Source of the DNA: an uncultured Candidatus Saccharibacteria bacterium
Lineage (GTDB): Bacteria; Patescibacteriota; Minisyncoccia; Phycocordibacterales; UBA9973
Reading direction: 5' to 3'
Assembly (NCBI GenBank): GCA_964527235.1
Contig: CAZGNC010000002.1
Coordinates: forward strand, 82,381-146,380
Length of the DNA: 64,000 nt
Shown here piece after piece: positions 1-64,000 of the stretch. Below the pieces are notes generated by a model. That model was not told the origin of the DNA. It ran no database searches and was given only the letters and a program-made list of their open reading frames with translations. How positions within the stretch are numbered: the stretch's first letter is position 1; each line of letters begins with the position of its first letter. Both the position numbers and the translations under genes were made by a program.

Positions 1-561
1 AGATACAAAATTCTCTAATTCTTCAAGTTTAAACTTGGTGAAATTTTTCTTTAGTATCATATCTTTGCCTTTCCAGAACAAAACCCCTATTAATTCCTCC
101 ATACCGACCCCGAGATCTACCGCTTGTCTAAAATAAATCCATAAATTCAATTTATCTCTATTGCCGAACGCATTTGCAAGAAGAAAATTGTCGAACTTTT
201 CTTTTTTCTCTTTTGGAAGTTCAAAAATATTAAGCTCTGTTCGAACTTTTCTAAAAGCATCTAATACCGGCTTCTTTAGTTGTCCTTCTAGAAAAATAAA
301 CTGATTACCTGATTTTTCCATTGATTCTAATTTATTCAGGATAAATTCTTGATTCTCCTCACGGTCAAAAATATTTTCAAAAAATATTGCCATACTACCG
401 AAAAACAAACTCTCACTAGAACAGAAATTCTCTATCTGGGCTGGATCGAAGTTGTTGCGATTCACGAAAAAGCTCTCTGTTTTTTTAGAAACCGAGTCGG
501 TAAATTTTTCATAACTGGCATATTTTTTTTTCGCATCGTCACCGGCAAAGAGATATATCAT
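1..561 (-). CDS. DNA polymerase III delta subunit (HolA)-like, partial. N-terminus is in the window; the gene continues past position 1.
   Basis: I verified the minus-strand frame is open from the ATG at 561-559 to the window edge. The translation starts MIYLFAGDD, typical of HolA N-termini, and later has a GVLFWKGKDM-like domain III motif. It was missing from the ORF track because there is no stop in the window. Confidence 0.5.
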   Translation of the reverse strand, partial: MIYLFAGDDAKKKYASYEKFTDSVSKKTESFFVNRNNFDPAQIENFCSSESLFFGSMAIFFENIFDREENQEFILNKLESMEKSGNQFIFLEGQLKKPVLDAFRKVRTELNIFELPKEKKEKFDNFLLANAFGNRDKLNLWIYFRQAVDLGVGMEELIGVLFWKGKDMILKKNFTKFKLEELENFVS

Positions 562-579
562 GTCGAGCTCTGATAAAAA

Positions 580-1095
580 CTATAATTTTACTGATTTTTT
601 GTACTCTGCGTAGTGTGCCCCGTATCTGGCTTCGAGCTCTTTCTCTTCTTGTCTTAGAAAGACAAACTTTGTCACCAACGAAGCAACAGTGGTGAGGACA
701 ACCACAAATACACCATTTGAAATGAAACCAAAACCAAGCAATAACATATAAAGTCCTAAGTGCGTTGGGCTACGAGTATAAGCATAAGGCCCACGGTAGA
801 AAGTCTCTCTGGTGATATCTTCTCGATGCATAGTTCTCGATGTGTACTGTGCCCAGAAAATAAGGACAGTAGCCAACACCAACATCACTGCCCCAATAGG
901 AGCAAGCATCTCATTAGAGACTATCTTTATTTTAAAGATTAAATCCAAAAGTACCCCACCCAAGAAAGAGAAGAAATATAAGAAATAAGAATGAGCTAAA
1001 ATACGATGTATTTTATACTTATGCAGAGGGTCATCTTCGTGCCCGCCACTAAAGTTATTATCGAGTTCTATTAGTTTTGCGTCGAGGTCATCCAT
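580..1095 (-). CDS. Isoprenylcysteine carboxyl methyltransferase (ICMT)/phospholipid methyltransferase family membrane protein
   Basis: 177-aa ORF, multi-TM, with the C-terminal EExxLxxxYGxxYxxY motif (EEKELEARYGAHYAEYKK) characteristic of the ICMT/PEMT family. The likely start is the internal M of MDDLDAKL. Confidence 0.6.
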   Translation of the reverse strand: MDDLDAKLIELDNNFSGGHEDDPLHKYKIHRILAHSYFLYFFSFLGGVLLDLIFKIKIVSNEMLAPIGAVMLVLATVLIFWAQYTSRTMHREDITRETFYRGPYAYTRSPTHLGLYMLLLGFGFISNGVFVVVLTTVASLVTKFVFLRQEEKELEARYGAHYAEYKKSVKL

Positions 1096-1119
1096 GGCGA
1101 AATTATAGCACAAAACAAC

Positions 1120-3495
1120 CTATTTTACCTCTCCGAAATTGTTCCCGAAACCAGAGTGCACTTCTAGAGGAATGTCGGTTTTATAGTGTAAATATGATCT
1201 CTCGAGCACTCCCTCCATAGCATCTTTTATAACCCGCTCTGCCTTTTCTAAAACTTCCTCTTTAACTTCATACACAAGTTCATCGTGAATCTGTAAAATC
1301 AAATGCGCGCTATTGAGTAGCCCGGCTTTAGCCAAATCTTCTTCAGCATACCGAATAGCGAGCTTTACTATATCTGCAGTAGCTGTCCCCTGTATCGGTG
1401 CATTGATAGCGGTACGCAAAGCCATGCTCTTAAGAAACGGAATTCTTGAATTAATATTTGGGAACCATCTGCGTCTTCCAAATAAAGTTAGCGTGTAAGA
1501 ATTTTTCATTGCGAATTCTTTTACACTTTCTAGATAACTTTGAATTCCAGCAAATTGATTGAAATAATTATCATAGAATTTCTGCGCTTCTTCGCGAGTG
1601 CCTCCTAGATTCTTTTGAAGAGCTGAAACTCCCATACCGTAAATTATTCCAAAGTTTATGACCTTTGCCCTACGGCGCATTTCAGCATCAACTTTATCTA
1701 TCGGCACACCGAAGACAAATGAAGCTACTCCTGCATGAACATCCTTTCTCTCTTTAAATATCTCGGTCATTTTAGGGTCGCCTGACAGCATAGCAGCCAC
1801 ACGTAGTTCTATCTGACTGTAATCAAGAGCTAAAAGCTTATGGCCTTTCTCGGCAACAAAGCCACCCCTTATGCGTCTACCTAGCTCAGTTTTTATAGGT
1901 AAATTTTGCAAATTCGGATCTTGCGAAGAGAACCTCCCGGTGCTTGCTCCGTTTTGAATAAACCGTGCATGAAGCCTGCCGTCACCGCCTGCCATCTGTG
2001 GGATCACATCTATATAAGTAGATAGGAGTTTTTGCAATTCCCGATAGCTTATTATTTCTTTGATTATCGGATTTTCTTCTTCTAGTTCTTCTAGGATAGA
2101 TATCTTGGTAGAGAAAGCTCCACTAGCTTTTCTTTTCTTGCCCGACTTTATTCCCATCTTCTCGAAGAGCACCTCCCCCATTTGTTTGGGTGAATTAATA
2201 TTGAATTCCGTACCCGCCATCTTGTAAATCTTGGCCGAAAGCTTATCAAGTTCGGTATGATATTCTTTGGATAAATCTTTGAAAAAATCCTTATCTATAA
2301 GTATTCCCCGCTCTTCCATCTTTTTAACCATTGGGATTATTGGTTTTTCTATTTCTTCGTAAACTTTTTCCAAGTCATTATCTTTGAGTTTTTTGAATAT
2401 AAACTCACGTGCCTTATCGAAAGATTTCGTGTTGGCAAAATTTAAAATATCTTCTAAGTTGGGATTAGAAATATCAGAGTTAATAAGCCAAAGCGCGATA
2501 GAAGTCTCCTGAAGTTCCTTGGGGTCAACCTCAGTTTCAACTACCGGAGCGCTTATAGTTTTGTTGTCGCTATGACCATTCTCACCAAAAAAAGTTTTGA
2601 GGCGATTAAACAAACTACGAAATTCAAATTTCGCAAATATCTTCTCGATTTTCTGGGCATCAATTGTTTCCCAAAATGTTTTTTCTGGAATTTTAAAATC
2701 TATCGGCACATCGGTGCGAATTTTCGCCAACGTCTTCGAAAACAATGCTTCTTCTTCGTTGTTTTTAATAAGTTCTATCAGTCGTGGAGAAAGTCCTGCA
2801 TCTTTAAACTGCTTTTCATCCTTTTTAATATTTTTATAAATCTCCTCAATAGTTCCAAATTTAGAAATCAGTGTTGTGGCGGTTTTCTCACCAATCCCCT
2901 TAATGCCGATAATGTTGTCCGATGGGTCGCCACGAAGACCCTTGTAATCAGGCAGAAGTTCTGGAGCAAAGCCGAAACGTGCCAATACTGCTTCTTCGTC
3001 ATATAGAATAGTGTCGTTAATTCCCTTTTTAAGAGTATATATTTGAACTTTCTTGCCATCAATCAACTGCATAGTATCCATATCCCCAGAAGCAATGATG
3101 ATTTTCACATCCTTGTCTTTCTTCATTTTCGTAACTATTGTGCCCAAAACATCGTCAGCTTCAAATCCTGGAGCATCGTATATCGGTATGCCAAAGGCCT
3201 CAAATATCTCTCTAGAATTTTGGAGCTGAACCACCAAAGCGTCGTCGGTCTTAGCCCGGCCAGCCTTGTAGGCATCATAAGCTTCATGTCTAAATGTCTT
3301 CTGAGGTAAGTCGTAACAAGCAACGATATAGTCAGGCTTGAGCTCTGAGATAATCTTCATTAACATAGTAGAGAGCCCGTAGAGAGCCCCCGTTGGCTCA
3401 CCGGAAGACGAAAGGAAGTCAGGCAAGGCATGATAGGCACGATGAATTATCGCGTGGGAATCGAGCAGGACTAAAGTCTTGTTTTTAACAGCCAT
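1120..3495 (-). CDS. polA: DNA polymerase I (5'-3' nuclease plus polymerase; compact, Taq-like size)
   Basis: Motifs seen: N-terminal 5' nuclease (LLDSHAIIHRAYHALP), and in the polymerase domain DYSQIELRVAAMLSGD (motif A), RRRAKVINFGIIYGMG (motif B) and QIHDELVYEV (motif C). The probable start is MAVKNK at 3495. Confidence 0.9.
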   Translation of the reverse strand: MAVKNKTLVLLDSHAIIHRAYHALPDFLSSSGEPTGALYGLSTMLMKIISELKPDYIVACYDLPQKTFRHEAYDAYKAGRAKTDDALVVQLQNSREIFEAFGIPIYDAPGFEADDVLGTIVTKMKKDKDVKIIIASGDMDTMQLIDGKKVQIYTLKKGINDTILYDEEAVLARFGFAPELLPDYKGLRGDPSDNIIGIKGIGEKTATTLISKFGTIEEIYKNIKKDEKQFKDAGLSPRLIELIKNNEEEALFSKTLAKIRTDVPIDFKIPEKTFWETIDAQKIEKIFAKFEFRSLFNRLKTFFGENGHSDNKTISAPVVETEVDPKELQETSIALWLINSDISNPNLEDILNFANTKSFDKAREFIFKKLKDNDLEKVYEEIEKPIIPMVKKMEERGILIDKDFFKDLSKEYHTELDKLSAKIYKMAGTEFNINSPKQMGEVLFEKMGIKSGKKRKASGAFSTKISILEELEEENPIIKEIISYRELQKLLSTYIDVIPQMAGGDGRLHARFIQNGASTGRFSSQDPNLQNLPIKTELGRRIRGGFVAEKGHKLLALDYSQIELRVAAMLSGDPKMTEIFKERKDVHAGVASFVFGVPIDKVDAEMRRRAKVINFGIIYGMGVSALQKNLGGTREEAQKFYDNYFNQFAGIQSYLESVKEFAMKNSYTLTLFGRRRWFPNINSRIPFLKSMALRTAINAPIQGTATADIVKLAIRYAEEDLAKAGLLNSAHLILQIHDELVYEVKEEVLEKAERVIKDAMEGVLERSYLHYKTDIPLEVHSGFGNNFGEVK

Positions 3496-3512
3496 TATGG
3501 AAATTATACCAT

Positions 3513-5231
3513 TTGGGCTATACTTTATATACAATGGCATCTTTTGATGAAGAAAAGCAGAATAAAGACCTAGAAGACCTGCTCAAAGAAGAGGAAGAGC
3601 AGTTGGTGCAGATGTTGGCAGAAACTAAATACAACATGCCTTACGCCAACATGCTAAATATCGGTATCGACAACGAGGCACTTAGGTCTATCCCCGAAAG
3701 CGAAGCCGTCGCTCATGGAGTCGCTCCTTTTAAACTTTCAGGTAAAAATATTTTCATCGGTGTTCGCTCTCCTTCTCCTGAATTAATGCAAGATATTTAT
3801 GAAAAAATTGAGAAACAGGGATTGATACCGGTTTTTTATATGGTTTCCAAACGAAGCCTGGAGAAAGTCTGGAGTCGTTATAAGGAACTTTCACTAGCAG
3901 AAAATTCTAAAGCGGGAGGCATCGAAGTCTCAGCAACGGCACTTCAAGAAATAATCAGCAAGATAGCCAAGATGCAAGACGTCAGCAATCTGATCAACCA
4001 AACCGTCGAAGAAGAAAAAGTTCACAAAATCTCTCACCTCCTAGAAATTATTCTAGCTGGAGCCATAGCTATCAAAGCATCAGACGTGCACATAGAGCCA
4101 GAAAAAGACGGCTGTCGCGTTAGACTAAGACTGGACGGAGTACTCCAAGACGTCGCTTATTTAAAAATGGATGTATATCCTCTGCTTGATTCCCGCATCA
4201 AGCTTCTATCTGGAGTAAAATTAAATTCTCAAACCACTCAAGACGGAAGATTTAGTATTGTTGAGGGTGGAGCTGAAATAAATGTCCGTTCTTCTTTTAT
4301 TCCTGGAGCATACGGAGACTCTATCTCTATGAGAGTGCTCGACCCAAGAGCTATCCAAATAAAAATGGAGGAAATGGGAATGGATGCTTCTCTGCTTAAA
4401 CTCGTAGAACAAAACATTGCGAAACCAAACGGGCTCATCTTGGTTACAGGACCAACTGGCTCGGGTAAAACCACTACTCTTTATGCTTTCTTAAGTAAGA
4501 TTTACTCTACTGAAATAAACATAATAACCATCGAAGACCCTATCGAATACCACCTAAATGGCATCACTCAAACCCAAATAAACCTAGGCAACAACTACAC
4601 CTTCCCTGAGGGTCTGCGTTCAGCACTACGCCAAGACCCCGACGTAATAATGGTGGGAGAAATACGCGACGAAGACACTGCAAAAATAGCAGTGCAGTCG
4701 GCCCTCACTGGACACATGGTTTTCTCAACACTTCACACCAACAACGCAGCCGGTACAATCCCCCGCTTGATAGACCTTGGAGTAAATGCAAAGATTTTAG
4801 TCTCTGCGCTATCACTCTCAATGGCACAGCGCTTGGTCAGAAAACTCTGCACAAATTGCAAAAAAGAAAGATCTCTTACCGAAGAAGAGTCTGGCTTGTT
4901 TAAAACAATTATAAGTCAGATGAAAGAAGACGGTAAAGAATTAGAAAAGTTTGGAGTAAAGAATGCCGATACGGATAAAGTATTTTCTGCAGTTGGGTGT
5001 GAGAAATGCAACATGACTGGATACACAGGTAGGGTTGGAATATTCGAAGCAATCAAAACAGACGAGGCTATTGAGAAAGTTATGACAGAAAACCCAAGCG
5101 AGCGAGAAATAAAGAAAGCTGCACGAAAGCAAGGAATCCTAACTATGCGCGAAGATGGTATTGTGAAAATTCTAAGTGGTATTACTTCTATCGAAGAAGT
5201 CGCGGGAGTAGTAGATCTAAAAGAGGAATAA
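3513..5231 (+). CDS. pilB: Type IV pilus / type II secretion assembly ATPase (PilB/GspE family)
   Basis: Walker A GPTGSGKTT, GspE-type Asp/His boxes, and a C-terminal tetracysteine motif (CTNCKK...CEKC). The start may instead be MASFDEE at 3534. No pilC or pilM neighbour is present in the window. Confidence 0.85.
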   Translation: MGYTLYTMASFDEEKQNKDLEDLLKEEEEQLVQMLAETKYNMPYANMLNIGIDNEALRSIPESEAVAHGVAPFKLSGKNIFIGVRSPSPELMQDIYEKIEKQGLIPVFYMVSKRSLEKVWSRYKELSLAENSKAGGIEVSATALQEIISKIAKMQDVSNLINQTVEEEKVHKISHLLEIILAGAIAIKASDVHIEPEKDGCRVRLRLDGVLQDVAYLKMDVYPLLDSRIKLLSGVKLNSQTTQDGRFSIVEGGAEINVRSSFIPGAYGDSISMRVLDPRAIQIKMEEMGMDASLLKLVEQNIAKPNGLILVTGPTGSGKTTTLYAFLSKIYSTEINIITIEDPIEYHLNGITQTQINLGNNYTFPEGLRSALRQDPDVIMVGEIRDEDTAKIAVQSALTGHMVFSTLHTNNAAGTIPRLIDLGVNAKILVSALSLSMAQRLVRKLCTNCKKERSLTEEESGLFKTIISQMKEDGKELEKFGVKNADTDKVFSAVGCEKCNMTGYTGRVGIFEAIKTDEAIEKVMTENPSEREIKKAARKQGILTMREDGIVKILSGITSIEEVAGVVDLKEE

Positions 5232-5257
5232 TCGAACTAAGTCTATTAGTGCAAAAA

Positions 5258-6034
5258 CTAGTTCAACAACCCTTTGAAAACCAAACAGGCTGGCCCAGTC
5301 AGCCAAATATTATCGTAATTTCCCTCTGATTTTTTTTCAAACTCTACAAGAAGCTTCCCTCCTCTAGTTTGAACAGTGCAAACATTACTAGCTAAAAGCC
5401 CTAAATGATGTGCTGCTATCGCTACAGAAGTAGAGCCAGTACCGCAAGCCATTGTCTCATCTTCTACCCCTCTCTCGTAAGTACGAACATGCAGAACTCC
5501 ATCCTTAATTTGAGTAAAATTTGTATTGACCCCATTCGGATCCGAATACCTTATCTTGCGACCTTCAGACACAACAGGGAAATTTTCAATATCTTCCACA
5601 AACATCACATTGTGTGGCGTAGTGCCAGAAAACAAAAACGGCAGATTGTTGCGTGTTAAAATTTGAGAAACATTTTGCATTTTTAATTTAACAATATCTC
5701 CATCTATCTCTGCTTTATGCTCTCCATCCACCGCCATGAAATAAACTTCTTTCGGATTTTTTATTATCTTTAAAACATTGTGTGCGAAATGCACGATACA
5801 CCTTCCTCCATTACCACACATTGCACCTGTGCTGCCATCACTGTTTATATAAACCATTCTGAAATCAAACCCGGGCTCTTCTTCTAAAAGCATTATCCCG
5901 TCTGCTCCAACGCCAAACCTCCTGTGACACAAAAGCTTAATTAATTCTATGTCTTTTTTATCAAAAAGAGGATCTCTGTTGTCTATCAATATAAAATCAT
6001 TACCTGCACCGTGATATTTATAGAAATTTTGCAT
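5258..6034 (-). CDS. dapF: Diaminopimelate epimerase
   Basis: N-terminal YHGAGNDFILID and the catalytic-Cys motif MCGNGGRC. Confidence 0.85.
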   Translation of the reverse strand: MQNFYKYHGAGNDFILIDNRDPLFDKKDIELIKLLCHRRFGVGADGIMLLEEEPGFDFRMVYINSDGSTGAMCGNGGRCIVHFAHNVLKIIKNPKEVYFMAVDGEHKAEIDGDIVKLKMQNVSQILTRNNLPFLFSGTTPHNVMFVEDIENFPVVSEGRKIRYSDPNGVNTNFTQIKDGVLHVRTYERGVEDETMACGTGSTSVAIAAHHLGLLASNVCTVQTRGGKLLVEFEKKSEGNYDNIWLTGPACLVFKGLLN

Positions 6035-6046
6035 ATTTTAAATTAC

Positions 6047-6078
6047 ATTACCTGCTGACATGTTTTGTCAGCAGGGCC
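6047..6078. terminator. 10-bp perfect stem hairpin (CCTGCTGACA tgtttt TGTCAGCAGG), probable terminator of the small minus-strand ORF
   Basis: A perfect inverted repeat seen directly in the sequence, with flanking T/A-rich runs. Confidence 0.4.
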
Positions 6079-6120
6079 GCACTCATTATTTATTTTTGTG
6101 GGACAAGACCCAACAATCTA

Positions 6121-6330
6121 CTAATCTGCTCCCGCGAACAAAGAACCTCCATTATCCCAAACCACGGGCAAGCCATCAAAAATCTTCTCTGATGAGTTAC
6201 CGGAAGCTTTGTGAGTAGACGCTATGTGTTCAGCGTATTCTCTACAAGAGGCTTCAATAATAAGAGTATAGATGTGACTACCTTCGCGGTTCTTGATCTT
6301 GTAAATGAAGAACATGGTTACTCCTGGCAA
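6121..6330 (-). CDS. Small hypothetical protein with weak GIY-YIG-like N-terminal pattern
   Basis: 69 aa. FFIYKIKNREGSHIYTL...EYAEHI loosely aligns to the GIY-YIG consensus (YVYIL..DGSxYIG..DLxRRLxEH). No stronger support. Confidence 0.3.
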   Translation of the reverse strand: MPGVTMFFIYKIKNREGSHIYTLIIEASCREYAEHIASTHKASGNSSEKIFDGLPVVWDNGGSLFAGAD

Positions 6331-6430
6331 GTGTCTGTATACAGATTACAAAAACAGCTTACAAATGTTAAGTTTTCTAACATTCATCTTGTGTTTTTAA
6401 CTTTTTGTAAAATCTGTTAAGATTCCCAAT

Positions 6431-7090
6431 ATGATCAAAATACACCCGATTGTGCGGGAAATATTACTAAAAGAAGTAGAGGCGCTGTTTGCCTTAACTA
6501 ACGGGTATATGAATATGAGTAGCTATGCTCACCGCATACTCCCCCGAGTAGAAGCCAAAGCCAAGAAACCGGTCACCATAACCAGCCTAGTCGTCTCTTT
6601 ATCACGGCTTAAAAAAGAATTAAAAAAGGAGAAACCCCTGATACATAATGTAAAAATAAAAAACATTACCACCAAACTACCCTTATCTGAAATAATTTAT
6701 GAAAATAGTAACAAATTTATTAACGAGCTAGAATCTCTGCACAAGAACATATCTTTAACCCAGGAAGATTTTTTCACCACCACCATAGGAACCACTGAAG
6801 TTGATATTATCTGTTCTTCTAATTTAGAAAGCAAAATACTTAAACATTTTAAAATAAAACCCAAATTTACAAATCATGGCTTTGCCGCCATAGGAGTTTC
6901 ATACGGACCTGAAGTTTTCGGCACCCCGAACGTCTTCTTTTCCCTTCTATCTATCACAGCTCGAGCACGCATCAACATTGAAGAGCTGGTTTCCACACCG
7001 ACTGAATTAATTTTTATTGTCGCAGAGAAAGATTTTAGTAAAACCGTGGCTTTGTTTTCAGAATTACATCGAGAAGTTCGTGAGAAATAA
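6431..7090 (+). CDS. Hypothetical protein (possible ACT-like regulatory fold)
   Basis: 219-aa ORF with a coherent composition and no recognisable catalytic motif. Confidence 0.45.
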   Translation: MIKIHPIVREILLKEVEALFALTNGYMNMSSYAHRILPRVEAKAKKPVTITSLVVSLSRLKKELKKEKPLIHNVKIKNITTKLPLSEIIYENSNKFINELESLHKNISLTQEDFFTTTIGTTEVDIICSSNLESKILKHFKIKPKFTNHGFAAIGVSYGPEVFGTPNVFFSLLSITARARINIEELVSTPTELIFIVAEKDFSKTVALFSELHREVREK

Positions 7091-7095
7091 AAAAA

Positions 7096-7238
7096 GCATT
7101 AATCTCTAAACAATCCTTTCAAAGATAAACTTCAAAAGTAACAAATTCTTGAAGGATAGTTCCAGCGAGCTAATTAAAGTGCCAAAACGTCCTACGCAAA
7201 TTTGTATAACCTGTGGCTGATTGCTTAGAGATTAATGC
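7096..7238. repeat. MITE-like element: 20-bp terminal inverted repeats (gcattaatctctaaacaatc ... gattgcttagagattaatgc; 19 of 20 complementary) flanking about 103 bp of non-coding sequence
   Basis: The inverted repeat is seen directly. It lies between the hypothetical gene and the ruvB promoter region, whose TATAAT-like -10 is at about 7290. Confidence 0.5.
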
Positions 7239-7358
7239 CTTCTCTTGCTTACAATTATACTATTATAGAGTAGCGCCTAGATGCTATAATGTGCATAGAG
7301 GTGTTGATACCCTGTTGATAAACTTATTACTTCGGTAGTATAGCATATTACTAAACCA

Positions 7359-8357
7359 ATGTCAAGTAACAATAATGAGAAAATTGAAGACTCTGTTTTA
7401 GACCAAACCCTGCGCCCAACAGCCTGGGAAGAGTACGTTGGCCAAAAACACATAAAAGACAACGTTAAAATCCTGCTCAAGGCAGCCGAAGAACGTGGCC
7501 ATATACCCGAACACATACTATTCTACGGCCCTCCAGGGCTCGGCAAGACTACTTTAGCTCACCTTATAGCTAAAGAGACAGGCCGACAAATGAAAGTCAC
7601 CTCAGGCCCAGCCATAGAAAAGGTTGGTGACCTGGCTTCGGTTCTCACCAATCTATCCCCTGGGGACATACTTTTCATAGATGAAATCCACAGACTCAAC
7701 AAAATGGTGGAAGAAATACTCTACCCTGCGATGGAGTCAGGAGTGCTCGATATCATCATCGGCAAGGGACCATCAGCTAGAACGATACAGCTAGATCTAC
7801 CTCCTTTCACTCTTATAGCGGCAACCACTCGTGTCGCTCTAGTTTCCTCCCCTCTTCGTTCACGTTTCTCTGGAGGAGTTTTCAGAATGGAATTTTATTC
7901 TAACGAAGAAATCGCTCAGATTGTAAAAAGATCTAGCTCACTACTGAAAACCGAACTAGACGAAGAAGCATTGCACGAAATAGCTAGACGCAGTAGGTGT
8001 ACTCCAAGAACAGCAAACTACTTCCTAAAGCGCTGTCGAGATTATGCTCAGGTGCATAAGAAAAATTTAGATAAACAAACAGTGAAAGGCGCGTTGGATA
8101 TGTTGGCGATAGATGAAATAGGACTTAATGCTCTCGATAGAAAATTCTTAGAGATACTAATAGAGAAATTTAACGGTGGACCGATAGGACTCAAGACTAT
8201 AAGCGCCGCTCTTGCTGAAGAAGAGGCAACAGTAGAAGAAGTTATGGAGCCTTACTTGATACAACTAGGACTTCTAGAACGCACCGCTCGTGGACGAGTC
8301 GCTACCAAAAAAGCCTACGAGCATTTGGGTTTTGACTTTGTGGACGAAGCGAAATAA
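7359..8357 (+). CDS. ruvB: Holliday junction branch migration ATPase RuvB
   Basis: GPPGLGKTTLAHLIA Walker A, RuvB sensor motifs and a C-terminal winged helix; 332 aa. Confidence 0.95.
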   Translation: MSSNNNEKIEDSVLDQTLRPTAWEEYVGQKHIKDNVKILLKAAEERGHIPEHILFYGPPGLGKTTLAHLIAKETGRQMKVTSGPAIEKVGDLASVLTNLSPGDILFIDEIHRLNKMVEEILYPAMESGVLDIIIGKGPSARTIQLDLPPFTLIAATTRVALVSSPLRSRFSGGVFRMEFYSNEEIAQIVKRSSSLLKTELDEEALHEIARRSRCTPRTANYFLKRCRDYAQVHKKNLDKQTVKGALDMLAIDEIGLNALDRKFLEILIEKFNGGPIGLKTISAALAEEEATVEEVMEPYLIQLGLLERTARGRVATKKAYEHLGFDFVDEAK

Positions 8358-8369
8358 ACTGATACACAT

Positions 8370-8906
8370 ATGGCAGGACATAATAAATGGGCGCAAATAA
8401 AACACAAAAAGGCTATTACTGATGCCAAGAAAAGCAAGATTTTCTCAAAGCTTGTGCGATTCATCGCGGTTGAAGCACGGCTCTCAGGTGGCAAAGACTC
8501 TCCGGGGCTACGTGCGGCCATTGAAAAAGCGCGCAAGGTAAACATGCCGGCAGACAACATTGAACGCGCAATAAAGAAAGCCAGTGAACCTGGTGTGCAA
8601 ATGGAATCTATCGCCTACGAAGCATACGGCCCAGGTGGTGTAGGAATAATTATTGAAACTTTAACAAACAACAAAAACCGAACCGCTCAAGAAATAAAGC
8701 ACATACTTTCAGTCAACGGCACAGCACTAGGATCCATCGGCTCGGTAGTCTGGGCATTTAAAAAAGAAATTTCTCCAGAAGGATTAGTGTGGCTACCAAC
8801 TTCAACCATTTCCCTGGGAGATGAAGACTTGAACCTTCTAGGGAAACTAGTAGAAGAACTAGAAGAAAACGACGACGTGCAGGAAGTATTTACCAACGCG
8901 GAATAA
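8370..8906 (+). CDS. YebC/PmpR-family probable transcriptional regulator (short, 178 aa)
   Basis: N-terminal MAGHNKWAQIKHKK...NIERAIKKA is the YebC signature. The protein is about 60 aa shorter than canonical YebC. Confidence 0.8.
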   Translation: MAGHNKWAQIKHKKAITDAKKSKIFSKLVRFIAVEARLSGGKDSPGLRAAIEKARKVNMPADNIERAIKKASEPGVQMESIAYEAYGPGGVGIIIETLTNNKNRTAQEIKHILSVNGTALGSIGSVVWAFKKEISPEGLVWLPTSTISLGDEDLNLLGKLVEELEENDDVQEVFTNAE

Positions 8907-8917
8907 AATATTTATAT

Positions 8918-9421
8918 ATGAGAATTTTAGGGATAGATCCTGGCTTTGAAAGACTAGGTATCGCCATACTTGAGAAAAATACTTCTGACCCGAAAGAACA
9001 TGTCGTCTTTTCTACGTGTTTTAAAACTCCGGCGAGCTTGCCTTTTGAGGAACGGCTTAAATTAATAGGCACTGAGGTAAAAGAAAAAATAAAAAAATAT
9101 AAACCAGACATACTAGCCATAGAAACACTGTTCTTAACTAACAATCAAAAGACGGTTATGCGTGTGGCTGAGGCCCGGGGAGTGGTTCTATATGAGAGCA
9201 TAAGTGCTGGTTTGCAGATTTTTGAACTATCTCCTCTTCAAATCAAGATGTCTATTACTGGATATGGTCGTGCTGACAAAAAACAAATACTCAAAATGGT
9301 GAAAATGCTCGTAAAGATCGAGGATTCTAAGAATTCAGACGACGAACTAGACGCCATAGCTGTAGCTCTAGCTGGTTTTGCTGAAAGCAAAAATATCAAG
9401 AGGTTGACCCAGAAAAGCTAA
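8918..9421 (+). CDS. ruvC: Crossover junction endodeoxyribonuclease RuvC
   Basis: MRILGIDPGFERLGIAILE N-terminus with the catalytic Asp; 167 aa. Confidence 0.9.
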   Translation: MRILGIDPGFERLGIAILEKNTSDPKEHVVFSTCFKTPASLPFEERLKLIGTEVKEKIKKYKPDILAIETLFLTNNQKTVMRVAEARGVVLYESISAGLQIFELSPLQIKMSITGYGRADKKQILKMVKMLVKIEDSKNSDDELDAIAVALAGFAESKNIKRLTQKS

Positions 9422-9430
9422 GTCAGCTAG

Positions 9431-9439
9431 TTATCCACA
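9431..9439. promoter_or_regulatory. Perfect DnaA box TTATCCACA within the 15-mer TAGTTATCCACATTT
   Basis: Exact consensus 9-mer. The same 15-mer recurs at 38866-38880. Confidence 0.4.
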
Positions 9440-9563
9440 TTTTTCAGTATTAATTCTTGCTAAAGAAGAATGTTTTTGATAAAACTAAAGAAAATAATTT
9501 TATTAAGATATTTTAAGTGTTTGTTAATTGGTCGTTTATAAAAATTTAGAGTAAAAATTTCGC

Positions 9564-9701
9564 ATGGATTACGATGATGAAAGTGGAATAGAGGAGCAAA
9601 CCTTTAAAGTCGAAGAAGATGATGATCTTCTTGAACCCCCACTAGATATGCCTGATGACTTTGACGAGCTTGATGAAGACCCAGAGGATAAATTCCACTA
9701 A
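9564..9701 (+). CDS. Hypothetical 45-aa highly acidic micro-protein (MDYDDESGIEEQTFKVEEDDDLLEPPLDMPDDFDELDEDPEDKFH)
   Basis: ORF below the track threshold. About half its residues are D/E. It is followed directly by an intrinsic terminator hairpin. No strong RBS, so it may be non-coding. Confidence 0.25.
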   Translation: MDYDDESGIEEQTFKVEEDDDLLEPPLDMPDDFDELDEDPEDKFH

Positions 9702-9736
9702 AAACAAAAATACCCCGCTTGGGGTATTTTTGTTTT
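9701..9736. terminator. Bidirectional rho-independent terminator (aaaataCCCC gctt GGGGtatttt) between the convergent acidic ORF and tyrS
   Basis: 10-bp stem with T-runs on both sides. Confidence 0.55.
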
Positions 9737-9744
9737 GTGAAGTT

Positions 9745-10938
9745 TTATTTTATTTTAATAAAACGATGTTTGCCAACTTTATAAACATGACCCTTCACAA
9801 CCACGTCGCTCTCTGTTATTTTCTTATTATCGGTTAGATCAGTCACCGCCCCTGCTTTTAAAAGTCTAAAGGCTTCTCCCTTAGAGCTAACCAACCCAGC
9901 ATTAAGTAATATCGGGGCTATGACACCACTCCCCTCTATTTCTTCTACTTCGTCGGGGACCTCTTTCTTTTGAAATTTTCCATTGAAATCTAGCTCAGCC
10001 TTACTTGCTTCTTTTTCTCCGTAAAATATTTTTGTAATTTCTTGCGCCAGTTTTAGTTTGAAATCTCGAGGATTAGCACCACTACTCATCGCATTTGCCA
10101 TTGCGCTTATTTCTTCCATCGACAAATCTGTGATTATCTCGAAGCCAGGAATAATCAACCCGTCACTCCAACTCATAACCTTGCCAAACATTTCTTTCGC
10201 ATCTTGATTAAGAGCAACCATGTTGTTTTCAGTTTTGCCCATTTTCTGGCCAGAAGAATCCGTTAGAAGCTTGGTTGCTATGACAAACTTTTCTTTATTT
10301 TTGATAGATTTCATCAAGTCGCGACCTACAAGCATGTTGAATGTTTGGTCATTTCCTCCTATCTCGCCGTCTACATCCATCTCAACAGAATCTATCCCCT
10401 GCATTAATGGATACAAAAACTCGTGAATATAAATTGGCTTATTTTCTTCAATGCGTCGCGCAAACATGTCCCTCTTGAGCATCTGCTCAACTGTCATTAA
10501 AGAAGTAAATTCAAGAACATCATTAAACTTTTTCTTCGCCAACCATTTGGAGTTAAATTTAAATTCAGCTTTGTTTGCCCCAGAAAAAGAAATAATTTTT
10601 GAAGCTTGTTTTTTATACTCTTTAAGATTCTGGATCACTTCTTTATGGGAGAGTTTTTTACGAGTAGCCATTTTATCTGTCGGGTCGCCAACCATTGCAG
10701 TAAAATCCCCCATAAGCAAAATTATCTTGTGGCCAAGCTTTTGAAACTTGCTAAGTCTTAGTAGTGGAATAACATGCCCCAAGTGTAAAGTTGGCCCAGT
10801 CGGATCAATGCCCAAATAAAGGGTCAGGCTTTCACCTTTCATCATTTTAGATTTTAAAAATTCGCGACTTGGAAAAATATTCTCAATTCCACGACTCAAC
10901 AATTCATCTATCTTTTTTTCATCTGTTACCACTTTCAT
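9745..10938 (-). CDS. tyrS: Tyrosyl-tRNA synthetase
   Basis: Class I HIGH motif (GIDPTGPTLHLGHVIPL), KMSKS variant KMGKT, and a C-terminal S4-like domain; 397 aa. Confidence 0.8.
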   Translation of the reverse strand: MKVVTDEKKIDELLSRGIENIFPSREFLKSKMMKGESLTLYLGIDPTGPTLHLGHVIPLLRLSKFQKLGHKIILLMGDFTAMVGDPTDKMATRKKLSHKEVIQNLKEYKKQASKIISFSGANKAEFKFNSKWLAKKKFNDVLEFTSLMTVEQMLKRDMFARRIEENKPIYIHEFLYPLMQGIDSVEMDVDGEIGGNDQTFNMLVGRDLMKSIKNKEKFVIATKLLTDSSGQKMGKTENNMVALNQDAKEMFGKVMSWSDGLIIPGFEIITDLSMEEISAMANAMSSGANPRDFKLKLAQEITKIFYGEKEASKAELDFNGKFQKKEVPDEVEEIEGSGVIAPILLNAGLVSSKGEAFRLLKAGAVTDLTDNKKITESDVVVKGHVYKVGKHRFIKIK

Positions 10939-10977
10939 AACTCCAATAATAGCATATTTTCTGCTATAATCATCTTA

Positions 10978-13518
10978 ATGAAAAGAATACTAAAACACCT
11001 CAAACACGCCCGCAATAATAGGCATTTCTGGAAAAACATAGCCTTCCTGGCATTGGGCGGTTTTATTTTTTTAACCAGTCTGGGAATGCTATGGTTTTCT
11101 TCACTTAAAATTCCCGATTTCAGCTCTCTGGCTGACCGAAAGGTTATAAACTCTACAAAAATATACGATAGAACTGGAGAAATTTTACTTTTCGACATCC
11201 ACCAAGATGTCAAAAGGACAAACGTTGCATTCGAAGACATGGGAGCAAATATCAAGAATGCGACCGTGGCAATAGAAGATGCAGAATTCTACAACCATGG
11301 GGGTATAAAATTCAGCTCTATTATAAGAGCAATCATAGCGAACCTAACATCAACGTCTAGCACTCAGGGAGGATCCACCATAACCCAGCAGTTAGTAAAA
11401 AACACACTCCTAACTCAAAAAAGGACATACACTCGTAAAATAAAAGAATGGGTATTGGCCATAAAGGTTGACCGCTCTATGCCGAAAGATAAAATCTTAG
11501 AATACTATCTCAACGAAGCTCCTTATGGAGGTGCTATCTATGGCATAGAGGAAGCTTCTAAGAGTTATTTCAACAAGAAATCATACGACCTAACTCTAGC
11601 AGAAGCAGCTTACCTAGCTGCAGTACCTCAATCCCCTACCATGCTTTCTCCTTATGGTAAAAATGTCACCAAGCTTGAAGACAGAAAAAACTTAGTACTA
11701 TCTAGAATGAAACAACTCGGCTTCATAACCGAAGAAGAATACAAGTCCGCCAAAGCAGAGAAGGTAGAATTTGTTTCTCAACAAGTTGGTGGCATTAAGG
11801 CACCCCATTTTGTATTTTTCATAAGAGATTACTTAGAACAAAAATACGGAAGCGAGTTGGTTGAGAATGGGGGTCTTAAAGTTATAACTACTCTGGACTA
11901 CACACTTCAAGAAAAAGGTGAACAAATAACCAAAGACGGAGCCCTAAAAAACGAAAAGGACTGGAATGGAGAAAATGCGGGCTTGGTTGCGATAGACCCT
12001 AAAACTGGCCAGATATTAACAATGGTAGGGTCACGCGACTACTTTGATAAAGAAATAGACGGCAACTATAACATAGCTACAGCTACCCGTCAGCCTGGAT
12101 CTTCTTTTAAGCCTTTTATATACGCTACTGCGTTTAATAAAGGCTTTACTCCTGAGACAGTTCTGTTCGACCTACCAACAGAATTTTCAACAACCTGTGA
12201 TGTCTATGGTAAGGCTCTGCCGGGACGTAGTCAGAGTACTTGCTATAAGCCTGACAACTACGACAACATGAATCGTGGGCCTATGAGTCTTCGTAGTGCT
12301 CTCGCAGAATCTATAAACGTGCCTGCAGTTAAACTTTTCTATCTAGTCGGCTTAAGAGACGCTCTAAAAACAGCAGAGGAGATGGGTATTAGCACCCTAA
12401 CAGATATAGGTAGATATGGATTAACCCTAGTTATCGGAGGTGGAGAAGTATCTTTACTTGATATGACTTCAGCTTATGGAGTATTCGCAAACAGTGGCAT
12501 TCGAAACCCTTATACAGGAATTCTTAGAGTAGAAGACAAAAATGGAAACGTCTTAGAAGAATTCAAAGATAAATCTAGGGAAGTTCTTCCTAAGAATTCA
12601 GCATTAACTATTTCAGATATTCTCTCTGATAACGTAGCTAGAACACCAACATTCGGCGCTAACTCATTATTGAAAATTGGAAGCAATGACGTAGCAGTAA
12701 AAACCGGTACCACCAACAGCAATCGAGATGCTTGGACTGTAGGATACACTCCATCTGTAGTAGTAGGAGTATGGGCTGGAAATAACGACAACACCCCGAT
12801 GAGAAAGGGTGGTAGTGCGCTGGCTGGACCTATTTGGAATAAATTTATGGTTGAAGCCCTTAAAGTTATGCCAAATGAAAAATTTGAGAAACCAAATACC
12901 GAAACAGATCCAGAAAAATTAAAACCAGTACTACGAGGTTATTGGATGGGAAACGAAAGTTTCTTTATTGATAAAATATCAGGAAAACTAGCCAATGAAA
13001 GCACCCCAGATGAAACTAAACAAGAAAAAGTTATAACTAATGTTCACAGTATTCTTTATTGGGTTGATAGAAATGACATATTAGGAGCTCCACCTAAAGA
13101 CCCTGAGGACGACGCTCAGTTCAAACACTGGGAAGTTCCAATACAAAACTGGTGGGCGCAAAACAGTTCCAAGTATCCAAGAGTTACTTTGAGCGATAAA
13201 CCTAGCGAAGAAGACGATATACACAACAATGAGTCTTTCCAGCCAAAAGTTACTGTTCTTGAACCTAGTGAGGTTAAGAAATACAAAGAGAATCAACGCA
13301 TCTATCTCAAGATAGATAGTAAAAGCCACTTCCCTCTACAAAAAATGGATATATTTATAAATGACGCTTATATATCAACTTCCCAAGCACCATTTAATTT
13401 CTCATTTATCCCAGTGGATATTTCTGATATAAAAACAGAGAACGAGTTGAAAATAATATATTACGACACTGCTTACAATAAGGGTGAGGTTTCTTCTACA
13501 TTTAAGGTAGAAGAATAA
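10978..13518 (+). CDS. Class A penicillin-binding protein (transglycosylase plus transpeptidase, PBP1A-like) with a long C-terminal extension
   Basis: GT51 motifs EDAEFYNHGGI and TITQQLVKN; transpeptidase motifs SSFKPF (SxxK), SxN and KTGTT. N-terminal membrane anchor. Confidence 0.9.
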   Translation: MKRILKHLKHARNNRHFWKNIAFLALGGFIFLTSLGMLWFSSLKIPDFSSLADRKVINSTKIYDRTGEILLFDIHQDVKRTNVAFEDMGANIKNATVAIEDAEFYNHGGIKFSSIIRAIIANLTSTSSTQGGSTITQQLVKNTLLTQKRTYTRKIKEWVLAIKVDRSMPKDKILEYYLNEAPYGGAIYGIEEASKSYFNKKSYDLTLAEAAYLAAVPQSPTMLSPYGKNVTKLEDRKNLVLSRMKQLGFITEEEYKSAKAEKVEFVSQQVGGIKAPHFVFFIRDYLEQKYGSELVENGGLKVITTLDYTLQEKGEQITKDGALKNEKDWNGENAGLVAIDPKTGQILTMVGSRDYFDKEIDGNYNIATATRQPGSSFKPFIYATAFNKGFTPETVLFDLPTEFSTTCDVYGKALPGRSQSTCYKPDNYDNMNRGPMSLRSALAESINVPAVKLFYLVGLRDALKTAEEMGISTLTDIGRYGLTLVIGGGEVSLLDMTSAYGVFANSGIRNPYTGILRVEDKNGNVLEEFKDKSREVLPKNSALTISDILSDNVARTPTFGANSLLKIGSNDVAVKTGTTNSNRDAWTVGYTPSVVVGVWAGNNDNTPMRKGGSALAGPIWNKFMVEALKVMPNEKFEKPNTETDPEKLKPVLRGYWMGNESFFIDKISGKLANESTPDETKQEKVITNVHSILYWVDRNDILGAPPKDPEDDAQFKHWEVPIQNWWAQNSSKYPRVTLSDKPSEEDDIHNNESFQPKVTVLEPSEVKKYKENQRIYLKIDSKSHFPLQKMDIFINDAYISTSQAPFNFSFIPVDISDIKTENELKIIYYDTAYNKGEVSSTFKVEE

Positions 13519-13520
13519 AT

Positions 13521-13778
13521 CTATCGGATATCGTGTGGGGTTCTTTCTCCTAAGTACTCGCGTATCTTTAAAAATATTTTTTCTTTCTTTATGAGAATTT
13601 CGTTCTTATAAATTGGTTTCGCATCTAAGAAAATAGTTCCATTTTTAACTTTTACATCTTTGGGTTCTAATGGTAGGCCTATGACTTCAGTTATGGCACG
13701 TCGAACAGACTCACCCTTAAGTTCTTCTCCAGCTAGAAGATTACCAAATCTACTCAGAAGATCTTTAATCTCTATCAT
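13521..13778 (-). CDS. DUF721/DciA-like small protein
   Basis: 85 aa ending ...GTIFLDAKPIYKNEILIKKEKIFLKIREYLGERTPHDIR, which follows the DUF721 pattern (..L.V..dspvwaqeL.flk..ll.kln..lG....dIr). It sits immediately downstream of dnaN, the canonical genomic position. Confidence 0.5.
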   Translation of the reverse strand: MIEIKDLLSRFGNLLAGEELKGESVRRAITEVIGLPLEPKDVKVKNGTIFLDAKPIYKNEILIKKEKIFLKIREYLGERTPHDIR

Positions 13779-14872
13779 CGATTCATTGGCATTATTAGGT
13801 AAGTAAACGAGCTATCAGACACAGGAGAAACAACCATTGGTTTAGAAGCTTGGTTGAGCCTTATAGACACACTATCGGTGTTTATAGATTGAAAACAATC
13901 CATAAAATATTTATGACTGAAACTAAGATCCATGTCTTCCCCTTTTAGGGTTGCATCTAGTTGGGTTTTATTTTCTCCAACATCATTGTTCTGTGAAGAA
14001 AGTTCAAATATTTTATCTTTTGGTTTAATAGAAAAGTTAACTTGATTAAATTTATCTGAAAATATATTGGAGAGTTTTAAAGCGTTTAAAAGATCTTGCT
14101 TGAGAACAACTATCTCAGTATTAAATTCTTTAGGAATAATCTGACGATAATCAGGAAACAATCCGTCTATGACTCGAGAAGTTAGGTAAACACTATCTGA
14201 TGAGAAAGATATCTGGTTTTTATTAAAACAAACCTTTATATCTTCATCATATTCGCCAAATACCCTCAGTATCTCAGGTATATTCTTAAAGGGTATCAAA
14301 ACCCCCATAACTTCTTCCATCCTCTTAATCTTAACCTTCTTCTCAGCTAGCCTAAATGAATCAGTAGAAACAAATACTAAATTATCCCCTTCTGAATACA
14401 TATAAACACTAGATATCTCTGGCTTTATATCAGAAACCGAGGAACTGTAATAAACAGACTTTATACCATCCATTAATTTCTTAGCTTCTATCTCAAATGC
14501 AGTACCCTCAACCATAGGAATAGTTGGGAAATCTTCACTTGGTTGTCCTTTTAGCTTTATTTTATTCTTCTTGGTTTTAATTAAAATATTTCCTTCATCA
14601 CCCTCTATTAATATATTCTCGTTTTTAAAGACATTAGAGAATATACCTGACAATACAGAGCCTGAGACCGCCGCTACGCCTTCTTTTTCAACTTTAGCTG
14701 GTACCTCTACCTCAATACCTAAACTAAGGTTTGTGGCACGAATTTTGAGCGATTTACTAGAAGCTATGAGTAGTATAGAGTTCAGTACTGGCAGAGTTAA
14801 ATTCTTCCCTGTTATCCTTTCTGCTTTATAGATTGCTTCTTTGATTTTTTCAACACTACACTCTAGTTTCAT
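13775..14872 (-). CDS. dnaN: DNA polymerase III beta sliding clamp
   Basis: 365 aa with a typical DnaN N-terminus (MKLECSVEKIKEAIYKAERITGKNLTLPVLNSILLIAS) and three-domain length. Confidence 0.9.
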   Translation of the reverse strand: MKLECSVEKIKEAIYKAERITGKNLTLPVLNSILLIASSKSLKIRATNLSLGIEVEVPAKVEKEGVAAVSGSVLSGIFSNVFKNENILIEGDEGNILIKTKKNKIKLKGQPSEDFPTIPMVEGTAFEIEAKKLMDGIKSVYYSSSVSDIKPEISSVYMYSEGDNLVFVSTDSFRLAEKKVKIKRMEEVMGVLIPFKNIPEILRVFGEYDEDIKVCFNKNQISFSSDSVYLTSRVIDGLFPDYRQIIPKEFNTEIVVLKQDLLNALKLSNIFSDKFNQVNFSIKPKDKIFELSSQNNDVGENKTQLDATLKGEDMDLSFSHKYFMDCFQSINTDSVSIRLNQASKPMVVSPVSDSSFTYLIMPMNR

Positions 14873-15088
14873 ATGTTTATATCTTTATATATTTAAATTA
14901 TTAATACTATTAGTTGTGTGGATATGTGTATAACTTTTTCTAATCTTATTCTGTAAGGGTATTTTAATTTTTTTATATTTTTTATTTATCTAATAAATTT
15001 TGATATTTTTCAACTAACAGTGTATGTATTTATTTTCAGTGTTTTTGTTCATAAGTTATCACCAGTGTATTCCCCTACTTACCCACAG
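14873..15088. promoter_or_regulatory. Candidate oriC/DUE: extremely AT-rich dnaA-dnaN intergenic region with degenerate DnaA boxes
   Basis: Boxes seen: TGTGGATAT (14917-14925), TTACCCACA (15079-15087) and AGTTATCACCA (15054-15064). Long A/T tracts look like a DNA-unwinding element. Confidence 0.5.
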
Positions 15089-16435
15089 CTATTTGAACAT
15101 AATTCTTATCTGATCTATTTCTTGTAATAGTTGAGGATTATTTTTTAAATCAGATTTTATTTTTAAATAAGAATGAATTACTGTTGTGTGGTCCTTTCCT
15201 CCAAGTTTCTGACCTATTAAAGGGTAAGACACGTTAAAGTCCTCTCTAAGAATATACATAACTATTTGTCTTGCCTTAACTATTTCTTTTCTTCGAGTCT
15301 TTTCATAGATAGAAGATTCTTCTAGATTGTAGTAGTCACTTATTATTTTCACCACATCTTTTATGGCTACATTTTTCTTAGGTTTGATGTTGTTTTTAAG
15401 TAGGTTTTTTACCTCAGGTATAGAAAGAGGCTTATTTTTAAGGCGATATTGGCAGATTATGGTGTTTAGACTCCCCTCTAACTCACGGATGTTACCTTGG
15501 ATTGAAGAGGCTATGTACTCCATAACTTCTTGGCTTAGGTCTATTTCTAACTCATTCAACTTCATTTTTAATATTGCTAATCGAGATTCATACTCAGGCT
15601 CAGAGATATCAACAATCATACCTGCAGCAAATCTAGACTTTAGACGGTCGGCTAGTTCAGGTATGAAATTAGGGTGCTTGTCAGAAGAAAAAATAATTTG
15701 TTTATTGTTCTCGTGGAATGTGTTGAATGTATGGAACAGTTCTTCTTGGATCTTTTCCATTTTTCCTATGAATTGGATATCATCGATGATTAGAAGATCA
15801 TATTTTCGATACTTTTCTTTAAAAGAGTTTGCTTTGTTGTTCTGCAGAGAATTTATAAAGTCAGTTGCGAACTTCTCTAGGGTCATGTAATGAACCTTTT
15901 TATTTGAATGCTTTTCTTTTATAGCATTACCCACTGCCTGTATTAGGTGGGTTTTACCTAAACCAGTGCCTCCATAAATGAAGAATGGATTATATTTGGT
16001 TCCAGGGTGCTCTACAATAGCCTGGGAGGCAGCATAAGCTAATTCATTAAACCCTCCAACGATGAAAGAGTTGAATTGATATCTAGAATTAAGGTTATCT
16101 TCAGGGTTTATGTATAGATCCTTTAGAGGTAGCTCCTCCCCTGTGGTTGGGGCTACTATTTTCTGGACTTCAGGTTTACTCCCCAGATCCATTTTAGTTA
16201 TGGTGTATTCAACTGCACGCATGTTCTCATATGCGTTAGCTATGGTCTTAGTTATTAGCTTATGATATTTATTCTTAAGCCAATCTCTAACGAATTCATT
16301 AGGTACACCCACGTAGATGATCCCCGTTTCTTCCTTTAAAATGCAGGTGTTTTTAAACCAAGTGCTAAAATTAGCCTTTGAAACCCCTGCTTCTATCTCG
16401 AGTAGGCAATTTTTCCAAAGTTGTTTTGTATCCAT
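15089..16435 (-). CDS. dnaA: Chromosomal replication initiator protein DnaA
   Basis: AAA+ Walker A GGTGLGKTHL, Walker B IDDIQF, and a C-terminal DnaA-box-binding helix-turn-helix (...HTTVIHSYLKI); 448 aa. Confidence 0.95.
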   Translation of the reverse strand: MDTKQLWKNCLLEIEAGVSKANFSTWFKNTCILKEETGIIYVGVPNEFVRDWLKNKYHKLITKTIANAYENMRAVEYTITKMDLGSKPEVQKIVAPTTGEELPLKDLYINPEDNLNSRYQFNSFIVGGFNELAYAASQAIVEHPGTKYNPFFIYGGTGLGKTHLIQAVGNAIKEKHSNKKVHYMTLEKFATDFINSLQNNKANSFKEKYRKYDLLIIDDIQFIGKMEKIQEELFHTFNTFHENNKQIIFSSDKHPNFIPELADRLKSRFAAGMIVDISEPEYESRLAILKMKLNELEIDLSQEVMEYIASSIQGNIRELEGSLNTIICQYRLKNKPLSIPEVKNLLKNNIKPKKNVAIKDVVKIISDYYNLEESSIYEKTRRKEIVKARQIVMYILREDFNVSYPLIGQKLGGKDHTTVIHSYLKIKSDLKNNPQLLQEIDQIRIMFK

Positions 16436-16571
16436 CGACCTACATTATACTATCTTGTCTACTAAAGAGAACTTGTAAAAACTTATTAACTATGTTGATA
16501 AGCTGTTGATAATCTAATTACCAGGGGCGCAACTTTTGACTTTTTGGGCTTTGGCGGGTATACTCCTTGAT
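16436..16571. promoter_or_regulatory. Divergent dnaA/rpmH promoter region with two direct near-consensus DnaA boxes (TGTTGATAA at 16493-16501 and 16504-16512)
   Basis: Each box has one mismatch to TGTGGATAA. Confidence 0.4.
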
Positions 16572-16706
16572 ATGTCGCAAACATACAATCCTAAAAAGAG
16601 GAAAAGAAGCAAAGCTCATGGATTTCTAGTTAGATCTAAGAGTAAAACAGGCCGAAAGGTCCTTTTGAGAAGACAAAGAAAGGGGCGCGCGAAGCTGTCT
16701 GTATAG
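16572..16706 (+). CDS. rpmH: 50S ribosomal protein L34
   Basis: Hand translation gives [44 protein letters not shown] (44 aa). It is below the ORF-track size cutoff. Confidence 0.9.
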
Positions 16707-16733
16707 CCTTTATTTAAGCCTTTTGGCTTTAAA

Positions 16734-17060
16734 ATGCTACCTAAAAAGAATCGGGCCAATAAAAATAAGGTAGAAAGGGTGTTCAAAGAGGGAAAATTTG
16801 TAAATTCCCCCTTTTTTAGCTTTAAATTTATATTAAATAAACAATCTAATACTAGGCAAATCTCTGTAGTAGTGCCTAAAAGTGTGTCTAAACTAGCTGT
16901 TTCCAGGAACAGGCTTAGGAGGCTAGGTTATCAAGTCTTAGAGCAATATTTAGACCTATTCCCCGCTGGTATTGAGGGGGTTTTGATGTTTAAGAGGATA
17001 AATGAGGATATTTTAGCTATAAGTAATGAAATTAAGCAGATTGCTAGTAAAATTAATTAG
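16734..17060 (+). CDS. rnpA: Ribonuclease P protein component
   Basis: 108 aa, basic, at the conserved position after rpmH; sequence matches RnpA (..KKNRANKNKVERVFKEG..). Confidence 0.85.
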   Translation: MLPKKNRANKNKVERVFKEGKFVNSPFFSFKFILNKQSNTRQISVVVPKSVSKLAVSRNRLRRLGYQVLEQYLDLFPAGIEGVLMFKRINEDILAISNEIKQIASKIN

Positions 17061-17241
17061 TTTATATCAAAAATACATTTCCGTTTTAACTAAAAGGAGC
17101 TGTGTTTTTTATCCTACATGCTCAGAATACACAAAGGAAGCCATAACTAAATATGGCACCCTAAAGGGCTCTCGTTTGGGCATTTTGCGTATTTTAAGGT
17201 GCCATCCTTGGCAAAAGGAGCATATTGACCTAGTTCCTTAG
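17026..17241 (+). CDS. yidD: Membrane protein insertion efficiency factor YidD
   Basis: CVFYPTCSEYT...RILRCHPW signature; 71 aa. Overlaps the rnpA 3' end. Confidence 0.85.
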   Translation: MKLSRLLVKLISLYQKYISVLTKRSCVFYPTCSEYTKEAITKYGTLKGSRLGILRILRCHPWQKEHIDLVP

Positions 17242-17290
17242 ATATTTATATTTTCTAGCGTTTTAGAGTGTTTTCATATAGAATGGAATA

Positions 17291-18016
17291 ATGTTGCACT
17301 ATATTTGGGATACTCTTTTATATGAACCTTTATTAAACGCCCTAGCCTTCCTGGTGTCAGTTGTCCCGGGTGGCGATGTGGGTATAGCGGTTATCTTGCT
17401 TACTATTTTAGTTAAGGTTGCCCTCTTCCCTCTTTCTCAGAGATCCATAGAAAGTCAGGCAAAGATGAACTTACTCGCCCCTGAACTTAATAAAATAAAA
17501 AATAGCGGCGCAAGTAAAGAAGAACAAGCCCGTTTAACTTTTGAATTATATAAAAAACACAAAACTAATCCTTTTTCAGGATGTTTGTTGATTTTAATTC
17601 AAATACCTATAATTTTCGCCCTGTACTATGTTTTTTATAAAGGTATTAATTTTGAAAACGGTATTTTGTATTCTTTCATCCCAACTCCAACAAATTTAAA
17701 CATGGAGTTTCTAGGAGTAATTAATTTAGCTGGAAAAAGTATCGTGCTGGCAGTATTGGCAGGTGTTTCTCAATACCTTCAAGCTCATTTTATGCCAAAA
17801 CCAAATACTTCTGGCTCTGAGACGGGTTCTTTCCAGGAGAGCTTCGCCAAGAGTATGCATGTTCAGATGAAATATTTCTTCCCAGTGGTCGTTGCTTTTA
17901 TTTCTTATGGTATTTCAGGTGCAGTTGCATTATATTGGATTACGAGTAATATCTTTGCTGTAGGGCAACAAATTTACGCAAACCATAAAAAGAAGTCCAT
18001 GGTGCTCGAACAGTAG
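17291..18016 (+). CDS. yidC: Membrane protein insertase YidC/Oxa1 (short form)
   Basis: 241 aa, multi-TM, in the conserved rnpA-yidD-yidC-jag synteny. Confidence 0.85.
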   Translation: MLHYIWDTLLYEPLLNALAFLVSVVPGGDVGIAVILLTILVKVALFPLSQRSIESQAKMNLLAPELNKIKNSGASKEEQARLTFELYKKHKTNPFSGCLLILIQIPIIFALYYVFYKGINFENGILYSFIPTPTNLNMEFLGVINLAGKSIVLAVLAGVSQYLQAHFMPKPNTSGSETGSFQESFAKSMHVQMKYFFPVVVAFISYGISGAVALYWITSNIFAVGQQIYANHKKKSMVLEQ

Positions 18017-18028
18017 CCTAAAACCCTT

Positions 18029-18508
18029 ATGAATAAAGCAGAAATAAGCAATTTAATAAAAGAACTTATTGAGAAGACCTCTGTGTCAGTAAGTAATATT
18101 TCTGTGAATGAAGATGGTGGTAAAACAACCTGGTTTTCTGTTGAAGTTGATAACCCTAACCTATTTTGTGGTCGTGGTGGTGAGGCTCTCTCTGCGCTTA
18201 ACCATGTTGTTAGGAAAATAATTGAAGGAAAAAATTTCGCTGATCAATCACAAGGCAGAGAAGAATTTCGCATCCTCGTAGACATAAATGATTTTCAGAA
18301 AAAGAAAGTAGATAGCGTAAAGGCTACTGCTCACATGATGGCAGAGCGTGCACGATACTTTAAATCAAACATAGAAATTGATCCGATGTCTGCTTTTGAG
18401 CGTCGAGTTATACATGAATTTCTTTCTGATGCTACAGATATAAAGACTGAATCAATGGGTGAAGGACCTACTCGCAGAGTAGTTATAAAATACGTCGGGC
18501 AGATTTAG
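18029..18508 (+). CDS. jag: Jag/KhpB RNA-binding protein (KH plus R3H)
   Basis: C-terminal R3H motif (ERRVIHEFL) and synteny after yidC. Confidence 0.8.
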   Translation: MNKAEISNLIKELIEKTSVSVSNISVNEDGGKTTWFSVEVDNPNLFCGRGGEALSALNHVVRKIIEGKNFADQSQGREEFRILVDINDFQKKKVDSVKATAHMMAERARYFKSNIEIDPMSAFERRVIHEFLSDATDIKTESMGEGPTRRVVIKYVGQI

Positions 18509-18513
18509 TTTGG

Positions 18514-19833
18514 CTACTTGAGCTTGAGCTCCCAGAGATGGGAGTCTTTTTTGTTTATAAAGAAAAGATAATTTTCATCCTGGTCTAGTGCGAGCTTGAT
18601 GTTGTCCATGTCTTCTATCCCCTTACCTGAGCTCATGTCGGAAATTATCGATCCTGTTTGCGTTGCAACGTCGATTTTCCAGATTTCATCTGAGAAAGAA
18701 ATTTTACCCATATACCATGCATCTGGGTAAGATGCACCCTCTATGTATTTAGGAACAGAGCAATATATATAGTCACTAGAATTACTCCAGACACATTTTT
18801 CTGGAAGAGTTTTTATTCCTAGAGTGCTTGAGGTTTTGGTATTAATATTAAAAATCTCAAGAGATAAGCTGCTGTCGGTCCAGAGGACTAATTTGCCTGA
18901 AGGGCTGGTTAACGTCGTAAGGCCGTTGATATCCCCTATAACTCTATTGAAGTCTTTTCTGGTGAGATTTATGGCATACATATATCCTAAGACAGACGAG
19001 GAGGGCTTGGTGGTAAGGGTGATGAGATCTTTGTTTGGCCATTGAGATAACCACTCAGTGAACGGGCTGTCGAACACCTGCACTTTTTTATCTCCTAGTA
19101 GCCCTGATGTTGAGCCTATCGCGTTCTCGCCCACGTTTAATAAGTAGAAAATTTGGGATTTATCGGGAGATATACTCATGTCTGTGATGTTGTCAGATAG
19201 AAATGTGCCAGTTACTTCTTTGTCCCCGGTTGTGGTGTCGTTTATAGTTTCTTTAGGTATGTTGCCAGAGAAAGAAAGAATCGTCACATCATCATATTTA
19301 GTAGATCGCATGACTACTGACTCAGTGTTTACCCCGAAGAAAGCTTCTTGCACCCTAGGTACAAGAGTTTTAGATAATTTCTGCTCTTCTATTTTGTCAG
19401 CAAAAGATTGGTATATGTTTCCGGTAGCTTTTTCAACATACCTTACTGCCAGAGCAAACTCCGTGGATATAGAGCCACTTGTTGGTGTAGTAGAGCCTGA
19501 GGTTGTTGTGTCAGTGCTCGGTGCAAAGACTACATCAGTGATTCTTTCTTTGGAAAAAAGTCCAAAACCAGCTACGGGCATGCTGGAGATCATTCTTAGA
19601 TTGGTCTCTGTGCCTGTGTACGTAGGTGTTTCTTCTTCACCTTCAGGGGTTGCCCCATTTCCGTTTGGAGTTGTGGTCGTTGGGTTTTTCTTGAATGGGT
19701 TAAATTTAACAAGGAAATTAGTAGGTGTCGTCGCCCCTCCAGTGTTATTGTCTTTACGGAAATAAATAAAAGCAAAAACTCCAGCGACTATGATTAATAT
19801 TATTATAAATAGTATTGTGTTTCTTTTTGACAT
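18514..19833 (-). CDS. Membrane-anchored Thr-rich extracytoplasmic protein, hypothetical (beta-rich or propeller-like)
   Basis: N-terminal TM (ILFIIILIIVAGVFAFIYF), a Thr/Gly-rich linker, then about 330 aa of beta-rich sequence. It is the last gene of the long minus-strand array. Confidence 0.6.
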   Translation of the reverse strand: MSKRNTILFIIILIIVAGVFAFIYFRKDNNTGGATTPTNFLVKFNPFKKNPTTTTPNGNGATPEGEEETPTYTGTETNLRMISSMPVAGFGLFSKERITDVVFAPSTDTTTSGSTTPTSGSISTEFALAVRYVEKATGNIYQSFADKIEEQKLSKTLVPRVQEAFFGVNTESVVMRSTKYDDVTILSFSGNIPKETINDTTTGDKEVTGTFLSDNITDMSISPDKSQIFYLLNVGENAIGSTSGLLGDKKVQVFDSPFTEWLSQWPNKDLITLTTKPSSSVLGYMYAINLTRKDFNRVIGDINGLTTLTSPSGKLVLWTDSSLSLEIFNINTKTSSTLGIKTLPEKCVWSNSSDYIYCSVPKYIEGASYPDAWYMGKISFSDEIWKIDVATQTGSIISDMSSGKGIEDMDNIKLALDQDENYLFFINKKDSHLWELKLK

Positions 19834-19840
19834 AAAATTA

Positions 19841-21211
19841 TTATTTTAAACCTGAGCATGTGCCACTTGTGTAGCCAGCTTCATTACTAGCTCTACTAAA
19901 ATGCATAGCGTCCTTCTTGGTTTTCCAATAACCACCCCAACCAAATCCTCTGCTTGTAAAAAGTTGCACAAATGCTAGCGGCATATCTGTTGTACATGGA
20001 GATGAAGAGTTTACATAAGGATTGGCGCTAGGGTTTATGTCTATAGCTAAGCCGAAAGCGTGGGCTGAAGGGGTTGTGCTTGTTCCTGTGGCACTTCTTG
20101 GATTAAAGCCACCCACTGAATTTATTCGATAATTTCTAATTGCAGGGTTTGTGCTGTTTTTCCATGCCGTATCTATTATTTGAAGATCCGCCACAATTGA
20201 TTTGTGAACAGTAACACCCTTCCCTAAAAAAACGATATTTACTAAGTTTGCGCTGTCACAAGATACAATTCCTTGTCTGTTTGTCTTTCCACAAATAACA
20301 CCCGGGTCTCCGTCTATTTCAGGGCCTTCGACAAACTGTATTGTTGTTGGATCTATGTCTAAAACAGTGTTAAGTATTTTGGGATTAATTGTATACAGAA
20401 TAATCCAAGCCCCCATTGCTATGAGAAGTCCAACGACCGCGTCTGTAATCCTTTTCTTTCCCTCTCCTTTCGCCCCAGGAAGTTCACTGGTAATGTATTC
20501 TAGGCCACCCATTATTATCATCAAAACTGCGAGCACTGCCGAAATGCCTATGACTAACTTTATTATTACATTTAGATAATTACCCAGTGCATTCGGTGAT
20601 GCTGTATCTATTGGTTCTGTTAGGTTTGGTAATGGTGCAAGAGGTTTGTAGATGGTGGTAGAAGTGGTGGTGTTTGTGGTTGTTGTGGGTGTACCTAATG
20701 GTGTTGTGTTGCCCAACCAGTTCCAATTATTGCCTAGCATATCGCAGGTACCTTCACAGTCATAACCTAGCTCATTCTTACCTTCAGAAGAGTAGTCTGC
20801 ACCGCCGTCACTAATGTTTGTTATACTGACATAGTATTCGCACTCAGGAAGCCTTCCTGAAATTCTGGTCTCACATTCTGATTCACCAGTTTTGTAATTT
20901 AATGAAAAGTTGTCGGAGGTTGTAGATATTTTCCTATTTTCTATTTCTGTCACATCATCATCTGGCCCCAAATAGTCTTTTTCTGTAATACTTATTTCTA
21001 AAGATTTTCCAATACAATTTTTTGTAGAAACGTCGATTCTTATTTGTGGAGGGTTGTTGCCCTTGTACCAAGAAGTTGCTTGGGTGCCAGAGGGGTTGAA
21101 TTTAGTTGATTGTATCGTGCATTTTTCAGCTGCCTGTGCCGAAAAGTTCAATCCAATTACAAAAACTATCACTGAAACAAATATTAGTATGTAGTTTGAA
21201 ATTTTACTCAT
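19841..21211 (-). CDS. Fusion protein: signal peptide, Cys-rich extracellular domain, TrbC/VirB2 pilin-like two-helix hydrophobic module, and a C-terminal M15 (LAS-family) zinc peptidase
   Basis: The pilin-like core ...KLVIGISAVLAVLMIIMGGLEYITS...AVVGLLIAMGAWIILY resembles the TrbC/VirB2 motif (AVLMIIWGGxxY). The C-terminus has SAHAFGLAIDIN and ...DAMHF, matching the Zn-ligand pattern of VanY/L-Ala-D-Glu peptidases. Confidence 0.6.
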   Translation of the reverse strand: MSKISNYILIFVSVIVFVIGLNFSAQAAEKCTIQSTKFNPSGTQATSWYKGNNPPQIRIDVSTKNCIGKSLEISITEKDYLGPDDDVTEIENRKISTTSDNFSLNYKTGESECETRISGRLPECEYYVSITNISDGGADYSSEGKNELGYDCEGTCDMLGNNWNWLGNTTPLGTPTTTTNTTTSTTIYKPLAPLPNLTEPIDTASPNALGNYLNVIIKLVIGISAVLAVLMIIMGGLEYITSELPGAKGEGKKRITDAVVGLLIAMGAWIILYTINPKILNTVLDIDPTTIQFVEGPEIDGDPGVICGKTNRQGIVSCDSANLVNIVFLGKGVTVHKSIVADLQIIDTAWKNSTNPAIRNYRINSVGGFNPRSATGTSTTPSAHAFGLAIDINPSANPYVNSSSPCTTDMPLAFVQLFTSRGFGWGGYWKTKKDAMHFSRASNEAGYTSGTCSGLK

Positions 21212-22194
21212 TAAAATTGTATGCTTATTTCTTTCTTTGCAGTCTGGAATATTTTGTAACTGTTCTCAATTTCAAGTTTTAAGGTTGATATTCCAGAAGA
21301 GTCGCCTGCAACCTGAAGAGGGATCATGTTGCTTTTTGAGTTTTTATTTTCAACTAAAATTCCATTTATGTACCAATTCCAAATTAATTCAGGTCTACCT
21401 ATTTCTTTTGGTGAAATAAAATACGGGATAGCAGCTAGTGTCTCCTCACCCTGTATTTGATATTGATTAGACAGTGCTTGGTCTAATAACACTCCCATAG
21501 ATGTATCATTTTTATAAAACACAATTTCCGGGTTTGTGGGGGTTATGTTTATTTGGCCTTCTGCTTGGCTTTTCTGGTCCCCTGTTGTCGCGATTGCTGA
21601 TATGCTATTAGAACTATCAAGAAAGCTTCCTGAATATATGAAGAAGTTTTTTCCATAACCAGATTCATTGGGTTGATTGTTTAGGTCTTTCTTCCAGACA
21701 TAGTTCATGTTTTTAGGGTTTACAGAAGTATTCGCTGAGGTCTTTATTTCAGGCATGGCTACTACTTTTATTTTACTATCTGATACAGGTAAAGCTTTCC
21801 CTTTATAAAAAGGAGGAACATATGAATCACTAGCTTGCCAAAGCAGGATCATGGACGAGGGTTTCAACACAACCGTTTTCTCTATTTGGCCATCAGGGAG
21901 AAGAATTCTCGCTCGGACGGTGGTCGTCGTTCCCGAGTCGCCGATAGTTAAAGATAGAGATTTTTTGCCCACACCCGATAGTGCGCTTTTATCATTTATA
22001 AACCAATTGATTTGTACGCTATCTAGGTTGGCAGCATAGCTTCGAAGAGAAATATTTACGTTGGAGTTTGGGCTAGGGTTTTGTGGTGAAACATCAACCA
22101 GGATGCTGCTTGGAGATACGGCTAGGACTGGGTCGGCAAAGCCTACACCCAGTACTAGTACTAAACATACCAATAAATATTTTAAACCCATCAT
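21211..22194 (-). CDS. Secreted hypothetical protein (signal peptide, beta-rich or Ig-like)
   Basis: N-terminal MMGLKYLLVCLVLVLGVGFADPVLA signal peptide; 327 aa. Confidence 0.6.
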   Translation of the reverse strand: MMGLKYLLVCLVLVLGVGFADPVLAVSPSSILVDVSPQNPSPNSNVNISLRSYAANLDSVQINWFINDKSALSGVGKKSLSLTIGDSGTTTTVRARILLPDGQIEKTVVLKPSSMILLWQASDSYVPPFYKGKALPVSDSKIKVVAMPEIKTSANTSVNPKNMNYVWKKDLNNQPNESGYGKNFFIYSGSFLDSSNSISAIATTGDQKSQAEGQINITPTNPEIVFYKNDTSMGVLLDQALSNQYQIQGEETLAAIPYFISPKEIGRPELIWNWYINGILVENKNSKSNMIPLQVAGDSSGISTLKLEIENSYKIFQTAKKEISIQF

Positions 22195-22212
22195 AATAAT
22201 AAAATTATTATA

Positions 22213-24054
22213 TCATTTATAAGGATTTCCCGCTGTCTCTAATTCCATTTTTGCCTTTTTTATTGAAAGGATCTGTGATGGGTCAGATGTGATTATCTGG
22301 TCTTCGGTGTAAGAAGCCACTATTTTTATAGCTACGTGTTTTAGTCCAGCAAAGAATATACCCTCTCCTACTCCTGATTCAAGCAATAAGTACTTTTCCT
22401 CGTCCGTTAGGCTAAATGTCTTTTGAAGTACGTCTATTGTAGTTGGTGACTGCTTTAGTAGTATTTGGATAGAAGAGTTGGTTATTATCGGTATTCCATA
22501 AGGAGAATTCATAAAGTCGCCTGCGTCCTGGGTTATGGTTGCAAGGCCTAGATAATACTTTCTTCCACGTTTAGCAATAGAGTATAGGAAAGAAGCAGTG
22601 TCTTCAGATTTCATCATCCACCAAGCTTCGTCGACTACTAACAATCGCTTTTTAAGGTTTTTTCGGACAGCGTTCCATATGTAGTGCATAACGATATACA
22701 TAGCTACTGGCTTCAGGTCGTCTTCCATGTCGCGCACAGAGAACACCACAAATTTCTTGTTGATATCTACGTTCGAAGGACGGTTTATGAAAGTAGCCCA
22801 AGTTCCCTTGGTGTACTTGGTTAGTCTTTGCATTAAGCTTTCACTTCCCTGCATGCCACCGAGCACCATCTCGAAATCAGACAATAGTGGTGGCTCGATA
22901 TTTGAGAAGTCAGACTGTGTAGTGATATCTTTCAATGCGTAGGTCTCTGATATGGCGCGATCTATTAATGAATCTTCTTCTGGGGTAAGTCCTCCTAGCA
23001 TTAAGCGAAACAAACCAACCAAGTTAATTATGTTTGACCTCAATACGTCTTCTGCGGTTTCGTCTTCTCTGGGAACTGGTAGATCGAAAGGATTAATATG
23101 GTGATCAGAAGATAAAGAGATATTGAAATATCTACCACCAACTGCTTCAGCTAGATATTCATATTCTCTTTCTGGATCGATGACTATAACATCAATGTCG
23201 AACATTAAGGATCTTAGAATTTCGAGTTTAGTAGCATAGGATTTTCCAGAGCCAGCCTTAGCAAATGTAACAGAGTTATAGTTCTCAAGAGAAAATCTAT
23301 CGAAGATAACGAGGCTAGAGTTGTGGCGGTTTATGCCATATAGTATTCCCTTGTCTGAAGTAAGGTCGAAGGAAATGAATGGGAAAATACTAGAAAGTGG
23401 GTCAGAGTTTAGCTTCTGGTGTACTTCTAGTAGGTCTGTGCCTAGTGGGATAACGCTCTTGAAGCCCTCTTCTTGTTGGAATAATGCAGGTTTTATATAG
23501 ATCAATTTGGATTCAAGCATTGATTTGACCTCATTTTCAACCCTAAACAGATCAGCTTCGTTGTCACCATAGATGGTTATGTAAACTCCAACATCAAACA
23601 TCTTTTCTTGTGCTTGGATTAAGTTGTCACGAAGTTCTTCGAGGTCTTGGTGAGCAGTGTCGAGCATTGGGTCACGCACCATTCCCTTTGCTTCTCGTAT
23701 TCCTATCTGGCTTTGCACCTCGGCAACTTTTTTCTGGAATTGTCTTAATACTACAGAAGTATCAATCGGGTGAACGAAAATAGAAACATCAAAAATTTTA
23801 TCCAAGTTTATTATTGGCGAGAACCAATTATCAGATAAATATCTAGGATAAGAAATTATAAAGAAAGTGCGAGCTATTTTATCACCCAAGTTTAGGCCCT
23901 TAGATTCTACTTTGAGTGCTGAAGGGGCGATAACGTCAGCAAGTTCTAGCGTCGCTGACTTGTAAATTTCTTCTGGTAGGACAGACAAAACAGAGCTTTT
24001 CATTTGCCCTACTTCGTCACTTTTTCTTCCCAATAATTTATCAAAAATTCCCAT
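22213..24054 (-). CDS. VirB4/TrbE/CagE-family type IV secretion ATPase, C-terminal ATPase part
   Basis: Walker A FAKAGSGKSYATK and Walker B LLVVDEAWWMM. The most likely start is MGIFDKLL at 24054; the longer ORF extends to 24144, overlapping the upstream gene. Confidence 0.85.
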   Translation of the reverse strand: MGIFDKLLGRKSDEVGQMKSSVLSVLPEEIYKSATLELADVIAPSALKVESKGLNLGDKIARTFFIISYPRYLSDNWFSPIINLDKIFDVSIFVHPIDTSVVLRQFQKKVAEVQSQIGIREAKGMVRDPMLDTAHQDLEELRDNLIQAQEKMFDVGVYITIYGDNEADLFRVENEVKSMLESKLIYIKPALFQQEEGFKSVIPLGTDLLEVHQKLNSDPLSSIFPFISFDLTSDKGILYGINRHNSSLVIFDRFSLENYNSVTFAKAGSGKSYATKLEILRSLMFDIDVIVIDPEREYEYLAEAVGGRYFNISLSSDHHINPFDLPVPREDETAEDVLRSNIINLVGLFRLMLGGLTPEEDSLIDRAISETYALKDITTQSDFSNIEPPLLSDFEMVLGGMQGSESLMQRLTKYTKGTWATFINRPSNVDINKKFVVFSVRDMEDDLKPVAMYIVMHYIWNAVRKNLKKRLLVVDEAWWMMKSEDTASFLYSIAKRGRKYYLGLATITQDAGDFMNSPYGIPIITNSSIQILLKQSPTTIDVLQKTFSLTDEEKYLLLESGVGEGIFFAGLKHVAIKIVASYTEDQIITSDPSQILSIKKAKMELETAGNPYK

Positions 24055-24061
24055 ATATTTA

Positions 24062-24709
24062 TTATAGTTGTGTGCCAACTTGAATCTTACCTTCTTGCTC
24101 TCCGGGATTGAAAACTTTATAAAAAATTTCAACGACTTCTTCACTACCTAGCTGGATTGATTTAATGCCACAGCGAGCAAGCCCTTGCTGAACTACGTTC
24201 ACTCTTTGTTCAAGCTGGGAGCGTTGTTCTTCGAAATCCATCTGACGGCTAGCATTTATCTCAGACTCTTCCCTCTTTTTAAATATTCCCATCAATGCAT
24301 TTGATTCTGATTTTAGACTCACACGAGAATAAGGCACTACCACGAAGAAAGTTTTAGTCATTATGCTTACAGAATCTGTGAATTTCCTTATAAATTCTAT
24401 GTATTCCTTGGTTTGAAGTTTAAGTAGCGGTTCGTTGAGCACTTTCATTCTGTCTTCTAGAGTTAGAAGATAAGGTCGAATATCTAGTCTTCTAGACTGA
24501 ATTGAAATTTGAGCAGAGAAATCCAGGGTGTTTAGAAAGCTTTGGAACTGTAGAATTATGGCTTTCTGCTCGTCGTTGGATTTGAGCGATAAGTTGGTAG
24601 AGTTGGCTAGCACAACAGCACGAAGACCTCCGTCTTTTAGGATTATGATTCCATCACGGACTTCTTGTATTGGTACGAAATCTTGGGCTGCTTTTGCCTT
24701 TATTGCCAT
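24062..24709 (-). CDS. VirB4 N-terminal domain encoded as a separate 215-aa ORF
   Basis: ...QDFVPIQEVRDGIIILKDGGLRAVVLANSTNLSLKSNDEQKAIILQFQSFLNTL...SIQSRRLDIRPYL matches the conserved N-terminal region of VirB4/TraC/TrsE proteins. Its TAA stop is 7 nt upstream of the ATPase ORF start, in a different frame. Confidence 0.6.
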   Translation of the reverse strand: MAIKAKAAQDFVPIQEVRDGIIILKDGGLRAVVLANSTNLSLKSNDEQKAIILQFQSFLNTLDFSAQISIQSRRLDIRPYLLTLEDRMKVLNEPLLKLQTKEYIEFIRKFTDSVSIMTKTFFVVVPYSRVSLKSESNALMGIFKKREESEINASRQMDFEEQRSQLEQRVNVVQQGLARCGIKSIQLGSEEVVEIFYKVFNPGEQEGKIQVGTQL

Positions 24710-24737
24710 TGAAATTTTATTTTTACAAACCTAATAA

Positions 24738-25157
24738 CTAATTTCTTTCTTTGTTTAAATCCAAAACGTCTAAACTCCAAGCCAAATCACGCAACTTCCC
24801 ACTACTCATTTTGATTTCGGGTGCGGTAGTTGGTTTTTGGTTGGCGAATGCTTGTGCTCTTTGCTGATCATATGTTTTCGGCTCCTTCTTCCATATATAC
24901 AGTTTACTCTGCATGAAGTATTTTATACTAGCTTCTAGCATGTCTACGAATGGTTTATTGTTGGGCCTGTAGAAAGTTAGCGCCACAGTAAGTGCTATGA
25001 GGATAACCAACGGAATAAATCCCCAGAAAAGACCCAGCAGTCGATACACAACAAAACACATCCCTCCCCCTCCTGCCAGGTATATGAACTGTCTGAAAGT
25101 GAAAGGGCCAAAAATTTTATCTTCTATTTCTAAAAATTGTGGTACTTTAAACTGCAT
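24738..25157 (-). CDS. VirB3/PrgI-like small two-TM T4SS protein
   Basis: 139 aa. FLEIEDKIFGPFTFRQFIYLAGGG followed by two TM helices, the PrgI/VirB3-type pattern that normally precedes VirB4. Confidence 0.5.
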   Translation of the reverse strand: MQFKVPQFLEIEDKIFGPFTFRQFIYLAGGGGMCFVVYRLLGLFWGFIPLVILIALTVALTFYRPNNKPFVDMLEASIKYFMQSKLYIWKKEPKTYDQQRAQAFANQKPTTAPEIKMSSGKLRDLAWSLDVLDLNKERN

Positions 25158-25160
25158 ATC

Positions 25161-26309
25161 TTATTCTATCACTTCTCGGTACGGATCGGTACCAGACTTA
25201 GGGTCTTTATTTAGAGCTGGTGCCGGAGTTGCAACTTTTGAAATGTTTTTCATCGCATAGTCAGTTTGAGTTTTAGGGATTTGGAAAGTTCCGGCGAATT
25301 TTTGCGCTTCGATAGACTTAGGAGGAGTTGGCCCACCAGAAGCAAGATGCCATTCTTGTTTGAGCATCTCTTCTCTGTCTATGTTGTTGGCTGGGTTTGG
25401 AGCAGCAGGCTGCTGTGCGACTCTAGGAGGAGGTGTTGGGATTGGAGCATTAGGCATAATAGGAGATGGTCTTGGGATTGGGACCACGTTATGGGCATTT
25501 GGGGCATTCTTTACATCAGGCATAAGCTCTATGCCTGCCTTTTTCAACGTTTGCATGTCGTCTTTTAGGGTGTGCACAGTTGAGGCAGGGTCTGGGATAA
25601 CTGTTTTGGCTGGTGCTGCTGTCGGTGCTGATGCTGGGGTTTTGTTTTCACTACTTGCGTTCATCATGTTTTCTCTGATTTTCTTTATTATCTTTTCATT
25701 TACATCAGTTACTAACTTTGGAATTAGTTCAGTTGGGATTTTAAGCTTGTCTTTTAGCGCTTGTTCGAATTGAGTAGGTTGAATTACTCCAGTTATAACA
25801 TCAACAGTTACTACTTCTAGAATGCCTGTCTGCTCTACGTTTAGCTTGTTGTCTTTAGATATAGTGTAAATTATGTTTTGGTAATCTAGCTTGGAGATAG
25901 CATCTTGGACATTTTTTGCCAAGTTAGCAAAGCGTTCATCTAGTCCTTGTGTTTCGAGTTCTGGTTCTGGATTCTGAGAGTTTGCCTTAAATGTATTATT
26001 TAGCTCTGTTTTTATTGGGTTTATTACTAGGCTATTTATCTCTTCAAGCATGTTGCCGAATGCGTCTTTCGCCAATAGAGATATTTCTTTTTTAAGATTT
26101 GACTCGAATTCTTCTGTGGAAATTATGCCCAGTAATACTAAAGTGGCCTCAGTCCCAAGAGTTTGTATTTGAGCCTCAGTTAGGTTGTATTTAATACTTA
26201 TCCTCTTCAATGTTTCTAACCAGCTCATGCTTGCAAACATTGATTGAACTGTTGGTGGCAACTTTGCGTAAAAAATAGCTATATTTTGTTTTAATTCTTC
26301 AGGATTCAT
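25161..26309 (-). CDS. Hypothetical protein with Pro/Ala-rich C-terminal half
   Basis: 382 aa, no TM, proline-rich low-complexity tail. Co-oriented with the T4SS genes. Confidence 0.55.
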   Translation of the reverse strand: MNPEELKQNIAIFYAKLPPTVQSMFASMSWLETLKRISIKYNLTEAQIQTLGTEATLVLLGIISTEEFESNLKKEISLLAKDAFGNMLEEINSLVINPIKTELNNTFKANSQNPEPELETQGLDERFANLAKNVQDAISKLDYQNIIYTISKDNKLNVEQTGILEVVTVDVITGVIQPTQFEQALKDKLKIPTELIPKLVTDVNEKIIKKIRENMMNASSENKTPASAPTAAPAKTVIPDPASTVHTLKDDMQTLKKAGIELMPDVKNAPNAHNVVPIPRPSPIMPNAPIPTPPPRVAQQPAAPNPANNIDREEMLKQEWHLASGGPTPPKSIEAQKFAGTFQIPKTQTDYAMKNISKVATPAPALNKDPKSGTDPYREVIE

Positions 26310-26325
26310 TGTTTTAAATTATTTT

Positions 26326-28575
26326 TTAATGATGTCCTCCCCCACCTCCGTGTGATTCTTTCTTCTCATCTCCTACGTGAGATAGGTCAACGTTTATTTT
26401 TACATTTTTGAGTGCATCAGATATTGTGGTGCCCAAGTCTTTAAAGAATGCCCCCTGTCCCTTACCATAATCTACCCCCATTTGCTTGAATCCTCCACGC
26501 ATACTCAAACCAATAGCCCCAACTATCCCTGCAGTTAGTTTAGAAAACATTGTTCCTTGCTCCTTGGCTACAACTTCAGCTACGTTGCGTAAATCATATG
26601 TCCCTGTTACACCTGATTGCACGACACTACTTATAATTCCTTGCTTAGGCCGAGCCTCAACAATTGTATGTAAGTCGTCCCATGTTTGTTGTGTAGCAAG
26701 AAGTCCTCCAGCAACGGGACCATGGGCGCCTGACCCTATTGCATTATTGATGATATCTCTTTCTTGTTGTGTTAATGAATCCCATTTCCTCCCTTGTAGT
26801 GCTATGCCGAGTGGGTTAGCAGCAGCATTGTTGCCTGAGTTTTCTCGTACAGCTCTGTCCCTAGCCATTTTTTCTCTAGCTTCATATCTTTCTTGTCCAT
26901 TTAGTTCATCCCATTTTTTCTTTGAACCATGCGTAATAGTATTCGCAATTGAATCTAGTTCATGTCGGGCATGGGCTGCGTGCCGTACTCCTACTTGGTC
27001 AGTATTAAGTAGATTACCAAGCGTTCTTTGTGCCCCAGCAATTCCCGTGCCTTGTTGCATTAGTCCTACTAACTGATCTTTTCTTGAGCTAAATATCTCT
27101 GATCTTGCCTTAAATCTCTCAACTATATTGGAATTTGGGTTATTCAATATTGCTCTATTGGCCACTATCCTGTTTGTGTTTTGCTGAATTCTATTAGCTG
27201 CAGTATCCCCCGTAGAAGCTCCTTTCATAAAGGCTCCTACTGTATTTCTTCCCACAAATGCTGTGCCTAGTGCTGCGCCTCCTATGCCCACAACTCCTGC
27301 AGTCTTAAGCCCACTCATCACTATGTCGGTAAACTGTCCTGAAGCTGATTTAGCATATTTAACGCCCTTAAGAAGTAGTATGACAATCAACACCGCAGGC
27401 ATGAAGAGTATTATTAGCTGGGCTATTGCGCCTTTATTGTTGCTGTCAGCGACAGAGGCAAATATTTTCGCATTAAGTATTTCTGATATGACGTACAGGA
27501 TGAACATGAATATTGCCGCCATGAAAGAAGTCTGGAAGAGTTGCCCTATCCAGCTATCGAAGCCTATAGTGTCCTTCCCCCTTAGGCTAGGTACTGCCCT
27601 TGTTACAAAGGCCACTGGCGATACGATCATTAGCATCATCAAGGTTAACATTCTCCCAAGCATACTTATACCAGCCATTAAAAATGCATAAGACAAAGCA
27701 AAAGCAATAATTCCGTATATTACCATCAGAGATATTTTAAAGGTTGTACTTAGCTGAGGTGTTCGCGGATCTTGTTTTAAATTTTCGAAGAATGTCCCAC
27801 TAAAAAATGCATTGACATCAAAGCCAGAAATAAGAGCAGCGCCGAGCTCCTTTTCTCCCTGGTTTGCACTTATTGCATTCTGTACTGGGCGAGAGGTGTT
27901 TATTTTATTGTAGAAGACTAAAGCCGTTATGTTCGATGCATCTATGACTACCTTAGTGAAGAAAAGGCTAAAGTTCACAAGAAGAGCTACCATGATAACT
28001 GTAGCAACTATTTTGTTTGCTTCCCCGTGGCCTAGGTCTAGGATTTTTTGTATTGCAGCGTAAAGCAATATAAGGATAAAGAAAATATTGGCTAGGTCGC
28101 GAACAACTGTCCAGATGCTGGCAACAAAGTCAGCTTTATACATATTACTACTTAGCGTCAGTGCGGCCGTGAAGTCGAACATTTTCGCAAAGACAGCCAT
28201 CAACATCGACGGCAGAGTAACAAAGAAGACGTAAGTTACTTTCTGGATACATCCTTCTAGGCTAAAGTCTAACAAGTTCTCACAGTCATCTAGGTTTTTT
28301 TCAAGTTCTGATTCTTGTTTTGGTGCTGGATTGCTTGAAGAGTATGGAGTCCAGATTGCATTATTTCCATCAGATCCCATTTTGGATTCACAGGCTACCT
28401 TATTCATTTTGTGTACAGTTTGTTTTACATGGCGATTCCCTTGAGCTGTCGTGTATTCACAGGTTCCTAGTAATTCATCTGCTACAGCTTGAGTTGAAGC
28501 CATGGAAAAACCTGCTACCAAGATAGACAGTGCGAATATAAATGGGATTAATTTTTTAATTATTTTCGCTAACAT
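26326..28575 (-). CDS. VirB6-like polytopic membrane protein with hydrophilic C-terminal tail
   Basis: Signal/TM at the N-terminus, about 6-8 TM helices in the middle, and a tail with three degenerate WDxL repeats (KKWDEL, RKWDSL, QTWDDL). The call rests on position in the cluster and topology, not a motif. Confidence 0.45.
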   Translation of the reverse strand: MLAKIIKKLIPFIFALSILVAGFSMASTQAVADELLGTCEYTTAQGNRHVKQTVHKMNKVACESKMGSDGNNAIWTPYSSSNPAPKQESELEKNLDDCENLLDFSLEGCIQKVTYVFFVTLPSMLMAVFAKMFDFTAALTLSSNMYKADFVASIWTVVRDLANIFFILILLYAAIQKILDLGHGEANKIVATVIMVALLVNFSLFFTKVVIDASNITALVFYNKINTSRPVQNAISANQGEKELGAALISGFDVNAFFSGTFFENLKQDPRTPQLSTTFKISLMVIYGIIAFALSYAFLMAGISMLGRMLTLMMLMIVSPVAFVTRAVPSLRGKDTIGFDSWIGQLFQTSFMAAIFMFILYVISEILNAKIFASVADSNNKGAIAQLIILFMPAVLIVILLLKGVKYAKSASGQFTDIVMSGLKTAGVVGIGGAALGTAFVGRNTVGAFMKGASTGDTAANRIQQNTNRIVANRAILNNPNSNIVERFKARSEIFSSRKDQLVGLMQQGTGIAGAQRTLGNLLNTDQVGVRHAAHARHELDSIANTITHGSKKKWDELNGQERYEAREKMARDRAVRENSGNNAAANPLGIALQGRKWDSLTQQERDIINNAIGSGAHGPVAGGLLATQQTWDDLHTIVEARPKQGIISSVVQSGVTGTYDLRNVAEVVAKEQGTMFSKLTAGIVGAIGLSMRGGFKQMGVDYGKGQGAFFKDLGTTISDALKNVKINVDLSHVGDEKKESHGGGGGHH

Positions 28576-28589
28576 TTTTAATAACTTTT

Positions 28590-31025
28590 TTAAAACTGTG
28601 TGTCCCCTGCGTGTTTGTAATCATTGTCATTTACTTTAAACAGAAGACCACAATCTATATCTACGCTTACAGGGAATCCGTTTGCAATATCTCCATAATA
28701 CCAATGAGCATTAACCATAGGCAGGTCAGTGAACCCCGGAGTGCCTAAAGTGTTGCCAAAACCATTTCTGAATGTGAATAGAGATTTTCCTTTATTGTTT
28801 GAGAACTCAGGTCTTATTATGTCGCCATGGCTAAATCCATTTACTATTGGTACATCACAGAAAACTTCTCTTTCAGTTCCAGATGAAGTCATGATTGGTC
28901 CTGGAATTAAGTTCGGTTCTCCCCCGAGATCGCGAGGAATCAAGAAGTAATAGCTCTGTCCTTTCAATGAAGAAATATTTGTTGTGCTTTTAGCTCCACC
29001 TGGTGCAGACCACCCAGCAATGGTTCGCTCTTGTGCGCACTGGTTCTCTAGTAGAAGCAGATTCTGCTTTCTCTCTTTCATTAAATCAAGCTGGCTCCTA
29101 AGGTCTTCGATTCCTGCTGAGTTTGCCACAGAAGCAGCAATAGCATCGTATTGTTTTCTTATATTGATTAGATTCTTTTCTTGAGGTGAGCCAACTGCTG
29201 GCTGGGTGGTTATGGGAGCAAGCATGGCTTCTATAGAATTCAACCTTGTTAACACGGTCATCTTCTCTCGCTTTTTGTCAGTTATTTGCTTGTATTGTTG
29301 GTCGTTAGTGTCTAATTCTTTTATAGCATCTATGTACAATATACTGTTAGGCAACCCAAATCCTCCTTTCTGTGTAGGGGTTATCATCTTTAGATTTATC
29401 CAATCTTTTAGTGCACTTACTGCATATCGTATCTCGCGAATTCCATCTTTAGATGCTCTAACCTTAAGAGGACTGTCATTGGTTGTTTCTGTCATAATTT
29501 TCCCATTTATGACTCTATCTTTTTCTTCATCAAGTCTGGTCTCCCATCCTTTTTCTGGTCCTGGTATGCACATATCTAGTCTCTTAGCTACTGGCCAGAT
29601 TCCATCTAGAACTTCTATTAACCCAGGATTTTGGTTGTTGCTGGTGTTGTTAGATATAAGTTGTAGCTCGAGTGCTGTGTTTGCTATAGCTCCTGGTATG
29701 TAGGTTGCAACTCCCGGAGTCGCACAGTAGCTAGGAGGTGTTGCGTTTGCACAAGTGTTCCCAACATCTTCTTGGGTGACTACCCCTGTTGCTGGGTCTG
29801 TTACTATGGTTTTACCACTGACTTCTTTCTTGAAATCATCAAGTACAATTTCTTGGTCTGGCATTCCGCTCCATGGTGTGTCGCTGTCTGAGCCACCTAG
29901 TGTTTCTCCATAGTAATTAAAGCTGTCATCTGCTGGTGGGTTTACGTGGTTGGATAGTGCTGTCAAACCATCACCTATAAACTTATTTAAAAGAGCATCG
30001 AATATGGTAGCTAGGCTGTTGCCCAGAGCTGCATTTAGAGATGCTTGTTCCTCGGGCTTATTCATTGCTCCTATTATTTTAGAAGCTACGACTGATCCTG
30101 GAGTGGTAGTAGCAAGTCCTTCAGGGCAGGCATATTGCATGTCGAAGTTAGCTCTTGCAGCGTCTACTGCAGATTTGTATAAGGATCTGTATGTTGGGTC
30201 ACTTGCTGCACGTGCCTCATCATAAGGTACTGTGGACGGGTCGAAGCTTGGTTTATTGAAAGGGTTAAGTTGACTTTTGGATGGGTCAGATTTGCAGACT
30301 TGAGGCGACAAGAATCCCTGCCCTTGTTGCAGAGCATCATTTACTTTTTGGGTAGCTGTTCTTGTAGTGCCGTCTAAATTTATCGCTAGTTCTTTCGTCA
30401 CTAACATATCGAATCCGATAGCATTGTTTTGTGGGTATTGGGTGTTCACCAAGAAAGTGTCCCATCCTCCATAGTTGAAGTCTACTCGATATCGCTGTAG
30501 TTCATAGGGGTCATTTGTAATTCTACTCATAGAGTACTCCAGGTTGTCTGAAAGCTGTCTCTTGTAGCTTCCTATGACTCCTAGAAGATAATTTTTACCG
30601 AATGGAAATCGTATAGAGTCATAACCTATGATACTAACTAGGTCTTTTATTTCTGATTTAGCTACATCCTGAAAGAAAGATCCTGGATTTTCTAAGAAAA
30701 GAGGTGCTCCGTGAAAGCCTGTATTTATCCAGTTTACGGTACTCTTGGTCATTTCAGCCAAGGCTTTCCTAGCAACAGCTTTTAATGTTTCTCTCACGAT
30801 AGCTTTAGCTATTTCTTTTAGCTGGGCTGCTGTGCCGGTAACATTCGCTGTTGCGCTTAGTGCGCTTGAAATATTCCCTACTACTCTTTGAATTGCCGCT
30901 ACTGGGTCTACCCATTGTGCTTCAGCCTTTTTGGGAACTGTTAGGAAAATAAAAGACGGTGCAAGAATAAGAACAACAAGTATTGATGAAATGAGTTTTT
31001 GAATTTTTTCTTTTTTAAAAGTCAT
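28590..31025 (-). CDS. Large (811 aa) membrane-anchored secreted protein, hypothetical (surface or adhesin-like)
   Basis: N-terminal TM/signal (ILVVLILAPSFIFLTVPKKAEA), then a long extracytoplasmic domain without recognisable motifs. Confidence 0.6.
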   Translation of the reverse strand: MTFKKEKIQKLISSILVVLILAPSFIFLTVPKKAEAQWVDPVAAIQRVVGNISSALSATANVTGTAAQLKEIAKAIVRETLKAVARKALAEMTKSTVNWINTGFHGAPLFLENPGSFFQDVAKSEIKDLVSIIGYDSIRFPFGKNYLLGVIGSYKRQLSDNLEYSMSRITNDPYELQRYRVDFNYGGWDTFLVNTQYPQNNAIGFDMLVTKELAINLDGTTRTATQKVNDALQQGQGFLSPQVCKSDPSKSQLNPFNKPSFDPSTVPYDEARAASDPTYRSLYKSAVDAARANFDMQYACPEGLATTTPGSVVASKIIGAMNKPEEQASLNAALGNSLATIFDALLNKFIGDGLTALSNHVNPPADDSFNYYGETLGGSDSDTPWSGMPDQEIVLDDFKKEVSGKTIVTDPATGVVTQEDVGNTCANATPPSYCATPGVATYIPGAIANTALELQLISNNTSNNQNPGLIEVLDGIWPVAKRLDMCIPGPEKGWETRLDEEKDRVINGKIMTETTNDSPLKVRASKDGIREIRYAVSALKDWINLKMITPTQKGGFGLPNSILYIDAIKELDTNDQQYKQITDKKREKMTVLTRLNSIEAMLAPITTQPAVGSPQEKNLINIRKQYDAIAASVANSAGIEDLRSQLDLMKERKQNLLLLENQCAQERTIAGWSAPGGAKSTTNISSLKGQSYYFLIPRDLGGEPNLIPGPIMTSSGTEREVFCDVPIVNGFSHGDIIRPEFSNNKGKSLFTFRNGFGNTLGTPGFTDLPMVNAHWYYGDIANGFPVSVDIDCGLLFKVNDNDYKHAGDTQF

Positions 31026-31055
31026 TATCTTGTTCTTTATTATATAATTTACTTT

Positions 31056-31928
31056 CTAGTTATTCAATTTTTTTACCAAGAAATCAGCTAATTTATCCAA
31101 TGCAGATTGTAATAAGTCGCTATTTTCTTCGTATTTACTGATTGCCCCCATTGCAACTATGGGGTCTACCTCAAAAAGTTGTATGTCAGATATATTTTCT
31201 ACTACTCTTTGTAAGGCATTTATCATGTCTAGATGTAGCTGAGCTAAATCCTTCGGGACCGTCATGTTCTTGAAGTCATTTATTGATGAGGACTTCTGTT
31301 TTATTATCGGGTCTAATTTTATGAGGGCCTCGGCGTTTACATTTTCACCGTCATTTACGAATTCTTTTAATATATCAAGTACATTTACTGAAACAGGGTA
31401 CTTTTTGTTGATATTATCTATGGCTGTGACATATGTTTGGATGGCTGTAGGGCTGTTGTCTAGGCTAGTTTTGATATCAGATGCCAAGAAAACCTTTCTT
31501 TGCACCGAGTTTTTTATTTGGCTTGCTAGTGATTCTGTTAGTTTATCGGCACTAGCATCATCTACTTCCCCGGCTTGGTTTAGGGCTACTATAGTAGAAA
31601 ATAGCTCTCTAGAGAATTTATCAGTTTCAGTTAGAACCTCTTCTCCTGTAACAGTGTCTTTGGTGTCGGTGGTGCCTTCTTTTTCTAATTTTAGCTTAGC
31701 TATTTCTGCTCCGTCTTCTTCGCCGTCACCATCAGTGTCTTTCATTGTTGGGCTGGTGCCCCATAGTCCCTCTTCCCAATTCATTACTCCATCTAAGTCC
31801 GTATCTGTGCTTACTAGGTCAGATAGTTTCATGTCTCCTGAATATATTCCCGCACTTTCTCCAGAATTATTGTTGAATATTGTTTTACTTTTTATCAAAA
31901 AAAGCACAAGCAAAACAACTACCGTCAA
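31056..31928 (-). CDS. Membrane-anchored secreted protein with Asp-rich Ca-binding-like repeats
   Basis: N-terminal TM; DTDLDGVMNWEE...DTDGDGEEDGAE resembles thrombospondin-type-3 or dockerin-like Ca-binding loops. Confidence 0.55.
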   Translation of the reverse strand: MTVVVLLVLFLIKSKTIFNNNSGESAGIYSGDMKLSDLVSTDTDLDGVMNWEEGLWGTSPTMKDTDGDGEEDGAEIAKLKLEKEGTTDTKDTVTGEEVLTETDKFSRELFSTIVALNQAGEVDDASADKLTESLASQIKNSVQRKVFLASDIKTSLDNSPTAIQTYVTAIDNINKKYPVSVNVLDILKEFVNDGENVNAEALIKLDPIIKQKSSSINDFKNMTVPKDLAQLHLDMINALQRVVENISDIQLFEVDPIVAMGAISKYEENSDLLQSALDKLADFLVKKLNN

Positions 31929-31983
31929 AACGATTAAAAGAATCCTTTTGTTTTTTAACCAATCTAATTTAATTATCTTTTAA

Positions 31984-32754
31984 TTATAGCACTTGAGATA
32001 GTAGAAGCCAGTCGGAAATGGGTAAATCTTCTGCTCTTTTGTCCCCTATTTTCATTTCTTTCAATTTTTCGCTTGGAATTATGTTTTTCAGGTTGCCACT
32101 GAGCTTCTTTCTCTTGTGCGCGAAGCCCGCGTGGACTATTTTCCAGAAATTTTCTTCATTTGCTTTGCCTTCCTCGAAGGTTTTTCTAGAAATATCGGTG
32201 ATGCTGATAACAGCAGAGTCTACTTTTGGTGCTGGAGAGAAATATCTAGCTTCTACCTTGGTCACTATCTTAGGAACACCATAAGCTTTCACTGACATAG
32301 AAAGGATGCTTTCCTTGTTGTCTCGGGCTACTATCCTTTTAGCCACTTCGTGTTGCACCATAAGCACCATGCGTTCTGGCTGATTGGTTTCAGTTAGGAA
32401 TTTTTTGAGTATTGCGCCAGTTATGTTGTAAGGGATATTGGCGATTATCTTGTAGGACCCTTTGGGTATGAATTCTAAAATATCTTCGTTTTTGAGAATT
32501 AATTTCCCATTAGCTATCTCTTTCTCAAATTTTTCTTTCAAGAATTCAAATAGTTCGAAATCTTTCTCGATGGCAATCACACAACCAGCTTTCTCTAGAA
32601 GTTTTTCTGTTAGGGCTCCCTTCCCTGGTCCGATCTCGAGCACTACGTCTTTCTCTGAGACTTCTCCTGCCTCAATTATTTTATTTAGAGCACTTTCGGA
32701 TTTTAGAAAGTTTTGCCCTAGAGATTTTTTTGCTTTGTGTGTTTGATTTTGCAT
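31984..32754 (-). CDS. rsmA: 16S rRNA (adenine1518/1519-N6)-dimethyltransferase
   Basis: SLGQNFLKS...VLEIGPGKGALT SAM-binding motif; 256 aa. Confidence 0.9.
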   Translation of the reverse strand: MQNQTHKAKKSLGQNFLKSESALNKIIEAGEVSEKDVVLEIGPGKGALTEKLLEKAGCVIAIEKDFELFEFLKEKFEKEIANGKLILKNEDILEFIPKGSYKIIANIPYNITGAILKKFLTETNQPERMVLMVQHEVAKRIVARDNKESILSMSVKAYGVPKIVTKVEARYFSPAPKVDSAVISITDISRKTFEEGKANEENFWKIVHAGFAHKRKKLSGNLKNIIPSEKLKEMKIGDKRAEDLPISDWLLLSQVL

Positions 32755-34709
32755 TATATGTAAATTGTTTTTATTCCACCTTTCTCCCCTTCTTTCTCTA
32801 GTATATCCGCTGGGATGTCAGCTAGAAACTGTGAGGGCGCATTAATTTGTCGAGTGCCGAAGATCGTACGAAAGTTTGCGAAAGATAGGAATAACTTTTC
32901 TTTCGCACGAGTCAGTGCTACATAGAAAAGTCTACGTTCTTCCTCACTATCTTCTTCGTTTTTTGTTTCACCATCGCGTTGGTGCGGGAACAACCCTTCT
33001 TCGAGGCCGACGATGAACACATATTTAAATTCTAGACCTTTCGATGCATGCACTGTCATTAATTTTATACCATTCTTCTTTTCTTTTTTTACACCACCGC
33101 GTTCTTCTTCGGTCATTATGCTGTCTTGATCTGAGGCCAAAGAAGCGTCTTCTAGGAGCTTTTCTACCCCTAGGCCGTTTACTAGGTTGTCGTATTTTAA
33201 TGCGATGGTTGCTAGCTCTTTTATGTTTTCGAGTCTTTCTAGGTCCTCATCTCCCCCATTTCTAAGTTCGTCTTCTATGCCTGACTTTTTAACTGTAAAC
33301 TTTATAACTTCACTTGCGCTTTCTGTCTGAATTTTGTTTTTTATTTCTTCTAGAAGTTCGTAGAAGCTTTTGATTTTTAGTTTTGTTTTTATTGGCAGGC
33401 TTTCTATTTCTCCAGCAAAAAGTTTCGCCAATGTGGCTTTGCCTATTCCGCGAGTTGGAAAGTTTATAATTCTTTTTATTTCAGACAGGCTGTCTTGGTT
33501 TAGTGCTGCACGTAGGTACGCCAGAGTGTCTTTGATTTCTTTTCTTTCGAAGAATTTAGTACCTAAGACTTGATAAGGCACACTGTAGCGGATCATCGCT
33601 TCTTCTAGGGCTCTCGACTGAAAGTTGGTGCGATAAAGTACTGCGATTTCAGAGAGTACGTCTTTTTCTTTATCCAATATTTCTAAAATTTTTGTTGCGA
33701 CAAATTCGGCTTCATCGTTTTCTTCTAGAGCTTCATATAGGCCGATTTTATCCCCTGTTGTGTTCTTGGTGAACAGATTTTTGTCAGGGCGATATTTATT
33801 TTTCTTGATTACCTCGTTCGCTGCTTCTAGTATGTTTTGAGTTGAGCGATAATTTTGTTCAAGCATTACAACTTTTGCATTTGGATAATCCTTCTCAAAA
33901 CTTAAAATGTTTTTCAAGTTTGCTCCGCGCCAAGAATAAATATTTTGATCAGCATCGCCCACCACACATATGTTTTTATGTTTCTCACTAAGTAGGCGTG
34001 ACATTAGATACTGCACTTCGTTTGTGTCCTGATACTCATCTATGTGAATATATTCCCAACGTGACTGATAGTTGGTTCGTATGTTCTCGTTTTCTTTCAA
34101 TAATTTTGTAGCTTTTAAAAGCAAATCGTCGAAATCCAGCGAGTTTTCTTTGGCCTTCTTGGTCTCATATATAGCCCATACCTTGGCCACTAATTCTTGA
34201 AAAGAACTTCTAACTTTCTCGCGGAATCTATCTAAGGTAACGAAATTACCCTTTTCTATGCTTATTATTCCTTTAACCTGGCCTGGAGAGTATTGTTTGG
34301 GGTCATAGCCCAGCTCCTTTATGGTTTCTTTTATGATGCTTTTTGCATCACCCTCGTCTAGGATGGTGAAATACCTTGTTAATCCTAGCTCGCGCGCGTT
34401 TTCCTTTATAATATGGACCCCAAGAGAGTGAAAAGTACTAACAAAAGGGGTGGTGTTCTGCTCTGGGGCGTTTCTGGCTATTTCTGTGCTGATGCGTTCA
34501 CGCATTTCTTTAGCAGCTTTGTTGGTGAAAGTTACTGCTAGGATGTTCTCTGGGGCAACGCCTTCTTTGATAAGATTTATAATTCGGTGAGTGATAGTCT
34601 TGGTTTTCCCTGCCCCAGCTCCTGCCACAACCAAAAGCGGCCCCTTGGTGTGAGTAGCCGCTTCTAGTTGCTTTTCATTGAGACCTGCAAGGTGTTGCAT
34701 GTCTTTCAA
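32754..34709 (-). CDS. pcrA: ATP-dependent DNA helicase PcrA/UvrD family (compact, 651 aa)
   Basis: Motif I VVAGAGAGKTKT plus the UvrD motifs through the C-terminal region (...VHASKGLEF...). Confidence 0.9.
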   Translation of the reverse strand: MKDMQHLAGLNEKQLEAATHTKGPLLVVAGAGAGKTKTITHRIINLIKEGVAPENILAVTFTNKAAKEMRERISTEIARNAPEQNTTPFVSTFHSLGVHIIKENARELGLTRYFTILDEGDAKSIIKETIKELGYDPKQYSPGQVKGIISIEKGNFVTLDRFREKVRSSFQELVAKVWAIYETKKAKENSLDFDDLLLKATKLLKENENIRTNYQSRWEYIHIDEYQDTNEVQYLMSRLLSEKHKNICVVGDADQNIYSWRGANLKNILSFEKDYPNAKVVMLEQNYRSTQNILEAANEVIKKNKYRPDKNLFTKNTTGDKIGLYEALEENDEAEFVATKILEILDKEKDVLSEIAVLYRTNFQSRALEEAMIRYSVPYQVLGTKFFERKEIKDTLAYLRAALNQDSLSEIKRIINFPTRGIGKATLAKLFAGEIESLPIKTKLKIKSFYELLEEIKNKIQTESASEVIKFTVKKSGIEDELRNGGDEDLERLENIKELATIALKYDNLVNGLGVEKLLEDASLASDQDSIMTEEERGGVKKEKKNGIKLMTVHASKGLEFKYVFIVGLEEGLFPHQRDGETKNEEDSEEERRLFYVALTRAKEKLFLSFANFRTIFGTRQINAPSQFLADIPADILEKEGEKGGIKTIYI

Positions 34710-34723
34710 TATAACATAATTTT

Positions 34724-37700
34724 CTATAATTTTACTTTATCTAGCTGACCCATTTGAGCTACCCTTAGCAAGGCACGATTGATATAGTCCTCTGTGCTTT
34801 CATTTCGGCCGAAAAAGAATAGGGATTTACCTTTTGGCTCTAGGCCAGTAAGTTCGCGAAGTTTCAGAACATAGGCACTTAGTTTGCTGATAGATTCATT
34901 TCCCGCAGAACTTGTTGTGCTTTCTATTAGATCTTGAGCAGGGGTTTCCTTCAACATGACTTGCATTTGATCCAATACTTCTTCTGGGAACATTGTTTCA
35001 AGGTTGTGTTGGTTTACTTGCATAGCTTGCGCGCTTAGCATTTCTACTGTGACTGATTGATTTAATCCCTCCATTTGCATCTCTGCTATTACATTTCCAT
35101 TTCCTAGTTGAGTAATTTTTGTAGGTATAGGCTTTACTCCATCTGGACCATAGTACACATTTTGTTCTAAGCCAGGGGCATCTCCTGTCGGTAGATTTTC
35201 AGGTGCTTGGCCTACTCCAGATGTACTCGATTTTGCCATTATCTCGTCTGGGATTTTAATCCTTGTGTCAGTGTCCGGAGTCATGTCTCGGACTTCTAAA
35301 GGCTTAGCCAAATGAGCATCAATTTTAGCCCTCAAGCTTTCCATTGTTTCTTGGTTTGATAAAGTTGAGCCAACTGGTTGATCTGGAGTGAGTTGAGCAT
35401 TCTTAACTAAGTCACTTTCAGCAAAATTGCCAATTTTCTCACTGGTTATACCGTCATGACCGATTATGCCTGTACCAGCACCATCTAGACCTTTATCCAT
35501 TCCTTCTGCGTGCATTATCTCAAGCCACCTGTTGTTGCTTATGTTGCCGATGTTGGACATTGCCGCCCCTTTGCCCTGAAGAGTGCCTGATTCCCATAGC
35601 CCACCAGCATGAGTCTGGAGTTTATCCAGCATTTGATTAAAAGCAGTGTGGTCCTTTACTTCCAAGATCCCATCTTTAAAAGATACAGCCTTACCGAAAT
35701 CTTCTGCACTTATTCCGGCTACCCCCTTGCCTTCTGTTAGGCGAACTAGGTTTGCAGCCATATTTAGGCTCTTTGTTGCAAATTCTTCGCTTATGTTGCC
35801 ATCAGCAGGTATAGCCATGCGATTTGCCGCAATGGCGTTAAAAGCCGTCTCGAGATTCTTCGGAACTCCATTTTCTCCAAGCTTGATTGAAAAATCTGAA
35901 GTTATTTCGTGGGTAGAAGATGGCATTACTGGAACCTGTGGAGGAACTGCTTCCACAGGAATATTTGGTTTTACGATGCTACTTATATCTGGTTTAGTTG
36001 CTAAAGAATCTTGCGCATTGTGTGTTAGAGAGTCTACGTGTGTGGAATCAGGCTTTGCTCCTAGTGCTCTTATGGCTGCGTCGGCTTTTTCTTTTGCTAG
36101 AGTATCAACGGCTACTGAGTCTTTCGGCATCCCTGGCATAGAATCAGTCCTTATCGAGTCGTGAGTTACTTTTTGAATTGTATCACCCTGGGTGTTTAAT
36201 TGAGCTCTGTCTATTACCCCTGCTTTCGGTAGTGAGCCTGCTGGTGTTTTCTCCGCAGCATGTTCAGCTCCTCCACCCCACCATCCTAATTGGTGTCCCA
36301 CATCTTTAATCCAGTAACCAGCTTCGGCCACAATCATGCCGTACATAGCCCCTTTCAGCGTATTTTTTATTATAAATTTTTTCTGCTTTTCTGAAATTTT
36401 CTTTTCTATTTTATCACCTTGTGAGGAAATCAGATTGCCTATTTTTTTTGCCAGCTCCTCATCTCTTTTTTCTAATTCAGTTAAAGCAATTGATGAATTT
36501 AAGTTCTCTAGAAACTCAACTTGATTTACTAAAACAGAAGACTGGTCTCCAAAGTTTATTTGACCAACACTCACTTCTCCTCTACAGTGTTCAACTAGGG
36601 CTGATAACTTTGCCATTATTTTCTCTTTCTTTTCTGGATCTTGTTCAGCTTCAGCCTTTTCTCGCATTTTATGTAAACCTTTGCTTAACAAAGTTATATC
36701 CACAACTCTACTTTTTTCTGCGCTGGTATCTTTTTTGCCTCGTCTTGCATCTTTGGCTCTTTTTGCTAATTCTTCTTTTGCTTTTACATTTCCCCTCCAG
36801 GCACCCAACACTGCACCTATTCCTGCGGTTGTTCCTGCACCCATGATGCCTGCTGCAGCAGCTAGCTGTCTTGCCACGATACCAGTTCCCAAGATGCCCG
36901 TATATTGACCTCCTCCTCCTGTCAGCAATCTCTTTATTCCTTTAGCTGATTCTTTCCCCGTTGGTGTTTCTGCGAGGCTAGCAAATTCTTTCTCTACTTC
37001 TGGGTGAGTGTAGAGTAATTGGTCAAACTTTATTGCGTTATCCATCTGCATTGATTTAACCACAGCTTCCTGTTCCCCCATATTTCTGGCATCTAGTTTT
37101 AGGATTCTTTCTCTTATTGCTTGGTATTCAGCGCGGGCTTTCTCGTATTTTTTTCTTCTACTGCTATCTTTTTCTTGACCCCATTCGTATGGCATTTCAC
37201 GGAATTTGTTTGCAGCGGTGTTGAATTCATTGGCTATTTCTCTGCTCATTCCTGTATAAGAATTTGGGTCTGCAAAAATTATTTCTGGCTTACCAGTTTT
37301 TTCATTTATTTTTACTTCTCTGCCACTCGCTTGGCTGGCTAGTCTCTCAAGGTCTGATTTTATTAGCTTCCTCCCTTCTTCAGAGGTTAATAATTCGTCA
37401 AAAACTCTTGCTTCAGCATTTTTGATTCCAACCTCTTTAATTTTGAAAAAGGATTTTAATTTTTGTAAACCTTTTGTATTTATTTTATCTTCGGAATATT
37501 GAGTTTGTCCTTTTTCTCGAACTATATCCACTATGCGTGCCTGAATATTTCGAGTTACCAATAGTTGTCGTGCCTCAGTTAACTTATCAAAATTATCTGG
37601 CAAAAGGTCTTTTATTTTATCTTTGAAGCTTTTGTCTTCTCTCGCTTCTGGCGCCTTGCTTGTATCTGGACTTGGCTGCTCTGGTGGAGTTGTGGGTGTT

Positions 37701-37975
37701 GATTCTGGAGTCGCTGATGCTTCCACGGGGTCAGGAGTTGGCACTGGCGCATCTTCTGCTTTTGGCGGAACTTCTGGCTCCTCCCATGGTTCGAATTTCA
37801 CTTCAGGGTTTCCGGTTTCAGTAGTCCCCTGTGTATTTCCGGCGGTAATTCCTTCTAGGGGCTCCCCATCTTTTTTGCCTTGTTCTGCTTTAGCCTTTAA
37901 AGCCCTTTCCCTTTTCTCTCTTAGTTCCCGTGTTCTTTCTCGTAGTTGTTCCACACTTAGACCTTCTTTAGACAT
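34724..37975 (-). CDS. Very large (1083 aa) hypothetical protein with Pro/Glu-rich N-terminus and two Gly-rich hydrophobic segments
   Basis: GGGGQYTGILGTGIVARQLAAAAGIMGAGTTAGIGAVLGAW and GAMYGMIVAEAGYWIKDVGHQLGWWGGG look like glycine-zipper membrane segments. No catalytic motifs. Confidence 0.65.
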   Translation of the reverse strand: MSKEGLSVEQLRERTRELREKRERALKAKAEQGKKDGEPLEGITAGNTQGTTETGNPEVKFEPWEEPEVPPKAEDAPVPTPDPVEASATPESTPTTPPEQPSPDTSKAPEAREDKSFKDKIKDLLPDNFDKLTEARQLLVTRNIQARIVDIVREKGQTQYSEDKINTKGLQKLKSFFKIKEVGIKNAEARVFDELLTSEEGRKLIKSDLERLASQASGREVKINEKTGKPEIIFADPNSYTGMSREIANEFNTAANKFREMPYEWGQEKDSSRRKKYEKARAEYQAIRERILKLDARNMGEQEAVVKSMQMDNAIKFDQLLYTHPEVEKEFASLAETPTGKESAKGIKRLLTGGGGQYTGILGTGIVARQLAAAAGIMGAGTTAGIGAVLGAWRGNVKAKEELAKRAKDARRGKKDTSAEKSRVVDITLLSKGLHKMREKAEAEQDPEKKEKIMAKLSALVEHCRGEVSVGQINFGDQSSVLVNQVEFLENLNSSIALTELEKRDEELAKKIGNLISSQGDKIEKKISEKQKKFIIKNTLKGAMYGMIVAEAGYWIKDVGHQLGWWGGGAEHAAEKTPAGSLPKAGVIDRAQLNTQGDTIQKVTHDSIRTDSMPGMPKDSVAVDTLAKEKADAAIRALGAKPDSTHVDSLTHNAQDSLATKPDISSIVKPNIPVEAVPPQVPVMPSSTHEITSDFSIKLGENGVPKNLETAFNAIAANRMAIPADGNISEEFATKSLNMAANLVRLTEGKGVAGISAEDFGKAVSFKDGILEVKDHTAFNQMLDKLQTHAGGLWESGTLQGKGAAMSNIGNISNNRWLEIMHAEGMDKGLDGAGTGIIGHDGITSEKIGNFAESDLVKNAQLTPDQPVGSTLSNQETMESLRAKIDAHLAKPLEVRDMTPDTDTRIKIPDEIMAKSSTSGVGQAPENLPTGDAPGLEQNVYYGPDGVKPIPTKITQLGNGNVIAEMQMEGLNQSVTVEMLSAQAMQVNQHNLETMFPEEVLDQMQVMLKETPAQDLIESTTSSAGNESISKLSAYVLKLRELTGLEPKGKSLFFFGRNESTEDYINRALLRVAQMGQLDKVKL

Positions 37976-38012
37976 AAGATTAGATTTAAAATTTATTTTT
38001 AATTATTAATTA

Positions 38013-38771
38013 TTATACACTAAGTCCTCTTCTTTTTAATTCCTCTTCAAGTTCCATTAGCTCCTTTTCATCTTCCTCGGTCCAGATCTCCTCTTCCTTA
38101 ATACCAGCACTCGTTCTTTCGACTTCGGTAGTTGTTGTAGTAATGTTAGGGCTTGTTTCTGTGTCCGTTATTGTAGGTTCTATTTTTGCTAGACTTGTCG
38201 AATTCTCGATCTCGACACTGTCTGGGTCTATCGTTATTTCTCTTGATAGTGTTTGATCAACGAATTCTGTTTCTATCGAGTCATTTTCGGTCCTTTTCCT
38301 ACTCACTTTAATGCCCTTGTCCTTTGTTCCTAGATTTAACAAGGCTCTTTCTCTTAAAAGACTAATTCTTTTTCGATTAATGCCGCCTAGCTCTATATCT
38401 ATATCTCTTTTTTCCTTAGCCGTTTTTGAGGCGTCTTTTTTAGCTGAAAGATTTTTTATAGTTTTAATTACCGTAGGTAATTCCCTATTGATTTCTTTAA
38501 GCCTAGCTACGTCTTCTCCCTTGCGAACTCGTGCTCGGTCAGTATTCTCTATATCCAAAAGACCGTTTATTTCTTCAATCAACGCAATAAGGGCTTCTCT
38601 GTCTGGGCTGGCTTCTGGCGTTTTGCTTAGAAGGGCTTCAACTTTAGACTTTTGTGAGTAAAGATCCCCTAAGTTTTTATACATTAGGTCTTGTTCCGCT
38701 AACTCTGTTACCTCCGGCGATAGTGGTACGGATTCCTTAATCTTGGTTTCAATAGTAGGTTTCTCGTTCAT
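38013..38771 (-). CDS. Acidic coiled-coil protein, hypothetical. First gene of the long minus-strand array.
   Basis: 252 aa, E/K-rich with heptad-like regions. Confidence 0.55.
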   Translation of the reverse strand: MNEKPTIETKIKESVPLSPEVTELAEQDLMYKNLGDLYSQKSKVEALLSKTPEASPDREALIALIEEINGLLDIENTDRARVRKGEDVARLKEINRELPTVIKTIKNLSAKKDASKTAKEKRDIDIELGGINRKRISLLRERALLNLGTKDKGIKVSRKRTENDSIETEFVDQTLSREITIDPDSVEIENSTSLAKIEPTITDTETSPNITTTTTEVERTSAGIKEEEIWTEEDEKELMELEEELKRRGLSV

Positions 38772-38844
38772 TCTTTATATTATACAATTTTAGCCAGCTC
38801 TTGTCCTAATTTTTGACCCCAAAAAAGAATTATTTATGCAACAA

Positions 38845-38880
38845 TTGACAAATTAGGTCAAATTTTAGTTATCCACATTT
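38845..38880. promoter_or_regulatory. Operator-like palindrome TTGAC-N7-GTCAA (38845-38861) followed by a perfect DnaA box within TAGTTATCCACATTT (38866-38880), in the divergent promoter region
   Basis: Seen directly. The 15-mer is identical to the one at 9427-9441. Confidence 0.4.
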
Positions 38881-39110
38881 GCCTTGACTTGACCCACCGT
38901 CCGGGCTACCCTTAAAGGTATAGCTCTGTGTAGTGGCCCGAAAGAAGACGGTTGAACGCTGAAAAGACAGTAACCATCGTAGTACCCTTTGTTTGCAGTA
39001 CAATTTAGGTCGTCCTGTGATTCTATCCTTATTTTATAAGGCTTAGAAAGGAAATACTACGGTATTTTGTTTGATTTATTAAACCTCAATTTAAAATATT
39101 AACCCCTATT

Positions 39111-40184
39111 TTGGCCTTTTCCCTATTGTCTGGGGCGTTTTTTGTGCCGACCCAAGCTAGGGCTGGTTTCTTGTCATCTATGTTGGGAGAAGAGGCTTCT
39201 GCCAGTACAAACATCACTAATCCTTCGTTAGAGTCCAATTCTCAGAACATGGTTCTACTTGAGGCTAATGTGTTCTCTGTTTCATCTATAGCGGACAAAA
39301 AGGCTAAGAAAACTGAGGAATCAAGTGAAGTGACTGGCAACATCGAGGTGGCTATTATGTCTAACAATGCTCTCCTTCCCACCGTAGGCCCCCTCGGTGT
39401 GGTAGACGAGGCTGGAATTGGAGGGGACGTGTCTTCTGATCAGATAAGTGTGTATGTGGTTAGAAAAGGCGACTCCCTCTCTCAGATAGCAGAAATGTAC
39501 GGTGTTACGATAGACACAATCCTTTCAGCTAACGATATGCAAAAGGGAGATACTATAAAAGAAGGCGATGTTCTGCTTATTCTTCCTTTCTCAGGCATAG
39601 AACATGTGGTTGCAAAGGGCGATACTATTAAAGGCTTAGCAATTAAGTATAAAATTGAGGTTAATGATATTCTTGCTGCTAATGAGCTAGATGTTGATGA
39701 TAAGCTCGTTGTTGGCGATAAGCTTGTTATTCCTGGTGGTAGTTTGTCGGGTGGTGGCGTTGTCGGTGGCGGTATAGCAAAAGGAGGACCATCTTCTGGA
39801 GGCACACTTAAGAATGCTAATGGTTATTTCATTAATCCAGTTCCCAGCGCTCGAAAGTCTAGAGGAACAAATGCAACACATAAAGGTGTAGACCTGGCAG
39901 CTCCAGTAGGTACCCCTATATATGCTGCAGCTTCTGGAAGAGTAAAATTTGCGAGAAATGGATATAATGGTGGCTTCGGGAATCTTGTGATTATTTCTCA
40001 TCCCAATGGCACAGAGACTTTGTATGCTCATCAATCAAGTATCAAAACTAGCGTAGGTTCTCAAGTGAAACAAGGAGATGTTATAGGATATGTTGGCAAC
40101 ACTGGACGCTCAAGAGGTGCACACTTACACTTTGAGGTTCACGGAGCTAAGAATCCAGGCAATGACTGGTCTTGGAAGCGTTAA
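39111..40184 (+). CDS. Secreted peptidoglycan hydrolase: signal peptide, two LysM domains, M23 (LytM) metallopeptidase
   Basis: LysM repeats (YVVRKGDSLSQIAEMYGV.., HVVAKGDTIKGLAIKYKI..). M23 motifs HKGVDLAA and GNTGRSRGAHLHFEV. TTG start with a signal peptide (MAFSLLSGAFFVPTQARA). Confidence 0.85.
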   Translation: MAFSLLSGAFFVPTQARAGFLSSMLGEEASASTNITNPSLESNSQNMVLLEANVFSVSSIADKKAKKTEESSEVTGNIEVAIMSNNALLPTVGPLGVVDEAGIGGDVSSDQISVYVVRKGDSLSQIAEMYGVTIDTILSANDMQKGDTIKEGDVLLILPFSGIEHVVAKGDTIKGLAIKYKIEVNDILAANELDVDDKLVVGDKLVIPGGSLSGGGVVGGGIAKGGPSSGGTLKNANGYFINPVPSARKSRGTNATHKGVDLAAPVGTPIYAAASGRVKFARNGYNGGFGNLVIISHPNGTETLYAHQSSIKTSVGSQVKQGDVIGYVGNTGRSRGAHLHFEVHGAKNPGNDWSWKR

Positions 40185-40186
40185 GC

Positions 40187-40939
40187 CTATTCTAAAAACG
40201 TAAGAGAAAACATAAGACTAACTCCAACAAGAATCATCACTATTTGAATGATGGAGTTTTTTGTTTTCTTAGATTTTTGTAGTTCTGGTATTAGGTCTGT
40301 AAGAGCTATATAAATAAATCCACCTGCCGCTAGAGGCAATAGCCAGACGTCCACAATCTGTGCGATATCTTTAAAAAGAAATGCCACCATTACGCCCACA
40401 ATCGCAACTAAAGAAGAAAGAAAATTTAACCACAACGCGCGCCCCTTGCTGTAGCCTGAGTGTATTAACACGCCAAAGTCCCCTATCTCCTGAGGTATTT
40501 CATGTAAGACTACTGCTAGAGTTGTTGCTAGTCCAACAGGGATACTGATTAAAAAGCTTGCACCAATAATTATTCCGTCAATAAAGTTGTGAACACTATC
40601 GGAGACAAGCACCAACTGCCCAGCAGGGTGAATGTGTTTTTTCTCTTTATCCTCTGCTTCTCCATGGTGATGCCAGTGTAGGAATTTTTCCAAAATAAAA
40701 AACAAGAAAATACCTAAAATTATCAGCATGCTAGTCATGGGACCTGGCGCATTTTCCATTGCCTCTGGAATTAGGTGGATAAAAGCATCACCTAAAAGTG
40801 CACCAACAGCTAGACTAATAAACCAAAATACATATTTTCTAATAATTTCCTCCTTTAAGGAAAGCGAAAAAACTCCAACAAGGGATATTAGGCTTATCGC
40901 TACAACACTACCAAATGCATATATGTAAGTTGTTAACAT
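40187..40939 (-). CDS. zupT: ZIP-family zinc/divalent metal transporter
   Basis: HEIPQEIGDFGVL metal-binding motif with 8 TM. Confidence 0.8.
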   Translation of the reverse strand: MLTTYIYAFGSVVAISLISLVGVFSLSLKEEIIRKYVFWFISLAVGALLGDAFIHLIPEAMENAPGPMTSMLIILGIFLFFILEKFLHWHHHGEAEDKEKKHIHPAGQLVLVSDSVHNFIDGIIIGASFLISIPVGLATTLAVVLHEIPQEIGDFGVLIHSGYSKGRALWLNFLSSLVAIVGVMVAFLFKDIAQIVDVWLLPLAAGGFIYIALTDLIPELQKSKKTKNSIIQIVMILVGVSLMFSLTFLE

Positions 40940-40954
40940 TTTTTCAGTAAATTA

Positions 40955-43078
40955 TTAATTTGGACAATTAGTAGAAGACGCATGCGCGTTTGTGACCTTA
41001 GACACTCCTGTCGAATCTACGCACCAGTGGCTTTGCTCTGGGTCGTCGGTGATTAGCTTCGCTGATAATGCCCAGGCAGTACTAGAACTCCAGCAGGATA
41101 TCGTGTCTTTGATCTCGTTAGACTCATGTGTTTTTTTGACAGAGTCAATTGCCGATTTGATATTTTTGTCTGTGAATAAAGTATTCGCAGTATCGCATTT
41201 TCCTTTTGCAGAGGCTTTGCCATAAGAATTATTACTATCATAATATAGCTCACCATTAGCACGAATATTGGCGAGATTTGCTTTTATTGATGCGTTTGCA
41301 CCTGTATTCATGGCTTCTCCCAGTGGAGAGTTTTTGATAATATCTTTTAGATTTTTGGCGTTTGAGGGGGTATCAATTATAACTTCTTGGTTTATATCTA
41401 AAATAGAAAAAGTAAAAACTATATTGGCTTGCTTGTCAGATAGCTGGGTAACCTTTTCTGAAGGAACGACGCGCATTCTGTATTCAATTTGTGCCGGGAA
41501 TCCTGCTTTATCGGTCCACACTGTCAAGAATGTATTTTTATTGTAGTAATCAAAGATCTCTTCAAATTCGTTGCTTTCAAAATATTCAAGTAGGCCTGGG
41601 TCATTTATAATAAATTGATAATTTTTATATTCCCCGTTTGAAGCTTCTGCTAATAATTTCTTGTAAAATGGTACAACAGCCTCCTTGCGTATTTTAATAT
41701 CGTATCTGTATAATGTTCGGTCTGCGATTTTTTCACTTGATGGTTTTTTACCAAATTCGATTAATTTTTCTTCGTCAGCAAATTGCACCACTTTTTTTAT
41801 TATTTTAGAAAACTCTTCTTTGTTTTCTTTGTATGTTTGTTCCATTTCCGGCAATGACTTAGCTATCAAAGAAAGTTCATCGTATCTATTACTAGATTCT
41901 GATGCAGTAGTTAGTTTTACCCATTCTCCTTTCACAGACGATAAGGCTCCTAGGAATAAGCTAGGGATGTTGTTGATTTTTATAAAGTAATCGCTGTCTT
42001 TCTTTAGGGCATCGATGTTTACTTTGTATGTTAAATCTCCGAAATTTCCATTAGCATCAATGTTAAATTTCCAGTTAGATTTCTCTAGATCCGCAGCCGC
42101 TGACAAAGACATGTCTGCTGAAAGTTCTGCCGGAAGGTATGTAGTGTATTCTTCCATTTGTAATAGAAATGGTTTTGGGGGTTCGGGTTGTAGGTATAAA
42201 TAAGATTCACTTTCTTTGGTGAAAGTTACTTCCTGGCCAGAGATTGGTGTTCCTTCGTTGGTATAACCATAAGATTTTTTGATATTGGAGATTGCTTCTT
42301 TGGTTTCAAAAGAAACTTTAAGAGAAAAATTCTTCCCCCCGTCTGTAAGGGTGTATTGGTAAGGGTTGCCTGTTGCAGGGTCTTTTAAGGATGGTACAGT
42401 ACCATAAAAGTAGGTATTTTTACTCTTCAGATCTTGAAAAAATTTTTCCAAAGAGGAAGGTAGGGGTTCTTGGTATTTTAGTTGAGACAGTATAGAATTT
42501 ACGTCTTGTGCTCTCTTGTAGTCATTCGCGTATAATTTTTTCAATGCTTCATTATTAGAAATCTTTATTTCAAAGGGCTCAGCTCCTTCTTCTCGTGGAG
42601 TAATTGCGAGCGAGGCGGTGGCTTTATAAGAAGAAGATTGGATTTGTGTTGTTTTTTCTAGAATGCTACTTAAAAAGTTGGCTTCTGTGTATTGTTTTAT
42701 TCCAAAAGGCCCTATTTTTTCAAAATAAGCAAATGCGGTAGCACTTATTAAAATTGCCAACACAGCAAAACAAATAACATAAACAGATAGGTGTTTTTTG
42801 TTGTTTATTATTTGTGGTTGTTCGATTGGACTGCTGAACCCCTGAGGGTTGTTGACTGGGGTGTTTGTCGCAGTAAAAGTTGCTGGGTTTGCTGTTATTG
42901 GTGGTTGTAATGGGGGGTTGGGTTGTGTTTGTGGGTTTAATTTTACGAATTCAAAGGCAGCCATTACATCTGCCTCGACCCACCCACCGCCAGTTATTAG
43001 ATTTGTTTTTATTATTTCTTGCGAAACCCCCTGCGCTAACTGACTATAAACATAGTCGAGTAATTGTTTATTAGGCAT
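40955..43078 (-). CDS. Large (707 aa) single-pass membrane protein with Cys-containing C-terminal extracellular domain, hypothetical
   Basis: Soluble N-terminal domain, Pro-rich linker, a TM (HLSVYVICFAVLAILISATAFAYF) and a long ectodomain. No motif recognised. Confidence 0.6.
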   Translation of the reverse strand: MPNKQLLDYVYSQLAQGVSQEIIKTNLITGGGWVEADVMAAFEFVKLNPQTQPNPPLQPPITANPATFTATNTPVNNPQGFSSPIEQPQIINNKKHLSVYVICFAVLAILISATAFAYFEKIGPFGIKQYTEANFLSSILEKTTQIQSSSYKATASLAITPREEGAEPFEIKISNNEALKKLYANDYKRAQDVNSILSQLKYQEPLPSSLEKFFQDLKSKNTYFYGTVPSLKDPATGNPYQYTLTDGGKNFSLKVSFETKEAISNIKKSYGYTNEGTPISGQEVTFTKESESYLYLQPEPPKPFLLQMEEYTTYLPAELSADMSLSAAADLEKSNWKFNIDANGNFGDLTYKVNIDALKKDSDYFIKINNIPSLFLGALSSVKGEWVKLTTASESSNRYDELSLIAKSLPEMEQTYKENKEEFSKIIKKVVQFADEEKLIEFGKKPSSEKIADRTLYRYDIKIRKEAVVPFYKKLLAEASNGEYKNYQFIINDPGLLEYFESNEFEEIFDYYNKNTFLTVWTDKAGFPAQIEYRMRVVPSEKVTQLSDKQANIVFTFSILDINQEVIIDTPSNAKNLKDIIKNSPLGEAMNTGANASIKANLANIRANGELYYDSNNSYGKASAKGKCDTANTLFTDKNIKSAIDSVKKTHESNEIKDTISCWSSSTAWALSAKLITDDPEQSHWCVDSTGVSKVTNAHASSTNCPN

Positions 43079-43162
43079 TGTATATAGACTACTAAATAAT
43101 AATACTTACTTTATATTATCATGATTATTAGTGTCTCGGAGGGGATAACTATATTTTTTTTG

Positions 43163-43233
43163 TGCGGGATGGGAGAATCGAACTCCCAACCTCAGTTTGG
43201 AAAACTGACGTTTTACCATTAAACTAATCCCGC
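43163..43233 (-). tRNA. tRNA-Gly(TCC)
   Basis: Folded by hand: acceptor GCGGGAT/ATCCCGC, D-arm GTTT/AAAC, anticodon stem TCAGT/ACTGA with loop TTTCCAA, T-arm GGGAG-TTCGATT-CTCCC, 4-nt variable loop. Close to E. coli tRNA-Gly(UCC). Confidence 0.8.
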
Positions 43234-43292
43234 AGACCTGGTAGATTTATACCAGAAAAAGAGTTTAAAAACAAATTTCCTACGTAATGTCT

Positions 43293-45056
43293 CTAATCTC
43301 TCGGATGGGTGTGTTTTTGTTTTCGTGTCGGAATATACAGCATATCGATATATTCTTTTAGCATTCTGGAGGTTGAGAAATTGTTTAATATGAGATTTCT
43401 GGCGTTTTGCATTTTTTTATACCACACAGAGTTTTCTTTTTGAGTTATAAATTGTTGGTATTCAGGTATTATTTCTTTCTCAAGCAGATAGCGCAATTCT
43501 TCGCCGTTCTCAGAGCTGTTGACTACCCAGCCTATTCCCCCCGCTTCTACTTCACTGATCCAGCCGTCGTTGGTCGATAATGTAAGTGCACCGTTTAGGG
43601 CAGCTTTCATGCCACTAGTGCCACAAGCCTCTCTACCTATAACTGGAGTGTTGAGCCACATATCAGCCCCCATGGTTAAGATAGAAGCAACCTCTGTGCT
43701 GTAATTAGGAATGAATACTGCAATCCCCTTTAATTTTTCTTCGATGGCTTTTTTAATCACAGAAACCAAAGGGCTCTCATTTTCTCCAGTAGGTCCCGAA
43801 TAAATAATTCTTATTGGGACGGGAGAATTATTTGTAATTTCTAAGATTTTATCAATGTTATCTATGAAAAGCATGGGTTGCTTATAGTCAACCATACGTC
43901 TTGCCCATACTAGAATTAGGTCATTTTCTCCCCAGGTTTGACCAGTTTGTTTGGTCACAAAATTTAACAGAAGTTTTTTATTCTCAGTGTGTTGTTCTAA
44001 AAGGTTTAAATCTGAGTTGTCTTTAATCTTGTCCCATCTCTTAATAAATATGCCGTTGGTAACATTCTGCATTTTTTCATCGGGCCAGACCTTTTTTGCT
44101 TTTTCTAAGTGAAGTTTACTAACAGTGTTTGATTTGTTTGAGAGTCTAAATGACAGAGTTGTCATCGACAAAAGATTTGAATCATAGTTGATAGCTCCAA
44201 GATCTGCGATGTCTTTACCTTCTAATCCCATTTCTTCAGCATATTGGGCCATGTATTGGGCTACTTTTTCTGACAAGAATTGTTCTTGTCCCGCAGCAAC
44301 AAGGGTGTGGTTAGTGAAAACTATATGCTTTCGTGCGTAAGTGCACGCATCTTCAAAGCTTGCACGCTGGTGTTCCATTTCATGCCTTACTAGCTCTAGT
44401 GCTAGAAATGCCGAGTGCCCTTCATTTAGATGGTACACTGATGCATGTATGCCGAGCTTGGCTAGTAATCTAAATCCACAAATTCCTAGAATTATCTCTT
44501 GTTTTAGTCTGGTGTCACGATTCTCCGCATATAGATATTTTGTTATTTCTATATCCTCTGCTGAGTTCTCTGGTGTATCAGTATCTAGTAGGTAAACTTT
44601 CGCATTTCCTTCTTGCCAAAGCCAAGCCCTCACAGATATCATTCTATTTTCCATAGGCAATGAAACGATTATTTCTTTACCATTAGTGTCTACAACTTTC
44701 TGTAGGTTGTGACGGTGCTCATCAGTAGATAGATTACTCTGAGCTTTTTGGTAGAGTAGGCCAACAGCCACAAGTGGGAAATCTTGCATTGCAGTTTCAC
44801 GAATGTAGTCCCCTGCTAAAATACCAAGCCCGCCGGCGTATGTAGGAAGCGCTGAGTCTAGAGCGTATTCAGCAGAGAAATACGCTACGGGGTTCTTGGA
44901 GAATGCTTTGTATTCTTCGCCATTTTTAAATTCAGAAAACCATCTTTCAGTTTCTAGTGACAGCTTGTCGACACTTTTATCCCCCTCTCTGTTCTGGTTG
45001 CCCGCCACGAATTTCGTAATACTTTGCTTTATATTTTTCAATAGTTGATTCAACAT
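43293..45056 (-). CDS. Alpha-glucan phosphorylase (GT35, short archaeal/thermophile-type)
   Basis: AYFSAEYAL...PTYAGGLGILAGD is the GT35 signature; 587 aa. Its 5' end overlaps the upstream GH57 gene by about 80 nt. Confidence 0.75.
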   Translation of the reverse strand: MLNQLLKNIKQSITKFVAGNQNREGDKSVDKLSLETERWFSEFKNGEEYKAFSKNPVAYFSAEYALDSALPTYAGGLGILAGDYIRETAMQDFPLVAVGLLYQKAQSNLSTDEHRHNLQKVVDTNGKEIIVSLPMENRMISVRAWLWQEGNAKVYLLDTDTPENSAEDIEITKYLYAENRDTRLKQEIILGICGFRLLAKLGIHASVYHLNEGHSAFLALELVRHEMEHQRASFEDACTYARKHIVFTNHTLVAAGQEQFLSEKVAQYMAQYAEEMGLEGKDIADLGAINYDSNLLSMTTLSFRLSNKSNTVSKLHLEKAKKVWPDEKMQNVTNGIFIKRWDKIKDNSDLNLLEQHTENKKLLLNFVTKQTGQTWGENDLILVWARRMVDYKQPMLFIDNIDKILEITNNSPVPIRIIYSGPTGENESPLVSVIKKAIEEKLKGIAVFIPNYSTEVASILTMGADMWLNTPVIGREACGTSGMKAALNGALTLSTNDGWISEVEAGGIGWVVNSSENGEELRYLLEKEIIPEYQQFITQKENSVWYKKMQNARNLILNNFSTSRMLKEYIDMLYIPTRKQKHTHPRD

Positions 45057-46467
45057 CTTTGTGTGGTATTTCTACTCTTAATAAGTCTATCGCATTAATC
45101 GTATCATAAATATCTAATTTGTTTTCTAGTTTAAACATAGCATCACGCCAAAGGATTGCTTTCTCGTATTCGTGTCTTTCCACTGCTTGTTGTTCTAAGC
45201 CCTTCATCATGTCGATAAAAGCATAATAAACTCCCTCCTCGGCTCCACCCTTGCCGACTGTTCTGTCCTTAAATGGTATCCTGAGTATGTCTTTTTGTGA
45301 TTGCATCATCATGCGAATCTTCCCTGTTCTTTGCCAATTAAATGCAGTAGAAATAATCTTTTCATAAAAATCTCTCCCCTCTTCTATTGTTTCTTTTTGA
45401 ACATTAGGTACATGCCTTAGGGTGTCTAGCAAGTTGTATGCGCCGTACTCAATCATTTCCAAGCTCCACCATGGTTTTGCTGAGGCCCACCAGAAATGAT
45501 CTGAAGCCAAAGACATGTCCATTTTTTCGCGCACTAGTTCGTATCGTGGGTGCGATTTGTCCATTTTGTAAACTTCTTGTAACACGAGTTCTGTGAGTTC
45601 CCACTGCCATTTATGGATTATATTTTCTGGGTCATTCCAAGATAGAAACTGAATTCCATGCTCTATATCTTCCTTGCTTGACGCCCATGTTGCCTTGGCT
45701 GGAGCTATTTCTTTTTCTTCTTTGTAAAATTCTTTTACCTCAGAAATTTTAATTAATTCAAATTCTTTTGTTTGAAAAACTTCAAAAAGCATTTTCTCAA
45801 GTCCTGGTCTGTGGTGACCGAAAGTTTCAGCGTCCATCGCTGTGACTATGTAGTTACCAGTTGCGAGATCGTCCTTCATTGCGTCGTGGAGAGTGTCGCT
45901 TGATCTCACGACAGCACTCATTATTAAATTACTTAGTCTTCTACTGCGAAAGAATACCTGCATATCTGTGTCTTGTAATTTATATATTTGACTATAGTCT
46001 ACTTGCCCCACTTGGCCTCCACAGGATATCTCATCTAATATTATCCATTTAAAACCAAGCTCGTTTAGGATTCTGCCAATTCTCTCATCGTAAGCCATTT
46101 CTGGTGCGAAAAATCCATTAGGTGAATACTCTCCCAGAAAACGTTTTAAGGTTTCTGTGTTGAGTGTTATTTGTCTTTTAATTTCGTCGTCAGAAAGTAA
46201 TGGTAACAGCGCATGATATTTTGCTGAGCCTGTAATTTCTATCCTGCCTTCGTCTACTAAGGTTTTGATATCTGCGATTATGTCGTTGTGTTCGTATTTA
46301 TGAAGAAGCTCGAACAGGGCGCCGTTTATATTTACGGATAGTTTAACTTCCTTATTTTTTTTGATGCCATCGATTATTGGTCGATAGCTTTGGGCTACGA
46401 TAGCCTCAAGTATATCCGGTTGTTGATTAACAGGTTGATAAAAATGTAAGAAGTTTGCCCATTTCAT
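44977..46467 (-). CDS. Glycoside hydrolase family 57 protein (alpha-glucan branching-enzyme-like)
   Basis: N-terminal ANFLHFYQP motif (GH57 HxHQP-type) and a TAMDAETFGHH catalytic region; 496 aa. Confidence 0.75.
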   Translation of the reverse strand: MKWANFLHFYQPVNQQPDILEAIVAQSYRPIIDGIKKNKEVKLSVNINGALFELLHKYEHNDIIADIKTLVDEGRIEITGSAKYHALLPLLSDDEIKRQITLNTETLKRFLGEYSPNGFFAPEMAYDERIGRILNELGFKWIILDEISCGGQVGQVDYSQIYKLQDTDMQVFFRSRRLSNLIMSAVVRSSDTLHDAMKDDLATGNYIVTAMDAETFGHHRPGLEKMLFEVFQTKEFELIKISEVKEFYKEEKEIAPAKATWASSKEDIEHGIQFLSWNDPENIIHKWQWELTELVLQEVYKMDKSHPRYELVREKMDMSLASDHFWWASAKPWWSLEMIEYGAYNLLDTLRHVPNVQKETIEEGRDFYEKIISTAFNWQRTGKIRMMMQSQKDILRIPFKDRTVGKGGAEEGVYYAFIDMMKGLEQQAVERHEYEKAILWRDAMFKLENKLDIYDTINAIDLLRVEIPHKDVESTIEKYKAKYYEIRGGQPEQRGG

Positions 46468-46476
46468 ATTTATTTT

Positions 46477-47970
46477 TTAGGAATTGAATTGATTAATTGC
46501 TTTTCGGAATAATTTTTCGTATTCTTCAGCTGATTTTTCCCATGAAAAATTCTCCTTCATGGCACGTCGCTGTATTTCATGCCAGATTTTTGGATATTTA
46601 TGTACTTCATAGGCACGTACTAGTGCTGTAAGGAATGCATATTTATCATAGTCTTCGAACACAAATCCAGTTCCAGGTTCTTTGTCAGAGGTGTGGTCTG
46701 TCACACTGTCAGCAAGCCCCCCAATTTTTCTTACTACTGGTATTGATCCATAGCGCATGGCTTCCATTTGAGTTAGTCCACAAGGTTCAAAACGAGACGG
46801 TATGAGCATCACATCTGCTCCAGCATATATTGTGTGTGGCAAAAGATTGTCGAAAGACAGATGAGTTGCAACGGTGTCGTACTTTTTATCTAGCTCGCTA
46901 AAGAACGATACAAAACGTGGCTCCCCTGTGCCGAGGACCACCAATTGCATGTTCAAGTTTTTCAAGAGTGGTTCTATTGAGTCAGCAACCAAGTCCAATC
47001 CTTTTTGCTCTGACATTCTAGAAACAATTCCTACAACGAAAGCGTCTTTGTCTTCAGGTAGGTTGAATTTCTGTTGCAAAACTTTTTTATTTTTTGCACG
47101 TTCACCCAATCGTCTTGCGTCATATTTAAATTCTACGTAAGGATTATTGGATGGATTGTAGTTTTCGTAATTTATACCGTTTAAAATCCCGAATAATCTT
47201 GAACGCCTTTCTTGTAGTAGCGGGTCGAGGAGTTCGCCATACTCTGGAGTGGTGATTTCTCGAGCATAGGATGGCGATACAGTACTTATGACATCGGCGT
47301 AGCGTATACCTCGGCGCATGAAATTAAGCTTTGCCATTTTAGGGTCAGCTATTGGTGGAATTGGCGACTGCCCATCATCGTAGTCTAGCTCGCTTACGTA
47401 TTTGTGGTCGAAGTTACTCTGATAGTGAATATTGTGAATAATCAATACGCAGGAAATTTTAGAAATTATAGAATCTTTTAAGTATTCGGTTTTTATATAA
47501 TTTGGGATAAGTCCTCCCTGCCAATCATTCGCAACTATAATATCTGGGTGCCAGTCATTTTGTGGATGACGGAGGAATTCTAGTGCACCTCTTGAAAGTA
47601 ATGCCCAACGAGATGGGTCGTCATCATAGCCATAGACACTACCCCTTTTCTCATAGTATTCTTGATTTTCCAAGAAGTAACTAGTAGATACTGCGCCATT
47701 GCTGTATTTTTTAACATTGCAAATTGAGCCAATGCTTGATCCAAAGTTTGGTATTTGAATCCCCTCTACAACATATTCCATTGGGAATTCTGTTTCATCA
47801 ATCGAAGAATATTTAGGAGTCATGGTCCTAACGTCGTGCCCCATTTCAGTCAATGCCTTTGGTAGCGCATAAAGTACTTCTCCTAATCCCCCTACCTTAA
47901 CAAATGGTGCAACTTCTGAACCTACAAATAAAATTTTTAAAGCGCTTTGTTTTGTAGAAAATATTTTCAT
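46477..47970 (-). CDS. glgA: Glycogen/starch synthase (GT5)
   Basis: N-terminal EVAPFVKVGGLGEV (KxGGL motif) and C-terminal GT-B Rossmann features; 497 aa. Confidence 0.85.
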   Translation of the reverse strand: MKIFSTKQSALKILFVGSEVAPFVKVGGLGEVLYALPKALTEMGHDVRTMTPKYSSIDETEFPMEYVVEGIQIPNFGSSIGSICNVKKYSNGAVSTSYFLENQEYYEKRGSVYGYDDDPSRWALLSRGALEFLRHPQNDWHPDIIVANDWQGGLIPNYIKTEYLKDSIISKISCVLIIHNIHYQSNFDHKYVSELDYDDGQSPIPPIADPKMAKLNFMRRGIRYADVISTVSPSYAREITTPEYGELLDPLLQERRSRLFGILNGINYENYNPSNNPYVEFKYDARRLGERAKNKKVLQQKFNLPEDKDAFVVGIVSRMSEQKGLDLVADSIEPLLKNLNMQLVVLGTGEPRFVSFFSELDKKYDTVATHLSFDNLLPHTIYAGADVMLIPSRFEPCGLTQMEAMRYGSIPVVRKIGGLADSVTDHTSDKEPGTGFVFEDYDKYAFLTALVRAYEVHKYPKIWHEIQRRAMKENFSWEKSAEEYEKLFRKAINQFNS

Positions 47971-47974
47971 AAAT

Positions 47975-48550
47975 TTAGATATACTCTATAATTATTTCCG
48001 GTACATTTTTATATTTAGGATTTTTAACAAAAGTTGGTTTACCGTTTTCTTCAACAACATAGTAAGCGAAGCCCTGCATTTTTTTCACTGGGGCGTAGTC
48101 TGCGTGTGTTGGCCAAGATATTTCCTTGGCGTTCGGTGGTGCTATTGGGCTGTTGTCTTCGGTTGCAAGCCATGTCTTCCCAATGTTTACTCCTAAGTGG
48201 CCGGCTGTGGTTGGTATTGGCACAACACTGCCTGCTTTTACAAAAATAGCTTTAACGTAAGTAACTTCATCATCTAAGGGTTTCCCTTTTTCGTCGAGTT
48301 TTCTTTCTTGCAATAAAATTATACCCTCCCCTGACAGTATTTTATAAGTTTCTAGGAAATCACTAATGTGGTAGTGACCATAAGTTTTGATGTATTCTCC
48401 TCCTACGGTGCCACTTTCCCAGACAGTGATGTTTGTTTTCTCGCTTCCACCACGAATCATAAAATAGTGGACATTAGGACCCTGAGATTGTGGGTCCATT
48501 AGTACATCGAGCATTTCTTTGTGAGAACGAGTGGCTAAAATATTGTCCAT
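47975..48550 (-). CDS. Cupin-type glucose-6-phosphate isomerase (archaeal cPGI-like)
   Basis: TYGHYHISDFLETY resembles the cPGI metal-binding GHxHxxxxxE(x)Y motif; about 190 aa, cupin-sized. The probable start is the internal MDNILATR. Confidence 0.55.
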   Translation of the reverse strand: MDNILATRSHKEMLDVLMDPQSQGPNVHYFMIRGGSEKTNITVWESGTVGGEYIKTYGHYHISDFLETYKILSGEGIILLQERKLDEKGKPLDDEVTYVKAIFVKAGSVVPIPTTAGHLGVNIGKTWLATEDNSPIAPPNAKEISWPTHADYAPVKKMQGFAYYVVEENGKPTFVKNPKYKNVPEIIIEYI

Positions 48551-48602
48551 AGTTTTAAAGGCTATACATAAATATAACATTTAAAAACAATGCAAACAAT
48601 TT

Positions 48603-49001
48603 TTAACAGCTTTTTTTAATTCTTTCGCGTAGGCTAGTACTACTAAAGTTATGCTCTCTGCTATTGAAGATAATAGGAATGGTTAGGTCGTCTCCAGTAA
48701 AAGGCTTCCCTTTATGGTCCGCACCAACAAACCTAACGTCCGGCTTTAGTTTTTTAAGAAGTTTATATAAATCTGATTCAGTTTCATATATCACTATTTC
48801 GTCTACATATTTCGATCCTTCAAGGCGGATCCTCCTCTCTTCTAGAGATTCTATAGGTTTGTTTTTGTGAGGTCTATCTATGGTTGGGTCGGTTTGTAAG
48901 CCAACGACAAGATAATCGCATTGTTCTTTGCACTCTTTTAGCATAAGAACATGACCTGCATGCAGTAAGTCCATTGTTCCGCATGTAAATCCCCTTTTCA
49001 T
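48603..49001 (-). CDS. Cytidylyltransferase-like nucleotidyltransferase (TagD/RfaE-domain-II-like)
   Basis: FTCGTMDLLHAGH is the (H/T)xGH nucleotidyltransferase motif; about 132 aa. The true start is MKRGFTCG. The longer track ORF would overlap tRNA-Pro. Confidence 0.6.
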   Translation of the reverse strand: MKRGFTCGTMDLLHAGHVLMLKECKEQCDYLVVGLQTDPTIDRPHKNKPIESLEERRIRLEGSKYVDEIVIYETESDLYKLLKKLKPDVRFVGADHKGKPFTGDDLTIPIIFNSREHNFSSTSLRERIKKSC

Positions 49002-49074
49002 GGTCGGGCCGCTGGGAATTGAACCCAGTCTAAATGCTCCCAAAGCACTTGTACTACCGGTATACTACGGCCCG
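49001..49074 (-). tRNA. tRNA-Pro(TGG), CCA encoded
   Basis: Folded by hand: acceptor CGGGCCG/CGGCCCG, anticodon stem AGTGC/GCATT with loop TTTGGGA, T-arm CTGGG-TTCAATT-CCCAG, discriminator A, 4-nt variable loop. Confidence 0.75.
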
Positions 49075-49102
49075 TAACTTACAAAACTATTTGCCGAGTA
49101 TA

Positions 49103-49543
49103 TCACAGAATAATGTTTTTGACGACTTCTACCCTAGCTTTCTTGTTTTTTGTGTCTAGGAATACAACCAGTAAATCAACCTGCCAGTCTTGTTCATCTG
49201 GTGTATCTTTGTGCAGGAGGTATGTTTGGACCGTTCTTGATAGCCTTTTAAGCTTCCAGGGATGCATATTGTCCTCTGGTCGGTAGTCGTTTGTTTCATG
49301 TGTAACATCAGCAAGGTCTGACCTTGAGACACTTTTTACCTCTACAAAGTGAAGTTTGTTGTCCTTTTGAGCTATAATGTCTATTTCACCCCACTTCTTA
49401 GTGTAATTTCTTTCTAAAACCTCAAAACCTTGTTTCACGAGAAACCTTGTGGCGATGTTTTCTCCTGCTTCTCCTAGCTTTTGTGTGTCGGAAGTGAATT
49501 TTTTAGGCATATTGATTGATGTTTCATAAGAAACATGTTTCAC
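49103..49543 (-). CDS. YraN/UPF0102 family endonuclease-like protein
   Basis: GEAGENIATRFLVKQGFEVLERNY...GEIDIIAQKD..HFVEVKS matches the UPF0102 pattern. Start is GTG at 49543 or ATG at 49510. The palindromic repeats described in the findings lie in this 5' region. Confidence 0.7.
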   Translation of the reverse strand: MKHVSYETSINMPKKFTSDTQKLGEAGENIATRFLVKQGFEVLERNYTKKWGEIDIIAQKDNKLHFVEVKSVSRSDLADVTHETNDYRPEDNMHPWKLKRLSRTVQTYLLHKDTPDEQDWQVDLLVVFLDTKNKKARVEVVKNIIL

Positions 49544-49550
49544 GTGAAAC
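49432..49550. repeat. Three copies of a 14-bp palindrome GTTTC-N4-GAAAC
   Basis: Copies seen at 49432-49445 (gtttcacgagaaac), 49521-49534 (gtttcataagaaac) and 49537-49550 (gtttcacgtgaaac), in or near the yraN start. Confidence 0.6.
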
Positions 49551-49751
49551 GTTATGTGGTTTTTTGATGTCTTTTACTAAAATAACCTTATTTTACAACG
49601 TATTTTGAATAAAAAGGTGCTAAAAAGACACAAATTCAAACTGTCCTTTATTCACATACTAACAGACTTATCCACAGTTTCTGTTAATATGTTGATATTA
49701 TAAGTGTATATCTAAGGGACATAGACTAAAATTTGAACTAGGACGAATTTG

Positions 49752-49823
49752 TGCACCCGGAGGGATTCGAACCCCCAATGACAGTTCCGAAGACTGTAGT
49801 GATATCCATTTCACCACGGGTGC
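49752..49823 (-). tRNA. tRNA-Arg(TCG)
   Basis: Folded by hand: acceptor GCACCCG/CGGGTGC, D-arm GTGA/TCAC, anticodon stem ACAGT/ACTGT with loop CTTCGGA, T-arm GGGGG-TTCGAAT-CCCTC, 4-nt variable loop. Confidence 0.7.
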
Positions 49824-49943
49824 AATTGGAAACATTATACCCCATACTTGTGAATTTTCATAATATCCTTATTTTAATAGCTTATTTAAATAAATTGCAA
49901 TATGGTAAAATTAATATATAATTAAATGGTTAAAAGTAATAAA

Positions 49944-50014
49944 GCGGTCATGGTTTAGTGGTAGAACACGTCCTTGCCAAGGATGAGACGGGAGTTCGAT
50001 TCTCCCTGGCCGCA
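49944..50014 (+). tRNA. tRNA-Gly(GCC)
   Basis: Folded by hand: acceptor GCGGTCA/TGGCCGC, anticodon stem CGTCC/GGATG with loop TTGCCAA, T-arm GGGAG-TTCGATT-CTCCC, 4-nt variable loop. Confidence 0.85.
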
Positions 50015-50023
50015 CAGAATAGA

Positions 50024-51577
50024 TTGAACTCAACAAAGGAAAACTTAATAAGCAAAATTCCTAAAGAAGTTTCACATGTAACACAAACTCTCGAAAAGGG
50101 TGGTTTTGAGGCGTATTTAGTAGGGGGGTGCGTAAGAGATCTTTTGATGGGTAGGGAACCTAAGGACTGGGATATAACTACAAACGCTAAACCCGAGCAA
50201 ATTGTTGGTTTATTTGAAAAGACTGTTTATGAGAACAATTTTGGTACTGTAGGGGTATTTATTCCATACCAAGATGTGGATCAAGACGTTTCTCGTGAAA
50301 CTAATGAGAACAGTGTTTCACGAGAAACACCAGAATATTTTAGTATAGAGGTAACTCCTTATAGATTAGAGGCAAAATATAGTGATTTTAGGCATCCAGA
50401 CCAGGTTGAGTTCAGCAATAAGCTGGAGGATGATCTTAAAAGACGTGATTTTACCATGAATGCCTTGGCCATGGATGCTAAAGGACAGATAACAGACATG
50501 TTCGGAGGCCTAAAGGACATAGAAACTAAAACAATAAGAACTGTTGGAGCGCCAGGGGATAGGTTTAGTGAAGATGCTTTGCGAATGCTAAGAGCGGTGC
50601 GATTTTCAGTGCAACTCGATTTCTCTATTTCGCATGATGTTACAGAAAGTATTTTTAAAAATGCTGACCTGGTGAAAAAAATTTCAGCAGAAAGAATTCG
50701 CGATGAATTTTCAAAAATAATTTTATCACCAAGTCCAGCTGCTGGGGTTGTGATGTTGCAAAAATTCGGATTGTTGAAAGATGTTATTCCAGAACTTGAA
50801 GAGGGAATTGGTTGCGAGCAATTGGGTGAACATATATATGATGTTTGGGAGCATTTACTCCACGCACTTCAGCATGCGGGGGATAAGAATTGGCCTTTAG
50901 AAATAAGGCTTTCGGCGCTTTTTCATGATATTGGTAAACCGAGAACTCGTAGATTTGATGCCACAAAAGCAGGCGGAAAAGGCAAATATACTTTCTATGG
51001 ACACGAAGTCGTTGGTGCCAGAATGGCAAAAAAAATAATGGAGAGACTAAAGTTTTCTAAAAAAGAGATTGATTTAGTAGAAAAATTAATCCGTAACCAT
51101 ATGTTTTTCTCTGATACTGAAGTTATCACACTTTCGCCAGTTAGAAGAATTATTGCAAAGGTTGGCAAGGAGCACATTTGGGATTTAATGAATGTTCGCG
51201 AGTGTGATCGAGTGGGGATGAGAAAAAAGGAGGCCCCATATCGACTTAGGAAGTATTTTGCAATGATTGAAGAAGCTTTAAGAGATCCCATATCGGTCAG
51301 CGCTTTAAAAATTGATGGAGAGTACATGATTAAAGAGCTTAAAATTAAGCCCGGGCCCAGAATGGGCTGGATTTTACATGCGTTACTGGAAGAAGTTCTA
51401 GATGATCCTAGTAAAAACACCGTCGAACATCTTTCAGAGCTAGTTGCGGGGTTGGATAGGCTACCGGATGGAGCCTTGCGCGCACTAGGAGAGCGGGGCA
51501 AAGAAAAAAAAGAAGAGATAGAAGAGGAAGAGGTGGAGAAATTGCATTCAAAACATGGAGTGCAGAAAAAAAAGTAA
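50024..51577 (+). CDS. cca: CCA-adding enzyme / tRNA nucleotidyltransferase with HD domain, carrying an in-frame palindromic insertion
   Basis: GGCVRDLLMGREPKDWDITTN head-domain motif, RRDFTMNA, and an HD-domain LFHDIGKP. The track ORF start at 49958 overlaps tRNA-Gly; the likely start is TTG at 50024. It contains the VSRETNENSVSRET insertion described in the findings. Confidence 0.8.
   Translation: MNSTKENLISKIPKEVSHVTQTLEKGGFEAYLVGGCVRDLLMGREPKDWDITTNAKPEQIVGLFEKTVYENNFGTVGVFIPYQDVDQDVSRETNENSVSRETPEYFSIEVTPYRLEAKYSDFRHPDQVEFSNKLEDDLKRRDFTMNALAMDAKGQITDMFGGLKDIETKTIRTVGAPGDRFSEDALRMLRAVRFSVQLDFSISHDVTESIFKNADLVKKISAERIRDEFSKIILSPSPAAGVVMLQKFGLLKDVIPELEEGIGCEQLGEHIYDVWEHLLHALQHAGDKNWPLEIRLSALFHDIGKPRTRRFDATKAGGKGKYTFYGHEVVGARMAKKIMERLKFSKKEIDLVEKLIRNHMFFSDTEVITLSPVRRIIAKVGKEHIWDLMNVRECDRVGMRKKEAPYRLRKYFAMIEEALRDPISVSALKIDGEYMIKELKIKPGPRMGWILHALLEEVLDDPSKNTVEHLSELVAGLDRLPDGALRALGERGKEKKEEIEEEEVEKLHSKHGVQKKK
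50288..50328. repeat. Pair of mutually reverse-complementary 14-bp palindromes (gtttctcgtgaaac ... gtttcacgagaaac, 13-bp spacer) inside the cca coding sequence
   Basis: They form a perfect 14-bp inverted repeat. Both copies are in-frame and each encodes VSRET. Confidence 0.65.
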
Positions 51578-51668
51578 AATATCTACCAGACTTTTGCACA
51601 ATTTGTTGTATTTTTCGTGTGATTAAGTGCTATAATAATTAAATTATTATAAGTGCTAAATAAAATCT

Positions 51669-51938
51669 ATGACAGAGGATGAACAATACAGTGCGCTCAT
51701 AAGTGAAATTATCAAAAAGCAATCAATTATTTTGGGTCCTGAAATTGCTGTGCTAAAAGCACGCAGTGTTCCTGGAATAATGGTAGACAATGATGGCAAA
51801 GTTACTGGAGTAGGAGACAATCCAAAAGAAACCTTGCAGAAATTGGTCGACCAATATGTTGAGCTTTCTGGGCAAATTGTTAAGAATGCTCTCGGTTCGA
51901 TATTTGCCAAATATCCAGATTTAAATATCAATAAATAA
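51669..51938 (+). CDS. Small hypothetical protein (89 aa)
   Basis: Co-oriented with the downstream membrane protein and two-component genes. The minus-strand ORF overlapping this region has less plausible composition. Confidence 0.4.
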   Translation: MTEDEQYSALISEIIKKQSIILGPEIAVLKARSVPGIMVDNDGKVTGVGDNPKETLQKLVDQYVELSGQIVKNALGSIFAKYPDLNINK

Positions 51939-51941
51939 TTT

Positions 51942-52673
51942 ATGACCACAGAAACATTAATAAGTTTCGCTCGGTTAATCTCATCCTTGGGTTTTCTCTC
52001 TGCTTTCTTTGTTACATTTTTAGCTGTGCGTAGATTTGGTAAATCAGCACTCGGCTCTATCTTTTCTTATATCTTGATCGGGACTGGAATATTTTTTGCT
52101 ATAACAGTTTTTCAACAACTGGGAAATGATTTTTTTAGAATTTCACCTGAATCAATGAGTCTTTGGTGGCACTTGATGTTTTTTATGGCGTTGGCATCTT
52201 TCTACTATGGACTAAAGCTTTTAGTTGGGCTTGGCGCCGCCGAAACAGAGAGCAATAAGGGGCTTAAAATTGGAGTAGAAAAAATTTGGGCTATTGTTGC
52301 TCTGGCTATATTAGTAGGAGTATTTTTCTCGGCGAATTTTTTTGAGTATGGAGTCCTTTCCTATACGAATTCTTCTTTGGGTCAAATGGGGTTTCATCAC
52401 TTTGTTGCGGTGTTACTCTCGGGCATGGTGGGTTCTTATTTACTCTTAGCAAAAAAGGACCTAGGTCAGATAGGGAAAGCTGTCGCCAGTCCGATGATTG
52501 CTGCTATTTGGATATTGAGTTTGCAACATTTCTGGGAATTGTTGGTTGAGAGTTGGCACATAGTTCCAATATCGGGCCACAATAGCGAGGGAGTAGAGCA
52601 AATATTTTTTATTGCAGTAGCGGTAAGTCTCTTGTATGCAGCTTTCAGACTGAAATCTTTCGCTAAGGCTTAA
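51942..52673 (+). CDS. Polytopic membrane protein (about 7 TM), hypothetical; possible sensory partner of the downstream kinase
   Basis: Multiple hydrophobic helices, no motif. Confidence 0.55.
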   Translation: MTTETLISFARLISSLGFLSAFFVTFLAVRRFGKSALGSIFSYILIGTGIFFAITVFQQLGNDFFRISPESMSLWWHLMFFMALASFYYGLKLLVGLGAAETESNKGLKIGVEKIWAIVALAILVGVFFSANFFEYGVLSYTNSSLGQMGFHHFVAVLLSGMVGSYLLLAKKDLGQIGKAVASPMIAAIWILSLQHFWELLVESWHIVPISGHNSEGVEQIFFIAVAVSLLYAAFRLKSFAKA

Positions 52674-52701
52674 AAATTAAGTTTCGGGGTTATTTTAGAA
52701 A

Positions 52702-54462
52702 ATGATACTAACTATTTTTTCAATAATTCTTGCTATTACTGGAGCATCCACTGCAGTGTATTTTGTTGTTAAAGACCGCCGAGCTAAAATTGCCTTGGCA
52801 AAAAGAGAGCAAGAGGTAAGTCGCCGGATGTACGAATTGGCTATATTGAAAGAACTAGGGGACCGCATCGGGTACTCACTAGATGTGCAGCAAATTGTAG
52901 ACGTGATTACTAGTTCTTTGCATCAGTTTATTGACTATAGTGCTGTGTCTTATATGTTGCTTGAGCCCGAGGAGATAATATTTAAAATTCACCTAGAGAG
53001 ATCAGTTCATCGTAGATTCGTAACTGATATACGTGATCGAATGGTAGGGTCTTTAAGCGCTCTTCTTGATAGAGAATTTGATAAAAAATCTATAAAAGAA
53101 ATTTTATCTGGTGCTATTATCATAGAAGAACTCGAAGAACCAGTTAAATCATTTTTCAACATTCCTCTCGTGATAGATGAGAAGGTTGTAGGTATCTTGA
53201 CTGTCGCTGACACAAAGGCAGGCTTGTACAAAGAAGAGGAGATGACTATTTTGTACAAAATTATCCAGCAAGCCTCAAATGCAGTTACAAGGTTGCAGGG
53301 TGTAGTTAAAACTGAACAAGCCAAAGTAAATGCAATGGTTGAAAGTATGGAAGACGGGGTGGTGATGACAGATGCAGACTTTCGCATTTTAGTTATTAAT
53401 CCTGCAGCTAAAAGAGTTATAGGGCTGGAACACAGGAATGATATTACTATATTTGATTTTATCGATAACCTTGGAGGGAAAGTCGATATTCGTGGAAGAT
53501 TAGAAGAAAGCGTAAAACTAAAAAAGTCATTTACCTCAGAGAAGTTTTTAGTAAGGGAGAAATTTTTTCAAGCTTTTGTGTTTCCTGTTAAAACAAATGC
53601 ATCAATGCCTGGGCAGGATGTTCTGGGTGGGGTTGTAATATTTCACGATGTCACTAAGGAGATGGAGCTGGCTCGAGTGAGGGAAGACTTTACTTCGATG
53701 CTAGTGCATGAACTTCGAACACCACTAGATGTGATAAAGAAATTCAGTGAGATACTAAAGAAGCCAGGTAAAAAAGTAGATGCAGCTTCTTACAAAGAAT
53801 ATATAGGAATGATTCACCAGAATGCATCTGGTATGCTTAATCTTGTTAATGATATTCTGGATATTGCCAAGCTTCAGGCGGGGAAGTTCGAAATAAGTGT
53901 TGTGCCTGGAGACATGGGGGAGATCATAGAAAACAGAATTAAATTTTTTGAAGTTTCTGCTTTAGATAAAAAAATCAAACTCAAGAGTATAGTGAGCCCA
54001 AACATGTCTAAGAACGCTTTGTTTGACCCACTTAGGATAAAAGAAGTTCTTAATAATTTAATTTCAAATGCATTAAAATTTACCAAAGAAAAAGAGACTA
54101 TCTCAATTATAGCTTTTGAGCACGAAGCAGACGCTGATCCTGATACTGAACTTAAGAAACTTAAGGTAGCACTACCTGCACCACTACCCAAAGATGCCTT
54201 TGTTAAATTCCCAGATTCTATTGTGGTATTGGTATCTCACCCTGACGAGGGCATACCGCCAGAGCAAATTGGGGAACTATTCAACAAGTTTAAACAGCTC
54301 AATAATAAAGATTTCGTAACTAACGTGAAAGGCACAGGACTTGGTCTGGCTATAGTTAAGGGCATTGTAGAAGAGCATAAAGGCCACGTCGGGGTAGTTT
54401 CTACTGTAGGGGTTGGCACTGCATTTTACTTCGTGTTACCATTATCTGGAGGAAAAGCTTAG
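52702..54462 (+). CDS. Sensor histidine kinase (TM, GAF/PAS-like, HisKA, HATPase_c)
   Basis: H-box HELRTPLD, N-box NLISNALKFT, and G-boxes ...GTGLGLAIVKGIVEEHKG. Confidence 0.85.
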   Translation: MILTIFSIILAITGASTAVYFVVKDRRAKIALAKREQEVSRRMYELAILKELGDRIGYSLDVQQIVDVITSSLHQFIDYSAVSYMLLEPEEIIFKIHLERSVHRRFVTDIRDRMVGSLSALLDREFDKKSIKEILSGAIIIEELEEPVKSFFNIPLVIDEKVVGILTVADTKAGLYKEEEMTILYKIIQQASNAVTRLQGVVKTEQAKVNAMVESMEDGVVMTDADFRILVINPAAKRVIGLEHRNDITIFDFIDNLGGKVDIRGRLEESVKLKKSFTSEKFLVREKFFQAFVFPVKTNASMPGQDVLGGVVIFHDVTKEMELARVREDFTSMLVHELRTPLDVIKKFSEILKKPGKKVDAASYKEYIGMIHQNASGMLNLVNDILDIAKLQAGKFEISVVPGDMGEIIENRIKFFEVSALDKKIKLKSIVSPNMSKNALFDPLRIKEVLNNLISNALKFTKEKETISIIAFEHEADADPDTELKKLKVALPAPLPKDAFVKFPDSIVVLVSHPDEGIPPEQIGELFNKFKQLNNKDFVTNVKGTGLGLAIVKGIVEEHKGHVGVVSTVGVGTAFYFVLPLSGGKA

Positions 54463-54511
54463 CAATAACAAACTATTAGACACCCTCGGGTCATAGTGAT
54501 AAAATACAAAT

Positions 54512-54886
54512 ATGAAAACAATACTTATAATTGATGATGAGGAATATTTCGCAAAGACTATTAGAGAAGTTCTGGATCCTAAGAAATATAAAATAATTAC
54601 TGCCGCAGACGGGGAAGAGGGGTTAAACACTGCTGCCAGAACTCAGCCAGATGCAATATTGCTTGATATCAATATGCCTAAAATGAATGGCTTAGATTTT
54701 TTACGCGCTCTAAAGGGTAATAAAATTCCAATAATCATAACCTCAAATTTGTCTTCTATGCAGACTATCAGTGAGGGAGTGGAGCTGGGAGTACGTGGTT
54801 ACATCGTTAAATCTAACGAATCTACAGAAGCTATAGCTGAAGCAATTGAAGGTCTATTCGTAGTAGCTCCTCCTAAGAAGCTCTAG
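54512..54886 (+). CDS. Single-domain response regulator (CheY-like receiver only)
   Basis: IIDDEE...D(54)-type LLDINMPKMNGLDFL and ...KPIIITS; 124 aa with no output domain. Confidence 0.85.
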   Translation: MKTILIIDDEEYFAKTIREVLDPKKYKIITAADGEEGLNTAARTQPDAILLDINMPKMNGLDFLRALKGNKIPIIITSNLSSMQTISEGVELGVRGYIVKSNESTEAIAEAIEGLFVVAPPKKL

Positions 54887-54981
54887 AATCTTTTTTAATG
54901 TTTCGCTCTTTTGAGCTCTTCAGTAAGGATTAACATCCTTAGACATCAGTCCGTCACGTGGACTAAGCGGATAGTTAGATA

Positions 54982-55638
54982 TCAGCTTGATGTTCTCTTT
55001 CTGATTTTGTATGCGTCGACAATGAATCCCAGCGAGATAATCTGCTGGAGAGTGAACCATACGTATTGCTCTCTCCACATGAGCGTTGCAGTCACTACAT
55101 TCATCAGCATGTATGCGAAGTACTGTCGCTCGTCGTCCTTCGCTTGTAGGTACGTCCCAAGCAGAAACCCACCAGAAGCAGCAATTTCCAACCACTGGTT
55201 GATGGTGATGAACCCTCCAAAGTAGTGGAAACTGTAGCCAAGTCCGAACCCGATTAGTATGTATACAATCGGATCAAGCTGGCCGAGTGTCTGATCAATC
55301 TTCTCCTTGGTGGTACCGCGCATCGCGAGCAGGAGCCCGAGCACCATGACCGGAAATGCACCTGCCTCGAGGCCGGCGAATATCCAGTTATCCTTGATAA
55401 GGAGCATTGCGACCACTGCGGGCAATCCCGTGATGTACACCAGCCATGACCTAGTACGCCACGTTTGTGCGACCACTAGATCAATTCGCTTGGTCCGCTC
55501 ATACCGCGAACAGAAGATCTTGTGAAAGAGGTAGAACGCACCTCCCCAAGTTTGTAGAAAGACTTCCATCTGGTCCTCCGTTGTAGGGTTTCGACGAACT
55601 TTCGGATACATAATAGCACTTTTAAGGATTATTGTCAA
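54982..55638 (-). CDS. Polytopic membrane protein, possibly PnuC-like nucleoside transporter; GC content clearly above the local average
   Basis: About 7 TM, 218 aa. GC is roughly 50% by inspection against about 37% for neighbours. The family assignment is weak. Confidence 0.45.
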   Translation of the reverse strand: MTIILKSAIMYPKVRRNPTTEDQMEVFLQTWGGAFYLFHKIFCSRYERTKRIDLVVAQTWRTRSWLVYITGLPAVVAMLLIKDNWIFAGLEAGAFPVMVLGLLLAMRGTTKEKIDQTLGQLDPIVYILIGFGLGYSFHYFGGFITINQWLEIAASGGFLLGTYLQAKDDERQYFAYMLMNVVTATLMWREQYVWFTLQQIISLGFIVDAYKIRKRTSS

Positions 55639-55753
55639 TCTAATTCGTCAATAAATTGTTAAATATATTCAATATTTACAATATCTATTTTAAAAACAGC
55701 GTATTTTTGTCGAAAAATATTGACACAATTTGTTTTCCTGCTAAACTTTAAGT

Positions 55754-56539
55754 ATGGAAGATAGAAATAATGAGTTAAAAAATTCACTCATAGGTGTGGG
55801 GTTAAAGGAGAAGGAGGCGGATGTTTACTTGGCAATTTTATCCCTAGGTCAAGGCACCGCGTCAAAAATAGCACGCAAGGCTAGAATAGTACGTACGACC
55901 GCTTATGATATTTTAAGCTCGCTTTTTGATAAGGGGCTTGTGACTTTGACCGGTAAAGAACCTAAGCAAGAGTATGTGGCTGAATCTCCTGATAATCTTA
56001 AAATTTATATAGAAAGCGAACTGAAGAAAATCCAAACTGATTTAGATGGAGCTAAAAATATTTTAATTCCACAATTAAAATCAATCCATAATTTAAACAA
56101 TCGTCCCAAAGTTTTATTTTATGAAGGGAAAGAAGGGTTGGAGCGTGTCTATGAAGACACTCTTACTTCTAGTGAAGAAATCCTTGCTTATGCTAGTGTC
56201 GAAGATACTGAATTAACCTTGCCCAATTATTTTCCTAATTACTATAAAAGACGTGCCTCAAAAGGAATTTCAATTCGAGCAATATTCCCCGAATCACCAG
56301 AAGCACGCAGTCGAGCCAGTTTAGATAAAGAAGAAAAAAGAACATCTCTTATTGTTCCTGATAAGTATGGATTTCACCCTGAAATAAATATTTACGATAA
56401 TAAAATAATGATAGCTTCCTGGAGGGAGAAGCTTGGTGTGATTATCGAAAGTAGTGAAATCGCTGACGCAATGAAAAAAGTTTTCGAGCTTTCTTGGGCT
56501 GAGGCGAAGCGACTAGATATAGGTAGTTCTAAAACTTAA
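55754..56539 (+). CDS. TrmB-family transcriptional regulator
   Basis: N-terminal winged HTH typical of TrmB (LKEKEADVYLAILSLGQGTASKIARKARIVRTTAYDILSSLFDKGLV), followed by a C-terminal effector domain. Confidence 0.7.
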   Translation: MEDRNNELKNSLIGVGLKEKEADVYLAILSLGQGTASKIARKARIVRTTAYDILSSLFDKGLVTLTGKEPKQEYVAESPDNLKIYIESELKKIQTDLDGAKNILIPQLKSIHNLNNRPKVLFYEGKEGLERVYEDTLTSSEEILAYASVEDTELTLPNYFPNYYKRRASKGISIRAIFPESPEARSRASLDKEEKRTSLIVPDKYGFHPEINIYDNKIMIASWREKLGVIIESSEIADAMKKVFELSWAEAKRLDIGSSKT

Positions 56540-57143
56540 AAATTTTCTCGAAGATCCTTGTGCTCCAAGGGGAGAGGTTGAATATCACAGCTAGGGTGAA
56601 AAGCGCTAGCGATATTTCTGTGCCTACAAATGAAAGCGGTATAGCGATGAGGGCGATGAATACTGGCACTAGCGTGCGTACAGTAGAGCCATGTATTTCT
56701 CGTGTGCTTATTTCAGGGTTCTTGATGTGTTCAGAATATAAAACGTAATTGCGCATAGAGAAAAGAGTAAGCCCTATAAGAACAATATGGAATCCAAATA
56801 TCGCCACAGCTAATTCATTATGGCTGAATTTTCCTAGAAGTGAGGCTGAGAAGGGAATAAGGGTGATGAATAAGAAGAATAAGGCATTGATATTTGAAAG
56901 TTTCGCGTCTACGTTTTTGGCATAAATCGAAATAAAGAAGTGGTGCGCTCTCCAGTAGGTGAAGAGTAGCGCAAACGAGAGAACATAACTCGCGAAGTGT
57001 GGGATCAGGCTTCTAAGTGCCATCCATAAATCCAAATTACTTAAAATGGATGCATCGGTTGGTACCTTTATTTCAAAAACTAAAATGGTCATAACGATGG
57101 CAAAGATGCCATCGGAGAGTTGATCTAATCTTGTGTGTGACAT
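56529..57143 (-). CDS. DUF1211/TMEM175-like membrane protein (putative K+ channel family)
   Basis: N-terminal RLDQLSDGIFAIVMTILVFEI matches the RxxxFSDGxxAIxxTLLV signature; about 6 TM. Confidence 0.7.
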   Translation of the reverse strand: MSHTRLDQLSDGIFAIVMTILVFEIKVPTDASILSNLDLWMALRSLIPHFASYVLSFALLFTYWRAHHFFISIYAKNVDAKLSNINALFFLFITLIPFSASLLGKFSHNELAVAIFGFHIVLIGLTLFSMRNYVLYSEHIKNPEISTREIHGSTVRTLVPVFIALIAIPLSFVGTEISLALFTLAVIFNLSPWSTRIFEKIFKF

Positions 57144-57155
57144 ATCACAAATATA

Positions 57156-57953
57156 TCACAAATCAATTTCTATAGAAACAGGGCAGTGGTCGCTCCCTAA
57201 GACTTCGGGTAGGATTTTCGCACTTTTTATTTTCTTTTCTAGTTTTTTACTTGTGAATATATAGTCTATCCTCCAGCCGACGTTCCTGGCGCGAGCGTTG
57301 GCAAAATGGCTCCACCAGCTGTAGTGGCCTGGGCCTTTAGTAAATATTCTGAATGTATCTACAAATCCAGCATCTATGAAGTTCTGCAATCCCTCGCGCT
57401 CTTCATCTGTGAAGCCCTTGTTGCCCACATTTTCCTTAGGTCGGGCTAGATCGTCTGGCGTATGAGCGACGTTGAGATCCCCGCAGAATATCACGGGTTT
57501 ATTTTTCTCTAATTCCTTCATGTATTCAAGAAATGCAGGATCCCATTTCTTGTGTCGAAGTGGTATGCGAGATAGGTCGTCTTTGGCGTTTGGAGTGTAG
57601 ACGCTGACTACATAGAAACTTTTAAATTCAGCAACAACTATTCGGCCCTCCTTGGTGACATCACCGTATTTGTCTTTATTTAAATTATATTTCTTAGATA
57701 TTTTTTCTGGCCAGCCGAGAGCAATAGAGAGAGGCTTCTCTTTAGTGAATATCGCGGTGCCACTGTAGCCTTTCTTCTCTGCAGAATTCCAATACTCTTC
57801 GTACTGGGGTAGGTCCATTTCGTTCTGGTTTTGTTCTGCTTTAGTTTCTTGAAGGCACAGGATATCAGGATTGTGCTCTTTAATGAAGGGGAGGAATAGC
57901 CCCTTTTTGTGTACTGCTCTGATGCCGTTGACGTTCCATGAAATTATTTTCAT
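57156..57953 (-). CDS. xth: Exodeoxyribonuclease III (AP endonuclease, Xth/APE1 family)
   Basis: MKIISWNVNGIRA N-terminus, ...LCLQETK..., and a C-terminal SDHCPV motif. Confidence 0.9.
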   Translation of the reverse strand: MKIISWNVNGIRAVHKKGLFLPFIKEHNPDILCLQETKAEQNQNEMDLPQYEEYWNSAEKKGYSGTAIFTKEKPLSIALGWPEKISKKYNLNKDKYGDVTKEGRIVVAEFKSFYVVSVYTPNAKDDLSRIPLRHKKWDPAFLEYMKELEKNKPVIFCGDLNVAHTPDDLARPKENVGNKGFTDEEREGLQNFIDAGFVDTFRIFTKGPGHYSWWSHFANARARNVGWRIDYIFTSKKLEKKIKSAKILPEVLGSDHCPVSIEIDL

Positions 57954-57959
57954 ATTGTT

Positions 57960-58937
57960 TTATTTTTTACTATGAAACTTCTTATGTATTTCTTTTAAAT
58001 GTTTATCTGTGACGTGGGTGTATATTTGCGTAGTGATAATGCTCGAATGGCCTAGTAGTGATTGCACAGATCGTATGTCTGCGCCGTTTGAGAGTAGGTC
58101 AGTGGCGAAGCAGTGTCGTATAACGTGCGGAGTTACTTTCTTGGCGATGCCCGCCTTAGTTGCGTAGAACTTTACTATTCGTTCTATCGAACGTCGGTCG
58201 AGGTTGCCGTATTCTTTACCTTTGTGTTTTTTCTTGTCATCACTTCCACTTTTTTTGTTTTTAGTTTTACTTAGTTCTGCGGGCTCGATACTTACGAAGA
58301 GCCCTTCTTCCATATCTTTGCGAGCATCTAGATATCTTTTCAGTGCAGATCTGGCTCGGTCAGAGATGAACACTACTCTTATTTTTCCACCCTTACCACG
58401 TACTGAGAGTTCTTCGGAGTTTGAGTTTAGGTTGCGCGATAGGGAACATAGCTCTCCCACGCGGAGCCCAGTAGAAAATAGTACTTCAAGTATGGCTTTG
58501 TCTCGCAATTCTTTTATGTCACTTCCTGATGGTGCAGCCAGAAGTCGCTCTAGTTCTTCGGCTGTTATAAGGTCTAGGTGTCTTTCATTTAGCTTTGCTA
58601 GTTCTATCTTGTCAGAGTTCATCGAGGTTATGTCTCTCTTGGCTAGATACTTAAGGAACATCCTCAGTGCAGTCATATAGTAGTTCTGAGTTCGTTTTGA
58701 AATTGTTTCGCGAATGTCTTTGTTGCGACCGGTGGGTTGGTTGTTGAGCCAAAGACGAAACTCTCTCACAGAGTCGAGGTTGATCTTGTCGGGACTCTTT
58801 ATCCCTTTTTTCTTTTCTATAAAATCCAAGTACTTACCGAGATAGAAGTCGTAGTTCTCGATAGTGCGTAACGCCGCCCCGCGCTCTATCTCTAAGTATT
58901 CTAAGAATTGCGTTTTAAGTTCTTTGAGTGTTGCCAC
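57960..58937 (-). CDS. Tyrosine site-specific recombinase, XerC/XerD-like, with a Lys-rich insertion
   Basis: Catalytic R...HxxR...Y region (HVIRHCFATDLL...GHSSIITTQIYTHV) and an N-terminal core-binding domain. There is an extra KNKKSGSDDKKKHKGKEYGN insert. Confidence 0.85.
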   Translation of the reverse strand: MATLKELKTQFLEYLEIERGAALRTIENYDFYLGKYLDFIEKKKGIKSPDKINLDSVREFRLWLNNQPTGRNKDIRETISKRTQNYYMTALRMFLKYLAKRDITSMNSDKIELAKLNERHLDLITAEELERLLAAPSGSDIKELRDKAILEVLFSTGLRVGELCSLSRNLNSNSEELSVRGKGGKIRVVFISDRARSALKRYLDARKDMEEGLFVSIEPAELSKTKNKKSGSDDKKKHKGKEYGNLDRRSIERIVKFYATKAGIAKKVTPHVIRHCFATDLLSNGADIRSVQSLLGHSSIITTQIYTHVTDKHLKEIHKKFHSKK

Positions 58938-59065
58938 CCCAATATTCTAGCATTTTATTGTCTGGGACATTGTGCGACATGGGTTGACTTTTGGGTGTTT
59001 TTATGTTTAATATATAGTAGGTTTGTAGTTCGTCTCAGGTTCACCCTTTAGAAGGAAAAGGTCCC

Positions 59066-59398
59066 ATGAACAGTGTCATTGCGCGTCGCCAGGGAATCCT
59101 TGTCCGGGCGGTCATCGTCATTCTTGCTCTTGCAAGCGTGGCGATCACAACCTCTCGCTCGCCGGTCAGGGCCTCAGTGAGGGGTGAAATCCCCGCTGAC
59201 GGGGAAACGTGGATCAAGGTGGATTCGGGTCGGCACGTGTTGGTGCCGAGCGAGGACATGATGTCGCTCACTCGCTTCCAGATCGACTCGATCTTGTGCA
59301 AGTGGGAGCCGGAGAATGCTCCGGCGGTGTATTGCAACCCTGCTGATCGCAAGGTGTTCACGCCGGACAGCGTCCGGCGGATGGTCGGGACGAAGTAG
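59066..59398 (+). CDS. GC-rich small secreted or membrane-anchored hypothetical protein (110 aa)
   Basis: The ORF has a good Shine-Dalgarno (aggaaaagg) and an N-terminal hydrophobic segment. GC is roughly 60% in an approximately 37% GC genome. Confidence 0.45.
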   Translation: MNSVIARRQGILVRAVIVILALASVAITTSRSPVRASVRGEIPADGETWIKVDSGRHVLVPSEDMMSLTRFQIDSILCKWEPENAPAVYCNPADRKVFTPDSVRRMVGTK

Positions 59399-59416
59399 TT
59401 TCGTCCCCAGTGTTAC

Positions 59417-59450
59417 CGGCCCCGCCCACAAGCGGGGCCGTATCTATTTC
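59417..59450 (+). terminator. Rho-independent terminator (CGGCCCCGC ccacaa GCGGGGCCG followed by a T-rich run)
   Basis: Perfect 9-bp GC stem followed by TATCTATTTCC. Confidence 0.6.
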
Positions 59451-59496
59451 CATAGACCCCCTTGCTTTTTTATAGGTTTTATGCTAGGATATACGT

Positions 59497-59760
59497 ATGT
59501 TAGCTACAAAGAAAAAACAGACAATTATTAAGAAACATCAGATTCACGAGAAAGATACTGGCTCCCCAGAGGTGCAGGTAGCTGTTTTGTCTACTCAAAT
59601 CGACGAATTAGCCAAGCATTTGAAGAAGCACAAGAAGGATAATCACTCCCGAAGAGGCCTAATCAAGATGGTTGCTGATCGCCGAACTCATTTGAAATAT
59701 TTAGAGCGCAAAAACAAGACTCGTTACGATGCTTTGGTCAAGAAAATGGACCTCGCGTAA
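59497..59760 (+). CDS. rpsO: 30S ribosomal protein S15
   Basis: ...GSPEVQVAVLSTQIDELAKHLKKHKKDNHSRRGLIKMVADRR... is the S15 signature; 87 aa. Confidence 0.9.
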   Translation: MLATKKKQTIIKKHQIHEKDTGSPEVQVAVLSTQIDELAKHLKKHKKDNHSRRGLIKMVADRRTHLKYLERKNKTRYDALVKKMDLA

Positions 59761-59786
59761 TATCTCCTCGGTGCTATAATTAAAAT

Positions 59787-60302
59787 ATGACAGTTATAAA
59801 ACATAAAGAACAGCGTGTCGGGGTTTTTATCGATACGCAAAATCTCTATCACAGTGCTCGCAATTTATATAAAGCTCGGGTTAATTTCGGTGCGGTATTA
59901 AAAGATGCAGTCGCGGGGCGCAAGCTCGTGCGTGCGGTGGCGTACGTCATCACTACCGAAGCGGGGGATGAGAAGAATTTCTTCGAAGCTCTAGAGAAGT
60001 TAGGTATCGAAACCAAGACTAAAGATTTACAAATTTTTGCTGGCGGATCCAAGAAAGCTGACTGGGACGTGGGTCTTGCAGTAGATGCTATCAAGATGTC
60101 TGCGCGACTAGACTCTGTAATAATTGTTTCTGGAGACGGGGACTTTATTCCTCTTGTTGAATACTTACAGACTATCGGTGTGCAGGTTGAGGTGGTTTCG
60201 TTTGGTAAATCAACTTCTGGGAAACTACGTGAAACTGTAGATGACTTCGTGGATCTTTCTGAGAATCCTCGCAAGTATCTCATGATGAGTGGTGGGAAAT
60301 AG
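59787..60302 (+). CDS. NYN/LabA-like (DUF88) domain protein
   Basis: VGVFIDTQNLYHSA...VIIVSGDGDFIPLVEYLQTIGVQVEVVSF matches the NYN-domain Asp pattern; 171 aa. Confidence 0.7.
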   Translation: MTVIKHKEQRVGVFIDTQNLYHSARNLYKARVNFGAVLKDAVAGRKLVRAVAYVITTEAGDEKNFFEALEKLGIETKTKDLQIFAGGSKKADWDVGLAVDAIKMSARLDSVIIVSGDGDFIPLVEYLQTIGVQVEVVSFGKSTSGKLRETVDDFVDLSENPRKYLMMSGGK

Positions 60303-60391
60303 GGCTTGACCTAACATAAGTTCGGGTGTAGTTTGAGCTTAGAGTTCTTACTCGTTTGTTACTGTGTTATTCCTCAACAGGAGTGTGTGCC

Positions 60392-60808
60392 ATGGAAATG
60401 CCTCGCGGTACGGCTGACAGGAAGGACAGGATCCATATCTTGTCGCAGATCTGCGATTCTGTTCTCCCATACGTCTGCCAGCAGCAAGCTGAGTACCACA
60501 ATATCTGGGCTGTTGTTGCGGAGAAGGTGCCTGGATTTGTTCTTCTGCTTGCTGCAGGCAATGTATGGTATGAGGTTGCTGACTTCGACGATCGGCGCCT
60601 GGCAGTATGTGACTGGAGCAGGTATTCGTACGAGAACATCTTGCTCAGCTTAGCAACTGCTGTTGGGCAAGCACTTGATTGCCCGATCGAGGATGCAACA
60701 GCTTCAGGCGGAATTCCGCCCGAAGCAGTCCGTTCAAGACTCCTGGCTGTGCAGGAAGTCCTAAATGGCATTGTCGCACAGGAACTTCGTGCGTCGGCTC
60801 TCAAGTAG
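60392..60808 (+). CDS. GC-rich hypothetical cytoplasmic protein (about 138 aa)
   Basis: ATG preceded by a strong Shine-Dalgarno (caggag). GC is roughly 55-60%. The overlapping alternative-frame ORFs are typical of GC-rich DNA and were discounted. Confidence 0.4.
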   Translation: MEMPRGTADRKDRIHILSQICDSVLPYVCQQQAEYHNIWAVVAEKVPGFVLLLAAGNVWYEVADFDDRRLAVCDWSRYSYENILLSLATAVGQALDCPIEDATASGGIPPEAVRSRLLAVQEVLNGIVAQELRASALK

Positions 60809-60832
60809 CCTGTTCCGACATCGTTCTGGATG

Positions 60833-60876
60833 GCGGGCGCCTCAATCGAGGCGCCCGCTTTTTGTTTGATTTTTCA
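60833..60876 (+). terminator. Rho-independent terminator (GCGGGCGCCTC aatc GAGGCGCCCGC followed by TTTTTGTTTGATTTTT)
   Basis: Perfect 11-bp GC stem plus a T-run. Confidence 0.65.
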
Positions 60877-60998
60877 CTTGAAAATGCTAATCTATACTAA
60901 GTAATTATTAGTTAATCAGTTCGCGTTCGGACACATAGTAATTGTTCTTGAAGTATAAGGAACAATACTGCAGTTCGAACACGAGCTCTAAGTAAATT

Positions 60999-63113
60999 AT
61001 GCAAAAAAAAGAATATAGTTTAGAGATCGGCGGTAAAACCCTAACGGCTATTTTTACCGATTTGGCAGAGCAGGCTCACGGTTCAGTGATGCTTAAGTAT
61101 GGCGAGACTATTGTCTTGGCTACAACTTGTATATCAAAAGACAAGCAAGAAGGTCTTGGCTTTTTTAATTTAACTGTAGACTATGTTGAGAGGTTTTATG
61201 CTGCGGGTAAGATTTCTGGATCGAAGTTTGTGAAGAGAGAAGGCAAACCCAGCGAAGACGCCATACTAGCTAGTCGTGTCATCGACCGCACACTACGCCC
61301 GTTATTTGATCAGTCTATTCGCCATGCGGTGCAGGTGATAGTGACGGTTATATCAGTAGATGATAACGACCCTACAATTCTCGCAGTTAATGCTGTATCC
61401 CTTGCACTAGCAGTATCGGACATTCCATGGAACGGCCCAGTAGGCGCAGTACGTATAGGTAGATACGATGATGAAACTCTTAAAGTAAATGCAGTTCAGG
61501 GTCTTCGTGAAGATGATGCGAAATATAAATTCGACCTTACTGTTTGCGGTAAGGATGGCAACATCAACATGATCGAGGCTTCGGCGCACCAGACTAGCGA
61601 GGATGAGCTTGAAAGTGCCCTTGCGCAAGCAGTAGAAGAAATCGCTAAGCTTGAGAATTTCCAGAAACAAATAGTCAAAGAAATCGGTAAAGTAAAAAGA
61701 GTTATCGAGAAAGAAGAAATAAATCCCGAGTCAGTCGAACTATTTAAAGAAAATATATTACCAAAGATGGAGCAGGCTATTTTCGCTGGTCCAGGAAAGA
61801 AGGAGATAGACGCACTGCACAGTGAATGGAACAAAATGGTGAAAGCCAAGTATCCAGACAGGAAAGATTTTGCTTTAGAAGACGCGCTTTTTGACGACAC
61901 TGAAAATGACATATTACACAAGAAGGCGATAGAGAGTGACAAGCGCGCCGACGGGCGAGCCATGGATGAGCTACGCGATCTCTATGCGCAAGCAGGAGGG
62001 CTATCGACCGTACTACATGGTTCTGGGATTTTCTATCGAGGAGGTACGCACGTTCTCTCTGTTCTAACTCTTGGAGGACCAGAAGATAAACACATGGTTG
62101 ACGGCATGCAGACAAAGTCTGAGAAAAGATTTATGCACCACTACAACTTCCCACCTTATTCAGCAGGTGAGGTTGGTCGTGCAGGATTTACCAATCGTCG
62201 TGAAGTTGGGCACGGAGCGCTGGCTGAGAAAGCATTGCTCATGGTTCTGCCTTCTCCGGTAGAGTTCCCATACACTATGCGTGTAGTTTCTGAATCAATG
62301 GCATCCAACGGTTCTACCTCACAGGCGTCTATCTGTGCAGGCACACTCGCGCTAATGGATGGTGGCGTACCTATCAAGGCACCTGTTGCTGGTATCGCGA
62401 TGGGGTTGATGTATGAGAGTGATAGTAAATATAAAATTCTTACTGACATTCAAGGCCCTGAAGATCATCACGGAGATATGGATTTCAAAGTTGCCGGCAC
62501 TCGCGAAGGCATCACCGCGATTCAGCTCGATGTGAAAGTCGATGGCGTGCCAGTTAAGATCCTAGGCGAAGCTATGCGTCAGTCAAAGAAAGCCCGCCTT
62601 TCTATAATCGACAGAATTGAGAAAGAAATAAGTGCCCCAAGAAAAGAAATTTCTACCAATGCGCCGAAGATATTGATGATGAGAATTAAGCCTGATCAGA
62701 TAGGGATGGTTATAGGTAGTGGTGGTAAGACAATCAAAGAAATAAAGGAAAACAGTGGTGCTGAAATCACTATCGAAGATGATGGTACTGTGTACTTCAC
62801 AGGTAAAGACGGCTCTGCTGAGAAAGCTAAGAAAATAGTAGAAGAAATGACTCATGAATTTAAAATTGGCGAAACTCTGAAAGGCGAAGTTGTGAAAATT
62901 GCCGACTTCGGAGCATTTGTGAAATTAAATTCTTGGACTGATGGCATGGTGCATATTTCAGAGATGGCGCCATTTCGCGTAGAGCGAGTTTCGGATATAA
63001 TAAAAGAAGGAATGATTGTGCCAGTGAAAGTTATCAAGATAGATACTGAACGTGGCAAACTAAGTTTGTCGATTAAAGAAGCAGATAAAGATTTCTTTAA
63101 GAAGCCTTTATAG
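60999..63113 (+). CDS. pnp: Polynucleotide phosphorylase (PNPase)
   Basis: Two RNase PH-like domains, a KH domain (GKVIGSGGKTIKEI) and an S1 domain (GETLKGEVVKIADFGAFVKL); 704 aa. Confidence 0.95.
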   Translation: MQKKEYSLEIGGKTLTAIFTDLAEQAHGSVMLKYGETIVLATTCISKDKQEGLGFFNLTVDYVERFYAAGKISGSKFVKREGKPSEDAILASRVIDRTLRPLFDQSIRHAVQVIVTVISVDDNDPTILAVNAVSLALAVSDIPWNGPVGAVRIGRYDDETLKVNAVQGLREDDAKYKFDLTVCGKDGNINMIEASAHQTSEDELESALAQAVEEIAKLENFQKQIVKEIGKVKRVIEKEEINPESVELFKENILPKMEQAIFAGPGKKEIDALHSEWNKMVKAKYPDRKDFALEDALFDDTENDILHKKAIESDKRADGRAMDELRDLYAQAGGLSTVLHGSGIFYRGGTHVLSVLTLGGPEDKHMVDGMQTKSEKRFMHHYNFPPYSAGEVGRAGFTNRREVGHGALAEKALLMVLPSPVEFPYTMRVVSESMASNGSTSQASICAGTLALMDGGVPIKAPVAGIAMGLMYESDSKYKILTDIQGPEDHHGDMDFKVAGTREGITAIQLDVKVDGVPVKILGEAMRQSKKARLSIIDRIEKEISAPRKEISTNAPKILMMRIKPDQIGMVIGSGGKTIKEIKENSGAEITIEDDGTVYFTGKDGSAEKAKKIVEEMTHEFKIGETLKGEVVKIADFGAFVKLNSWTDGMVHISEMAPFRVERVSDIIKEGMIVPVKVIKIDTERGKLSLSIKEADKDFFKKPL

Positions 63114-63125
63114 AGTTAGTTCAAA

Positions 63126-64000
63126 ATGGAAAATTTAGAGCCAACAACAGAGCCTATAAAAATACCAAAAGTGAAAACCTATGCCGATGATATGGTGGGG
63201 GTAATTCAGGATGGCGGGGAAGGTCTCGTGAAGAAGATAATGGAAGAGCAGGCGCAACAGGAACACATAAAAAGGACCATGACTGTTCAGTCTCGCAAGA
63301 ATGTCATGTATATGATATTGGCGATATTGATTGTCCTCTTGGCTATCGCTGGAGTTGTGGCTCTAGTTATTTATCAGAAAAATAATGAAACAGTCGAAGT
63401 TGCTCCTAGGGTGACGCCTGTTTTATTTACCGACAAGACAGAGCTCATCGAGATCGAAGGCTTTAGTAAACGCGACATATCAAGTAGTGTTAGGAATTTA
63501 GTTCGCAATACTACTTTAGAGCTTGGTAGAATACGAGATATATCTTTAACCGAGAACGGGCAAGCTGTTACGCTTGAGAGATTTTTGAAATTGACTGAAG
63601 GTAGTTTCCCCGTAGCTCGCACCGACCTTGTGCGCAACTTCTTTATCGGAGTCTTGGGTCGCGACGTTGGTGTCGAAGAAGCTAAGGGCGGAGAATTATT
63701 TTTCTTACTGAAAGTAATTTCCTTTAATGATGTTTTCGTTACGATGCGCTTCTGGGAGAAGAAGATGTTTGGAGATTTATATGATTTCTTCGGTATAGAT
63801 ATTACTCCTGAAAATAGCTACCTCCTTACTAAGGACTTCGAAGATGGCATTGTCGAGAATAAGAATGCTCGTGTTTTGTACGACAATAACCGCAATATTG
63901 TGTTTTCCTATGTGTTTATAGACGATAAAACCATTGTAATATCTACCTCTCCAGCCCCTGTGCGAGAAGTAATACTGCGTCTCACTTACGGTGAAGTACG
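63126..64000 (+). CDS. Hypothetical single-pass membrane protein, partial (continues beyond the window end)
   Basis: Open frame by hand translation from ATG 63126 with no stop to position 64000. TM helix YMILAILIVLLAIAGVVALVIY. Not in the ORF track because no stop lies in the window. Confidence 0.55.
   Translation, partial: MENLEPTTEPIKIPKVKTYADDMVGVIQDGGEGLVKKIMEEQAQQEHIKRTMTVQSRKNVMYMILAILIVLLAIAGVVALVIYQKNNETVEVAPRVTPVLFTDKTELIEIEGFSKRDISSSVRNLVRNTTLELGRIRDISLTENGQAVTLERFLKLTEGSFPVARTDLVRNFFIGVLGRDVGVEEAKGGELFFLLKVISFNDVFVTMRFWEKKMFGDLYDFFGIDITPENSYLLTKDFEDGIVENKNARVLYDNNRNIVFSYVFIDDKTIVISTSPAPVREVILRLTYGEV

Follow-up and report, generated by a model that had tools for sequence, protein, structure and literature searches.

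Chromosomal parS sites share the consensus TGTTNCACGTGAAACA (GTTTCACGTGAAAC in M. smegmatis) and number 2–22 copies per chromosome, placed in the ori domain (PMC7022226). The Spo0J sites of B. subtilis and the arrays of Mycobacterium, Corynebacterium and Caulobacter consist of several graded copies of this consensus in an origin-proximal cluster and are rare elsewhere. Myxococcus xanthus has a dense cluster of 22 sites and Streptomyces coelicolor one of 21; both pack many parS into a short origin-proximal stretch that surrounds the parAB operon. Known sites can lie inside coding sequence; the first B. subtilis parS sits within spo0J, where it reads V-P-R-E-T. Noc, a ParB paralogue, reads the Noc-binding sites (NBS, ATTTCCCGGGAAAT), 14–16-bp palindromes that have other bases than parS at specificity positions and occur throughout the chromosome apart from the terminus region. 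Rickettsia palindromic elements (RPEs) are mobile repeats of ~100–150 bp, dispersed across many genes, that encode in-frame, surface-exposed extra segments of essential proteins.

The window analysed here is a 64-kb stretch of a Paceibacteria (Patescibacteria/CPR) chromosome and lies on a contig of 216,689 bp. A sequence-only reading had reported a family of palindromes of the pattern GTTTC-N4-GAAAC (GTTTCNNNNGAAAC) with five copies within 900 bp, and all five were found where it had placed them. The family is real: the window holds six copies of the pattern versus 0.12 expected, and none of 100 shuffles reached six. The canonical parS consensus has this palindrome at its core. The window was scanned for the 16-mer TGTTTCACGTGAAACA, allowing up to three mismatches. 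TGTTTCACGTGAAACA has seven matches in the 64 kb against 0.39 expected, all within 49292–50329, and no further match at this threshold occurs elsewhere in the window. Two of the seven, at 49292–49307 in yraN and at 50068–50083 near the cca N terminus, are degenerate copies that join the family. The sixth match to the shorter pattern, at 42303, has five mismatches to the 16-mer and is attributed to chance, and half-sites GTTTCAC beyond the cluster occur at chance level only. The palindromes are probably chromosomal parS, forming a seven-site, 1-kb, origin-proximal array, and we put the probability of this reading at roughly 80%. It rests on consensus identity, clustering, class-wide conservation, constraint at the DNA level, location in protein loops and proximity to the origin, each of which is shown here. 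We infer both that ParB binds the sites and that the host genome encodes a ParB. The element itself would be of a canonical kind; its setting is unusual and conserved.

The seven sites are of graded quality. The gene yraN (UPF0102; 49103–49510, minus strand) contains two of them. TGTTTCATGTGTAACA at 49292–49307 (two mismatches) encodes VTHET on the minus strand in a variable YraN loop, and TGTTTCACGAGAAACC at 49431–49446 (two mismatches) is read in a different frame as R-F-L-V-K-Q. A tandem pair is formed by TGTTTCATAAGAAACA at 49520–49535 (three mismatches) and TGTTTCACGTGAAACG at 49536–49551, the best parS of the array, which has one mismatch, is non-coding and is conserved in position in relatives. 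The degenerate site AGTTTCACATGTAACA at 50068–50083 encodes E-V-S-H-V-T near the N terminus of Cca; in several relatives the equivalent position is occupied by a parS with one mismatch or none. The cca loop carries CGTTTCTCGTGAAACT at 50287–50302 (three mismatches) as its first VSRET word and TGTTTCACGAGAAACA at 50314–50329 (one mismatch) as its second. Sites with three mismatches account for 3/7 of the array, and binding of ParB to these three may be weak or absent. Of the seven sites, five lie within coding sequence. Like NBS, the sites are short palindromes of a type read by a ParB-family protein; unlike NBS, they have parS-type bases (G at 2, CAC at 6–8) and are clustered.

Conservation was measured in 80 related Paceibacteria cca loci with ±10 kb of flanking DNA (1.16 Mb in total). 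Scans found 241 parS-like sites in these relatives, of which 237 fall in the interval from −3 kb to +2 kb relative to the cca start. Only 4/241 lie outside this interval in the 1.16 Mb; rarity outside the cluster refers to ±10 kb in the relatives and to ~64 kb of the host genome. Twelve composition-matched control palindromes gave 0–19 sites in total in the relatives' loci, and no parS-like sites were present in the relatives' dnaA loci. Each of the 16 fully covered close relatives carries two or more sites (median 5), the richest relatives reach 15 sites per locus over ~5 kb, and in many the parS consensus is matched exactly. When 8-mers enriched near cca in the 80 relatives were sought de novo, CACGTGAA, CGTGAAAC and TCACGTGA came out as the top words. 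A position matrix built from the 237 sites recovers the consensus; most of the variation is found at positions 5, 12 and 9 and at the ends. The parS-like 16-mer is seen in all three cca frames, on the opposite strand of yraN and in non-coding DNA.

The sequence-only reading had also considered a protein-binding operator shared by the yraN, tRNA and cca promoters, which would make the palindromes targets of a non-ParB transcription factor that co-regulates these genes. The idea of a protein-binding site points in the right direction, and a palindrome of 5+5 or longer fits a dimeric helix-turn-helix protein. The tandem pair at 49520–49551 is located just 5′ of the yraN start. It had been placed at the translation start itself; the pair is tandem and close to the start, but it lies 10–41 bp upstream and not on the start codon, because yraN most likely begins at the ATG at 49510, as judged by the conservation of its MPKKFTS N terminus in relatives. 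The gene is syntenic upstream of cca in 59–60 of the 80 relatives. The tRNA region at 49751–50015 belongs to the conserved locus and has divergent tRNA-Arg(tcg) (49751–49823, minus strand) and tRNA-Gly(gcc) (49944–50015, plus strand) genes. Promoter-like sites are predicted between the two tRNAs at 49834–49922, and no palindrome overlaps or abuts them. An operator is also at odds with the coding location of most of the sites, the up to 15 copies per locus in relatives and the exact parS matches in many. No DNA-binding gene is universally syntenic with the locus, a TrmB-like gene being present in only 15 of the 80 loci. A promoter operator is an unlikely explanation of the array.

The CCA-adding enzyme encoded by cca (50024–51577, plus strand) has PolyA_pol head, RNA-binding and HD domains. 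Its start at 50024 is approximate, and a longer open reading frame from 49958 overlaps tRNA-Gly. A loop with the sequence DVDQDVSRETNENSVSRETP (50273–50332, plus strand; residues 106–125 of the frame from 49958) is inserted at the tip of a β-hairpin in the head domain. The two palindromes within it, 50288–50301 and 50315–50328, are exact reverse complements 13 nt apart; each is read in frame, giving VSRET...VSRET, as the sequence-only reading described. Its proposal that the segment is an insertion is borne out as well: the solved Firmicute CCA enzymes (6ibp and 1miv) lack an equivalent of ~23 residues, and comparison with orthologues shows that the loop is ~17 residues longer than the 15–16-aa loop of more distant Paceibacteria. 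Residues 106–125 have pLDDT values <50 and are flanked by confident strands; this predicts a disordered loop, which looks dispensable. Loop length ranges from 16 to 129 aa among 120 orthologues. The variable loop of YraN hosts words of the same V-x-[RHQ]-E-T type as Cca does. Retention of parS sites has probably added the floppy "VSRET" loop to Cca.

The same insertion had led to the suggestion, preferred at the time, that the palindromes are selfish elements that insert in frame as RPEs do, with the cca hairpin representing one insertion. The resemblance lies in the in-frame extra segment encoded by palindromic DNA in a surface-exposed loop of an essential protein, but it is a resemblance only. 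Loop length and copy number differ between species, which would also fit mobility. Such an element should have a unit of ~100 bp or longer with conserved sequence past the core, whereas the copies share the 14–17-bp palindrome alone, with no common flank beyond it. Dispersal is absent: there is one 1-kb array in the window and the same locus is occupied in 80 species. Unlike RPEs, the 16-bp unit of the window is confined to one locus, is conserved in position and is identical to the universal parS consensus. The shortest loops (orthologues L002, L006 and L027) contain one word with no change in loop length, which implies that the word arose by point mutation in an existing ...DET... loop and not by insertion of an element. 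We consider a selfish origin very improbable, and parS remains the preferred identity of the palindromes.

Codon usage distinguishes selection on the DNA from selection on the peptide. V-x-[RHQ]-E-T words are present in 1–4 copies in 108 of the 120 Cca orthologues, a distribution that could reflect a functional peptide repeat, for example one that contacts tRNA or a partner, with the palindrome being incidental. The Val codon in these words is GTT in 24/25 cases (background 31%, p = 1e-11), the Glu codon is GAA in 25/25, and the Arg codon is CGN in 13/13 and never AGR. Fixed synonymous codons indicate that the constraint acts on the DNA and not on the peptide. Of 170 words, 126 have S, P, T or A at x, in keeping with an NCA codon at the single degenerate parS base, and the substitutions observed at x (S, P, T, A, I) make sense only at the DNA level. 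The predicted disorder and highly variable length of the loop, the recurrence of the words in the unrelated YraN and the conservation of the 16-mer in intergenic DNA also argue against a peptide function, which is highly unlikely as the reason for the repeat.

RNA folding of the cca segment yields the predicted 14-bp stem with a free energy of −22.1 kcal/mol (z = −4.1), and no shuffle folds equally well. This structure could be taken for an mRNA hairpin that regulates cca translation or stability. However, near-identical palindrome pairs always pair, and the cca stem is an automatic by-product of having two of them. The long stem is not conserved, since among the 120 orthologues 53 carry just one word and 12 lack it altogether. 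The motif is also conserved outside coding sequence and antisense to yraN, no Rfam family matches the segment, and no compensatory changes that maintain pairing while breaking the parS match were seen. We give the regulatory hairpin very little credence.

The array differs from the chromosomal parS of ParABS systems in its surroundings. It is tied to yraN-tRNA-cca in place of parAB, and its neighbourhood has no par genes. Whereas the M. xanthus and S. coelicolor clusters surround the parAB operon, the seven sites in 1 kb of the window are embedded in other genes. The position at the cca locus is conserved across a Patescibacteria class, and the stacking of sites in variable, disordered loops of two housekeeping proteins ties the length of the protein to the number of sites. 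Pfam and NCBIfam searches detected no ParB or ParA gene among the window open reading frames of at least 110 aa. A regular expression for the CTP-binding patch (G[EHD]RRxRA) and a phmmer search with an approximate B. subtilis Spo0J query detected no ParB among the open reading frames of ≥70 aa that the window and the 80 cca loci contain; the weak matches were HTH_17, trigger factor, TrmB and integrase proteins. Neither a ParB nor a ParA gene was found in the 7.5 kb beyond the right edge of the window on a PNPase-anchored 13-kb Logan contig, in the 80 cca loci or near dnaA on long contigs of three relatives. A literature search found no statement on ParB in Patescibacteria and nothing on chromosome replication or segregation in Paceibacteria/CPR.

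By analogy with described partition systems, the seven 16-bp centromere-like sites of graded quality, which run from yraN through the yraN-tRNA spacer into the 5′ third of cca, would be loading points for ParB dimers. On the two best of them, 49536 and 50314, which have one mismatch each, ParB with bound CTP would form a closed clamp and would then slide across the neighbouring kilobases to build a partition complex. This complex would mark and segregate the origin region and may load SMC. Maintenance of the array at this locus implies selection on the DNA even within genes. Sites in cca and yraN would be tolerated in disordered surface loops, in the single frame that gives a harmless, hydrophilic V-x-R-E-T, and gain or loss of a site would lengthen or shorten the Cca and YraN loops.

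Paceibacteria, like other CPR bacteria, are uncultured. The locus provides a concrete, conserved candidate centromere and possibly an origin. A candidate centromere could be used in biochemical tests, to anchor replication-rate estimates from metagenomes and in the design of replicating and segregating vectors. The locus also offers a clean natural case of a DNA-binding site under selection that reshapes protein sequence: how many copies of a putative centromere motif are present determines how long a disordered loop is, both in an essential tRNA-maturation enzyme and in the adjacent YraN. Annotators should read 'VSRET' or 'FHVKH' repeats as probable parS signatures and not as protein motifs.

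The origin-region genes of the window are located at 13775–18508, with dnaN and dnaA on the minus strand and rpmH, rnpA, yidD, yidC and jag on the plus strand, ~34 kb from the array. The presence of dnaA, dnaN, rpmH, rnpA, yidC and jag at 13.8–18.5 kb makes the parS cluster origin-proximal, and a GC-skew switch and DnaA boxes adjoin the array. An AT-rich spacer at 49552–49641 has the lowest GC content of the region (27.5%) and contains TGTCTTTTA at 49568 together with an inverted copy. An invariant module, TGTCCTTTATTCACA-N12-TTATCCACA (49642–49676, plus strand), combines a 9-mer, TGTC[CT]TTTA, with two DnaA boxes, one with a single mismatch at 49648 and a perfect one at 49668, and adjoins the parS-like sites. 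Two antisense copies of TGTCCTTTA lie within cca between 50479 and 50519 (50479–50487 and 50511–50519, minus strand) in two different frames, A-K-G-Q and L-K-D-I. The DnaA-box/9-mer module may be a replication origin. We tentatively suggest a wider possibility, that in Nomurabacteria-like Paceibacteria the yraN-tRNA-cca locus, ~34 kb away from dnaA, serves as origin and centromere at once. It would then maintain three cis elements, partly overprinted on coding sequence, namely parS, DnaA boxes and iteron-like TGTC[CT]TTTA in inverted pairs; an undescribed factor associated with the origin would recognise the 9-mer, and upkeep of the centromere would directly expand loops in two housekeeping proteins. 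Membership of the region in a conjugative element was considered and rejected: the T4SS-like cluster beside dnaA represents conserved chromosomal synteny, as seen in the dnaA loci of relatives and in PMC12102498, which uses dnaA as an origin proxy.

All five palindromes of the sequence-only reading were found in place. The 64 kb contain six matches to the pattern GTTTCNNNNGAAAC, where 0.12 would be expected; none of the dinucleotide-preserving shuffles reached that count. The sixth match, at 42303, is a chance occurrence that has lost the central CACGTG and lies five positions off the 16-mer consensus. The best copy in the window is TGTTTCACGTGAAACG; the published chromosomal parS consensus is TGTTNCACGTGAAACA, with GTTTCACGTGAAAC as the M. 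smegmatis form (PMC7022226). parS is the centromere-like loading site of ParB, and studied bacteria carry 2-22 copies per chromosome in the ori domain (PMC7022226). A search with the full 16-mer (≤3 mismatches) returned seven matches versus 0.39 expected, all in 49292-50329: two within yraN (49292, 49431), two in tandem immediately upstream of that gene (49520, 49536) and three within cca (50068, 50287, 50314). GTTTCAC half-sites occur at chance frequency in the rest of the 64-kb window, with no excess outside the array kilobase. The palindromes are predicted to be ParB-binding chromosomal parS sites of the canonical kind, with a probability of roughly 0.8. The figure is not higher mainly because a ParB gene was not found in the DNA examined: neither ParB nor ParA is encoded in the window or just past its right edge, in 80 cca loci of relatives, or beside dnaA in relatives. 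The literature searched made no statement on ParB in Patescibacteria. Because the canonical site is strictly conserved, a canonical ParB is probably encoded elsewhere in the genome.

parS is a known kind of element, and what is new is its conserved setting at this locus. The comparison set of 80 cca loci (≤21 kb each, 1.16 Mb in total) covers Nomura-, Kaiser-, Taylor-, Yonath- and Zambryskibacteria. Allowing up to two mismatches and leaving positions 5 and 12 free, 237 of 241 parS-like 16-mers fall in a zone reaching from -3 to +2 kb around the start of cca, and the density outside is close to zero. Twelve control palindromes with shuffled half-sites gave 0-19 matches in total in the same loci. 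An unbiased 8-mer enrichment around cca placed CACGTGAA, CGTGAAAC and TCACGTGA at the top. Every close relative with full coverage (16/16) has at least two sites, with a median of five, and 25 of 30 more distant relatives have at least one. The richest example noted, cca locus L024, carries 15 sites, of which many are perfect. In this region (L024 3124-3804 and 3805-4312) a loop full of perfect parS sites expands yraN to 226 aa, a length that is uncertain because the ORF contains an assembly gap (N run ~3129-3139).

The two palindromes in cca are exact reverse complements spaced 13 nt apart and, as had been proposed, encode VSRET...VSRET in frame. The segment is indeed an insertion, with ~23 residues that have no counterpart in solved Firmicute CCA-adding enzymes (6ibp, 1miv). 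Across 120 Cca orthologues (70-80% identity) the stretch from FGTV to (I/V)EVTPYR varies from 16 to 129 aa, and 108 of them carry one to four V-x-[RHQ]-E-T words in it. In more distant orthologues the loop is 15-16 aa long, follows the pattern ..NEDTEDETLK.. and lacks the word. Three closer relatives (loci L002, L006 and L027) carry a single word at unchanged loop length, which suggests that point mutation created the first parS site in cca from a loop already ending in the half-site ...GAT GAA ACN; later sites probably came from local duplication. In the AlphaFold2 model (mean pLDDT 78.9), residues 106-125, DVDQDVSRETNENSVSRETP, have pLDDT <50 and are flanked by confident strands 98-103 and 127-134, so that the insertion is modeled as a disordered beta-hairpin tip.

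Codon usage distinguishes constraint on the DNA from constraint on the peptide. Words were picked by peptide alone and their codons inspected afterwards. Valine is GTT in 24/25 words, compared with 31% elsewhere in these genes (p = 1e-11), glutamate is GAA in 25/25 (background 66%), and arginine is CGN in 13/13, where AGR makes up 41% of arginine codons elsewhere. In 126 of 170 words, position x holds S, P, T or A, which fits an NCA codon lying on the only degenerate base of parS. The 16-mer within cca occupies all three frames (79 V-x-R-E-T, 10 F/L-H-V-K and 3 F-T-x-N). The unrelated protein YraN, whose gene is syntenic with cca in 59-60 of the 80 loci, has a second variable loop filled by the same words, and a further parS-like site in yraN lies in a different frame at the conserved RFLVKQG motif. 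The best parS site is kept in non-coding DNA of relatives. The fixed codons, three frames, YraN words and non-coding conservation together identify the peptide as a by-product of the DNA element, an instructive side effect of a parS array on two proteins.

The favored explanation of the sequence-only reading, a selfish palindromic element inserting in frame like those of Rickettsia, is not supported: the common unit is just 14-17 bp, no flank is shared and the copies are not dispersed. Its fallback, an operator shared by the promoters of yraN, the tRNAs and cca, fares no better, since the promoter-like sites between the divergent tRNAs (49834-49922) overlap none of the palindromes and most sites are coding. 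As for a functional mRNA hairpin, folding of the cca segment does predict a 14-bp stem (-22.1 kcal/mol, z = -4.1); however, any two copies of a palindrome form such a stem, about half of the Cca orthologues have a single word, and Rfam reports nothing beyond the three tRNAs. A hairpin function is not supported either.

The source genome was judged, from names on homologues, to belong to the Paceibacteria (Nomurabacteria-like) group of Patescibacteria/CPR. The genes typical of an origin region are found at 13.8-18.5 kb (minus strand: dnaN and dnaA; plus strand: rpmH, rnpA, yidD, yidC and jag), ~34 kb from the array, which is therefore origin-proximal, as expected of parS. That oriC itself lies at the yraN-cca locus (candidate stretch 49552-49760) is a lead rather than a finding, and somewhat doubtful, because evidence falls on both sides. 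The cumulative GC skew of the window reaches its minimum here, GC content is lowest (27.5%) at 49500-49699, and the coding strand flips at 49.6 kb, with 29.2 kb coding on minus versus 2.3 kb on plus from dnaA to the locus and 8.9 kb on plus versus 3.0 kb on minus to its right. The skew switches from negative on the left to positive on the right in 15 of 28 relatives (mean difference +0.08, p = 5e-7), but nine of the 28 lack a switch. Perfect TTATCCACA DnaA boxes, recovered with a second motif in the k-mer scan of the 80 loci, reach 0.63/kb over the 1 kb preceding cca and 0.36/kb just beyond its end versus about 0.02/kb elsewhere, a ~30-fold enrichment in the flanking bins (-1 and +1 kb), and an AT-rich tract is present; however, the dnaA-dnaN spacer (14873-15088), a competing origin candidate, contains three DnaA boxes with one mismatch each. 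In the one complete chromosome compared, Kaiserbacteria CP066682.1, cca also lies ~145 kb from position 1, and complete MAGs are often rotated to begin at the skew origin (PMC7111523).

The second motif, TGTC[CT]TTTA, is not palindromic and matched no known binding protein. It occurs in 77/80 related loci between -3 and +2.3 kb of the cca start, and in the window it spans 49568-49721 and 50479-50519, as inverted pairs in the spacer and antisense within cca in two reading frames. TGTCCTTTA has a density of 0.5-1.2/kb near cca versus about 0.01/kb elsewhere, and exact copies occur at just three places in the window, 49642, 50479 and 50511. Locus L024 has at least nine copies of the variant TGTCGTTTAT, the motif there reading TGTCGTTTA. 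Alignment of eight species gives the following order for the yraN/tRNA-Arg spacer: parS, TGTCTTTTA, the AT-rich tract, inverted TAAAAGACA, invariant TGTCCTTTAT.CACA...TTATCCACAG, inverted TAAAGGACA and tRNA-Arg. Interest in the locus would rise if this module adjoining the array proved to be an origin with a new binding factor.

Several further features were observed. The 539-aa cca ORF (database protein P0001) has a GTG start inside tRNA-Gly (49944-50015), so the true start must lie downstream of the 49958 GTG, near 50024; the first ~22 residues (49958-50023) are conserved in relatives owing to the tRNA gene, not the protein. A T4SS-like cluster (18514-31928; PrgI, TraC-like, VirB4/TraG ATPase, pilin/NlpC-M15 hydrolase) directly adjoins jag-yidC-rnpA-dnaA, an arrangement also present in relatives (L082, L083). 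The dnaA-jag neighborhood is tightly syntenic in relatives, this cluster included, as noted earlier for Paceibacteria (PMC12102498). A ~5.5-kb block (51669-57143) separates cca from exoIII and encodes an 89-aa ORF, a 243-aa membrane protein, a GAF/PAS histidine kinase, a receiver-only response regulator, a 218-aa ORF, a TrmB-like regulator and a TMEM175-like channel. Because exoIII directly follows cca in most relatives, the block looks like an insertion into a conserved yraN-cca-exoIII-xerCD-NYN-PNPase core. A XerC/D-like tyrosine recombinase gene (57960-58937 in the window) is encoded on the strand opposite to cca and is conserved ~3 kb downstream of it, at about +3.2 kb in 56/80 loci. Glucan phosphorylase-like and GH57 ORFs (43293-45056 and 44977-46467, both minus) overlap by 80 bp (44977-45056), which may reflect a mis-set start of the downstream gene or a frameshift.

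Follow-up and report, generated by a model that had tools for sequence, protein, structure and literature searches.

The window (the whole 64-kb stretch of DNA that was analysed) contains an orphan open reading frame of 110 codons (59066-59398, plus strand, 60.4% GC) located between a divergently oriented gene for a Xer-type tyrosine recombinase of 325 amino acids (57960-58937, minus strand; Pfam Phage_integrase, 2.9e-38) and the rpsO gene encoding ribosomal protein S15 (59497-59760, plus strand; Pfam Ribosomal_S15, 7.7e-31), both neighbours being as the earlier note had named them. On the recombinase side lie a motif (58967-58982, plus strand; window copy ACATTGTGCGACAT) at the ancestral left edge of this intergenic slot and a sigma-70-like promoter found by a promoter scan, P1 (58984-59013, plus strand; TTGACT, 18-nt spacer, TAATAT), which is nearly identical across the four lineages that carry the open reading frame and is predicted to drive the orphan gene. 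The Shine-Dalgarno sequence that had been claimed corresponds to a Shine-Dalgarno-like, purine-rich stretch, gaaggaaaagg (59051-59061, plus strand), which ends 4 nt before the ATG; equivalent purine-rich stretches precede the open reading frame in two of the other lineages (L004 and L007). L004 and L007 also have a small inverted-repeat element, which was looked for in the window and is absent from it.

Three hairpins follow on the plus strand. Hairpin a (59361-59379; CGCCGGAC / GTCCGGCG) lies within the open reading frame, has 81% of cells paired over the four lineages, and may be a mere consequence of the conserved P-D/E-x-V/I-R codons. Hairpin b (59387-59407; GGGACGAA / TTCGTCCC; 91% of cells paired) extends across the stop codon and has undergone one compensatory A-U to C-G change, coupled to a K-to-Q substitution in the last residue. 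Hairpin c (59417-59440) is the perfect 9-bp GC stem described previously: all nine pairs are G-C, the loop is 6 nt, the tail TATCTATTTC passes the threshold of the terminator scan (at least five T in eight bases), and pairing is 100% in all four lineages, two of which have a C-to-U change that leaves a G-U pair. Such a G+C-rich stem-loop with a run of T behind it fits an intrinsic (factor-independent) terminator, and termination is predicted here. Beyond the hairpins, P2 (59462-59490, plus strand; TTGCTT, 17-nt spacer, TGcTAGGAT) matches the family-wide rpsO promoter of insertion-free genomes (TTGCAA-N17-TGCTAATAT), its TGCTAGGATAT being identical in L022 and L081, and stands 6 nt from the rpsO ATG as it does in block-free genomes; this apparently ancestral promoter would mark the right edge of the insertion. 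The possibility that P1 is a duplicate of P2 arising from target duplication is not convincing (18 of 500 shuffles score equally).

The jump to approximately 60% GC over 420 bp of otherwise AT-richer DNA, reported in the earlier note, is confirmed: the block at 59041-59460 is 59.8% GC, versus 39.6% for the 64-kb window. The sliding-window analysis that had been suggested places all the top ranks within the block (360-bp windows; mean 39.6%, sd 4.2%), with a maximum of 62.8% at 59081 and a peak z of about 4.9. The 420-bp segment from 59041 is also the most atypical of the 64 kb in trinucleotide composition (deviation 0.098, versus a mean of 0.041 and sd of 0.010), making the block the strongest outlier on both measures. 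Among 55 non-overlapping open reading frames, the orphan ranks first in both GC (0.61) and GC3 (0.75, the mean GC3 being 0.37). Its GC content at codon positions 1, 2 and 3 is 0.57, 0.48 and 0.75, and the order GC3 > GC1 > GC2 holds in all four variants of the gene (GC3 0.70-0.75), a pattern typical of a genome of about 60% GC. A strain-specific GC-rich orphan block is present at 60330-60900 as well.

Three diverged orthologues, of 92, 115 and 121 amino acids, occupy the same slot between xer and rpsO (ENA ERZ2227954, ERZ2271710 and ERZ2272263; GenBank CAZUID010000024; Logan SRR29305605), and their proteins diverge much faster than those of the neighbouring genes (50-75% identity versus 85-100%). 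The exact 110-residue protein is recorded only in Logan gene calls; the NCBI record containing the neighbouring genes does not supply it. As judged from the four orthologues, the open reading frame is a real protein-coding gene: all indels among them are multiples of three and in frame, dN/dS is 0.28-0.49, and substitutions at codon positions 1, 2 and 3 of the closest pair number 15, 13 and 31. The frame-preserving indels and the concentration of substitutions at third positions make it very unlikely that the block is mainly a structured RNA, such as an S15-responsive leader or an insulator of rpsO, with an incidental open reading frame. Its location directly upstream of rpsO would suit such an RNA, as would the fold z-score of -5.5 for 59014-59460 and the three 3' hairpins, which all four lineages retain with one compensatory pair, a result that 85 of 500 shuffles equal; S15 autoregulatory RNAs are known to vary from lineage to lineage. 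However, in RNAalifold on the four sequences covariation contributes only -1.5 of -80 kcal/mol, the two strands give an equal folding signal, and rpsO retains P2, its ancestral promoter, as in genomes without the block. Rfam searches of the whole window at the gathering threshold, and of 58900-61050 at E <= 10, found nothing in the block, a match at 59415-59497 on the opposite strand (E = 6) being at chance level.

The folding of the open reading frame also bears on whether the gene could have arisen in place, de novo or out of GC-rich palindromic intergenic DNA, its GC content being due to hairpin-forming sequence. GC-rich hairpins are frequent in the same intergenic region of sister genomes, both strands of the open reading frame region fold unusually well (z = -3.65 and -3.48), long open reading frames occur by chance in GC-rich DNA (the minus strand here has two, of 106 and 85 amino acids), and the orphan status of the gene would fit too. 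Nevertheless, a local origin is unlikely: the order GC3 > GC1 > GC2 indicates long-term coding in a GC-rich genome rather than random GC-rich DNA, purifying selection has conserved motifs and cysteines over four lineages, and the folding signal itself is not conserved, z versus shuffled controls being -3.65, -2.45 and -2.6 in three lineages but -0.5 in L087. Stable folding of the region, found in three of the four lineages, is not needed by the main explanation, acquisition from a foreign genome.

The product of the orphan gene is probably an exported or membrane-anchored protein. The N-terminal hydrophobic anchor ascribed to it earlier corresponds to a 19-residue segment (residues 10-28, codons 59093-59149, plus strand; Kyte-Doolittle 2.47) preceded by a flank of charge +2, which may be a signal peptide or a signal-anchor. 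In all four variants the 19-residue Kyte-Doolittle maximum is 2.5-3.0 and the N-terminal flank carries a charge of +2 to +4, giving the positive n-region and 15-20-residue hydrophobic h-region of Sec-exported or signal-anchored proteins; candidate signal-peptidase sites (V-R-A or A-L-A, each followed by S) are possible in the variants. AlphaFold, run twice on alignments of three and four sequences, predicted a helix from residue 3 to residue 29 in both models, with pLDDT (47.6 and 53.0) too low for a fold search to be meaningful, and since the structure model is unreliable, topology and fold are read from the amino acid sequences only. The motifs P-x-D-G-E-x-W, Y-C-N-P-x-D and R-x-M-V-x-T are conserved in the family, and two cysteines (Cys78, 59297-59299, and Cys90, 59333-59335) are invariant; the charge, the hydrophobic segment and both cysteines are kept even where the N-terminal sequence diverges. 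The product is, at our best guess, a small protein outside the cytoplasm that contains a disulphide loop. Sequence searches of Pfam, NCBIfam, PHROGs and PDB with the four variants returned nothing significant.

The sharp compositional step and the metagenomic source of the DNA could suggest that a fragment of a high-GC organism was joined to a contig of the candidate phyla radiation during assembly, but this is next to impossible. The block and both junctions are identical in three separately assembled runs (Logan SRR14271372, SRR14271373 and SRR14271366), the promoter and motif sequence on the flanks runs on unbroken and is conserved, and assemblies from other projects have diverged orthologues at this very position; the block is therefore no chimera. 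The family has only four members among approximately 15 billion proteins, none of them actinobacterial. When 1.84 billion representatives were searched exhaustively with HMMER, one further orthologue (P0003) was found, the only other match, a 917-residue FG-GAP repeat protein (P0004), being spurious (6% probability by hhalign profile comparison). No homologue beyond the clade was found in a search of 5.8 billion clusters, nor any relatives by degenerate peptide patterns on JGI metagenome contigs and IMG/VR or by tblastn against phage and plasmid collections. Sister genomes, which the earlier note had proposed to inspect, show a patchy distribution: four lineages of one narrow clade carry the gene, and none of 79 other species-level loci with the same xer-rpsO-NYN-pnp synteny has a homologue. 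Those syntenic relatives whose names are curated belong to the Nomurabacteria/Paceibacterota (Parcubacteria group) and not to the Saccharibacteria, and the best-matching named genomes are Nomurabacteria/Paceibacteria; the label Saccharibacteria is attached to some third-party (TPA) metagenome-assembled genomes.

The gene order in which exoIII and xer diverge from rpsO, an NYN-domain gene and pnp is preserved in 72 loci, two-thirds of which have a gap of less than 300 bp, without insertion, between xer and rpsO, while unrelated cargo occupies this gap in one third of related genomes. In E. coli and other bacteria, rpsO and pnp form an operon with a structured leader hairpin ahead of pnp. The present loci likewise have pnp downstream of rpsO with a structured leader hairpin before it, but differ in the NYN-domain gene that lies between the two and in the lineage-specific cargo found before rpsO and before the pnp leader. 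Interruption is about as frequent between NYN and pnp (34%), a slot without a recombinase, and between exoIII and xer (31%) as between xer and rpsO (33%). The recombinase has SAM-like N-terminal domains beside Phage_integrase (Pfam), and its best NCBIfam matches are XerD, XerC and XerA (237 and 225 bits for XerD and XerC); it is far below the cut-offs of the integron-integrase models (TIGR02249, 122.5 bits versus 265; PRK15417, 70.9 versus 435). It is a housekeeping Xer, outside the insertion.

The earlier note had left open whether proximity to this recombinase was causal. The idea that it mobilized the block as a cassette, either integron-like or by exploitation of Xer recombination, draws on its divergent orientation to a short promoter-proximal open reading frame that ends in an inverted repeat, on the conserved 17-nt motif that borders the slot on the xer side, and on the unrelated cargo of related genomes, but is most improbable, because xer-rpsO synteny is conserved with or without an insertion, the NYN-pnp slot is equally interrupted, and the block lacks flanking direct repeats. 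In 47 of 87 loci there is exactly one occurrence of ATTGTGCGACA, next to the start of xer in every case and in either orientation; the motif, whose consensus is AAAATATTGTGCGACAT, has a single copy in the window. As an Xer target capturing insertions, the 17-nt motif was rejected: it has no flanking second copy and lies in the divergent promoter region, and a search for a degenerate copy at the far end of insertions gave chance-level results (4.88 mean mismatches versus 4.83 in controls). Nor does the block have the mobility signatures of an island (its own integrase, a tRNA target, flanking direct repeats), the tRNA genes of the window lying only at 43-50 kb.

Integrons consist of an IntI integrase, an attI site and cassettes in which a promoterless open reading frame is followed by an attC hairpin. 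The block shares with them a tyrosine recombinase gene divergent from a short open reading frame that ends in an imperfect palindrome, whereas its recombinase is Xer-like, its open reading frame has its own predicted promoter, only simple hairpins follow the stop codon, and it is a single unit rather than an array; no GTTRRRY core site was seen at the block (GTTACCG at 59413-59419 does not fit), and the recombinase gene adjoins rpsO even where there is no insertion. CTX phage and the gonococcal genetic island are integrative elements that exploit Xer recombination at chromosomal dif. They resemble the block in being inserted beside a conserved short site, which here travels with the xer gene, but the block is not bounded by the site and a degenerate copy of it, and the 17-nt motif, located in the divergent promoter region, is a putative dif at most.

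Changes at third codon positions on the terminal branches of the four orthologues are strongly directional, with 16 from GC to AT versus one from AT to GC, a count that rests on 17 sites since only four lineages are available (binomial p = 0.0003 versus 50:50). The neighbouring native NYN gene has 16 versus 14 (Fisher p = 0.004 for the difference in direction). A three-taxon polarity count (19:16) was discarded in favour of the four-taxon count because changes on the internal branch cannot be polarized with three taxa. The ratio of 16:1 is only marginally unusual (p = 0.055) if changes track the available sites (73% GC third positions), and thus shows that the gene is off compositional equilibrium, not where the DNA came from. 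Foreign origin from a high-GC genome is nonetheless the best reading of the block and is supported by its sequence characteristics; as no donor homologue was found anywhere, it is composition and the direction of substitution, and these two only, that argue for horizontal transfer. The recent date that the earlier note had attached to a foreign origin does not hold: the gene occupies the same slot in four lineages and its dS is 0.6-0.95, so the gain was not recent. This range lies within that of the neighbouring genes (0.48 for NYN and 1.4 for xer; flanking-gene dS is approximately 0.5-1.4 among the four lineages). The gene is best described as an ordinary, fairly old horizontal acquisition without a traceable donor.

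The actinobacterial host of an episymbiont, which had been put forward as the obvious donor, is not borne out. A GC content of 60% and GC3 of 0.75 would be compatible with many Actinomycetota, the N-terminal S-R-R-I-I-V/A of L007 and L087 loosely resembles a twin-arginine signal, of a kind common in actinobacteria, and the GenBank label of L007 is Saccharibacteria. Capture specifically from such a host is highly doubtful, however: the roughly 15 billion proteins searched contain no homologue beyond the clade, actinobacterial or otherwise, and the curated syntenic genomes belong to the Nomurabacteria/Paceibacterota, for which we know of no established host. Actinomycetota were seldom donors in a survey of aquifer Patescibacteria, accounting for one of the tabulated events (PMC12455944). 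Distinctly unlikely is a broader variant, in which the product would be a fast-evolving factor, secreted or at the surface, that was acquired from an unsampled high-GC partner (host) and the block at 60330-60900 would be a second sample from the same donor; if true, both GC-rich blocks would be molecular fingerprints able to identify the clade's host once it is sequenced.

Patescibacteria commonly carry genomic islands and singly transferred genes, often with unrecovered donors (PMC12455944). The islets described there (Gios et al., mSystems 2025) resemble the block in being lineage-restricted accessory genes of foreign composition between core genes, with an unrecovered donor and a transfer that is not recent; the block differs in consisting of one 110-residue gene with no mobility gene, in having no homologue beyond four lineages, and in that its GC decay is directly measurable.

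The explanation that we favour, with fair confidence, is insertion in the ancestor of the clade, vertical inheritance with decay of GC content, an exported product, and no involvement of the recombinase. A segment of approximately 420-480 bp (about 58984-59445), comprising P1, the 5' untranslated region, the open reading frame and the hairpins, would have been inserted into the short divergent intergenic region between xer and rpsO in the ancestor shared by a genus-level clade of Nomurabacteria-like, ultra-small Patescibacteria, its GC-rich part (about 59030-59445) deriving from a donor genome of perhaps 60-65% GC. Inherited vertically since, it would have been retained as a protein-coding gene under relaxed purifying selection while its GC content drifted slowly down to the AT-rich composition of the host genome. 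The gene would be transcribed from its own promoter, with two tandem hairpins insulating rpsO, and the neighbouring housekeeping Xer would have had no part in the insertion. The product, with its positive N-terminus and single hydrophobic helix, would most likely be inserted or exported by the Sec pathway, placing a C-terminal domain of 70-90 residues outside the cell, with the two invariant cysteines probably in a disulphide loop.

Taken alone, the gene is of little weight, being one more lineage-restricted orphan in a genome of the candidate phyla radiation, a group already documented to gain accessory genes horizontally. The case is small and clean, and allows the loss of foreign GC content to be followed directly, with a native gene on its flank as the reference. 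The gaps between the genes of the xer-rpsO-NYN-pnp block generally serve as places where cargo is inserted, a pattern useful for judging similar GC spikes elsewhere in these genomes. The gene also adds a fast-evolving candidate exported protein to the few clade-specific surface factors through which uncultured Parcubacteria might interact with partners.

A GC-rich block (59041-59460) separates an Xer-type recombinase gene (xer, 57960-58937, minus strand) from rpsO (59497-59760). Its GC content is 59.8%, and that of the 110-aa open reading frame (ORF) within it (59066-59398, plus strand) is 60.4%, versus 39.6% for the window. In 360-bp sliding windows across the 64 kb, all top ranks fall inside the block (maximum 62.8%, z about 4.9); its trinucleotide composition is the most atypical of any 420-bp segment; and the ORF tops the 55 non-overlapping ORFs of the window, with a GC of 0.61 and a third-position GC (GC3) of 0.75 against a mean of 0.37. 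These measures bear out the compositional outlier described in the earlier note, and the accompanying features are present as claimed between xer and rpsO: a purine-rich ribosome-binding stretch upstream of the ORF, a hydrophobic N-terminal segment, and a terminator-like all-GC hairpin of 9 bp downstream (59417-59440). The three GC-outlier ORFs of the window all lie within one 6-kb cluster; the third (54982-55638, minus strand; 218 aa, GC 0.50, GC3 0.60) encodes a multi-pass membrane protein, which matches NMN_transporter weakly (E = 0.006).

A chimeric assembly, which the same note had raised as a possibility, is contradicted by the recurrence of the block. Three Logan assemblies made separately (runs SRR14271372, SRR14271373 and SRR14271366) contain the block and both junctions base for base. 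Diverged orthologues from other projects occupy the same position between xer and rpsO: three ENA assemblies (L004-L006) encode a 92-aa form, GenBank CAZUID010000024 (L007) one of 121 aa and a Logan assembly of SRR29305605 (L087) one of 115 aa, each about 60% GC inside loci of 41-45% GC. The block is therefore genuine, the diverged orthologues being stronger evidence against an artefact than the identical assemblies. The deposited annotation seems to omit the gene or to call it differently, because the exact 110-aa protein is recorded from Logan gene calls only, while the NYN-domain gene and a 138-aa ORF nearby are recorded also from an NCBI contig of 216,689 bp.

Comparison of the four variants indicates that the block is a protein-coding gene. 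GC at the three codon positions is 0.57/0.48/0.75 in the window ORF and similar in the others; all length differences are multiples of three (blocks of 8, 16, 5, 2 and 1 codons); differences between the closest pair are distributed 15/13/31 over codon positions, mostly third; and dN/dS is 0.28-0.49. Despite sequence drift, all four keep an N-terminal flank with a charge of +2 to +4, a hydrophobic stretch of 19 residues (Kyte-Doolittle 2.5-3.0) and a pair of invariant cysteines spaced 9-12 residues apart, and the motifs P-x-D-G-E-x-W, Y-C-N-P-x-D and R-x-M-V-x-T are retained among them. A recognisable RNA was considered and rejected on this coding signature and on the lack of any Rfam match to the block. 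Folding is stronger than in shuffled controls (z = -5.5 over 59014-59460 and -3.65 over the ORF); the signal is equal on both strands, varies among the orthologues (z = -2.45, -2.6 and -0.5) and is accompanied by weak covariation across the four sequences. All four lineages share three hairpins near the 3' end (one within the ORF, one across the stop codon, and the terminator-like stem), with one compensatory pair coupled to a K-to-Q change of the last residue; we read the latter two hairpins as a putative tandem terminator or insulator.

A search with S15, taking one genome per species, returned 80 loci. Curated names among them are Candidatus Nomurabacteria, Paceibacterota or Minisyncoccia (Parcubacteria group); a set of third-party (TPA) metagenome-assembled genomes, the closest (L007) among them, bear the title 'uncultured Candidatus Saccharibacteria' but are intermingled, by similarity, with records named Nomurabacteria. 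Gene order is conserved throughout the related loci, with exoIII and xer transcribed in one direction and rpsO, NYN and pnp in the other. Two-thirds of the 72 loci holding both xer and rpsO have a gap of less than 300 bp between them (median 127 bp); in the remaining third, unrelated cargo occupies 330-2541 bp. Among this cargo are a sigma factor, a HicAB pair, a transposase-like gene, an amidase, an ArsR regulator and small membrane proteins. The comparison with sister genomes that the note had called for places the gene in four lineages, with no relative of the 110-aa protein encoded in the 79 other species-level loci. Within the clade that carries it, protein identity is 85-88% for xer, 91% for exoIII, 95-97% for pnp and 99-100% for NYN and S15, versus 50-75% for the orphan protein; the nearest outgroups reach at most 72% for xer and 84% for pnp. 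By these comparisons the gene is confined to a roughly genus-level clade and is by far the fastest-evolving of its neighbourhood. Synonymous divergence of rpsO between the window and L004, L007 and L087 is very low (dS 0.06-0.10, versus 0.48 for NYN and 1.4 for xer), which suggests that rpsO is under strong constraint on its codons or RNA, or has recombined recently.

The limits of the insertion can be placed from landmarks that the relatives share. In about 50 loci (for example L038 3944-3954 and L042 3940-3950), a 17-nt motif (consensus AAAATATTGTGCGACAT) immediately precedes the promoter of xer; it occurs once per locus, in either orientation, and remains with xer when cargo is present. The window copy (58967-58982) is the only one in the 64 kb, and the motif could be an Xer operator or recombination site. 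On the other side, positions 59462-59490 carry an intact copy of the rpsO promoter typical of the whole family, TTGCAA-N17-TGCTAATAT, which stops a few bases short of the ATG and has the same form in insertion-free genomes such as L022 and L081. Because the motif stays with xer and the rpsO promoter matches that of insertion-free genomes, the predicted inserted unit comprises what lies between them: a putative sigma-70-like promoter (58984-59013), a 52-nt leader, the ORF and the hairpins, of which only about 59030-59445 is GC-rich. In the window (59485-59497) and its relatives, the ATG of rpsO follows the end of the -10 element (TAGGAT or TAATAT, preceded by TG) by only about 6 nt, implying that rpsO mRNA would be leaderless or nearly so in this group. 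Intergenic DNA of relatives contains small inserts that have terminal inverted repeats and look like miniature transposable elements: between terminator and rpsO promoter (L007, about 608-690), between rpsO and NYN (L004 1199-1310, L007 993-1100) and adjoining the xer motif in the xer-rpsO gaps of L015 and L050; the window lacks the L004/L007 element.

The causal role that the note had left open for the adjoining recombinase is not upheld, and the enzyme was very probably not involved in the insertion. It scores 237 bits as XerD and 225 bits as XerC, far under the cut-offs for integron integrases, so that an integron cassette was rejected. An integrase-borne island was likewise discarded, xer being a core syntenic gene present with or without the insertion and the block having no flanking direct repeats, as was an element exploiting Xer, since no second degenerate copy of the AAAATATTGTGCGACAT type occurs in the xer-rpsO insertions beyond chance (4.88 versus 4.83 mismatches). 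Interruptions exceeding 300 bp affect 34% of NYN-pnp slots, which have no recombinase, and 31% of exoIII-xer slots, matching the frequency for xer-rpsO (33%); rpsO-NYN is the sole tight slot (5%). The recombinase itself carries a lysine-rich low-complexity insertion, SKTKNKKSGSDDKKKHKGKEYGN, within its catalytic domain (residues about 222-250).

Support for a foreign origin of the block, as the note proposed, comes from composition and the direction of third-position change, not from homology. When sites at which one lineage departs from the other three are polarised, third codon positions of the orphan gene show 16 GC-to-AT changes versus 1 AT-to-GC, and those of the adjacent native NYN gene 16 versus 14 (Fisher p = 0.004; binomial against 50:50 for the orphan gene, p = 0.0003). 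This asymmetry argues that the GC content is not maintained and is decaying towards host composition, as expected if the gene arrived GC-rich, and the order GC3 > GC1 > GC2 suggests that the sequence had long been coding in a genome of roughly 60-65% GC. The acquisition is not recent, contrary to what had been claimed: it precedes the split of the four lineages, and the dS of the gene (0.6-0.95) is comparable in magnitude to the values for NYN and xer. Nor is the suggested actinobacterial host supported as donor, there being no match in Actinobacteria. Single-sequence and profile searches of 5.8 billion clusters found only the variants, exhaustive HMMER search of 1.84 billion representatives gave, apart from variants of the family, a single hit to a 917-aa FG-GAP repeat protein (P0004), rejected as spurious, and JGI metagenome contigs, IMG/VR, and phage and plasmid collections held no homologue outside the four variants. 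Orphan status neither proves nor disproves transfer, because divergence this rapid could already have erased homology to the donor. The orphan gene is small, old and probably acquired horizontally, of a kind already documented in Patescibacteria, a group with frequent genomic islands and single-gene transfers whose donors are not recovered (PMC12455944).

The NYN-pnp slot of the window holds a second GC-rich block (60330-60900, about 53% GC). Against about 15 billion proteins, its orphan 138-aa ORF (60392-60808) has no match but itself; the block also contains a long hairpin at 60476-60560, a palindrome at 60698-60729 and, at 60832-60859, a strong terminator. Its RNA fold z-score is -4.9 to -5.6, it may be either protein-coding or a structured RNA, and it is absent from L087 (gap of 139 bp). 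In L007 the slot (1637-2612) holds a different, AT-rich gene (34% GC) and a run of N between duplicated pnp-leader sequence, a sign that this record contains a scaffold gap or mis-join. Directly upstream of pnp is a long hairpin (60918-60990; helix 60920-60932 with 60973-60985), conserved in Nomurabacteria-like genomes, with homologous sites in 32 related loci (for example L087 4822-4912). In its 12-pair outer helix, 89% of cells are paired across 33 sequences, with compensatory changes at six pairs; the covariation score was reached by none of 500 shuffles, and slid controls gave 18-46% pairing. The hairpin has no Rfam match and, by analogy with the autoregulatory or processing leader of E. 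coli pnp, probably serves as such a leader.

As for the product of the orphan gene, its positive N-terminus and hydrophobic helix predict Sec-dependent insertion that would leave 70-90 C-terminal residues outside the cell. The protein would be either cleaved and released (at putative V-R-A|S or A-L-A|S sites) or membrane-anchored; the two cysteines, being invariant, suggest a disulphide-closed loop. AlphaFold models the helix alone with any confidence (pLDDT 48-53), and searches of protein families, phage proteins and solved structures gave no match. The most to which we can commit is a putative small extracytoplasmic protein under relaxed constraint. Speculatively, such a product would be suited to acting at the surface or in interactions of an organism thought to be partner-dependent.

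Follow-up and report, generated by a model that had tools for sequence, protein, structure and literature searches.

A NYN-domain gene between rpsO and pnp in Paceibacteria, and a strain-specific GC-rich cassette in the adjoining spacer

The genes rpsO and pnp are neighbours in Escherichia coli and in many other bacteria. In the window analysed here, a 64,000-nt stretch of the genome of an uncultured bacterium placed in the Minisyncoccia, two further genes lie between them, one of native composition and one GC-rich, and the question that this locus raises is whether an operon has been interrupted and, if so, by what. The left end of the cluster is formed by its conserved neighbour, a Xer-type tyrosine recombinase gene (xer, 57960..58937, minus strand; Pfam Phage_integrase, 2.9e-38). 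The remaining components are on the plus strand and comprise a first GC-rich cassette (cassette 1, 58980..59460), rpsO, encoding ribosomal protein S15 (59497..59760; PF00312, 7.7e-31), a gene for a 171-aa NYN/LabA-like predicted ribonuclease (59787..60302), a second GC-rich cassette of 557 bp (cassette 2, 60303..60859) with the 138-aa orf138 (60392..60808), and pnp, encoding polynucleotide phosphorylase (PNPase, 60999..63113; two RNase_PH domains, KH and S1). The first-pass annotation had placed a 171-aa NYN gene and a GC-rich ORF of about 138 aa between rpsO and pnp, and every element of that layout is present. The reading preferred here, to which we give a probability of about 0.75, is that of an ancestral rpsO-NYN-pnp cluster that has acquired the 557-bp cassette as an accessory element in its NYN-pnp spacer. 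The Paceibacteria cluster for RNA metabolism would thus ancestrally hold a third core gene, encoding a LabA-like NYN protein predicted to be an endoribonuclease.

A third conserved gene between rpsO and pnp

Residues 10-157 of the NYN protein match positions 1-144 of the 145 in the PF01936 profile (119.5 bits against a cut-off of 24.2). The closest solved structure is PDB 2QIP (E 2e-23, 153 residues aligned), which is the LabA-like VPA0982 of Vibrio parahaemolyticus and is annotated in the PDB as of unknown function. More than 8000 homologues are found; identity is 92-100% for each of the best 120, and those among them that carry a name are assigned to Candidatus Paceibacterota, Pacebacteria, the Patescibacteria group or Minisyncoccia, which places the window in a CPR/Paceibacteria genome. 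Five aspartates (D16, D92, D94, D117 and D119) are at least 98% conserved across 81 sequences and are reported as invariant; from published descriptions, we take these to be the metal-binding or active-site acidic residues of the PIN-like/NYN domain.

The genomic setting of the gene was surveyed by scanning one genome per species, which gave 80 Paceibacteria loci chosen by NYN similarity. rpsO lies directly 5' of the NYN gene and on the same strand in 76 of the 80 species, a divergent Xer-type gene is found 5' of rpsO in most of them, and pnp follows 3' of the NYN gene in 39 of 62 loci whose downstream flank extends for 3 kb or more. Across the 80 species the NYN protein is 72-96% identical and the GC content of its gene is native. 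Thirty-three loci, likewise selected by NYN similarity, contain the full set of four genes; averaged over them, identity to the window is 81% for NYN, 76% for S15, 67% for PNPase and 58% for Xer. NYN identity exceeds that of PNPase in 33 of these 33 loci and that of S15 in 25, a comparison that is biased upward because the loci were picked by NYN similarity. In the sister group of the window strain (L001 and L005 to L009) the NYN protein is 100% identical at a DNA identity of about 90%, and all of the approximately 50 nucleotide differences are synonymous.

The fixed adjacency to rpsO, the native GC and the level of identity together argue that the NYN gene is ancestral, and comparison of the sequences points to a core gene of the cluster, under extreme purifying selection, instead of an insertion. 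The first-pass annotation had treated it as a gene interrupting the rpsO-pnp operon, while naming the same gene at the same place with the same GC in related genomes as the mark of ancestry; this is the pattern that the survey returns, and the gene is ancestral by that measure. It had also called a functional link to PNPase conceivable, and the conserved synteny makes such a link plausible. The conserved position of the NYN gene supports, without proving, a role in RNA processing beside PNPase. A literature search returned no paper linking NYN to Patescibacteria or CPR in the sense found here. RNA decay is poorly understood in CPR, and the gene offers a concrete candidate, predicted from its sequence, for a core endoribonuclease of Paceibacteria. 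As a biological lead it is more significant than cassette 2.

Leaderless native genes and the pnp leader

The expression signals of the native genes are of one type. xer, rpsO and the NYN gene are each preceded by a TGCTA(G/T)(A/G)AT box (general form TGnTAnnAT) that ends exactly 6 nt before the start codon. In xer the -10 hexamer TAGAAT (58944-58949, minus strand) stands 6 nt ahead of a GTG start. The native rpsO promoter reads TTGCTT-17-TAGGAT (59462..59496) and is kept in L001, L005, L006 and L007, and the NYN gene has the extended -10 promoter TGCTATAAT (59772..59786), 6 nt before its ATG, with an equivalent box at this place in L001, L010, L011 and L012. Because the -10 box ends so close to the start codon, the mRNAs of these three genes are read as leaderless, and each would be expressed as such. 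The window has 48 ORFs of 120 aa or more, and in 28 of them a TAnnnT -10-like box is located 4-9 nt before the ATG. A Shine-Dalgarno (SD) sequence (GGAG, GAGG or AGGA at -18 to -5) occurs in one of the 48, namely orf138.

The exception among the native genes is pnp, which has its own promoter at about 60885-60898 (TGCTAATCTATACT), kept in L001, L009, L016 and L019 and intact 3' of the insertion, and a leader of about 100 nt. This leader contains a long irregular hairpin (60917..60992) with a fold z-score of -6.1 and compensatory changes at 8 of 18 pairs across 8 species; a search of Rfam with it gave no match. pnp would be expressed from its own promoter through a hairpin leader. The difference between the leaderless native genes, which lack an SD, and the SD-led GC-rich cassettes described below offers a simple marker, at the level of sequence, of genes that are mobile or were acquired recently, and it raises the question whether SD-led messages are translated at all in such genomes.

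A GC-rich cassette in the NYN-pnp spacer

The GC content of the window is about 39%, and just 3 of its 160 bins of 400 nt exceed 50% (55.2-55.6, 59.2-59.6 and 60.4-60.8 kb), all inside 6 kb. orf138 has a GC content of 53%, against 37-44% in the native genes, and a GC3 of 0.53, against 0.35-0.45 in the neighbour genes. Cassette 2 begins with a promoter-like module in which TTGACC (60306-60311) and TAGTTT (60329-60334) are spaced by 17 nt, followed by a leader of about 57 nt and the SD AGGAG (60379-60383), 8 nt ahead of the ATG of orf138. As a -10-like hexamer TAGTTT is weak, and a promoter scan missed it; promoter and terminator are predicted here as consensus matches. The 3' end of the cassette is a hairpin (60832-60859) of 12 pairs, 10 of them G-C, with a 4-nt loop, which includes a perfect 11-nt palindrome and is followed by TTTTTGTTTG. 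This is the stem-loop plus T-run of a Rho-independent terminator. Both the strong SD and the GC stem with its T-run, which had been noticed at first reading, are thus located.

In the sister group the site is empty and reads ...GGGAAATAA|TTTTCTTGTTTTTTCC..CAAAATGCTAATC, that is, the NYN stop codon, a T-tract and the pnp promoter. The window carries its additional 557 bp exactly between the NYN stop codon and this native T-rich tract (60860..60879), which adjoins the stop codon in the empty-site strains. The description of the GC-rich ORF as an insertion is therefore borne out as an insertion-type polymorphism, in which the closest relatives have the empty site. The intrinsic terminator attributed to this ORF has to be divided: the hairpin is carried by the insert, and because the T-run is present as native DNA in the empty-site strains, the insert brings only the hairpin. 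According to the preferred reading, the hairpin would have come to abut a pre-existing T-tract and so generated an intrinsic terminator, and the strain would have gained a self-contained cassette in a short, variable spacer, with NYN stop and pnp promoter left intact. Depending on the species, 46 bp to 3.4 kb separate the NYN gene from pnp, and the interval can be occupied by unrelated genes of native GC (GDSL-like, SIS/MurQ-like and membrane proteins); this spacer is a recurrent variable site, or hot spot. A search for terminal inverted or direct repeats or target duplications at 60303 and 60859 found none, and no transposase family is matched, so that a reading of cassette 2 as an IS element or MITE is rejected.

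The coding status of orf138 is established by comparison with its homologues. A phmmer search of 1.84 billion representative sequences recovers two true homologues, P0122 (1.5e-25) and P0123 (3.3e-20), each about 45% identical; a third match, to a cadherin-repeat protein, is spurious. A profile search gives the same three matches, and a word-indexed search of 5.8 G proteins retrieves Orf138 itself alone. P0123 is encoded on the Paceibacteria contig L090, where the gene order is rpsO, NYN (95% identical), an S51 peptidase gene and a cassette with a GC content of 0.51; the GC3 of this homologue is 0.52. On the contig of P0122, from assembly GCA_041447055.1, the upstream gene ends 86 nt before the ORF, a distance that is 89 nt in the window. 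When the window and L090 genes are aligned by codon, the differences at the three codon positions number 59, 43 and 87, identical residues are specified by different codons in 32 of 61 cases, and the other two frames are full of stops. The third-position excess, the synonymous codons and the restriction of a stop-free frame to the annotated one argue that orf138 is a real gene under protein-coding selection. Outside the ORF, the two cassettes have in common TTGACC-N8-GTTnGGGTGTAGTTTG, the SD sequence AGGAG, the motif CATCGTT and the beginning of the hairpin, at a protein identity of about 45%, and the whole unit from promoter to hairpin is therefore a conserved entity.

These comparisons bear directly on the very improbable alternative that the GC-rich block encodes no protein and is a structured RNA, or that assembly has joined DNA of a GC-richer organism to the window. 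Its elevated GC would agree with either, as would the unusually stable predicted fold of the cassette 2 mRNA, for which the z-score is -3.7, or -4.9 when the terminator is included; the values are -3.6 for GC-rich island 1 and -0.35 for the NYN gene. A non-coding RNA is opposed by the protein-level homologues and the codon-position pattern, and it has no Rfam match. It is rejected as the primary explanation because the L090 homologue, with a z-score of just -1.4, does not share the strong fold. A chimera or assembly artefact is excluded, since separate assemblies of three sequencing runs (L002, L003 and L004) are 100% identical to the window over both junctions of cassette 2; the chimerism that the first-pass annotation had named as a possible source of error is thus absent.

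Searches for a function of Orf138 gave no significant match in Pfam, NCBIfam, PHROGs or PADLOC, which include defence, phage and immunity families; neither an immunity-protein family, which the first-pass annotation had named among those to be searched, nor a family of any other kind is matched. A PDB profile search returned only noise, and Foldseek gave no match with a structure model of low confidence (pLDDT 60). tblastn against plasmids and phages found no relative, and neither did scans of metagenome and viral contigs with Orf138 protein patterns and the conserved 5' DNA module. In all, the search of about 15 billion proteins, plasmids, phages and viral or metagenome contigs yielded no Orf138 homologue outside the NYN-pnp context. 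Orf138 is a fast-evolving cytoplasmic protein restricted to its lineage. The best guess for its role is that of a dispensable strain-level accessory factor rather than a part of the RNA-decay machinery, and this is a guess because the structure model is poor.

The recurrence of the family beside the NYN gene would also suit a functional coupling of Orf138 to its RNA-decay neighbours, in which it might, for instance, modulate or inhibit the NYN nuclease or PNPase. At least two and possibly all three family members are located 3' of a NYN gene, and small proteins are frequent partners of NYN/PIN-like nucleases, as in PIN-toxin systems. Such coupling is unlikely, in that the NYN gene is universal and near-invariant whereas Orf138 occurs in about three genomes, that the cassette is equipped with a promoter and terminator of its own, that the spacer holds unrelated genes in other species, and that Orf138 has neither a family nor a fold match. 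In L090, moreover, the S51 peptidase gene separates the two. The same distribution, the independent signals and the intervening gene of L090 led to the rejection of a PIN/NYN toxin-antitoxin pair. In the preferred reading, Orf138 would be expressed from its own promoter, independently of its neighbours, and translated via an SD, a signal that the genome does not otherwise employ. The predicted terminator would stop transcripts of the cassette together with upstream rpsO and NYN read-through, so that the expression of pnp would rest on the promoter and leader of pnp itself.

It remains to be weighed whether the cassette was gained or has been lost elsewhere. The NYN DNA of L090 is 80% identical to that of the window, which is the same distance as for L010 to L014, and these have no cassette. 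With the window's own clade and the equally distant L010 to L014 without it, parsimony favours a gain in the window lineage, as judged from these sequences. Gain is only the probable direction, since a homologous cassette of the same GC is located 3' of the NYN gene in L090, a different lineage. It is possible, if clearly the less probable course, that the orf138 cassette is an old, fast-evolving resident of the NYN-pnp spacer and that the empty sites are repeated deletions. The L090 homologue, 45% identical and 3' of the NYN gene, has kept the promoter module, the SD and the GC3; the upstream gap of P0122 is close to that of the window; the Orf138 family is known from a NYN-linked context and found nowhere else, which leaves room for old residence with repeated loss; and an identity of 45% is not extreme, because that of Xer is only about 60% at a similar distance. 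Against this, the cassette is missing from L001, L005 to L009 and L010 to L014, whose empty spacers are clean and mutually alignable, so that several precise losses would be needed. Long residence should also have let the GC3 and the SD decay towards the SD-less background of about 39% GC, and the L090 cassette occupies a different position, after the additional S51 peptidase gene. Under the preferred reading of a gain, the strongly conserved genes on either side would most likely have served as the sites of recombination, with a related genome, or an unsampled SD-using source of higher GC, as the donor. That no donor was found does not fit easily with a recent import from an organism rich in GC.

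Other GC-rich units and comparison with known systems

The block of cassette 1 at 59041-59460 has a GC content of 52-60%. The cassette is flanked by the leaderless promoters of xer and rpsO, which stand back to back, and contains the promoter-like TTGACT-18-TAATAT (58984-59013), the SD GAAGGA (59051-59056), orf110 (59066-59398, plus strand; 110 aa, with a signal/TM segment and a domain with two Cys) and a 9-bp all-GC hairpin (59417-59440). A plus-strand homologue of orf110 is present in L001 and L005 (57% aa identity, in-frame indels, GC3 of 0.75 against 0.76 in the window), and the cassette is absent in L006. A 182-aa minus-strand gene called in L001 is spurious. Searches for viral relatives of orf110 and of a 218-aa membrane ORF found none. 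A third GC-rich unit is located on the minus strand at 54982-55572 (up to 55640 in its wider delimitation), follows the same pattern with TTGACA-17-TATTAT and GGAGGA, and is absent in L001. Similar GC-rich units are present in relatives, for example in L014 (951-1600).

The first reading had proposed that the two GC-rich blocks flanking rpsO are insertions of related origin. The cassettes do share an architecture of canonical promoter, leader, SD, ORF and hairpin, unlike the native leaderless genes, and it is this architecture alone that they have in common: orf138 and orf110 give no BLASTP match at E<=100, and their codon usage, for which the first reading had suggested a comparison, differs in GC3 (0.53 against 0.76). 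The claim of a related origin is thus weak. Since orf110 is already shared, in diverged form, with sister species, orf110 and orf138 did not arrive together. These results also weigh on the broader model in which a contiguous rpsO-pnp operon was broken by the NYN gene and the GC-rich ORF, with both GC-rich blocks derived from one related foreign source. That model has in its favour the textbook adjacency of rpsO and pnp elsewhere, the presence/absence polymorphism of both blocks (L001 and L005 to L009 lack orf138, and L006 lacks orf110) and the canonical signals on both. Its NYN part is refuted by the synteny survey, and its common source is weakened by the dissimilarity and separate histories of the two ORFs, so that it is quite unlikely as a whole. 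The two cassettes share a shape and have no demonstrable common origin.

A bolder and similarly doubtful proposal is that the GC-rich units, three in 6 kb and those of relatives, represent an undescribed class of miniature autonomous cassettes or, in a variant, that Orf138 is a lineage-specific modulator of NYN. If the former were true, miniature cassettes would circulate among Paceibacteria, bring a canonical promoter, leader, SD and hairpin into SD-less genomes, and land preferentially in those spacers of the xer-rpsO-NYN-pnp core cluster that contain promoters.

Among described mobile units, integron cassettes and Xer-exploiting IMEX resemble the GC-rich cassettes as single-ORF units that end in an inverted repeat, here a few kb from a tyrosine recombinase. 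By contrast, the GC-rich cassettes have their own promoters; their hairpins, as perfect GC palindromes, show none of the features of attC, the junctions lack a GTTRRRY core, and no dif-like repeats flank the units. The recombinase is a syntenic housekeeping gene of Xer type, present in all relatives including those with the empty site. Given the missing attC, GTTRRRY and dif-like features and the promoter-like module of its own, the reading of cassette 2 as an integron gene cassette or IMEX is rejected.

Cassette 2 is best compared with the strain-specific accessory islets and ORFans that flank-mediated recombination places between conserved core genes, and with which it shares presence/absence, atypical composition, clean empty sites, a variable spacer and the lack of transposase and repeats. 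It differs from typical islets in its very small size (557 bp) and in its complete leader and SD signals, of a type unused by the host genes; in addition, a diverged copy in L090 keeps these signals and the elevated GC, and no donor is detectable. It is an ordinary strain-specific accessory ORFan islet with unusual, foreign-type signals.

The NYN protein resembles the LabA-like proteins (PF01936; VPA0982/2QIP and cyanobacterial LabA) in its full-length single-domain match and invariant acidic residues. It differs from them as a clade-wide, near-invariant core gene product whose leaderless gene is fixed between rpsO and pnp; to our knowledge, other LabA-like proteins are neither so placed nor so conserved, and we know of no member of the Paceibacteria NYN subgroup with demonstrated activity.

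In the E. coli-type rpsO-pnp operon, the pnp leader is controlled by RNase III and PNPase. The Paceibacteria cluster has the same orientation, the arrangement in one cluster, an own pnp promoter and a long conserved leader hairpin in common with it. It differs in that rpsO is leaderless and that a NYN gene with its own promoter lies between rpsO and pnp throughout the class, to which the window strain adds a terminator-bearing cassette between the NYN gene and pnp.

Start signals of the native genes and GC skew

The window genome appears to lack Shine-Dalgarno (SD) signals and to be largely leaderless. Across the window, none of the 47 ORFs of at least 120 aa outside the GC-rich cassettes carries an SD motif, and 28 of the 48 ORFs of at least 120 aa have a -10-like box 4-9 nt upstream of the ATG, as at 58944-58949 (minus strand), 59485-59490 and 59775-59780. 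The arrangement TGCTAnnAT-N6-start is common to xer, rpsO and the NYN gene, which encodes a LabA-like predicted ribonuclease. The cumulative GC skew reaches its minimum at ~38-50 kb, and the coding strand bias switches near 49.6-50 kb, next to a tRNA cluster (49001-50015). The stretch at ~38-50 kb may be a replication origin region.

GC-rich units within and beyond the window

The mRNAs of the orf138 and orf110 cassettes are predicted to fold with unusual stability (60335-60825, fold z-score -3.7; 59020-59410, -3.6), compared with -0.35 for the NYN gene, while the mRNA of the orf138 cassette homologue in L090, another Paceibacteria locus, is without unusual stability (-1.4). What is conserved in the sister contig L001 is a plus-strand ORF homologous to orf110 (5141-5506), and the 182-aa gene of the public annotation (4990-5538, minus strand) is probably spurious.

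A third GC-rich unit (54982-55640, minus strand) holds an ORF of ~196 aa for a multi-pass membrane protein, with MEVFLQ at 55572 as its true start. This ORF is preceded by a near-perfect promoter (TTGACA-17-TATTAT) and the SD GGAGGA, and its product matches PnuC/NMN transporters weakly, below threshold (E 0.003). The unit adjoins a TrmB-like gene of native GC (55754-56539). L001 is without both, and its response-regulator gene lies directly beside the TMEM175 gene at the corresponding site.

Small GC-rich, SD-led units also occur in other Paceibacteria loci. The L014 unit (951-1600) includes a 135-aa ORF of 63% GC that has an AGGAG and is flanked by GC hairpins, and L088 carries a GC-rich filler (4340-4610) at the same xer-rpsO site; the two share the 12-mer AAGGAGAAGCAG. 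Some relatives have an insertion in the promoter-leader region of pnp that consists of a short GC palindrome, CCTGCCTGCGCAGGCAGG (L001, 6560-6585; NYN-pnp spacers of L005, L006, L008 and L014). The palindrome, which may be a miniature repeat element, is absent from the NYN-pnp spacer of the window and of L009.

NYN conservation and structured RNA elements

The NYN protein (59787-60302) is 100% identical to those of the sister strains (L001, 6001-6516; L005-L009), although the DNA is only ~90% identical. Every difference is synonymous, and purifying selection on the gene is therefore unusually strong. In relatives the rpsO-NYN spacer carries a multi-hairpin element of ~105 nt (L001, 5870-5985; L006, L007, L010, L013 and L014), which shows compensatory changes at 10 of 13 predicted pairs and has no match in Rfam. 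The element is absent from the 26-nt spacer of the window (59761-59786); the window strain has lost it.

The pnp 5' leader of the window forms a long, conserved and covarying hairpin (60917-60992; z-score -6.1) with no entry in Rfam. This hairpin may be the counterpart of the autoregulatory pnp leader of E. coli.
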